From an uncultured virus (IMG/VR IMGVR_UViG_3300024432_002033) (lineage: Duplodnaviria; Heunggongvirae; Uroviricota; Caudoviricetes): 20,000 nucleotides of DNA. The DNA lies in IMG/VR virus record IMGVR_UViG_3300024432_002033. One strand, written 5' to 3'. Under the pieces are notes generated by a model, which worked only from the letters and a program-made list of their open reading frames with translations, searched no databases and was not told the DNA's origin. Of this stretch, positions 1 through 20,000 are shown one piece after another; positions within the stretch are counted from its first letter, which is position 1, and each line of letters starts with the position of its first letter. The translations under genes were made by a program, and so were the position numbers.

Positions 1-291
1 TCTGTGATCGTCGACGACCCGGTCCCTCGAATCACTTTTCAAGAGCTCGGGGTTATCGAGGAGATTCAATGCATGTTCCTCGGTGAGAAGGCTCATGATA
101 CCCGTCGTCTCACCCAGATAGAGGGCGAAGAGAGCTTCCTCGTTGCCCGCAAACATGGAGATTGAGGGATCCTCACCCTCGATCTTCTCCTCAATCCATT
201 TGCAATAGGCATGTGGATCTGTGGGGGGGTTCTTCCTGTGGCTAACCACTCTGACGCAGTGTGAATGACTCTTATACGGTCCAAACGGCAT
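1..291 (-). CDS. Head-module protein downstream of portal (partial, runs off the window edge; not in ORF track)
   Basis: Manual translation from ATG 291 (in-frame ATG at 297 overlaps the portal stop): MPFGPYKSHSHCVRVVSHRKNPPTDPHAYCKWIEEKIEGEDPSISMFAGNEEALFALYLGETTGIMSLLTEEHALNLLDNPELLKSDSRDRVVDDHR. The frame is open for 97 codons to position 1. The MPFxxY..C....P.AYC N-terminus recalls small Cys motifs in viral head-region proteins; function not assignable. Confidence 0.8.
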   Translation of the reverse strand, partial: MPFGPYKSHSHCVRVVSHRKNPPTDPHAYCKWIEEKIEGEDPSISMFAGNEEALFALYLGETTGIMSLLTEEHALNLLDNPELLKSDSRDRVVDDHR

Positions 292-293
292 TA

Positions 294-1955
294 TCATTCC
301 TCCATATTATTCGAATTTGAATCCAGGACGACCCGCTTTATGTATACTCGAACACCTTCGGGGGTGTCGTAATCTAACGGTGGGTCGAATCTCTTCACGA
401 TCTTAGGCTGCCAGACCCAGAATTGGGTTGTCTCCGGCCACCAAGCATCCCATTCTGATGAGGAAATCCTGTGAAGGTTACGATATTTTTCCCGCACGCG
501 ACTAGTGAGGGGCCCCTCCGCCTCGCCTTCAACCATGATCCCGTGGATCCCATCCTCGCCCACTATGTGGATCTGCTGGTCGCTGTATTTTCCGTATGGC
601 TTCGTCCCGACGATGATCTTCTTATGCCCACTTGCCAGCCATTCCGCGTGTTTACCGGCTAGGCATCGGCCTGGCAGCGGGACCATCATTTTCTTGATCT
701 CCTTCAAGGGGAAGCCGAGCTCATCTCTTATCCAGGTCTCATCCGGTGAGACGATCCCCTTGTCTATGGATTCCATTATCGTACTCCGGATCGCGGCCAT
801 GTCCATGGTAGTAAGAGGCGCAAAGGTGAGCTTCGGAGGGATTTCAAGCTCCCAGTTTAATCCGGCCACGAATGCGAGCATCTGGTTGAGAACGTCGGTC
901 AGCTCAAGTCTGAAATCCTCGAAGCGCATGAGAATTATGTCGAAAGGTACTTTGGGTCCATAGACACCCCCGCCACCCTCGAAGAGCTTCTGGCCTATGA
1001 GCATGCGCCGCAAGATCATTTCGTCCTGGTATCGGATGTAGCCGTCATAGGGCATTTGCCTGCGCCTCGATTCGATGACCTCGATTGCGGTGGGATCTTT
1101 TTCATGTCGTTTCAGAAGGACGCCCTGGCTTCGGGCATAGAGATGCTCTATGGTATCGAGTACATTATCCATATCTCCCGGCGTGGGCGCGATTCCCAAG
1201 AGAATGGGGCTTCCAAACCTCTCATAACCAATGTTGGCGAATTTGAGCATGGCGTCCTTAATAAACCAATTTTTGTAACACGCGTTCAGGAGTGATTGAC
1301 CATACCAATTACCGAATTCGCTGTTATGACTCCAAATCAGCATCCGATCTAGGGGCAGATCTATTCTGCTTCCGCCTATGCGCTCCTCTATTTTCTTCAA
1401 GTTTCCAAATGGATCGCTGAAGAATTTGATATATTCTGGATTGAGCGTTTTCAAACCATTTGAGGTTCGAATGAGCCATTTCCCCTTATAATCCTCGAAG
1501 ACAATCTCGGTCACGCTGAATCCATAGGAAATGGCGCTGATCATCCCCTTCATGGCATTTCTGAAGCTTGGATAGATGAGTCCGTCAAGATTTCTTGTGA
1601 GCGTCTCCACGACTTCCTTGTCAGGATGCCGGATTTTCCAGGGCTTCATAAGCACGCCCATCACTATGAGATCGAAGCCGGCTCTTACCTGGGCGTCATT
1701 CAACATCTTCGCGTATTCTGAGAAATCAATGAGGTCTGGGTTCATATCCCCGACCGCTAGGTAAGCCCATTGGTCGCCCTTGTAGAGCCCCACGTCCTGG
1801 GTCAGTTTGTCTCGTTGCTGTGTGACGCGCTGAAGTCTGAGCGCTAAATCAGTGTAATTATCCAGTGCCTCGGTCATGCCGGGGAACAGTAGCTTGGCTG
1901 CCCTTTCCCGCGCCGATCGGAGGATGGATACTCTCGGCTGATCTATTTCTCCCAT
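294..1955 (-). CDS. Phage portal protein (DUF935 / Mu gp29-like) with C-terminal ASCH/PUA-like extension
   Basis: 553 aa, directly downstream of and overlapping the terminase. Motifs AISYGFSVTEI, FGNWYGQSLLNACY, ERFGSPILLG and WIRDELGFP are typical of DUF935-type portals. About 125 extra C-terminal residues follow the portal end. Confidence 0.88.
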   Translation of the reverse strand: MGEIDQPRVSILRSARERAAKLLFPGMTEALDNYTDLALRLQRVTQQRDKLTQDVGLYKGDQWAYLAVGDMNPDLIDFSEYAKMLNDAQVRAGFDLIVMGVLMKPWKIRHPDKEVVETLTRNLDGLIYPSFRNAMKGMISAISYGFSVTEIVFEDYKGKWLIRTSNGLKTLNPEYIKFFSDPFGNLKKIEERIGGSRIDLPLDRMLIWSHNSEFGNWYGQSLLNACYKNWFIKDAMLKFANIGYERFGSPILLGIAPTPGDMDNVLDTIEHLYARSQGVLLKRHEKDPTAIEVIESRRRQMPYDGYIRYQDEMILRRMLIGQKLFEGGGGVYGPKVPFDIILMRFEDFRLELTDVLNQMLAFVAGLNWELEIPPKLTFAPLTTMDMAAIRSTIMESIDKGIVSPDETWIRDELGFPLKEIKKMMVPLPGRCLAGKHAEWLASGHKKIIVGTKPYGKYSDQQIHIVGEDGIHGIMVEGEAEGPLTSRVREKYRNLHRISSSEWDAWWPETTQFWVWQPKIVKRFDPPLDYDTPEGVRVYIKRVVLDSNSNNMEE

Positions 1956-3511
1956 GGTAAACGGGTCAACTCCTCTTTTCTATTCCGCCAGCTGATCGGC
2001 ATCCACGCATTGCCCTCAGATCGGAAGGATTCCCAATCCGTCGCTGGAGATTTTGGGGTCGTTTCCGGTCTGGGCGCTCGAGCGGCTCTCCTCGATTCCT
2101 CATAATAGATCGGATCCCATCCGCCTAGTAGGAGAAGGAACCCGTCAACTGCGTGATCGAATTTTTTGACGGGCTTTCCGTCCGCGCCTCGGCGATACGC
2201 GAGTATCTGACTTTTAAGAGGCGCGAAATCCGGGGTATCTGGGATTGTGATCATGTCATTTTGAAGCCAATAATATGTGACCCCGATCAGCCACTCCTTT
2301 CCCTCGGTTTTACTCTGGAAGGCGCGACGCATCACTCGTAGACCGCGGTCTTCAAGTTCCCTGTTTTCAAAAGCTCCGGCGGCGTCGCAGTGCCATTCGA
2401 AGATATTATATTTTTTCCAGTCCTCTTCAGCGCGATTAGACCAATCTGTAGCGCTCGTATTATTCTCGATCAGGAGCTTCATCACGACGATCTTCTTATT
2501 GGTCCCTCGATAGCCCTCGATCATAGCCGTGTCATGATCGAAACCCCAATCAAACGCTCCTTTGGATTCGCCCCTGAACTCTAGATTTTCAGGATCATAG
2601 GGGGTCCCGTCTATGAGGAAGCCCGGATTATTGGGATCGGGGGCTTTGAATGCCCTTCTTATGAGGGTCTTGGGAAAAATTCGTCCCGCTCCGCGGGGAA
2701 GTGTTCCCACGTATTGAGTGCGAAACATTTCGTCGCTGAGGAAGAGTTGGGCGATCTCCGAGTCCCTCTTGGCTGTATCGGTCTGTAGGAAAGGGCAGTC
2801 CTTCGCGAGCCATTCGAATTTCTCGAACCCCCATTTCTTGGCATCGTCTAAAATATCGAGAAAGGATTCGGTGCCCTCTTTTCCTGGCACCGCAGTGCTG
2901 AGGAGGAAACGTCTTGGATCCTCGCTTCCACGGATCATGGGCCACGCCTCCTCCCTGATCCCCATGGGAATGAGGACGTATTCATCCATCAGAAGCGCAT
3001 CCGCGGTCGGAGCGTTGACCTGCTTAGAGCTTGCAGCACTATACCTTATCCACCCTCCAGCCTTGTACAGGGTCCTAGTCTTCATTGGCTCCCCAGACAG
3101 GAACTGGGAGAAGAAATCCCGCGTGGCTTTTCCCTCAGGCCCGGAGGGCCAGAGGATCTTCCTGCAGTAATCGTAGAGCCATTCAGCCTGAATTTGGCTG
3201 CCGGAGAGGATGAAGACCCGGTATCGTTGATCCCTCAGCGTGAGCCATACTGCTATGATAGCGACACAGATTGTTTTCCCACCTTTTCGGGGAGCCCTTA
3301 TAACGAAGTACCTCTTTCCGTCCTGCACCGCCTTGAATAATTTGAGCTGTTGGGGCGAGGCCTTATCCAAGTCGAAGAGTCGTCTCGGGACGAAATGGCG
3401 GATGAAGGCGAGAATGTTCTTGAGGGATTTCTGCCACTGAAGGTCATTAATCAGGGTCTGACCTTGGATCTTGAACTTATCAAGTTCCCTGAGAAGCGCT
3501 CCTCTTTGCAA
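1943..3511 (-). CDS. terL: Terminase large subunit
   Basis: 522 aa with TTG start. Walker A APRKGGKT, Walker B LLMDE, coupling motif LLSTA, RNase H-like nuclease acidic motifs AFDWGFDHDTA, HCDAAG and KFDHAVDG. Adjacent to the portal. Confidence 0.93.
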   Translation of the reverse strand: MQRGALLRELDKFKIQGQTLINDLQWQKSLKNILAFIRHFVPRRLFDLDKASPQQLKLFKAVQDGKRYFVIRAPRKGGKTICVAIIAVWLTLRDQRYRVFILSGSQIQAEWLYDYCRKILWPSGPEGKATRDFFSQFLSGEPMKTRTLYKAGGWIRYSAASSKQVNAPTADALLMDEYVLIPMGIREEAWPMIRGSEDPRRFLLSTAVPGKEGTESFLDILDDAKKWGFEKFEWLAKDCPFLQTDTAKRDSEIAQLFLSDEMFRTQYVGTLPRGAGRIFPKTLIRRAFKAPDPNNPGFLIDGTPYDPENLEFRGESKGAFDWGFDHDTAMIEGYRGTNKKIVVMKLLIENNTSATDWSNRAEEDWKKYNIFEWHCDAAGAFENRELEDRGLRVMRRAFQSKTEGKEWLIGVTYYWLQNDMITIPDTPDFAPLKSQILAYRRGADGKPVKKFDHAVDGFLLLLGGWDPIYYEESRRAARAPRPETTPKSPATDWESFRSEGNAWMPISWRNRKEELTRLPWEK

Positions 3512-3543
3512 GGCCTGTTCGAATTAAGAATAAGCTAACAACG

Positions 3544-3570
3544 ATAAAAAGAGTTTAGGTTAGCGTAACC
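3544..3570 (-). promoter_or_regulatory. Putative TATA promoter of terL with an upstream GGTTA-N3-TAACC palindrome
   Basis: TTTTTAT on the minus strand at ~3545-3551, about 35 nt before the TTG at 3511. Palindrome ggttagcgtaacc at 3558-3570. Confidence 0.4.
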
Positions 3571-3625
3571 GTTTTTACTTGGTGCGACCCCCTCCCCGTC
3601 CTATTCTCGTTTGTGGCTGATCCGG

Positions 3626-3910
3626 TCAATACTCTTCTTTGATACCCAGGAGATCGAGATATATCTTAAATATGGCCTTAGTATCATCACTGAATCCCTC
3701 CGCTTCTACAGCCGCTATGAAATCGGCGAATGAGGATCTCCCGCGATCAAGGGTCAAATCCATTACTATCTCATTCAACTTATCCCTGTCTTCGAGCGTG
3801 TCTTCCGCTGTAAGCGCGATCTGCTGTGATATAAGAGAAAGGATAATGTACCTGTTTATGAGATTCTGACGCTCAACCATCTGCCCTATTCCAAAGCGAT
3901 CTCTACTCAC
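3626..3910 (-). CDS. Hypothetical protein (94 aa, acidic, helical) upstream of terminase
   Basis: GTG start, protein-like composition, located directly behind repeat/promoter copy 1 and upstream of terL. Confidence 0.7.
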   Translation of the reverse strand: MSRDRFGIGQMVERQNLINRYIILSLISQQIALTAEDTLEDRDKLNEIVMDLTLDRGRSSFADFIAAVEAEGFSDDTKAIFKIYLDLLGIKEEY

Positions 3911-3943
3911 CTGAAATCGCCCTTCCTGTCACGAACATGTTGA

Positions 3944-4030
3944 TCAATAAAACGGGTTTGGGTTCCCGAACTCCCCTTTTAAATTTTACGCCGGTTTGGT
4001 TCGTATCTGCGAACCAGTTAACCCTTTTTT
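3944..4030 (-). repeat. Conserved promoter/operator repeat, copy 1 (inverted relative to copies 2 and 3)
   Basis: Reverse complement reads aaaagggttaactGGTTCGcagataCGAACCaaaccggcgtaaaaTTTAAAAggggaGTTCGggaaccCAAACccgttttattga. It aligns along its length with 10728-10810 and 13007-13089. Confidence 0.92.
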
Positions 4031-4053
4031 TTCAAGCTTCGGTCCGCGCGTAT

Positions 4054-4317
4054 CTACACGTCTGCGATTAATCTCTTGTGTTGACTTTTGGCCTCGTATT
4101 CGTTGTTTCGAGGGCAGAGATAAAGTCCTATCTTCGCCTCCCCGTCGGGCTCAAGGTGCTTCGGACACCTGAATTTACAGAGCAACGCATCGCAGACATG
4201 GTTTTTGCCAAGAGCGAAGCTACAACCAGATAAATCGACGACGGTCCCGAAGCCCGAGATACGGGCCCTCCATGGCTCTCTCTCCCCCGGCAATCTGCAC
4301 CTCTCCAGTCGCAACAC
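4054..4317 (-). CDS. Small Cys-rich hypothetical protein (possible Zn binding)
   Basis: 87 aa with six Cys plus His (C..HVC....C...CP.H....CP). TATA-like AATATAG ~20-25 nt upstream. Confidence 0.55.
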   Translation of the reverse strand: MLRLERCRLPGEREPWRARISGFGTVVDLSGCSFALGKNHVCDALLCKFRCPKHLEPDGEAKIGLYLCPRNNEYEAKSQHKRLIADV

Positions 4318-4369
4318 GCAGAGTATGGAACGCGGTCTATATTATCTTGTCGGTTGGTGAAAAAAGGGA

Positions 4370-4693
4370 CTATCCAAGGATATTTTTCAGCAGGTATTCC
4401 ACGAGCAGAAGCGCGATGGGTCCAGATATGCCGGCAATTGCGGCGACGTAGGCGATCAATCTCTTGGTACTCAGCTGGTTGGAGGCGGCTATCACCTCTT
4501 GCTTCTCCTTGAGAGATTTCTCGATGGAGGCGAGGGCTGAGCTCATCTTGGATATGTCTCTTTGTATACCTCCACGTCCGTCCTCCCCGTAGAGGGCAAG
4601 CCCGTGCCTCGCCAGTTCATCGAAGATCCGACCAGAGGTGGCGGCGCATTCGGCTCTGGTCACGTAGTTGTCACCGTTATCCTTGTTCGACAT
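4370..4693 (-). CDS. Coiled-coil protein with C-terminal transmembrane helix (XhlA/holin-accessory-like architecture)
   Basis: 107 aa. Heptad-like DISKMSSALASIEKSLKEKQE followed by hydrophobic LIAYVAAIAGISGPIALLLV. GAGGT RBS upstream. Confidence 0.75.
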   Translation of the reverse strand: MSNKDNGDNYVTRAECAATSGRIFDELARHGLALYGEDGRGGIQRDISKMSSALASIEKSLKEKQEVIAASNQLSTKRLIAYVAAIAGISGPIALLLVEYLLKNILG

Positions 4694-4702
4694 CTGAATA
4701 CC

Positions 4703-5017
4703 TCATTCCGTTGGCGGCAAATCCCGGTGTCGAATGTTATCGATCGGCCTGTTCATTATGTGATTCAGCATGAAGCCCAGGGCAAGACTGGATGCGAAGA
4801 CATAGCCTTGGGATCCGGTGGGCATATTCTGATAGAGGGAGGGAAGGGATACGAGACCCACAATGATGGAGATTGCAATAGAAGCTATCATCGTCAGGAG
4901 GTAGCGCCTATCGAATACATCGGGATTATCCCTTATAGTCCAGAAGAAATCATAGAGAGTCCTTGCGACAGGACCGCAGAGAAAACCGATGATCGCGATC
5001 GTTTCCGTCGATAGCAT
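4703..5017 (-). CDS. Small membrane protein with ~3 TM segments (holin-like)
   Basis: 104 aa with three hydrophobic stretches (IAIIGFLCGPVA; YLLTMIASIAISIIVGLVSL; YVFASSLALGFML) and a charged C-terminal tail. TTTTTAAA box at 5040-5047, ~23 nt upstream. Confidence 0.72.
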   Translation of the reverse strand: MLSTETIAIIGFLCGPVARTLYDFFWTIRDNPDVFDRRYLLTMIASIAISIIVGLVSLPSLYQNMPTGSQGYVFASSLALGFMLNHIMNRPIDNIRHRDLPPTE

Positions 5018-5118
5018 GTACTATCATTCACACAAAGAATTTAAAAAGGATTCCACTCAGATTAACCAATGGAGGACCTTTGACCTAAATAACGGCGTCC
5101 CTGAACCTATCCGAATTC

Positions 5119-5162
5119 TTTTTAAGGCAACACATACAATTTCTGTATGGTTTTATGTATGG
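5119..5162 (+). promoter_or_regulatory. TATA box plus putative autoregulatory operator
   Basis: TTTTTAA at 5119-5125. Perfect palindrome CATACA-N5-TGTATG at 5133-5149 over the expected TSS/start codon. TGTATGG is repeated at 5144 and 5156. Confidence 0.6.
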
Positions 5163-5404
5163 TAGATCTCCACGTTGAGATGACCGTTGAGGAGAGGGAG
5201 CTCCTTAGGAAGTGGAAGGGGAGAAAAAAATGGAAGGAATGGTTGCTCTCCATCCCGCGACTGCTCAGGGAAGCCGCCGACGCGAGGGAGATTGCGGAAT
5301 TAAAGCTGGAAAAAGCGATGAGAGATATCAAGGAGTTGGAGGAGCGGTGCCAACATCTTCAAAAGGAGCTGGGGAAATATGAGCGAGATTCGACTCCCAT
5401 TTAG
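5147..5404 (+). CDS. Small ribbon-helix-helix/antitoxin-like DNA-binding protein with C-terminal coiled coil
   Basis: N-terminus VDLHVEMTVEERELLRKWKGRKKWKEWLL fits a beta-strand/helix/helix pattern like archaeal RHH proteins, followed by a coiled coil. Alternative start at 5159. Confidence 0.6.
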   Translation: MVLCMVDLHVEMTVEERELLRKWKGRKKWKEWLLSIPRLLREAADAREIAELKLEKAMRDIKELEERCQHLQKELGKYERDSTPI

Positions 5405-6380
5405 CGCGCTCATACCCTTTTTCCCTCCGATGCGGCTCACGAGAGACGCGGACGAAGATCGGGACTTTCAGGAATCACTGCGGGAACATGGAATTCGCCG
5501 ACCACTACTCGTCCGCCCGCATCCCATTCACGAGGGGAAATTCGAGGTCGTGGACGGCAATCGGCGTCTGGCACACGGCCAGGTAGTTGGACTTGAGGAT
5601 GCTTCCTGCGAGGTCAGGGAGATGAGCGACGAAGAGGCGTTCACGGTCGCCCTGGTCTTAAACGTGCAGAGATCGAATGTGCCAAGCATCGGAATCGGAA
5701 ACTGGTTACAGCTGATGCAGATGAAGTTCGGTTATTCTCAGGAGAAGTTAGCTGAGAAGGTGGGCAAGAGTCAGTCCTGGGTCTCCAGACACCTGAAGCT
5801 CGTGAAATCGGAGATTGAGGAAACGAACTCTTATGAGAAAAGGGGTGATATTCCTGGAGAAATTATGTCCCGGGGCATAATCTTTGAGAGCGAGAGACAA
5901 ATGCGCGCCCTCAGATCAGCCCCGGAAGATGTCAGACGGAGCATCCTGGAGGGAGCCAGTGAGACGGGCGAGCTTCCATCAGGTCGCGAAATCGAGCGGA
6001 GGGCAACGGCTGAGATGTCCGCGGGTGAAGTCCTTGAGATATATTCTCCGAATCGTTATGACGAAGAATTCGTCGAGCATCAACTTCAGAAATTGTCCGG
6101 CGTCACTCTGACGGAGGCGAAGGAAATTCTTTGGAATTTTGGAAATCGGCGCATCAAGCCACGAGGGAAGAGAGACACCGTGGATAGGAATGACGCGGCT
6201 GTACGCGTATTTCAGCAGCTTACTCGCTATTATCCCACGAACCTGATAGATATCGTCGGGAAGCATACGAGAAGCACAAACTTGGAAACCTTGATCAGGT
6301 ACTGCAGGATGTTGACGCAGCGGATGTTTGAGATTGCACCCGAAGATTTGAAACAATCTGCCTTGCAGGACTTCATCTGA
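5379..6380 (+). CDS. ParB/RepB/Spo0J family protein (ParB/Srx domain plus HTH)
   Basis: 333 aa. SLREHGIRRPLLVRP and EVVDGNRRLA (box I and the GxxR arginine patch), LNVQR, then HTH SQEKLAEKVGKSQSWVSRHLKL. Confidence 0.9.
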   Translation: MSEIRLPFSALIPFFPPMRLTRDADEDRDFQESLREHGIRRPLLVRPHPIHEGKFEVVDGNRRLAHGQVVGLEDASCEVREMSDEEAFTVALVLNVQRSNVPSIGIGNWLQLMQMKFGYSQEKLAEKVGKSQSWVSRHLKLVKSEIEETNSYEKRGDIPGEIMSRGIIFESERQMRALRSAPEDVRRSILEGASETGELPSGREIERRATAEMSAGEVLEIYSPNRYDEEFVEHQLQKLSGVTLTEAKEILWNFGNRRIKPRGKRDTVDRNDAAVRVFQQLTRYYPTNLIDIVGKHTRSTNLETLIRYCRMLTQRMFEIAPEDLKQSALQDFI

Positions 6381-6439
6381 GATGGAAAAACGATCAGTAT
6401 TTCATTCATGAAGCATTCTTTCCTCATGGAGGGAGGAAG

Positions 6440-6607
6440 ATCCCAAAGAAATGGAAAGAGACGGCATGCCCGCTATTTCTTGTGGCGTTGATAATGTGCG
6501 GAGGGGAGATTAAGGTCCTCTTGGAGGAGAGAGAGGCGCTATGTATCGGCCCCGAATGCCAGATGTACTCTTCCGGAACCAGATCGTGTGGATTGAGATT
6601 CAGATGA
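6440..6607 (+). CDS. Small Cys-rich (probable Zn-binding) protein, start uncertain; not in ORF track
   Basis: Frame reads IPKKWKETACPLFLVALIMCGGEIKVLLEEREALCIGPECQMYSSGTRSCGLRFR*. Its TGA (6605-6607) overlaps the ATG of the next gene (ATGA). No canonical in-frame start lies upstream of the first Cys. Confidence 0.5.
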   Translation: MPKKWKETACPLFLVALIMCGGEIKVLLEEREALCIGPECQMYSSGTRSCGLRFR

Positions 6608-6798
6608 GTGGGATTGAAGCGGGAGGAACGATCAACGAGGACAATATGAAACGGATAAGGAGCCTCGCTGATACAAGACCGGAGATAATCCTATTCATTC
6701 TTGAGGATCTCATGTCACACCTCCTGAATGAGGAGGAGAAAGGACAAATAATTCGGGGAGCACTCATTCGATGGAGAGAGGCGGGGAAGGAAACATAA
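6604..6798 (+). CDS. Hypothetical protein (~64 aa)
   Basis: The ORF track gives 6541. The in-frame ATG at 6604 (MSGIEAGG...) is preferred because of the ATGA coupling with the upstream small ORF. Confidence 0.6.
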   Translation: MSGIEAGGTINEDNMKRIRSLADTRPEIILFILEDLMSHLLNEEEKGQIIRGALIRWREAGKET

Positions 6799-7292
6799 GC
6801 ATCGAGGCCAGACTCAGGGAAGCTCAGGAGCTTGCCGCGAAACCCATCGACCTCAGCGAACCCGAGAAGGAGAGATTGACCCAGATAATCGAGCTGATGA
6901 AGGACAGCTTAGATAAAGTGCTTGAGGATGCGTTGTCGAAACCCAGAGACGAGGCCTTCAAGACCGTCAATGGATATCTAATTGCGATGCAAGAAGGCGG
7001 GAAGGTCGGAGGGGAGGCCAAATCGGAGATGAAACCGCCGGCCAAACCTATCATCCATCCTAAACTCGAGGACATATTCGCTGTTCTACCCGAGAATATA
7101 TGCGCAGGGGCTCGTAAACGTCTCAGCTGCGTGAAGAGCTACATGAGGCTGGAGAAGGAGGGCGAGGATGGGAGCCAAGTTCTCTGCCTTGATTGCAGTC
7201 CGGAAAAAATGATCATCTGCCTCCGCGTTGAGGATCCGACGATAGTCGATGAGCTGGATGATGAGCTCAGGAAGGCCGGTGTGATACGGTAA
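6771..7292 (+). CDS. Hypothetical protein (173 aa; helical N-terminus, Cys-containing C-terminal domain)
   Basis: Long ORF in an operon-like run. Cys pattern C..8..C ... CLDC..6..C suggests possible metal binding. Confidence 0.75.
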   Translation: MERGGEGNISIEARLREAQELAAKPIDLSEPEKERLTQIIELMKDSLDKVLEDALSKPRDEAFKTVNGYLIAMQEGGKVGGEAKSEMKPPAKPIIHPKLEDIFAVLPENICAGARKRLSCVKSYMRLEKEGEDGSQVLCLDCSPEKMIICLRVEDPTIVDELDDELRKAGVIR

Positions 7293-7309
7293 CAGAGGAG
7301 CCCAACCTC

Positions 7310-7768
7310 TTGGGCTTAGCGATTAAACAGCTGCTCCAAGGGGGCGTGAAATACGAGCGTGAGATGAGGCCTCGCAGGACGGTGCATGGAATTATGATGA
7401 GACAGCACCTTCAGCCCTTCATACTCATAACGAAAACGGGCGAATTCGGAAGTTCAGCTGAAACCGATTTTGCGAGGGCACATCGCTTTCTGGTCGAAAC
7501 AAGTCTCACGCATGAGCAGCCTATCGTCCTCGCCTATAAACGGAATACGCGAATCAAATTTTATGCCCTCGATCCATGGAATATCAAGAAGGAATCCAGC
7601 TTAGTCCGAATCGAAGATTACATTATGATGCGCTTCCCGCTGAAATTGGGCTGGAGATGGTATCCTTCGAGAGACCTTGCGGTTCTCTGGACAAGAATGA
7701 AGGCGTCTAGATATAGCAAAACGAAACTCGAATATTTTCATACATTCAGTCAATGTACTGAGGTCTGA
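7310..7768 (+). CDS. Hypothetical protein (152 aa, basic)
   Basis: TTG start with GAGGAG RBS upstream. Ends convergently with the methyltransferase gene. Confidence 0.7.
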   Translation: MGLAIKQLLQGGVKYEREMRPRRTVHGIMMRQHLQPFILITKTGEFGSSAETDFARAHRFLVETSLTHEQPIVLAYKRNTRIKFYALDPWNIKKESSLVRIEDYIMMRFPLKLGWRWYPSRDLAVLWTRMKASRYSKTKLEYFHTFSQCTEV

Positions 7769-8279
7769 TGGCATATAGAATTCTGAGATCCGGTTTCCCC
7801 CCTGAGCGATCCTCGATGATGGTGTACTTGTTTGCACGGCACTTCTTTTTCATGATCCTGTAAAGCTGGATTGAATGCGTCTCTATGAGATATTCGGGAA
7901 TCCGTGAAAATATCTCATTGGGAATTTGGAAGAGAAAGGCCTCGCAACCCTCGCAATCTATTTGCATTAGATCAGGCGACCACCGTTTTATGAGATCTAT
8001 AAAGTCGTCCGGATGTCGTATTGGGAGGAAGATGGGAATCATATCTGGCAGGAGTTTCGCATTTTCTTTGAGTTTTTCGTAAAAGACGGGATCCCCTTCG
8101 ATCGCGATAACTCCCTTCGCGCCTTTTTGGAGGAAATAATCGGCAGTACGGCCCCAATCCGCGCCCACATCCATTACCTTCTTGCCTTCGTAATCGACGA
8201 AGCCGTATTCAGCCTCCCAGGAATCGAGGGGCACGAAAGCCCAGCCCAATGGTCGGAGGTGATTAATCCTATACTTCAC
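7746..8279 (-). CDS. FkbM-like SAM-dependent methyltransferase
   Basis: Motif I VMDVGADWG, motif II VIAIEGDP and FkbM-type MQIDCEGCE. Probable GTG start at 8279 (frame open to 8363). Confidence 0.85.
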   Translation of the reverse strand: MKYRINHLRPLGWAFVPLDSWEAEYGFVDYEGKKVMDVGADWGRTADYFLQKGAKGVIAIEGDPVFYEKLKENAKLLPDMIPIFLPIRHPDDFIDLIKRWSPDLMQIDCEGCEAFLFQIPNEIFSRIPEYLIETHSIQLYRIMKKKCRANKYTIIEDRSGGKPDLRILYAIRPQYID

Positions 8280-8296
8280 GCCCAGACCCTCAGCTT

Positions 8297-8944
8297 CTAA
8301 ATCGGGCTTGCCTTTATGAAGGTCATTAAAAGTCTCCTTCCCTCCACAATGAAGCGCCTCCACTGTTTCGTGATATGTGGTTTAACGGGAGAGGGAAGGA
8401 TTTCGCAGCATAACTCGGCTTCTTCTACTTTGAAGAAGGGATCGAGCATTTCGAATGCTTCATCATGAGTCCATCTGCTGAGAACGTTTGCATTGTCTCT
8501 GTAAGCGCTGGCGATAAACATCACTAGTAGTACTCCATTTGGCTTTAGGACGCGCTTGAATTCAGCTAGGGCTGATCTGTGATTGGATAAGTAGTATAGA
8601 AGCCAGTAAGCGATTATACAGTCCTCGCTATCAGTCGGGATCTGCGGCATATTCTGCACATCGGCGATTATGACATCCCTCCGCTTTCCAGGCCATTGTT
8701 CTGGAGTTTTCAAGTCTAATAGCCGATATCTGCTACAGTTCGAGAAAAAGCGCCAATAGCCATATAGATCATTATTACTCCCACAATTTAAGACGCTGCC
8801 TGTGATATCCTCCCCATGTCTATATAGGAACTCCATTGAGGTCTCCCTGTGTCCAATATCGGGATGCCTTCGATGAAGTAATCCCTCGGTCCATTTCTGC
8901 GAAAATTCTTCATCCAGAAGTCGGACCTTGAAGGGGATCATCAA
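8297..8944 (-). CDS. Class I SAM-dependent methyltransferase (Methyltransf_11-like)
   Basis: VLNCGS motif I variant, LLD, IIADVQNMP, EDCIIAYWLLYYL and ALAEFKRVLKPNGVL. Confidence 0.85.
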   Translation of the reverse strand: MMIPFKVRLLDEEFSQKWTEGLLHRRHPDIGHRETSMEFLYRHGEDITGSVLNCGSNNDLYGYWRFFSNCSRYRLLDLKTPEQWPGKRRDVIIADVQNMPQIPTDSEDCIIAYWLLYYLSNHRSALAEFKRVLKPNGVLLVMFIASAYRDNANVLSRWTHDEAFEMLDPFFKVEEAELCCEILPSPVKPHITKQWRRFIVEGRRLLMTFIKASPI

Positions 8945-9053
8945 GAAAATGTAGCAAGCCTCACGGATATAAAAATTTCCGCGCCGTACTGTGGCGCTCG
9001 CGTCGCTCGTGCGCGCGGTTTAAGTGAGAGCCATTGATATTATATTGAACGCC

Positions 9054-10043
9054 ATGAAGGTAGCTAAACTTGCGGCTCCCGGGAAGATGGAGTTCTTCGA
9101 GGAGCCCCTTCCCGAGTTGAGGAAAAAAGGGGAAATCCTGATCCAACCCAGATTTATGGGCATATGCGGGACCGATCTCCACTATTTCCGCCATGGTGGC
9201 CTCGGTTCTCATATGCAGGAATTACCGATGTCGATAGGACATGAAGTCTCCGGCACCGTCTCGGATAGCCTCAGTGAAGATTATGAGATCGGAGACAAGC
9301 TGGCAATCGAGCCGGGTCTGCACTGCGGGAATTGTAAATATTGCGAAAGTGGAATGCAGAATCTATGTCAGAGCCCTAGGTTTATTGGCTCTAATGTAGA
9401 GGGCGCTTTTCGTGAATGGATGGTTGTAGATGAGAAGCAAGTATTGAGAATACCTAAATCCATGAGCCTAACAGATGCTGTAATGATCGAGCCATTGAGC
9501 GTGGCAATTCACGCTGTAAGGAGGAGCCGGCTCCAACTGGGCGACAGTGTGGCCATCTACGGAGTTGGACCGATCGGGTTACTAATCCTCCAAGTCTGTA
9601 AGGCAATGGGATGTGGGGCGAGTTACGTCTATGATAAATTGGATTATAGGGTTTCATTTGCAAAGCGGTTTGGTGCAGAACCAATATGTAAAGAGGAGCC
9701 TCCGACGGTCGATATCGCATTTGATGCTGCAGGCGCGCAGGAGACGATTGACCTCTGTTTCAAGGGAACGGGTAAAGGTGGGACAGTTGTGCTCGTCGGC
9801 GTGCCCGAAACCGATTTTGTAAGTTATAATCCTCACATTAGTAGGATAAAAGAGCTCAACGTCTATAACTGCAGGCGCGCCAACAGGGCGCTCAGTTTGG
9901 CCCTCGAACTTTTCTTGTCCGATAAAGTATCTTTCGAGGGGATGGTAACCCATACGTTTTCACTTGAGAATATACAAGAAGCTTTCGAGACCGCCGCCGA
10001 TTATCGGGATCAAGTGATCAAGGCAGTCATTCAGAGGGGCTGA
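9054..10043 (+). CDS. Zn-dependent medium-chain dehydrogenase (sorbitol/threonine dehydrogenase-like)
   Basis: GICGTDLH, GHE, structural Zn motif CGNCKYC..7..C, IEPLSVAIHA and the GVGPIG Rossmann motif. ATG at 9054 lies ~30 nt after TTTAAG (the ORF track start is 9024). Confidence 0.93.
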   Translation: MKVAKLAAPGKMEFFEEPLPELRKKGEILIQPRFMGICGTDLHYFRHGGLGSHMQELPMSIGHEVSGTVSDSLSEDYEIGDKLAIEPGLHCGNCKYCESGMQNLCQSPRFIGSNVEGAFREWMVVDEKQVLRIPKSMSLTDAVMIEPLSVAIHAVRRSRLQLGDSVAIYGVGPIGLLILQVCKAMGCGASYVYDKLDYRVSFAKRFGAEPICKEEPPTVDIAFDAAGAQETIDLCFKGTGKGGTVVLVGVPETDFVSYNPHISRIKELNVYNCRRANRALSLALELFLSDKVSFEGMVTHTFSLENIQEAFETAADYRDQVIKAVIQRG

Positions 10044-10047
10044 TGAT

Positions 10048-10713
10048 ATGGGTGTTATAATCATCGGGGGAGCTGCGGGCTCGCAGATTGCCCAAGAGAT
10101 ATATCAGCTTCAGAGGATCCCAATTATCGGTTTCATGAATAATTTCGTCCCAGAGGAGATGCAAGAAGAGCGGCTCATGGCGCCCGTATTGGGAGACTAC
10201 CAGGAAGAGGCAAATCTTGCTGTGCTGAGGAAGCCGAATATCAATTATTTCGTGGCTACCGGCAACAACAGAATAAGAAAGGAGATCGTCGAGGACCTTC
10301 TAGAACTTACTGGGAAATACCCGATCAACGCCATTCATCCCATGGCCTTTGTCTCCCCCTCTGCGGAGATAGGATGGGGTAACTTAATCGTCGTCTTCGC
10401 CTATGTCCGAAACGGCTGCATAGTTGGTAACTGTGTGATCCTCAACGGAGGAGTGCAATTAGGGCAGGACAATATTATTGAAGACTATGTGCAGATAGCG
10501 CCTGGCGCCTCAATTGGGGGTTATTCCATCGTGAAGAAGCTTGCGTTCGTTGGGATAGGTGCGCAGACGGATACCCGAATCACGATAGGGGAAGGCGCCT
10601 TAGTCGCGGGTGGAGCCTTCGTGAAAGAAGACGTTGCTCCTTGGACGATGGTCGCCGGAACTCCCGCTGTCTATAAGAAGGACATAGAGGGCATCGACGC
10701 GGTCTATAAATGA
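10048..10713 (+). CDS. Sugar N-/O-acetyltransferase, PglD/NeuD family (left-handed beta-helix)
   Basis: N-terminal IIIGG domain, VATGNNRIRK, NAIHPMAFVSPSAEIG, hexapeptide repeats and C-terminal VAGTPA. Confidence 0.9.
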   Translation: MGVIIIGGAAGSQIAQEIYQLQRIPIIGFMNNFVPEEMQEERLMAPVLGDYQEEANLAVLRKPNINYFVATGNNRIRKEIVEDLLELTGKYPINAIHPMAFVSPSAEIGWGNLIVVFAYVRNGCIVGNCVILNGGVQLGQDNIIEDYVQIAPGASIGGYSIVKKLAFVGIGAQTDTRITIGEGALVAGGAFVKEDVAPWTMVAGTPAVYKKDIEGIDAVYK

Positions 10714-10812
10714 GATCGAGGCCACCGCAAAAGTTAGCGGTCCGCAGATACGAACCAAACCAGAGTAAGCCTTAAAAAGGGAGTTCGGGGACCCGAACCC
10801 GTTTTATTGAGG
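10714..10812 (+). repeat. Conserved promoter/operator repeat, copy 2
   Basis: gatcgaggcca...aaaagttagcGGTCCGcagataCGAACCaaaccagagtaagcCTTAAAAAgggaGTTCGgggaccCGAACccgttttattgagg, immediately followed by the aminotransferase ATG. It fills the entire intergenic gap. Confidence 0.92.
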
Positions 10813-11922
10813 ATGAGAGTCCGAAAATTCGACCTTAAATTCGACGAATATCAGATCGAGGCATTCAAGGCTATCTGTGAAGATATCCTTACCGCGCCCA
10901 GGCCCATCAGTAATGGATACTATGTGAAGGAATTCGAGAAGGCATTCATCAAGACAACGGGATCGAAATATGGCACGGCCGTCATGAATGGTACAGGCGC
11001 CCTCGAGGTCGCTTTGAGGGCTTTAGAGCTGGAAAATGAAACCATAATCATACCCACGAACACCTTCATTTCGACTGCCTTAACGGTCGAGAACATAGGA
11101 GCCATGATTCATCCCGTTGATATTGAGAATGAGACATTCGGCCTTGATCCAAGGAAACTCGAGGAGGCTCTTGACCAGTTAGATGTCGGGGCAGTGATCC
11201 TCGTCCATATAGGGGGTCAGATCTCGAAACATGTTGATGAGATCATCCGTATCTGTTATGAATATGAAGTGCCGCTGATCGAAGATGCATCGCAGGCTCA
11301 TTGCGCAGAATATAAATATAAGGCAGGCTCATTCGGTGAAGTCGGCACCTTTAGCTTCATGTCAACAAAGGCCATGACCACGGCTGAGGGCGGTATGATC
11401 GTTACCGACAACGAGAAGCTTGATAGTAGGATGAAGCAAATCCGCAGTTATGGGGCTCCACCCGAAGATTCACAGATTCACACGATTATCGGGGGCAACT
11501 ACAAAATGACTGAATTTCAAGCAGGCCTCGGACTCCTTGAGCTGAAGCGCGTCGAAAGGCGGATCGAGGAGAGAAGGAAACTGTCCGAGGAGTACATTAA
11601 ACGTCTGAAGGGGAATCCCGCTTATACACCAGCGGAACATTATGGCCACGCATCCTATTATAAGCAGATCATCCAATTCACGGGCGACGTGATCGAACTT
11701 AGACGGTATTGCAAGCAAAGAGAAGTTGATATGACGGGGGAGGTTTATTACAATCCCATACACTCGCAGCCGATATATAGGGGCAGATTCACTGGCCAGG
11801 ATTTCCCCGTGGCTGATTATTATTGCAAGCACCACATATGCCCTCCAAACTATCCAGAATTGTCTCTTGAGCAGGTGAAGTACGTCTGCGACGTCCTCGA
11901 TGAATTCACGAAGAAGACTTGA
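10813..11922 (+). CDS. DegT/DnrJ/EryC1/StrS family PLP-dependent aminotransferase
   Basis: NGTGALEVAL, PTNTFIST, IEDASQAH, the FSFMSTKAMTTAEGG catalytic-Lys motif and GGNYKMTEFQAGLG. ATG at 10813 (in-frame TTG at 10807). Confidence 0.94.
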   Translation: MRVRKFDLKFDEYQIEAFKAICEDILTAPRPISNGYYVKEFEKAFIKTTGSKYGTAVMNGTGALEVALRALELENETIIIPTNTFISTALTVENIGAMIHPVDIENETFGLDPRKLEEALDQLDVGAVILVHIGGQISKHVDEIIRICYEYEVPLIEDASQAHCAEYKYKAGSFGEVGTFSFMSTKAMTTAEGGMIVTDNEKLDSRMKQIRSYGAPPEDSQIHTIIGGNYKMTEFQAGLGLLELKRVERRIEERRKLSEEYIKRLKGNPAYTPAEHYGHASYYKQIIQFTGDVIELRRYCKQREVDMTGEVYYNPIHSQPIYRGRFTGQDFPVADYYCKHHICPPNYPELSLEQVKYVCDVLDEFTKKT

Positions 11923-11928
11923 GAAGGG

Positions 11929-12966
11929 ATGATCGAATTGACTGAGATGGCGCTGATAACAACGACGATCAATACCGCCGAGGTACTCAAACTTTATAGA
12001 AGGATGAACCCGGATATTCCCTTCTTCATTACGGGGGACAGGAAATCTCCACACGAAAAGCTGAAACAACTGGCTAAGGACCTAGGCAACGTCCACTACT
12101 ACGATGTTGAGGACCAGAAAAAACTTGGGTACAAGTCCTCGGAGATCATCGGGTGGAATACGATCAGACGGCGTAATATTGCCCTTCTGGAAGCCTTGAG
12201 ATACGGGGCGGATAAGATTGTCACGCTAGACGATGACAATATCCCCTTATCTTCCTCATATTTTCAAGATTTCAACATTCTGCTCTCTCAAGGTTTTGAC
12301 GGTTTGATGGCTTCAACCTTGAAAGGCTGGTTTAATGTCGGAGACTATTTCAGCCCCAAGATCTACCATAGAGGCTTCCCCCTCGAATATCGACAGATGG
12401 AACGTGAAGTACAGTTTATTCCCGTCGTGGACAAGAAGATCGGGGTAGCCGCGGGGCTGTGGTTTGGAGATCCGGATATCGATGCGATGGACCGAATAAC
12501 AAATCAGCCCATAGTCCATCAGATCTCCCAGATTCTCCATGAGGGAGTCGTAGTCGAAGAGGGAATTTTCTCACCCTTTGATTCGCAGAATACCGCATTC
12601 GTGAGGCAGCTTGCACCCCTGATGATGATGCTTGAAGTGGGTCGGTATGATGATATCTGGGCCTCCTACCTGACGCAGAGAGTTATGCATGAGAAGGGTT
12701 TCCACGTCCATTACGGGCCTCCTTTCGTATGGCAGGAAAGAAATAGGCAGAATCTCCTCGGGAACCTTGAAGCTGAGATCTTTGGGATGAAGCATACGCC
12801 TCGATTCTGCGAAGACTTGAGGCGGGTGGAGCTTGATAAGGGGAGCGTTATAGACAATCTTCAAACAATTTATGGTGAACTCGCTCAGCATGGAAAGGAT
12901 TATTTGCCTGAAGCAATGCTCAAGCAATTCGATCCTTGGTTAGAGGATCTAGAACGGGTAATGTAA
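11929..12966 (+). CDS. RGP/GT75 (UDP-arabinopyranose mutase)-like or STELLO/DUF288-like GT-A protein
   Basis: ITTTIN, RRNIALL, the TLDDDN acidic motif, HRGFP, GLWFGDPDIDA and GRYDDIW match hallmark motifs of reversibly glycosylated polypeptides and the related DUF288 family. Confidence 0.78.
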   Translation: MIELTEMALITTTINTAEVLKLYRRMNPDIPFFITGDRKSPHEKLKQLAKDLGNVHYYDVEDQKKLGYKSSEIIGWNTIRRRNIALLEALRYGADKIVTLDDDNIPLSSSYFQDFNILLSQGFDGLMASTLKGWFNVGDYFSPKIYHRGFPLEYRQMEREVQFIPVVDKKIGVAAGLWFGDPDIDAMDRITNQPIVHQISQILHEGVVVEEGIFSPFDSQNTAFVRQLAPLMMMLEVGRYDDIWASYLTQRVMHEKGFHVHYGPPFVWQERNRQNLLGNLEAEIFGMKHTPRFCEDLRRVELDKGSVIDNLQTIYGELAQHGKDYLPEAMLKQFDPWLEDLERVM

Positions 12967-12991
12967 ATGAGAGGCGTGAGAAAAATGAAGG

Positions 12992-13092
12992 GATCGAGGC
13001 CAGAGCAAAAGGTTATTGGTCCGCAGATCCGAACCAAACTAGGGTAAACTTTAAAAGGGAGTTCTGGAACCCGAACCCGTCTTATCGAGGAT
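12992..13092 (+). repeat. Conserved promoter/operator repeat, copy 3
   Basis: gatcgaggccagagcaaaaggttattGGTCCGcagatcCGAACCaaactagggtaaacTTTAAAAgggaGTTCTggaaccCGAACccgtcttatcgaggat, directly before the epimerase ATG at 13095. Confidence 0.92.
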
Positions 13093-13094
13093 AA

Positions 13095-14099
13095 ATGGCT
13101 GAGGACAAAACTGGAGAAGCTCCGTCTAGGGAAAAATGCCTTGTGACGGGCTCGTCAGGATTTATCGGCAGTCATATGGTGAACTTCCTTAAGAATCGAG
13201 GATATTGGGTGCGCGGAGTCGACGTGAGGCACAAGTCTGAATGTCACCTGAAGACGTTTGAAGATGAGTTTTATCAGTTGGATTTGAGAGTGGCTGAAAA
13301 TGCGGTCTACATGGTTAAAGACATAGATTATGTGTTTCATTTAGCCGCCAACATGGGGGGTGTAGGATACATTATGGAGATCCACTCCCCGGTGCTCTAT
13401 GATAATCTCATGATTAACCTTAATATGCTGGAAGCCGCTCGCTTCGAGGGGGTTGAAAGATTCTTCTTCAGCAGCTCGGCATGCGTCTATAACCGAGAAC
13501 TTCAGACTATGCCGGACGTGACGCCTCTAAGGGAAAGCGATGTATACCCGGCTTGGCCCGATTCGGTCTACGGGTGGGAGAAACTCATCGCCGAGATAGC
13601 ATGTGAAAATTATGAGAAGGACTATGGGCTCCCCGTCAGAATCGCACGTTTCCACAACGTAATGGGACCCTATGGCACCTACAAGGGCGGAAGAGAGAAA
13701 GTGCCAGCCGCGCTCTGCCGAAAGGTTGCGGAGGCCCATGACGGAGATAAAATCGAGATCTGGGGAGACGGGAAACAGACGCGAAGCTTCCTCTATATAG
13801 ATGACTGTTGTGAGGCATTCTATCAGCTCGTGCTCAGCAACTACAACAAACCCGTTAACATCGGCACGGACCGCCTGATCTCGATAGACGACCTTGCCTG
13901 CCTCATACTCGAAATCGCCGATAAAGACTGTGACTTGTATCATGATATGAGCCGTTGGCAGGGGGTTAGAGGTCGAAATGCCGATCTCACACTGGTCAAG
14001 AGCGCGATTGGTTGGGAGCCGAAGACCAGCCTAGAGGAGGGCCTACTGCGCACCTACGAATGGATAAAGAAGATGGTACAGGAAGATGCAGTCTCATAG
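13095..14099 (+). CDS. GDP-mannose 3,5-epimerase-like extended SDR
   Basis: GSSGFIG, HLAANMGGVGYI, SSSACVY, YGWEK (YxxxK), GGREKVPAALCRK, WGDGKQTRSF and GVRGRN, which are characteristic of the GME subfamily. Confidence 0.9.
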   Translation: MAEDKTGEAPSREKCLVTGSSGFIGSHMVNFLKNRGYWVRGVDVRHKSECHLKTFEDEFYQLDLRVAENAVYMVKDIDYVFHLAANMGGVGYIMEIHSPVLYDNLMINLNMLEAARFEGVERFFFSSSACVYNRELQTMPDVTPLRESDVYPAWPDSVYGWEKLIAEIACENYEKDYGLPVRIARFHNVMGPYGTYKGGREKVPAALCRKVAEAHDGDKIEIWGDGKQTRSFLYIDDCCEAFYQLVLSNYNKPVNIGTDRLISIDDLACLILEIADKDCDLYHDMSRWQGVRGRNADLTLVKSAIGWEPKTSLEEGLLRTYEWIKKMVQEDAVS

Positions 14100-15111
14100 T
14101 GAACGCGGTGAGGACAAAGCGGGCGCTGGAGGAAATCCAACCCTTGAAAGTCCAATTAAAATCTACGTTATCGCCCCATGGACTGTGACCGAGAATGAAC
14201 ATGCTTTTCTGAGAGCTCACTCGCCCCTCGATTCCGGGAGATGGGCTAATATTGAATTCTGTGATTGTTTCGATGACACTGATCTGTATATAGTCTTCTG
14301 GGGCGGTGGGCCAAATCCCTATCGTAGGATGAAACGATGCCCTGCTCATTCAGTGCTCAATTTTACTAGAGAGAGCAGTCGAAGGATTGCGCCTGAATGG
14401 ACGTTTGGCGAAGAAACGATTTACTGTCAATGGCCATCCGATACACTCAATCTTCAGATTTGGGGTGGAGATGGAGCTCCTAATCCTCACGAAAGGGTGA
14501 AGCATTATTCAGATCTCAACGGCGCCCCTTTTCCAAAGAAATCAGGTCTTCTCTCGTGGATAACCACCGGAGATTACTCCCTTCCTAGTGAGCGGGATCG
14601 AATAGATTTCATGAGGAAATTTACAAACGAGTACCCTGGCGTGCTGGATCTATATGGCAGGAACACGGGCGAATTCGATTTGAGTTCGATTGACACCTAT
14701 AAGGGACCTCTAGAGAACAATCGGGGTGCGCTGGATCCATATGAATATACTTTTACCTTCGAGAATATCCGTGAGCCCAATTACATGTCGGAGAAGTTTA
14801 ACGATGCTATCCTAGCGGGATGCATTCCCATCTACCGGGGCATGACAAACATAGCCAATTATTACCCGAAGGGCTCATTCATTGAGGTAGACATAACTAG
14901 GGAAGACGCACCTCAAAAGGTCATGAAAATATTAGAGAGCGATCATAGGGAACAAAATATAGAAGCTCTGTATAAGGCGAAAGATTTACTGCTCAACAAA
15001 TATCAATTCTGGCCGGCTCTATTCGGGCTCATTCATCGGCTTATAGAGAACGGCACGATTGACCTAAATAAGCTGGAATGGCGAAGGAATAAAAATCGAT
15101 ATATTTACTGA
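14086..15111 (+). CDS. Glycosyltransferase family 10 (alpha-1,3-fucosyltransferase-like)
   Basis: GT10 motif YEYTFTFENIREPNYMSEKFNDAILAGCIPIYRG, plus R..F and DLYGR. Alternative TTG start at 14143 with GGAGG RBS. Confidence 0.85.
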   Translation: MQSHSERGEDKAGAGGNPTLESPIKIYVIAPWTVTENEHAFLRAHSPLDSGRWANIEFCDCFDDTDLYIVFWGGGPNPYRRMKRCPAHSVLNFTRESSRRIAPEWTFGEETIYCQWPSDTLNLQIWGGDGAPNPHERVKHYSDLNGAPFPKKSGLLSWITTGDYSLPSERDRIDFMRKFTNEYPGVLDLYGRNTGEFDLSSIDTYKGPLENNRGALDPYEYTFTFENIREPNYMSEKFNDAILAGCIPIYRGMTNIANYYPKGSFIEVDITREDAPQKVMKILESDHREQNIEALYKAKDLLLNKYQFWPALFGLIHRLIENGTIDLNKLEWRRNKNRYIY

Positions 15112-15173
15112 CCTGGGCTTGTGTAGGGGATCACAAGGGCACGGCTTGGATCCTTTGGAGGGATCGAAATTTA

Positions 15174-15815
15174 ATGAGAAAATGGGAAAAATGGTGGGCG
15201 AACGTGCCCGACGACTACATGCTGGTTGAGGTGCAGCGGACCCACCCGATCAGGAGCCTGATGGCCGAGGAAGCGAAGATAGGGGAAAACGTCCTAGACG
15301 TCGCCTGTGGCCAATGCATAAGTTATCCCTTTTTCAGAATAGCGGGCCTCAGATACGTCGGACTGGACCTCACGAAGAAATTCATTGAATCCTCCAGGGA
15401 AATGCATCCCGGCATCGAGCTCCACGAAGCCAACGCGCTGAACATGCCCTATGCCGACGCTTCCTTCGATACCGTCTGCTGTAAAGACCTCCTCGAGCAC
15501 CTCAGCCCCGAGGATGTCCAAACCCTCATCAGAGAAATGTGGAGGGTCACGAAGCTGAAGATGATGATAGCCTTCTTCCTACCACCATGGGACAAACCCG
15601 CCTCCATCGTTCTCATCGACGGCCTCCATGGCCCATATTATCATAATCAGTATAACAAACACGAAATAATGGCCATGATCAAAGACCTTGAGGATCTCGA
15701 TAAGGTGGACATCCAATGGGTCCGCAGCGATGCCGCGATAAAACTCAGACCGCCCCTCGGCGAGAAACCATACACGCATGCCCCCCTTTACATAATCACG
15801 AAAAAAACATCCTAG
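15174..15815 (+). CDS. Class I SAM-dependent methyltransferase (Methyltransf_11-like)
   Basis: VLDVACGQC, VGLDLT, ANALNMPYADASFDTVCCKDLLEHL and IREMWRV. Confidence 0.9.
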   Translation: MRKWEKWWANVPDDYMLVEVQRTHPIRSLMAEEAKIGENVLDVACGQCISYPFFRIAGLRYVGLDLTKKFIESSREMHPGIELHEANALNMPYADASFDTVCCKDLLEHLSPEDVQTLIREMWRVTKLKMMIAFFLPPWDKPASIVLIDGLHGPYYHNQYNKHEIMAMIKDLEDLDKVDIQWVRSDAAIKLRPPLGEKPYTHAPLYIITKKTS

Positions 15816-15890
15816 ACAGATGGGGAAGAAGGCTTCGCCCCTGGCTCAAGGTCATCCCTGTCTCGCCTTCGGAGCGGCCCCTTCACCCGA

Positions 15891-17063
15891 TCATGGATGA
15901 TTGGATTCTCTAGAGTCTCCATGCGCGCGAAATACAGATAAACGCGGGGGCGCGTCGCGTATGAAGTCAATTGAGTGTTGAGCGATGAGATCAGTGTAGA
16001 ACTGAACAAGTCGGTAGATGTTGTTCTCAATCGTAAATTCATATCTTTTCCTGAGTACAATTTCTTTTAATTCATTACTTTCACTAAGTTGTTCCTTCAT
16101 ATCGTCAAAGCTGTTGATGACAAGACCGACTTTATGTTCCTCGACGAACTCGCTGAGGGTCTTGTGGGGAAGAGTCAAGACTGGAAGACCGCATGCGATA
16201 TATTCAATAGCCTTGTTGGGCAGGGCAACATCGAGATGCTCTTTATTCATCACATCGTTGAAGCCAGCCCACCCAAAATCATATTTATGTAACTCATTGT
16301 GCATCAGTGCCTTCTGGGGGAAATGTCCGTGATAATGGACAAGGTCCTCCCCCTCAGCCAGTAAAGAATACGCCTCATCTTCTCTCGCTGCGTATATATG
16401 AATGTGGAAACCCTGCTCCGCTATTTCCCTGAATATCCCTCTAAGGTCATAATGATGTCCCTCTATCTGACTAGTGATCGTACCAGCATACACGATATGT
16501 ATCTCCCCATCCTTATCCGAAAATTTATCGGTCAAATACCGGGGCATCATGTCTTCGGAGACATAGTTGCGAAAGACTAGATCGGACTCGTCGACGGTAT
16601 ACCGTTTCCTGATGTAGTCTCCAACCCCTTCGGTAACGTATAACCTACCGTCGCTCTCTTCATTCGCTATCTTCTCTTCATCAGCATATTCCTGTATTCT
16701 AGCCTCGTCATCGCCAGCATAGTAACCCATCTTCCGCATAGTCAGCGCATCATGGGTATCGTGGATGACCGGGATATCATCTACCGCGTTAATCGCTGAC
16801 ACCGTCAGAAAATCTGGAGCATTATGGCTGTGGATGATGTCAGGCTTGTATCTTTTAGCAAGCTCGGAGATGCTTTTCTGGGGATTGCTTAACTTAACAA
16901 ATTCGTCGAAAAACTCATCTCCGTAGCCATACAGCTCGGTCAACGTTCTATCCAGGTAGCCGAAGACGAGTGAAACATCTTCGCCCAGCGCCCCCTTCAA
17001 TCCCTTGGCAAGCTTCAACGCCCGGATACAGGGCTGAGGCTGGAGAAACAACAAACGCATCAC
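15891..17063 (-). CDS. GT-B glycosyltransferase (GT4-like)
   Basis: PDIIHSHNAPD, IHDTHD, IVYAGTI and the donor-binding motif LPNKAIEYIACGLPVL...VEEHKVG. Confidence 0.88.
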   Translation of the reverse strand: MMRLLFLQPQPCIRALKLAKGLKGALGEDVSLVFGYLDRTLTELYGYGDEFFDEFVKLSNPQKSISELAKRYKPDIIHSHNAPDFLTVSAINAVDDIPVIHDTHDALTMRKMGYYAGDDEARIQEYADEEKIANEESDGRLYVTEGVGDYIRKRYTVDESDLVFRNYVSEDMMPRYLTDKFSDKDGEIHIVYAGTITSQIEGHHYDLRGIFREIAEQGFHIHIYAAREDEAYSLLAEGEDLVHYHGHFPQKALMHNELHKYDFGWAGFNDVMNKEHLDVALPNKAIEYIACGLPVLTLPHKTLSEFVEEHKVGLVINSFDDMKEQLSESNELKEIVLRKRYEFTIENNIYRLVQFYTDLIAQHSIDFIRDAPPRLSVFRAHGDSRESNHP

Positions 17064-17185
17064 AGATCACATCCATTTTTCTATTCTATTCGCGCACATC
17101 AAGCCAGAATAGCATGAATCTCCATGACCGTTATCAGTGCGCGGATACATCAAATTGGATTAATGAAATATAAGAGTGATGCAGA

Positions 17186-17671
17186 TCACTGAACTGGCTC
17201 CTGCTTCTCGGATATGGCCTCTTTCTCCCTCTCTATCTGATCATTCTTCCTCTGCGCATCCCAGACCAATTCAAAGGTGGCATCCTTCCCGAAGAGCTCC
17301 TCACATTGCCGAAGGAAATTAGGATGAAACGCGATCTTATATGGACCCTTATGGTCCGGGCTCAAGGGAGGGTCGTGGACCGACCCACATCCCATGCATC
17401 CTAAACAGTTAATCCTAAACGGAAGAGGCCAACACACAGGATCATAATCATTCCAGTACTGGCCTGCCACGTCACTGAAAGTCAATCCTTCACGCTTGAG
17501 ATACGAGACCATATACCATCTCCTCGGGGGCACACGTGAACCGTAGGTGTAGTAGAAATCCCACCAGGGATCGAAGAGCCTACTCATCACTCGCCCCAAG
17601 GCTCTTCTGACATTATTAGGGAGACGAGGATTTCCAGTGCTCTTGTCCTTCATAGTTATTGCGTACATCAA
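17186..17671 (-). CDS. Hypothetical protein (161 aa, aromatic-rich, Cys/His cluster)
   Basis: ORF with a TTTTTTAAG box just upstream. Contains CWP...NCLGCMGCGSVH. Confidence 0.65.
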   Translation of the reverse strand: MMYAITMKDKSTGNPRLPNNVRRALGRVMSRLFDPWWDFYYTYGSRVPPRRWYMVSYLKREGLTFSDVAGQYWNDYDPVCWPLPFRINCLGCMGCGSVHDPPLSPDHKGPYKIAFHPNFLRQCEELFGKDATFELVWDAQRKNDQIEREKEAISEKQEPVQ

Positions 17672-17780
17672 GTTTCATAAAAGCTTAAAAAAGCATCTAC
17701 TGTGCTCATACTACACACGCCCGTAACCTCTGGGCATGTTGTGCACTAGTATTCAACTCATTTATTCGTTCAATTTTAAC

Positions 17781-18683
17781 GTACAGCGTACGCTGGGCCT
17801 CAAATCTTCAAAATATCTCCCGTACCGTCCGCTTTGTGCGGTTTGTTGGTTCCCGTACCACTCGTACCCGCCGTACATTCAGTAATTTTTAAATAATGTA
17901 GGCTCGTACCGTCGGCCGCCGACCAGGTTCGACCAGTTGGTTGACTACAAACCTGTCTGTAGACTGTTAACCTGTTCGTTGACCGACTGTTGACCGGTAA
18001 ACCGCTCTCGGCGAAGCCCTCGGGCACCTCGCGGCGCGCCCCGGTACGACGGAACGCGGTGCAGGAAGCCCCAGAAGCTTCATATATACCTAAACGTTAC
18101 TTTCAGGTTCATTTTTTTCGCCGGTACACGCGCAAGTCGGACCGTAGTGCCCAACATCGCGACTAAAAATCGGGATGCCTGATACTGATCCGGGGTACTG
18201 AGCTGGGGTACGGAGGCGGCGTACTGGTGTTGGGTATGGATCACCAATCCATAACTGAACTTGGTCGTTTGTGAGGTTAATCCGCCACGGCTGAACGAAT
18301 GTGAAGGGTCTGGCCTTGCTGCTTCACGGGTGTGCAGACTACGATAATCGGTGCAACACTATATAGACGACCGTAGATTGGTGCTCCGTACCCGAATTAA
18401 GTATCAGAGATACTTAGTTCAACTAGGGAGGTTGGCTATGTAGCCCGGAACTGCCCGGAATCGCCGCATCGCCTCGTTTCGGGGGCCTTTTCCACCCTGA
18501 ACCTAACACCAGGTACTCCGCTCCTTATCTCTCACCCTGATCTGGGTTACTGATCACCGCTCCTTATCCCCGCTACTCACGTTATGTGAGTGGCTAATCC
18601 GCTAATCCGTTAATCCGCCTTGAATCTGGGCGCGGGCGCGAGGGCCACGATCACCGCGATCTAAATTTTTGGGTGTAGTGTAC
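17781..18683. repeat. GTAC-rich non-coding region with short direct and inverted repeats (candidate origin or genome-end region)
   Basis: 15 GTAC sites counted by eye in ~900 bp. Degenerate GAC(C/T)..GTT repeats at 17921-18003, AT-rich patch at 17881-17900, tandem G(C/T)TAATCC at 18593-18616. Confidence 0.6.
18120..18495 (+). ncRNA. Candidate large structured RNA (family unassigned; boundaries approximate)
   Basis: Several 7-12 bp helices whose mismatches are G-U wobbles on the + strand, e.g. 18148-59/18225-36, 18263-73/18362-72 and 18394-18420. A perfect 10-bp helix pairs 18206-15 with 18384-93. TATA-like ATATATA at 18082-18088. Confidence 0.5.
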
Positions 18684-18938
18684 CGCGTCCGCGCGGGGAA
18701 TTTTCTAACCGCGTATTGGGGGGTTGGGGGTTGATCTAAGTGTTGGCCGTGTTGGTTTTATTGGGGTTTAGGAGCTGATCAGGAAATGGGGGGGGTTTCG
18801 ATCTACCTAGAAGAATCTGGGATAATTAGATCCAAAAAAAAAATTATTGGGGGTTGTCTATGTTCTGGCGAATCGTCTTTATCCACCATTTAAGCGCGGG
18901 CGCGAACATTACCGTTGCGGTTATTATTGGGAATAAGT

Positions 18939-20000
18939 TCATGCGTTTTTCACCTTCAGTTTACGCGTTCGCATTTCCTGTGTGTTGGCTACCGCGTCCT
19001 GTTTCAAGTTGTGGTTATATTCGATGACTGTGTTTATTCTGGGGGTTATGGGTTTCTGTGATCTAAGTGTGTTGGGGGTTACCGCTCGCGAGGTTACGAT
19101 TTTGTTTCTAAGTTTTTTCAAGTGGGGGGTTAGGCTGTTGATTAGTTTTTCATCCTTCAGTGACTTAACTAGGAGCGCGAACCATTTCTTAGATATGCGT
19201 TTTTCCGCGCGTGCTAATTGTTTGTAGTCGATTGAGATTTCAGTTTTTGCGTGTGTTCTTAGGGGTTGGTGTGTCTCAAAATCCGTGTTTATTTTATATC
19301 CCTGTTTAAGCTCTATTTCGTAAATAATGCTTTTTATGGGGGTTAATTGAACGATTTTGTTTAGCGGTAAAAGGATATCTAAGTATCTTACGCCTTTAGT
19401 TGTGAGATAAGGTATTTTTCGGGTTGGGTGTTTGCGCGCGCGGTTCGTCTTTATGTCCCGGATAACAGTCTTACGGGTTGCGTTATTTCTAAAGTAAAAT
19501 CTGTATGTGTACCCTTCAGCGACCTTGAACGTCTCATAATCGGGGGGGGTTGTATCTACCTCTTTAATTGTCCGTGTTATCAGTCTACCGCGATGTATGA
19601 TCTCTGATCTCCTCTTAGCGATTATCAGAGATTTTTCATAAGTTCTGATCTTAAAGTCGATGTCATAAGGAAATTTTAAAGGCTCTTCTAAGTTGGTGGA
19701 TAATTGTTTTTCCTGTTGCGCGGTTAAAATTTCGTTAAGTTCTATGTTCCGATTTGTAGCGTCTTTCAATGTTTCAGGGGTTGGGGTGTATGATTCGATA
19801 AACTCAAAATCTCTTATCCGTGTTGGGTGTTTCGTTTCGGGTTGCGTAAGAACTAAGTATTTTCTAGGTTTCGTCTCAGCGATCTTTTTTCCTTTTTTAT
19901 CGCGCGTAACCTTTTCGGAATAGAATATTTCACTATTCCACCGGGGGCGCGTTTCTCCTATCTTAACGGGTTTTAACCCGTGTTTCTGTTTCGTTCTCAT
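18939..20000 (-). CDS. Basic Lys/Arg/Thr-rich orphan protein (at least 353 aa; may extend beyond the window)
   Basis: Long open frame with ATG exactly at the window edge, no Cys, AT-rich codon usage distinct from the rest of the window, and no recognisable motif. Confidence 0.75.
   Translation of the reverse strand: MRTKQKHGLKPVKIGETRPRWNSEIFYSEKVTRDKKGKKIAETKPRKYLVLTQPETKHPTRIRDFEFIESYTPTPETLKDATNRNIELNEILTAQQEKQLSTNLEEPLKFPYDIDFKIRTYEKSLIIAKRRSEIIHRGRLITRTIKEVDTTPPDYETFKVAEGYTYRFYFRNNATRKTVIRDIKTNRARKHPTRKIPYLTTKGVRYLDILLPLNKIVQLTPIKSIIYEIELKQGYKINTDFETHQPLRTHAKTEISIDYKQLARAEKRISKKWFALLVKSLKDEKLINSLTPHLKKLRNKIVTSRAVTPNTLRSQKPITPRINTVIEYNHNLKQDAVANTQEMRTRKLKVKNA

Follow-up and report, generated by a model that had tools for sequence, protein, structure and literature searches.

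The 20-kb stretch of viral DNA analysed here, referred to as the window, contains three intergenic copies of one element, designated A, B, and C (Table 1). Copies B and C lie within a variable accessory region of glycan-modification genes, the content of which varies among relatives with 90–96% identical TerL; copy A lies outside it, on the opposite strand. The copies can be aligned across about 100 nt and are 84–86% alike, with self-BLAST matches of 85.3% over 102 nt (B and C), 86.1% over 79 nt (A and B), and 84.1% over 82 nt (A and C), and nhmmer recovers them in the window with E-values of 1e-26 to 1e-28. The three repeated dual-palindrome elements of the initial annotation are thus real.

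In each copy, a 5′ extension of about 25 nt, moderately conserved, leads into a core of 69–72 nt. Along the core lie, in order, inverted repeat 1, a BRE-like motif rich in A, the TATA box TTTAAAA, inverted repeat 2, and a stretch rich in T; at the 3′ end of the core is a GAGG(A) ribosome-binding motif, and then the start codon. The edges of the core are sharp, with 0.7–1.1 mismatches per column inside it against 4.3 in the 5′ extension. Both inverted repeats carry GTTC...GAAC half-sites and lie on the same face of the helix. A scan of the window for GTTCG-N6-CGAAC with at most one mismatch returns six matches, at precisely the six positions first reported and all inside the copies; 0.59 would be expected, and none of 200 shuffles reached six. 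The start-to-start distances of the paired sites, 43 (A), 43 (B), and 42 bp (C), or about four helical turns, follow from these coordinates, as had been stated. The sites bracket a TATA-like box in every copy, again as described: TTTAAAA in A and C and TTAAAAA in B, with GTAA(A/G) ahead of each.

Table 1. Coordinates of the element copies, their parts, and neighbouring features in the 20-kb window
Feature	Position	Strand	Remarks
94-aa (or 84-aa) ORF downstream of copy A	3626..3910	-	four-helix protein
12-codon upstream ORF after copy A	3903..3938	-	starts 45 nt past TATA box, like copy C gene
Copy A	3941..4043	-	nhmmer E 6.7e-28
Copy A core, 69 nt	3948-4016	-	metagenome contigs diverge at 3947/3948 and 4016-4018
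Copy A inverted repeat 2	3956..3971	.	1 mismatch; between TATA box and expected transcript start
Copy A BRE-like GTAAAA + TATA-like TTTAAAA	3977..3989	-	columns invariant or nearly so in 13 copies
Copy A TTTAAAA box alone	3983-3977	-	read from sequence
Copy A inverted repeat 1	3999..4014	.	0 mismatches; upstream of BRE/TATA; motif scan
Variable accessory (glycan-modification) region	7746..15815	.	holds copies B and C
Copy B	10714..10813	+	nhmmer E 7.2e-27; between hexapeptide acetyltransferase and DegT genes
Copy B inverted repeat 1	10740..10755	.	1 mismatch; motif scan
Copy B BRE-like GTAAG + TTAAAAA box	10765..10778	+	box 10772-10778
Copy B inverted repeat 2	10783..10798	.	0 mismatches; motif scan
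DegT/DnrJ/EryC1-family aminotransferase gene after copy B	10813..11922	+	PF01041, E 1.3e-85
Copy C	12992..13091	+	nhmmer E 1.9e-26; between RGP-like glycosyltransferase and epimerase genes
Copy C inverted repeat 1	13019..13034	.	1 mismatch; motif scan
Copy C BRE-like GTAAAC + TTTAAAA box	13044..13056	+	box 13050-13056
Copy C inverted repeat 2	13061..13076	.	1 mismatch; motif scan
GAGGA ribosome-binding motif	13087-13091		ahead of epimerase gene
NAD-dependent epimerase/dehydratase gene after copy C	13095..14099	+	PF01370, E 1.5e-52

All three copies face an ORF, as the initial annotation had claimed, although for copy A the start of that ORF is ambiguous: 94 residues are called in 12 of 33 database homologues and 84 in the other 21. 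The 12-codon ORF after copy A begins where the genes behind copies B and C begin, and its 3′ end overlaps the GTG of the 94-residue ORF; short ORFs of differing sequence occupy the same place in four related loci (L003, L004, L011, and L050). Copy A had also been tied to terL and portal. The small ORF does lie directly downstream, but TerL has a separate BRE/TATA-like box of its own at about 3544–3559, so that copy A directly precedes only the small ORF.

Ten further copies were found in seven of 79 TerL-related metagenome loci, and the TerL proteins of the carriers are all at least 90% identical. An HMM built from the 13 copies detected no additional copy among the 79 loci and the window, and a scan of the window and related loci, of the kind proposed at annotation, confined GTTCG-N6-CGAAC pairs to the same narrow clade. 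The copies are 76–94% alike among themselves, save for one identical pair (L003/L042). All 13 are intergenic and in sense orientation, with a start codon 10–20 nt past the core, and GAGG(A) precedes that codon in the B- and C-type junctions. The copies serve five or more different genes, namely those for the 94-residue protein, DegT, the epimerase, a methyltransferase (L050), and an 88-residue ORFan (L004), in addition to other short ORFs. The copy at position A is constant, occurring in 8 of 8 genomes of the clade; the others move with accessory genes.

The element is a discrete unit, and its presence is polymorphic. In L055 and relatives with 74–76% TerL identity, the genes orthologous to those on either side of copy A adjoin or overlap each other, without intergenic DNA. 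An empty site corresponding to copy B is seen in contigs of runs X1 and X2, which join 10715 to 10813 with 18 other letters in place of 97 nt. Many metagenome contigs match 3948–4016 only and diverge on both sides, and depth summed over contigs in the three element bins is 2–5 times that in neighbouring bins. None of the runs listed for this stretch is an RNA run. Chimeras between copies also occur: those at position A in L004 are of the B type by signature and share 93% identity with copy B, and the L003/L042 copy at this position has a C-type 3′ junction. The L004 ORFan sits between two copies with a mutual identity of 94%, and L050 retains the first epimerase codons, fused ahead of its methyltransferase gene. 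A close relative, L002, is without the segment 7376–15921 and, with it, most of the glycan genes as well as copies B and C. Not every breakpoint between relatives sits at a copy; rearrangements away from the elements include 7375/15922 in L002, 13131/15169 in L050, and an inverted DegT block in L004.

Neither the TTAAAA columns nor GTAA, 3 nt upstream, vary in any of the 13 copies. Each element of the window thus presents the layout of an archaeal core promoter, a TATA-like octamer with an A-rich element directly upstream, pointing to a gene, and the same layout recurs at other gene starts of the virus family. In 516 upstream regions, for which ORF starts were set mechanically and which come from mutually related loci, TTTWWWW boxes pile up 26–43 nt before the ORF starts, and A-rich positions lie 4–6 nt before the box. 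The ATG lies 27–32 nt past the box start, a leaderless geometry, in at least 24 of the 70 examples listed, 27 of which represent one orthologous box upstream of TerL. Because the TATA box is nearly symmetric, the element is oriented by its A-rich upstream motif and by where the downstream gene lies. The conserved, oriented intergenic unit with a TATA-like box that had been proposed is supported on these grounds.

The favoured reading, with a probability of roughly 60%, is that of a portable promoter cassette, complete in itself, carried by an uncultured tailed virus whose hosts are most likely archaea. Host TBP, TFB, and RNA polymerase would start transcription about 24–27 nt past the TATA box, just beyond inverted repeat 2, and whichever gene follows would gain a ribosome-binding site of its own on a short leader. 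A putative dimeric regulator, viral or host, would most likely dock at the inverted repeats: occupancy of repeat 2 would block polymerase recruitment, and occupancy of repeat 1 may help or hinder TFB/TBP. Since near-identical stretches of 70–100 bp recur both within the genome and in strains that occur together, the cassette could double as a substrate for homologous recombination, by which accessory genes would be inserted, deleted, or swapped. The initial annotation had looked for palindrome positions to be better conserved than their spacers. They are not (0.70 vs 0.50 mismatches per column for arms and spacers, p = 0.36, among 13 copies too alike for a strong test), nor do the arms significantly surpass the remainder of the core in conservation (p = 0.10), so that an operator function is not singled out. 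Because the copies are so alike, their conservation may merely reflect recent spread.

It is conceivable, though unlikely, that the element plays no part in regulation and is a selfish miniature repeat, either MITE-like or propagated by recombination, and that the TATA-like box and palindromes simply belong to the mobile unit. Its presence/absence polymorphism and lineage-restricted insertion, its multiple copies with diverse flanks in the community, and the uniform rather than motif-focused conservation of the core are consistent with such an origin. Random insertion, however, would hardly place 13 of 13 copies between genes, in sense, and at a fixed short distance from a start codon with its ribosome-binding motif. 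Moreover, the empty copy B site has a spacer of 18 unrelated letters in place of the element, with no target-site duplication, and no terminal inverted repeats are present at the ends of the aligned copies, which argues against a MITE or transposon-derived repeat; the window yielded neither a transposase nor an integrase. It is also rather improbable that the palindromes act as RNA or as single strands, either as hairpins that terminate or attenuate upstream transcripts, in the manner of the phage units discussed below, or by structuring a 5′ leader or small RNA. The two inverted repeats of each copy do fold as hairpins in most MFE structures, a T-rich run follows repeat 2 on the sense strand and T-runs follow both repeats on the antisense strand, a terminator-like scan lists both repeats at copy B, and the genes on either side of copies B and C share one orientation. 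The antisense T-run, however, is merely the TATA box in reverse, one helix 2 pair is disrupted in 8 of 12 distinct copies, and fold z-scores for the six strands range from −2.45 to +0.32. Compensatory changes occur in 0 of 13 pairs, with covariation values not above those of shuffles, and Rfam gives no match at E up to 1, which together argue against a structured RNA family. If transcription starts after repeat 2, the cassette's own transcript would contain neither hairpin.

The initial annotation had envisaged a virus-specific regulon, in which a ParB-HTH protein, acting at both palindromes in the manner of the repressor KorB, links virion glycan synthesis to the packaging genes. Global repressors of the KorB/ParB type act on short palindromic operators at several promoters of one replicon. 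The window likewise has repeated palindromes at its promoter-like boxes, 16 bp long and arranged in pairs some four helical turns apart, and nearby encodes a protein (5379–6380) with a ParB_N domain (PF02195, E 1.5e-11), a ParB-type HTH (PF17762, E 2.1e-5), and a sub-threshold KorB match, which is its only recognisable DNA-binding protein. Across relatives, however, protein and sites do not co-occur: the gene is core to 34 related loci, including those of relatives without the element, and the sites are found in seven loci of one clade, although this separation is not absolute, the loci being partial. The recognition helix of the HTH (WVSR) is invariant down to 32% overall identity, so that its DNA target should be family-wide, yet the site pairs occur only where TerL is at least 90% identical. 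The ParB-like protein is probably not the binder. The proposed link between packaging and glycan synthesis is weakened because the promoter-like box of TerL/portal is conserved across the family; it is also countered by the copies that precede non-glycan genes in relatives (the methyltransferase, the 88-residue ORFan, and short ORFs) and by the loss of most of the glycan region from L002. Such a regulon is very unlikely, whereas the oriented TATA-bearing unit and archaeal transcription survive from the original interpretation. Least likely of all is that the virus is a bacteriophage and the element a bacterial-type promoter/operator, or unrelated to archaeal transcription. The portal is Mu-like (PF06074, E 6.3e-39), TerL is of T4 type, and no relative was found in 185,579 species genomes. 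But a search of 50,697 phage records gave no match for TerL; no sigma-70-like site is found in the three copies, and such sites are not enriched in the window (15 vs 22.8 expected); and the box-to-ATG geometry fits archaeal leaderless promoters. Six related loci encode RadA/Rad51-type recombinases with an HhH domain, not RecA-type enzymes, and one a Topo VI-A-like protein. Among the best 120 matches of the L036 RadA, all three that are organism-named belong to Bathyarchaeota/Bathyarchaeia (61–63% identity), and its top solved structures are archaeal RadA; these RadA genes come from relatives with 54–60% TerL identity, not from the virus itself. Promoter geometry and the RadA genes of relatives suggest that the host is most likely archaeal and, as first proposed, that transcription is of the TBP/TFB type.

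Elements of this kind are already known from other viruses. By analogy, the portable promoter cassette is best read as working like the promoter-early stem-loops (PeSLs) of T4-type phages and the intergenic repeats of halovirus HF2. PeSLs are composites of about 100 bp, with a strong promoter and a stem-loop-forming sequence between or over the promoter boxes and, at the end, a Shine-Dalgarno motif with the start codon of the next gene; they are repeated in variable regions, flank ORFans, are linked to insertions, deletions, and replacements between close relatives, and yield chimeric copies through recombination between units (PMC2839356, PMC4122927). Their terminator function, promoter strength, and mini-circles have been demonstrated (PMC2839356, PMC4122927). 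To the extent that these papers describe the unit, the likeness extends to the stem-loop-forming sequence beside promoter boxes (two inverted repeats per copy here), to the ribosome-binding motif and next start codon at the 3′ end (13 of 13 copies), and to the marking of indels and replacements by copies, as at the empty copy B site, the L004 ORFan, and the chimeras of L003/L042 and L004. The cassette differs in having an archaeal BRE/TATA-type rather than a sigma-70 promoter, and two separate inverted repeats with common half-sites instead of one G/C-rich stem-loop. There is no sequence relationship between the two.

In HF2 and other haloferacalesviruses, class I and II intergenic repeats (58 and 29 bp in HF2) contain AT-rich promoter motifs that occur nowhere else in the genome; those of HF2 show promoter activity in reporters and hold their position across the genus (PMC8707807). 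The virus studied here resembles them as a probable archaeal tailed virus with an intergenic repeat that bears an AT-rich promoter motif and a palindrome pattern found only in the copies. The HF2 class I motif CTTTAAGT has no match here, and the motif CGTCTNNTAGAG has two one-mismatch matches against 0.93 expected, which is chance level. Whereas the HF2 repeats are positionally stable, only position A is constant here, and the dual palindromes that bracket the TATA box are without counterpart in the published HF2 description as far as it details the repeats.

In SIRV2 and other archaeal viruses, early and anti-defence genes share a consensus upstream sequence with BRE and TATA box, for which the virus-encoded DNA-binding protein Aca8 has been proposed as repressor (PMC11065993). 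The two cases have in common that many small, unrelated accessory genes of one virus, archaeal there and probably so here, are preceded by highly similar BRE and TATA sequences. They differ in virus group and host (Sulfolobales rudiviruses there), in the genes served, which here are mostly sugar-modifying enzymes, and in that no candidate regulator was found in the 20 kb. On the best reading of the available sequences, a promoter unit of about 100 bases has been placed before different accessory genes and would be swapped among uncultured, probably archaeal, sediment viruses.

The ~100-nt intergenic element of the window is real, discrete, and portable, and it is best described as a predicted promoter cassette of a probably archaeal sediment virus. 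The three similar intergenic stretches reported in the initial annotation are borne out by direct reading and by alignment: in self-BLAST, copies B and C are 85.3% identical over 102 nt, A and B 86.1% over 79 nt, and A and C 84.1% over 82 nt. Each copy carries two inverted repeats of the form GTTCG-N6-CGAAC (repeat 1 and repeat 2), one on either side of a BRE/TATA-like box. All six, with at most one mismatch each, lie exactly where they had been placed, and no other match occurs in the 20-kb window; 0.59 would be expected, and none of 200 shuffles reaches six. The start-to-start spacing of the paired sites is 43, 43, and 42 bp, as had been described. The box between them is TTTAAAA in copies A and C and TTAAAAA in copy B, and it is preceded by GTAA(A/G).

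Coordinates of the element copies and of genes and other features in the window and in related metagenome loci (L numbers)
Feature	Sequence	Position	Strand	Basis
Element, copy A	window	3941-4043	minus	
Element, copy B	window	10714-10813	plus	
Element, copy C	window	12992-13091	plus	
First ORF	window	1-297	minus	
Mu-like portal	window	294-1955	minus	Pfam
TerL	window	1943-3511	minus	Pfam
BRE/TATA-like box of TerL	window	~3544-3559 (3544-3575 with the upstream A-run and GT dinucleotide)	minus	
87-aa Cys-rich protein	window	4054-4317	minus	
ParB_N+HTH protein	window	5379-6380	plus	Pfam
Methyltransferase	window	8297-8944	minus	
Dehydrogenase	window	9024-10043	plus	
GT4 glycosyltransferase	window	15891-17063	minus	Pfam
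Tandem methyltransferase duplication	L004	429-1787		
Giant protein	L009	9285-15452		
Giant protein	L015	12993-19121		
Giant protein	L021	13029-19196		
Giant protein	L052	12861-18926		
RadA/Rad51-type	L028	4564-5541		
RadA/Rad51-type	L036	5041-6027		
RadA/Rad51-type	L040	2402-3475		
RadA/Rad51-type	L052	3091-4179		
RadA/Rad51-type	L059	1145-2221		
RadA/Rad51-type	L064	107-1072		

TerL has 82 database homologues, and a scan of metagenome contigs with a TerL alignment yielded 79 loci, for the most part from sediments of marine, estuarine, or subsurface origin; phage records, viral contigs, and genome contigs contain no match to TerL. An nhmmer profile of the three copies detects 10 additional copies in seven of the 79 loci (one each in L002, L003, L022, and L042; two each in L004, L011, and L050), all with a TerL 90–96% identical to that of the window. 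Since a 13-copy profile finds no additional copy in the same loci, the element is confined to one narrow clade. Element patterns have no match in viral contigs; the single match in genome contigs, in a Mariniflexile genome, is confined to the pattern itself and is ascribed to chance. In L055, whose TerL is 89% identical, and in relatives at 74–76% TerL identity, the orthologues that flank copy A abut or overlap, with zero intergenic DNA. Copy A is therefore a lineage-specific insertion and not an ancestral promoter.

Comparison of 12 distinct sequences defines a core of ~72 nt with 0.7–1.1 mismatches per column, against 4.3 in a 5′ extension, beyond which the different contexts share no related sequence. 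TTAAAA and GTAA do not vary among the 13 copies. Variation falls in four columns between repeat 1 and GTAA, in three columns after GTAA, and at the inner positions of repeat 2, whose fifth position is G in only 7 of 13 copies. Every one of the 13 copies faces a start codon 10–20 nt past the core. Junctions of B and C type have a GAGG(A) motif before the ATG; at position A, a short upstream ORF of variable sequence starts with the ATG, and its end overlaps the start of the 94-aa ORF. The genes served in the window are this ORF (position A), DegT (position B), and the epimerase (position C); in relatives they also include a methyltransferase (L050, after a remnant of the first codons of the epimerase) and an 88-aa ORFan (L004).

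The portal and TerL genes are accompanied by small ORFs on the minus strand. On the plus strand, 3′ of the ParB-like gene, Pfam matches outline a sugar-modifying block of methyltransferases, a zinc alcohol dehydrogenase, a PglD-like acetyltransferase, DegT, an RGP-like glycosyltransferase, the epimerase, a GT10 enzyme, and a methyltransferase. The window contains neither tRNA genes nor, at E up to 1, any Rfam match. Positions 18028–18938 are a stretch of ~900 nt with no ORF of at least 60 aa except short overlapping ones; from 19000 to 20000 the GC content falls to 40% with a strong AT skew, and this segment codes for a protein of 353 aa that belongs to no known family and is 92% identical in L002. 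In relatives a giant protein of ~2040–2055 aa is encoded directly after the portal, and the first ORF of the window appears to be its N-terminus. In the two giant proteins scanned, those of L009 and L015, a domain of ATP-dependent DNA ligase is present (E 4e-25 to 6e-25); the L009 protein also has a metallo-β-lactamase-fold domain.

Gene content from the 152-aa ORF to the GT4 glycosyltransferase differs sharply among relatives with TerL 90–96% identical. Window 7376–15921 is missing from L002, and one methyltransferase from L011; in L004 a methyltransferase is duplicated and the DegT block is inverted, and in L050 a different nucleotidyltransferase gene adjoins the element. The methyltransferase duplicates of L004 are 78% and 72% identical to the minus-strand methyltransferase of the window; between the duplicates, DNA identity is 88.6% over 604 nt. 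In L004, too, the 88-aa ORFan lies between two copies of the element that are 94% identical, beside an inserted sulfotransferase gene. Chimeric copies occur as well. Past GTAA, the position-A copies of L004 have a B-type signature; their identity to copy B is 93%, versus 86–92% to other position-A copies. The position-A copy of L003 and L042 has a C-type 3′ junction.

The 24 runs listed for the stretch include no RNA run. Contigs of four metagenome runs (X1–X4) were placed on window 3600–13500, and in X1 the summed depth of the three element bins is 2–5 times that of neighbouring bins (564 versus 172 and 110; 233 and 268 versus ~90); X2–X4 show a similar excess at the element bins. Many contigs match 3948–4016 only, with unlike sequences to either side; in several of them the match leads into a junction of the GAGGATA(A/G)ATG type, followed by different ORFs. 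An empty site is seen in contigs of X1 and X2 that join 10715 to 10813, with 18 other letters replacing the 97 nt of copy B. Further contigs join the element to 7787 or 8293. Since some rearrangement breakpoints between relatives do not lie at elements, the element is one route of exchange and not the sole route.

Sigma-70-like sites are not enriched in the window (15 versus 22.8 ± 4.7 expected), and none lies inside the elements. Three genes in the window look leaderless, with a TTTTTAA or TTTTTAT box that starts 28–31 nt before the start codon (5147 plus, 5017 minus, 8944 minus). In 516 upstream regions, taken from the window and from the mutually related loci with ORF starts set mechanically, TTTWWWW boxes concentrate 26–43 nt before ORF starts (21–48 per 3-nt bin versus ~5 elsewhere). 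A-rich positions lie 4–6 nt before the box (78 distinct examples), and an ATG follows 27–32 nt after the box start in at least 24 of the 70 examples listed, 27 of the 70 being orthologues of a single box that precedes TerL. Six related loci encode RadA/Rad51-type recombinases, most of them with an HhH domain, though none is seen in the 20 kb of the window; they score 228–286 bits against Rad51 versus 26–46 bits against bacterial RecA. A Topo VI-A-like protein is found in L069. The best solved relatives of the L036 RadA are archaeal RadA proteins, and among its best 120 homologues the only three that carry an organism name are assigned to Bathyarchaeota, Bathyarchaeia, and MCG-15, at 61–63% identity. 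The matches of DegT in genome contigs, all in bacterial MAGs, reach only ~30% identity and are uninformative about the host. The host is very probably archaeal; Bathyarchaeia are a weak lead. In an archaeal promoter, repeat 2 would separate the TATA box from the expected start, and repeat 1 would lie upstream of the BRE.

The divergent region at 5018–5146, between a 104-aa membrane-protein gene and the 85-aa/ParB operon, holds two TTTTTAA boxes; each starts 28–31 nt before its own ATG with no ribosome-binding motif, a leaderless archaeal-type geometry. At 8960–8995 a single AT-rich box, TATA-like in both directions, separates the divergent methyltransferase and dehydrogenase genes and may be a bidirectional promoter.

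The palindromes could instead act in RNA, as a pair of hairpins, or the element could be coding. The fold-energy z-scores of the six strands range from −2.45 to +0.32. Compensatory changes are found at none of 13 pairs of the two hairpins among the 13 copies, no measure exceeds shuffles, and one helix 2 pair is broken in 8 of 12 distinct copies. A coding role is rejected, since the core contains a 1-nt indel and its variable columns follow no 3-nt period. The symmetry is therefore better read as a feature of the DNA. A resemblance to integron attC sites was dismissed by eye; the arms do not fit the core-site consensus, and no integrase is found in the window. If the palindromes are operators, their arms might be expected to be better conserved than their spacers, as the initial annotation proposed. 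The arms show 0.70 mismatches per column versus 0.50 in their own spacers (p = 0.36) and 1.10 in the rest of the core (p = 0.10), in copies that are 76–94% alike, except for the identical L003/L042 pair, and so offer little power. On this measure the putative operators are not specifically supported.

The ParB-like protein, proposed earlier as the binder of the palindromes, is the only protein of the window that can be recognised as DNA-binding. Its gene belongs to the core and occurs in 34 related loci, with an HTH helix motif invariant down to 32% overall identity, and the invariant helix is also present in relatives whose loci, which are partial, hold no such palindromes. On the evidence of these partial loci the protein is an unlikely specific binder. 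In the small ORFs no DNA-binding domain was found (Pfam E up to 5; PHROGs E up to 0.1). The 94-aa ORF was considered as an autoregulator, a role for which there is no support: it has close homologues only, and nothing points to DNA binding. Its AlphaFold model is a four-helix protein (pLDDT 82.6), for which Foldseek finds nothing in the PDB at E up to 0.001. The 87-aa Cys-rich protein, encoded immediately upstream of copy A, has a possible zinc-binding fold and no family match in Pfam or PHROGs; its gene, with tblastn matches in 50 loci, is one of the small genes most widely shared across the family.

A regulon that links packaging with glycan synthesis, as first suggested, is not supported. 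TerL has its own BRE/TATA-like box, accompanied by an A-run upstream of it and by a GT dinucleotide, so copy A directly serves only the small ORF, and the element accompanies whichever accessory gene is present. The TerL box is kept in relatives down to ~54% TerL identity (27 of the 70 examples listed), more strongly than is usual between genes; the box could be a late promoter together with a regulator site, or could belong to the packaging signal. Most of the glycan genes are missing from one close relative. The accompanying idea that the glycan is made for the virion finds no support here.

Repeated intergenic units that bear promoters are not new as a kind of system, having been published for halovirus HF2 and for T4-type phages. 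The promoter-early stem-loops (PeSLs) of T4-type phages are described as conserved ~100-bp units in which a stem-loop sits between the boxes of a strong promoter or overlaps them, and which close with a Shine-Dalgarno motif and a start codon. They border ORFans in hyperplastic regions and reshuffle these ORFans by recombination (PMC2839356, PMC4122927). The present element would work like PeSLs, although its promoter appears to be of archaeal type and its sequence is unrelated. Intergenic repeats of 58 bp and 29 bp in HF2 are reported to have proven promoter activity (PMC8707807), but the HF2 motifs are absent from the present DNA. For SIRV2 and other archaeal viruses, a BRE/TATA consensus before early accessory genes is described, and a viral repressor has been proposed (PMC11065993).

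It is possible that the cassettes are the archaeal-virus counterpart of PeSLs with an added layer of control. They would form a community-wide pool of interchangeable units of promoter, twin operator, ribosome site, and ATG, through which archaeal viruses of sediments, possibly of Bathyarchaeia, take up and swap surface-glycan-modifying and other accessory genes under one dedicated regulator, with exchange catalysed by the family's own RadA. We give this reading a probability of about 0.3. For the cassette itself, promoter activity, a binder of the palindromes, and the mechanism of recombination are inferred.

Little is known of gene control and gene acquisition in uncultivated archaeal viruses of sediments, and the element offers a concrete candidate promoter/operator sequence for one of them. 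Accessory genes of related metagenomic viruses could be sought with the cassette as a handle, and it could also be used as a promoter part in archaeal genetics. Natural strain variation shows that accessory sugar-modifying genes have moved as units equipped with a predicted promoter. Since PeSLs appear to follow the same logic, the comparison suggests that this design may have arisen independently on bacterial-type and archaeal-type transcription machinery.

What the first reader, a model, noticed from the sequence alone, without database searches (positions are those of the whole stretch)
7746..17063. Ten-gene virus-encoded glycan biosynthesis and decoration module near terminase/portal
Seen: about 9.3 kb of consecutive sugar genes (three methyltransferases, Zn-dehydrogenase, acetyltransferase, aminotransferase, RGP/GT75-like, GME-like epimerase, GT10, GT4) within a head-tail virus segment, with no flippase, polymerase or housekeeping genes. 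Established: autonomous glycosylation pathways with sugar methylation are known from chloroviruses and mimiviruses, and glycosyltransferases plus methyltransferases occur in filamentous archaeal viruses. A cluster this complete appears unusual for a tailed virus. Inference: it builds a methylated, acetamido-containing glycan on virion proteins, or remodels the host S-layer glycan (superinfection exclusion), or less likely hypermodifies DNA. The promoter element shared with the packaging side argues that it belongs to the virus and is not flanking host DNA.
Basis: partly seen in the sequence, partly recalled or inferred. Interest (0 to 1): 0.8.

Follow-up and report, generated by a model that had tools for sequence, protein, structure and literature searches.

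The report
Sugar-building gene island in uncultured tailed virus
An uncultured head-tail virus, probably of sediment archaea, carries an optional 8.5-kb block of genes that make and attach unusual sugars; the block is real and viral, but similar and larger sugar blocks are already known in cultured cyanophages.

Summary
They belong to a virus. A ~90%-identical relative (L008) is collinear on both sides but lacks window 7376-15921, so nine of the ten genes form an accessory island, and the GT4 (15891-17063) is backbone. A lineage-specific ~100-nt promoter-like cassette lies twice inside the island and once upstream of g04, next to terL.

One branch can be named. g20 is a GDP-mannose 3,5-epimerase (PDB 2c59, E 1.6e-98, catalytic Cys/Lys kept). 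g19 is a GT75 pyranose-mutase relative (MtdL, E 6e-27). These two families are neighbours in 26 of 69 genome loci, including the A201A producer. With the GT10-like g21, this points to an L-galactose, probably furanose, sugar. The Zn-dehydrogenase and the aminotransferase occur fused elsewhere, which supports an oxidise, aminate, acetylate branch.

Relatives of the virus encode RadA and Alba, so the host is probably archaeal. The target of the glycan is unresolved: virion protein is favoured, host envelope and DNA remain open.

The claim "unusual for a tailed virus" is overstated. Cultured cyanophages and IMG/VR contigs carry comparable clusters. Interest is moderate.

The parts
294..1955 (-). 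Portal protein, Mu-like (DUF935)
   Evidence: PF06074 E 6.3e-39; phrog_113 E 8.5e-41; 99 relatives at E<=0.001; 80 metagenome loci kept
1943..3511 (-). Terminase large subunit
   Evidence: PF03237 24.5 bits vs cut-off 22; phrog_2 E 1.1e-15; tblastn hits in 47 of 84 related loci
3944..4016 (-). Copy 1 of the ~100-nt promoter-like cassette, upstream of g04 on the packaging side; holds a TTTAAAA box and a GC hairpin followed by a T-run
   Evidence: Inverted repeats I1 and I2; same place in L007 and L008, in none of the other 82 loci
5379..6380 (+). ParB-like protein (backbone)
   Evidence: PF02195 E 1.5e-11 and PF17762; TIGR00180 82.6 bits vs cut-off 58.45; hits in 24 of 84 related loci
7310..7768 (+). 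g12, unknown 152-aa protein; the left border of the island falls at about its codon 22
   Evidence: 48-51% identical homologues in L011 and L012; only 25 residues left in L008; no family match even at E<=5
7376..15921 (.). Accessory glycan island: present in the window, absent from the ~90%-identical relative L008, where about 40 bases holding a (GC)n run stand instead
   Evidence: blastn: window 3623-7375 = L008 8118-4370 and window 15922-17627 = L008 4329-2621; junction read
7746..8363 (-). FkbM-family SAM methyltransferase (probable sugar O-methyltransferase)
   Evidence: TIGR01444 41.2 bits vs cut-off 37.7; phrog_5108 E 1.7e-11; below Pfam cut-offs
8297..8944 (-). Class I SAM methyltransferase (Methyltransf_11)
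   Evidence: PF08241 36.7 bits vs cut-off 21.2; only residues 89-140 matched
9054..10043 (+). Zn-dependent polyol/ketose-type dehydrogenase (ORF opens at 9024)
   Evidence: PF08240 and PF00107; best solved relatives are ketose reductase and sorbitol dehydrogenase, E 3e-48; its subfamily occurs fused to DegT aminotransferase in 6 of 8 long representatives scanned
10048..10713 (+). NeuD/PglD-type hexapeptide sugar N-acetyltransferase
   Evidence: PF17836 and PF00132; TIGR03570 135.9 bits, below its cut-off of 160.8
10714..10814 (+). Copy 2 of the cassette, directly upstream of the aminotransferase; absent in some population variants
   Evidence: Repeat families D1, D2, D11; contigs in runs X1 and X2 replace 10716-10812 with 18 other letters (tables 5 and 5c)
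10807..11922 (+). DegT/DnrJ/EryC1 sugar aminotransferase
   Evidence: PF01041 E 1.3e-85; best solved relatives are QdtB and GDP-perosamine synthases, E about 1e-41
11929..12966 (+). GT75 (RGP) NDP-pyranose-mutase-like protein
   Evidence: PF03214 35.6 bits vs cut-off 23.8; MtdL structures E 5.7e-27; 4703 homologues at E<=0.001; a clade of six metagenomic sequences with 100/100 support
12992..13092 (+). Copy 3 of the cassette, directly upstream of the epimerase
13095..14099 (+). GDP-mannose 3,5-epimerase
   Evidence: PDB 2c59 E 1.6e-98 over residues 13-331; Cys130, the YxxxK pair and the Lys of GGREK align with Cys145, Tyr174/Lys178 and Lys217
14086..15111 (+). GT10-like (fucosyltransferase-family) glycosyltransferase; overlaps the epimerase gene by 14 bases
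   Evidence: PF00852 34.3 bits vs cut-off 23.9; solved alpha-1,3-fucosyltransferases E 6e-7 to 5e-5; FEN...YMSEK stretch in the translation
15174..15815 (+). Class I SAM methyltransferase (Methyltransf_11/25)
   Evidence: PF08241 E 2.1e-16
15891..17063 (-). GT4-type (GT-B) glycosyltransferase, a backbone gene kept in the relative that lacks the island
   Evidence: PF13439 and PF13692; 89% identical in L008
17186..20000 (-). Backbone on the far side of the island: g24, g25 and g26 (unknown function) and an ORF-poor stretch at 18028-18938
   Evidence: 88%, 56% and 91% identical in L008, in the same order; no family matches

Best explanation
Shown: window 7376-15921 is an accessory island of an uncultured head-tail virus. 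It encodes only soluble enzymes, in two divergent units. The leftward unit holds two methyltransferases. The rightward unit runs dehydrogenase, acetyltransferase, cassette, aminotransferase, GT75, cassette, epimerase, GT10, methyltransferase. A GT4 glycosyltransferase of the virus backbone lies next to it.

Inferred pathway, branch A: the GDP-mannose 3,5-epimerase (g20) turns host GDP-mannose into GDP-L-galactose. The GT75 protein (g19) contracts the ring to GDP-L-galactofuranose, as MtdM and MtdL do in the A201A pathway. The GT10-like enzyme (g21), from a family that uses GDP-L-fucose (6-deoxy-L-galactose), transfers the L-galactose unit.

Inferred pathway, branch B: the Zn-dehydrogenase (g16) oxidises a secondary alcohol of a sugar to a ketone. 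The DegT aminotransferase (g18) aminates it. The PglD-like enzyme (g17) N-acetylates it.

The three methyltransferases O-methylate the product. The backbone GT4 adds another sugar or the first one.

Inferred use: the glycan is built in the cytoplasm and attached to virion proteins. This would change the surface that host receptors or defences meet, and would differ between strains that carry or lack the island. The host is probably an archaeon.

The confidence given is for the whole chain. Viral ownership and accessory status alone I put at about 0.9, branch A at about 0.55, and the virion-protein target at about 0.4.
For: Viral ownership and accessory status. L008 is collinear on both sides and lacks the block. 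Codon usage of the island matches the backbone (r 0.81). Near-identical island pieces (1 and 4 differences in 505 and 688 bases) lie in run X2, from a different study than X1. No homologue of g13-g19 or g21 was found in the 84 related viral loci. g20 and g22 each gave one distant hit, 29% in L053 and 33% in L023.

Branch A. g20 matches GME at E 1.6e-98 with the catalytic Cys and Lys kept. g19 matches MtdL at E 5.7e-27, with the DDD motif, Arg148 (=Arg159), Asp183 (=Asp195), Ser-Gln (=Ser228-Gln229), Arg239 (=Arg257) and Asp242 (=Asp260) kept. A gene at least 40% identical to g20 lies within 8 kb of the GT75 gene, mostly within 2 kb, in 26 of 69 genome loci, including the Marinactinospora locus L138, and in 3 of 14 IMG/VR loci. 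g21 passes the GT10 cut-off and overlaps g20.

Branch B. Six of 8 long representatives of the g16 subfamily are fusions of Zn-ADH and DegT, and one also carries a formyltransferase domain.

Cytoplasmic chemistry. No transmembrane-like segment occurs in any island enzyme or in the GT4.

Link to the packaging side. The same cassette precedes g04 on the terL/portal side and precedes g18 and g20.

Archaeal host. RadA with the HhH domain occurs in 5 related loci and Alba in 2. All 5 organism-named hits to the L027 RadA, among 120 listed, are Bathyarchaeota or Bathyarchaeia. Sigma-70-like sites are not enriched, 15 against 22.8 +/- 4.7 in shuffles. A/T boxes lie 13-36 nt upstream of the starts of g07, g08, g14 and g24, without a Shine-Dalgarno sequence.
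Against: No step has been assayed.

g19 departs from MtdL at three functional positions. The Mn-binding His287 is Gln269, His292 is Gln274, and Asp87 is Ile79. In MtdL, D87N and D87S abolish activity, and loss of His287 and Arg257 marks the inactive AtRGP5. Gln269 and Ile79 are invariant in the 21-sequence alignment of its subfamily, so the subfamily may do different chemistry or use another substrate.

g21 matches only the C-terminal GT10 domain, and weakly.

No nucleotidyltransferase or 4,6-dehydratase is present, and the substrate of branch B is unknown.

Nothing in the window identifies the acceptor. The capsid and tail genes lie outside it. Reading the cassette as a late promoter is an inference from position only, and its RNA folds are not consistent across copies (z -2.5, 0.09 and -0.37).

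The neighbours (ParB here; RadA, Alba and a C5 DNA methylase in relatives) are DNA-related rather than structural.

The host call rests on relatives with only 52-59% portal identity. One portal homologue is labelled Patescibacteria, and a distant one (29%) lies in a Nomurabacteria MAG.
Confidence: 0.5

Rival explanations
1. Host-envelope remodelling. The soluble enzymes add L-galactose, an acetamido sugar and methyl groups to the host's lipid-linked glycan precursors. The host's own flippase and oligosaccharyltransferase then display the altered glycan on the S-layer or on appendages. This blocks superinfection or the loss of progeny on cell debris.
For: The absence of a flippase, polymerase or other membrane protein fits a pathway that feeds host machinery. 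The island is strain-variable, as receptor-related functions often are. A preprint on Asgard archaeal viruses proposes exactly this alternative for a sugar methyltransferase (passage read). From recall: the large cyanophage sugar clusters are usually read this way.
Against: No lipid-carrier glycosyltransferase, Gtr-like protein or membrane anchor is present. Sharing the cassette with the packaging side fits late expression better than early protection. No integrase or lysogeny gene lies in the window.
Confidence: 0.25
2. DNA hypermodification. The transferases attach the tailored sugars to a hydroxymethylated pyrimidine in the viral DNA. This protects the DNA from host nucleases.
For: Pyle et al. 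(bioRxiv 10.1101/2023.12.21.572611; abstract and sections 5 and 9 read) show phage GT-A and GT-B enzymes putting mono- to trisaccharides on 5hmC. They find such GTs next to epimerases, secondary GTs, ParB-like proteins and terminases. Here the island lies 1 kb from a ParB-like gene and 4 kb from terL. The relative L042 has a C5 cytosine methylase in the equivalent region. In IMG/VR contigs L159 and L166, the GT75-epimerase pair sits among primase, DNA methylase and dUTPase genes.
Against: No thymidylate-synthase-like or TET/JBP-like protein was detected in the window, even at E<=5 for the unknown ORFs. In Pyle et al., about 65% of GT contigs had no such neighbour and were judged less likely to act on DNA. 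A three-methyltransferase, aminosugar and furanose pathway is far more elaborate than the DNA glycans reported there. Only 20 kb of the genome is visible.
Confidence: 0.12
3. A small-molecule product. The enzymes tailor a glycosylated secondary metabolite such as a nucleoside antibiotic, and not a glycoconjugate.
For: The only characterised bacterial GT75 enzymes, MtdL and Hyg20, work in antibiotic pathways. Zn-ADH plus DegT aminotransferase also recalls aminocyclitol biosynthesis (from recall).
Against: No aglycone-forming enzymes, cyclase, resistance gene or exporter are present. In the 69 genome loci, GT75-GME pairs occur across many phyla and not only in the actinomycete loci.
Confidence: 0.05
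4. Not viral: flanking host DNA or an assembly chimera.
For: The summed word depth over the island bins is lower than over the backbone in all four runs (table 2). The tool warns that this figure cannot rank regions.
Against: Backbone genes lie on both sides, in the same order as in the independent contig L008. Contigs in X1 join backbone (up to 7346) to island (from 7674) across a g12 deletion (table 5c). Exact-match island pieces in X1 have even depth, 63-74 (table 8). Codon usage is continuous. The lineage-specific cassette lies inside the island. None of the 69 genome loci with a GT75 gene has a homologue of the GT10, Zn-ADH, acetyltransferase or methyltransferase genes, and one (L103) has a 29%-identical aminotransferase.
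Confidence: 0.03

Closest known systems
Sugar/LPS-type gene clusters of T4-like cyanophages (Synechococcus phages Sf-FS3, Sf-CH8, S-T4, S-SCSM1, S-SSM7)
   Same: These are runs of about 12-16 consecutive nucleotide-sugar and transferase genes in a tailed virus. They include GME-like genes (116 phage records at E<=1e-20), GT75-like genes (7 records), GT10-like genes (6 records) and sugar O-methyltransferases. In Sf-FS3 the GME-like and GT10-like genes lie 2 kb apart.
   Different: Identity is only 27-44%. The hosts are cyanobacteria, not a probable archaeon. No Zn-ADH, aminotransferase and acetyltransferase triad is annotated in the two regions I fetched. Here the block is a clean presence/absence island between near-identical genomes. 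The function is untested in both.
MtdM/MtdL steps of A201A biosynthesis in Marinactinospora thermotolerans (GDP-mannose to GDP-L-galactose to GDP-L-galactofuranose)
   Same: An adjacent GME and GT75 gene pair (L138). The DXD motif, the catalytic Arg and five sugar- or phosphate-binding residues are kept.
   Different: g19 is 28% identical to the L138 protein. His287, His292 and Asp87 are replaced by Gln, Gln and Ile. The context is a viral glycan island, not an antibiotic cluster.
Phage DNA glycan hypermodification clusters (C5-MT/5mYOX or ThyS plus GT; Pyle et al., bioRxiv 2023)
   Same: GT-B and other transferases with an epimerase, near a ParB-like gene and the terminase.
   Different: The defining base-activating enzyme was not found in the 20 kb. 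The pathway here is much larger.
Virion glycosylation by mycobacteriophage-encoded glycosyltransferases and methyltransferases
   Same: Soluble, virus-encoded transferases and methyltransferases in a tailed virus that assembles in the cytoplasm.
   Different: Those genes sit beside the capsid and tail genes. Here the structural genes are outside the window and no acceptor is identified. This cluster also makes its own nucleotide sugars.
Single glycosyltransferases of archaeal tailed viruses (for example the GT4 of Velanvirus near tail genes; passages of PMC11706807 read)
   Same: A GT4-type transferase as a backbone gene of a probable archaeal tailed virus (g23, and GT1-family genes in L025 and L036).
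   Different: In the passages I read, those viruses are reported with lone transferases, not with nucleotide-sugar synthesis and tailoring genes.

Membership tests
GDP-mannose 3,5-epimerase (SDR) | Full-length similarity to solved GME | tested here: met
   2c59 E 1.6e-98, query residues 13-331 aligned to chain residues 30-345
GDP-mannose 3,5-epimerase (SDR) | Catalytic Cys145 and Lys217, plus the SDR Tyr-x3-Lys pair | tested here: met
   Cys130, the Tyr and Lys in 'YGWEK', and the Lys in 'GGREK' align with them (the PDB chain index runs 2 ahead of the native numbering). The residue roles come from a passage in PMC2279256.
GDP-mannose 3,5-epimerase (SDR) | Conversion of GDP-mannose to GDP-L-galactose | not testable with these tools
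   Needs an enzyme assay
GT75 NDP-pyranose mutase (MtdL/Hyg20/plant UAM) | Pfam RGP match above the gathering score and similarity to MtdL | tested here: met
   35.6 bits vs cut-off 23.8; E 5.7e-27 to 7yua
GT75 NDP-pyranose mutase (MtdL/Hyg20/plant UAM) | DXD motif, conserved Arg159, and Asp195, Ser228-Gln229, Arg257, Asp260 | tested here: met
   D101-D103, R148, D183, S-Q in 'DSQNTA', R239 and D242 (roles from PMC9937993)
GT75 NDP-pyranose mutase (MtdL/Hyg20/plant UAM) | Mn-coordinating His287 (and His292, Asp87) | tested here: not met
   Gln269, Gln274 and Ile79 stand there. Gln269 and Ile79 are invariant in 21 of 21 aligned subfamily members. I therefore file g19 as GT75-like and not as a proven mutase.
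GT75 NDP-pyranose mutase (MtdL/Hyg20/plant UAM) | Genomic pairing with a GME that supplies GDP-L-galactose | tested here: met
   26 of 69 genome loci and 3 of 14 IMG/VR loci have a gene at least 40% identical to g20 within the fetched flank. This includes 6 of the 18 loci whose GT75 is at least 41% identical to g19.
GT10 fucosyltransferase family | Pfam GT10 C-terminal domain above the cut-off | tested here: met
   34.3 bits vs cut-off 23.9, residues 168-270
GT10 fucosyltransferase family | Nucleotide-sugar-binding motif (FxxxFEN...YxTEK, recalled from memory) | tested here: inconclusive
   'FTFENIREPNYMSEK' is present. The motif definition is recalled, and the N-terminal 165 residues match nothing.
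Tailed-virus glycan gene clusters (cyanophage type) | Consecutive nucleotide-sugar, transferase and methyltransferase genes inside a genome with head-tail hallmark genes | tested here: met
   compared
Phage DNA sugar-hypermodification cluster | A GT next to a 5hmC/5hmU-forming enzyme (ThyS-like, or 5mYOX with C5-MT) | tested here: not met
   No such family in 26 window ORFs, nor at E<=5 in 10 unknown ORFs. Only 20 kb is visible, so a distant gene is not excluded.
Serotype-converting prophage modules (Gtr-type) | Membrane flippase and membrane transferase, integrase, lysogeny | tested here: not met
   No transmembrane-like segment in the island or the GT4; no integrase in the window
Archaeal tailed virus | Archaeal-type information genes and promoters; a host link by CRISPR spacer | tested here: inconclusive
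   RadA (5 loci) and Alba (2 loci) occur in relatives with 52-59% portal identity. The named RadA hits are all Bathyarchaeia. A/T boxes precede start codons. The spacer match was not tested. Two conflicting bacterial MAG labels exist.

The most novel reading that the evidence does not exclude
The island and the backbone GT4 decorate the viral DNA itself, on a hydroxymethylated base made by an enzyme outside the window, with a methylated oligosaccharide that contains an acetamido sugar and L-galactofuranose. This would be the most elaborate DNA glycan known and the first in an archaeal virus. Presence or absence of the island would then set which host nucleases a strain escapes.
Probability: 0.12. 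Interest if true: 0.85.

Novelty: new variant of a known kind. Interest (0 to 1): 0.42.

Why it matters
If the reading holds, a probable archaeal head-tail virus makes its own activated L-sugars instead of borrowing host glycans. Closely related strains would differ by the whole pathway. That gives a natural with/without pair for asking what virus-made glycans do in sediment archaea. The work also brings out two enzyme questions that reach beyond this virus. The first is a very large prokaryotic GT75-like subfamily (4703 hits) that is often paired with GME yet has Gln where MtdL binds Mn. The second is a set of natural Zn-dehydrogenase and DegT aminotransferase fusions. Neither is characterised, as far as my searches show.

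Tried and rejected
- terL found no match in the deposited phage genomes and no relative in IMG/VR as a single query. The portal profile found only 3 distant IMG/VR loci and 1 genome locus.
- No whole genome is held for the window. The metagenome records behind the loci could not be searched whole. So I could not look for ThyS, TET or capsid genes elsewhere in this virus.
- Rfam at E<=0.1 gave 0 matches and ARAGORN gave 0 tRNAs.
- The cassette does not fold consistently as RNA. Terminator-like sites are at chance level, 19 against 17.9.
- The protein atlas gave nothing usable for g26 or g12.
- PADLOC gave only weak generic methyltransferase-fold hits to mad2.
- g21 and g16 have no close relatives in IMG/VR.
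- The genome scan with the Zn-ADH profile used one generic pattern and returned ordinary 28-37% identical dehydrogenases. Only 2 of 79 loci had an aminotransferase nearby, so it says nothing about branch B.
- Summed contig depth is lower over the island than over the backbone in all four runs. I do not use this as evidence, because the tool says depth cannot rank regions.
- Joints at 4017>15819 and the opposite-strand joints at 3947, 4021 and 4028 have short sides and run through the repeated cassette. I read them as graph branches at a repeat, not as rearrangements.
- Structure prediction of g19 and g21 was not accepted, so no fold-level test was made.
- Earlier-findings look-ups returned nothing.
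- I considered filing the block as a Gtr-type serotype-conversion module and rejected this, because it has no membrane proteins and no integrase.

Full report
**What is there.**

The window holds 26 plausible ORFs. Portal (294-1955, PF06074 E 6.3e-39) and large terminase (1943-3511) lie on the minus strand. A ParB-like gene (5379-6380) opens a plus-strand block.

Nine pass Pfam's curated cut-offs. The FkbM-type methyltransferase passes NCBIfam's cut-off. The Zn-dehydrogenase most likely starts at 9054. The small ORF at 8961-9212 that overlaps it has no match and is probably not a gene. None of the island enzymes has a transmembrane-like segment.

**Is it viral, and is it one unit?**

No genome is held for the window. 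The portal has 99 relatives at E<=0.001. A metagenome scan kept 80 related loci.

I ran tblastn with all 26 window proteins against the 84 viral-relative loci:
- portal hit 84 loci, terL 47, ParB 24 and g11 24;
- g13 to g19 and g21 hit none;
- g20 had one 29% hit and g22 one 33% hit;
- g23 to g26 hit only L008.

L008 is about 90% identical in DNA. It aligns to window 2-7375 and to 15922-19652, with about 40 bases holding a (GC)n run in between. So 7376-15921 (8.5 kb) is an accessory island with viral backbone on both sides. The GT4 (g23) is a backbone gene.

g12, whose first ~22 codons remain in L008, has 48-51% identical homologues in L011 and L012. L008 therefore looks like a deletion form at that edge.

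Further points against host DNA or a chimera:
- No flanking direct repeat, tRNA or integrase marks the borders.
- Codon usage of the island correlates with the backbone (r 0.81) as well as the two backbone halves correlate with each other (0.72).

**Reads.**

Logan contigs of four runs from four studies cover all 30 bins of the window. Exact-match island pieces in X1 have even depth (63-74). X2, from another study, holds island pieces with 1 difference in 505 bases and 4 in 688. Contigs in X1 join backbone to island across a deletion inside g12 (7346 to 7674, with CGCGCGC between).

The summed depth is lower over the island. I do not lean on this, because the tool warns against doing so.

**The repeated cassette.**

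A ~100-nt element occurs three times: at 3944-4016 on the minus strand upstream of g04, at 10714-10814 upstream of g18, and at 12992-13092 upstream of g20. Each copy has the orientation of the gene that follows it.

Among the 84 loci, only the two closest relatives that cover this position, L007 and L008, have it, at the g04 position.

It contains a TTTAAAA box about 40 nt before the start codon, a GC hairpin with a T-run, and GAGGA. It has no Rfam match and no consistent RNA fold.

In X1 and X2 some contigs lack copy 2, with 18 other letters in its place. Many contigs diverge exactly at the cassette borders (tables 5, 5c and 7). It therefore behaves as a portable promoter or leader unit of this lineage.

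Two copies inside the island argue that the island is run by the virus's own regulation.

**What the enzymes make.**

- g20 is a GDP-mannose 3,5-epimerase. It matches 2c59 at E 1.6e-98. The residues aligned with Cys145, Tyr174/Lys178 and Lys217 are kept. The roles of Cys145 and Lys217 come from a passage of PMC2279256.
- g19's only solved relatives are the MtdL structures (E 5.7e-27). I read the abstract, the opening text and two of the three parts of the Results of PMC9937993. MtdL converts GDP-L-galactopyranose to GDP-L-galactofuranose in the A201A pathway.
- g19 keeps the DDD motif, the essential Arg, Asp195, Ser228-Gln229, Arg257 and Asp260.
- g19 has Gln, Gln and Ile for His287 (the Mn ligand), His292 and Asp87.
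- Gln269 and Ile79 are invariant in an alignment of g19 with 20 homologues, drawn from 4703 hits. This is a large uncharacterised subfamily and not a decayed copy.

Comparative genomics supports the link between g19 and g20. Of 69 genome loci with a GT75-like gene, 26 have a gene at least 40% identical to g20 in the fetched flank, mostly within 2 kb. These include L138 of Marinactinospora thermotolerans. Three of 14 IMG/VR loci do as well.

g21 passes the GT10 cut-off, matches solved alpha-1,3-fucosyltransferases weakly, and overlaps g20 by 14 bases. Fucose is 6-deoxy-L-galactose. A GDP-L-galactose-type donor for g21 is therefore a reasonable inference.

For the second branch:
- The closest solved relatives of g16 are polyol and ketose dehydrogenases.
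- A search of 1.84 billion cluster representatives found its subfamily at 39-48% identity.
- Of 8 long representatives that I scanned, 6 are fusions of this dehydrogenase with a DegT aminotransferase, and one also has a formyltransferase domain.
- This supports the order oxidise (g16), aminate (g18), N-acylate (g17).

The substrate is unknown. A polyol-type dehydrogenase acting on the exocyclic C5 alcohol of a furanose is an attractive guess and no more than that.

**Host.**

I scanned 68 ORFs taken from the equivalent regions of 17 relatives:
- RadA with its HhH domain in L027, L035, L039, L047 and L032;
- Alba in L015 and L018;
- a C5 DNA methylase in L042;
- GT1-family transferases or methyltransferases in L025, L036 and L023.

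The L027 RadA has 120 listed homologues. The five that carry an organism name are all Bathyarchaeota or Bathyarchaeia, at 58-60% identity.

Sigma-70-like sites are not enriched. A/T boxes lie 13-36 nt before several start codons. An archaeal host is likely but not shown. One portal homologue is labelled Patescibacteria, and a 29% relative lies in a Nomurabacteria MAG.

**How unusual?**

In deposited phage genomes:
- GME-like genes occur in 116 records, mostly cyanophages, at about 43% identity;
- GT75-like genes occur in 7 records;
- GT10-like genes occur in 6 records.

Sf-CH8 has about 16 consecutive sugar-related genes around its GT75-like gene. Sf-FS3 has a GME-like gene, a methyltransferase, an epimerase, a GT10-like transferase, a sugar O-methyltransferase and several fucosyltransferases in a row.

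IMG/VR contig L157 carries, in one run beside a tail gene and helicase and nuclease genes, an acetyltransferase, an aminotransferase, a methyltransferase, a GT2, a 53%-identical GT75, a B12-radical SAM enzyme, a GT47 and another GT2.

A tree of 41 GT75 sequences puts the window in a 100/100-supported clade of six metagenomic sequences (66-99% identical). Other viral copies fall in several separate places. This fits repeated capture by viruses.

What I did not find in print:
- a nucleotide-sugar pathway in an archaeal tailed virus; the passages I read report single transferases;
- any mention of viruses in a GME review, where 'virus' and 'phage' each occur 0 times.

These are limited searches and not proof of absence.

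**Target.**

This is the open question. I favour virion proteins at about 0.4, for three reasons. The enzymes are soluble. A tailed virus assembles in the cytoplasm. The cassette is shared with the packaging side.

Host-envelope remodelling (about 0.25) fits the lack of a flippase.

DNA glycosylation (about 0.12) is supported by neighbourhood patterns published by Pyle et al. and by the DNA-related neighbours here. No base-activating enzyme was found in the 20 kb.

**Verdict.**

The pathway is partly resolved, with an L-galactose or L-galactofuranose branch and an acetamido branch. The target is unresolved. This is a new variant of a known kind of viral gene cluster, of moderate interest.

Noticed in passing
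window 1-297 (-); L005 1868-8194: The ORF that runs off the left end of the window is the start of a 2108-aa protein directly after the portal in the 94%-identical contig L005. It carries an ATP-dependent DNA ligase domain (E 6.9e-23) and a metallo-beta-lactamase-fold domain. A 989-aa ORF follows it. A giant multi-domain protein in the head-gene position is unusual.
   Followed up: partly
window 3944-4016, 10714-10814, 12992-13092: The ~100-nt cassette is polymorphic in the population. Copy 2 is replaced by 18 letters in contigs of X1 and X2. Contigs in X1, X2, X20 and X3 leave the window exactly at its borders, and some continue into other start codons. It looks like a mobile promoter or leader unit.
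   Followed up: partly
window 15923-15928, 9011-9016, 18034-18039; L008 4350-4365: Alternating GC tracts sit at the right border of the island, in the divergent promoter region, and at the L008 and X1 deletion junctions. GCGCGC occurs 9 times against 3.3 +/- 2.0 in shuffles, and 5 of 200 shuffles reach 9. These may be recombination hot spots.
   Followed up: partly
window 18028-20000: The stretch 18028-18938 has no ORF of 60 aa or more. It holds an inverted repeat (18196-18215 / 18384-18403) and a direct repeat (18655 / 18964). From 18.5 kb on, GC falls to 0.40-0.45 and AT skew to -0.30 to -0.35. g26 (18939-20000) matches no family.
   Followed up: no
window 4370-4693 and 4703-5017 (-): Two small proteins between terL and ParB each have one strongly hydrophobic 19-residue segment (Kyte-Doolittle means 2.23 and 2.53). 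They are possible membrane proteins. g07 is conserved in 11 related loci.
   Followed up: no
A2 alignment; loci L088-L156: A very large prokaryotic GT75-like subfamily (4703 hits) has invariant Gln and Ile where MtdL has its Mn-binding His287 and essential Asp87. It is nevertheless often next to a GME gene. Its chemistry is untested.
   Followed up: partly
P0361, P0364, P0363, P0392, P0407, P0358: These are natural fusions of a g16-type Zn-dehydrogenase with a DegT aminotransferase, in both domain orders. One also carries a formyltransferase domain.
   Followed up: partly
L159 10001-12000; L166 9857-13563: In these IMG/VR contigs a GT75-like gene and an epimerase sit with no other sugar genes, among primase, DNA methylase, dUTPase and SNF2 helicase genes. 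This placement would suit a role on DNA.
   Followed up: no
L047 1-698; L042 1-1336; L012 1244-2215: Relatives carry varied cargo at the position equivalent to the island: a papain-family protease, a C5 cytosine methylase and a DUF5131 protein. The site is a general hot spot for accessory genes.
   Followed up: no
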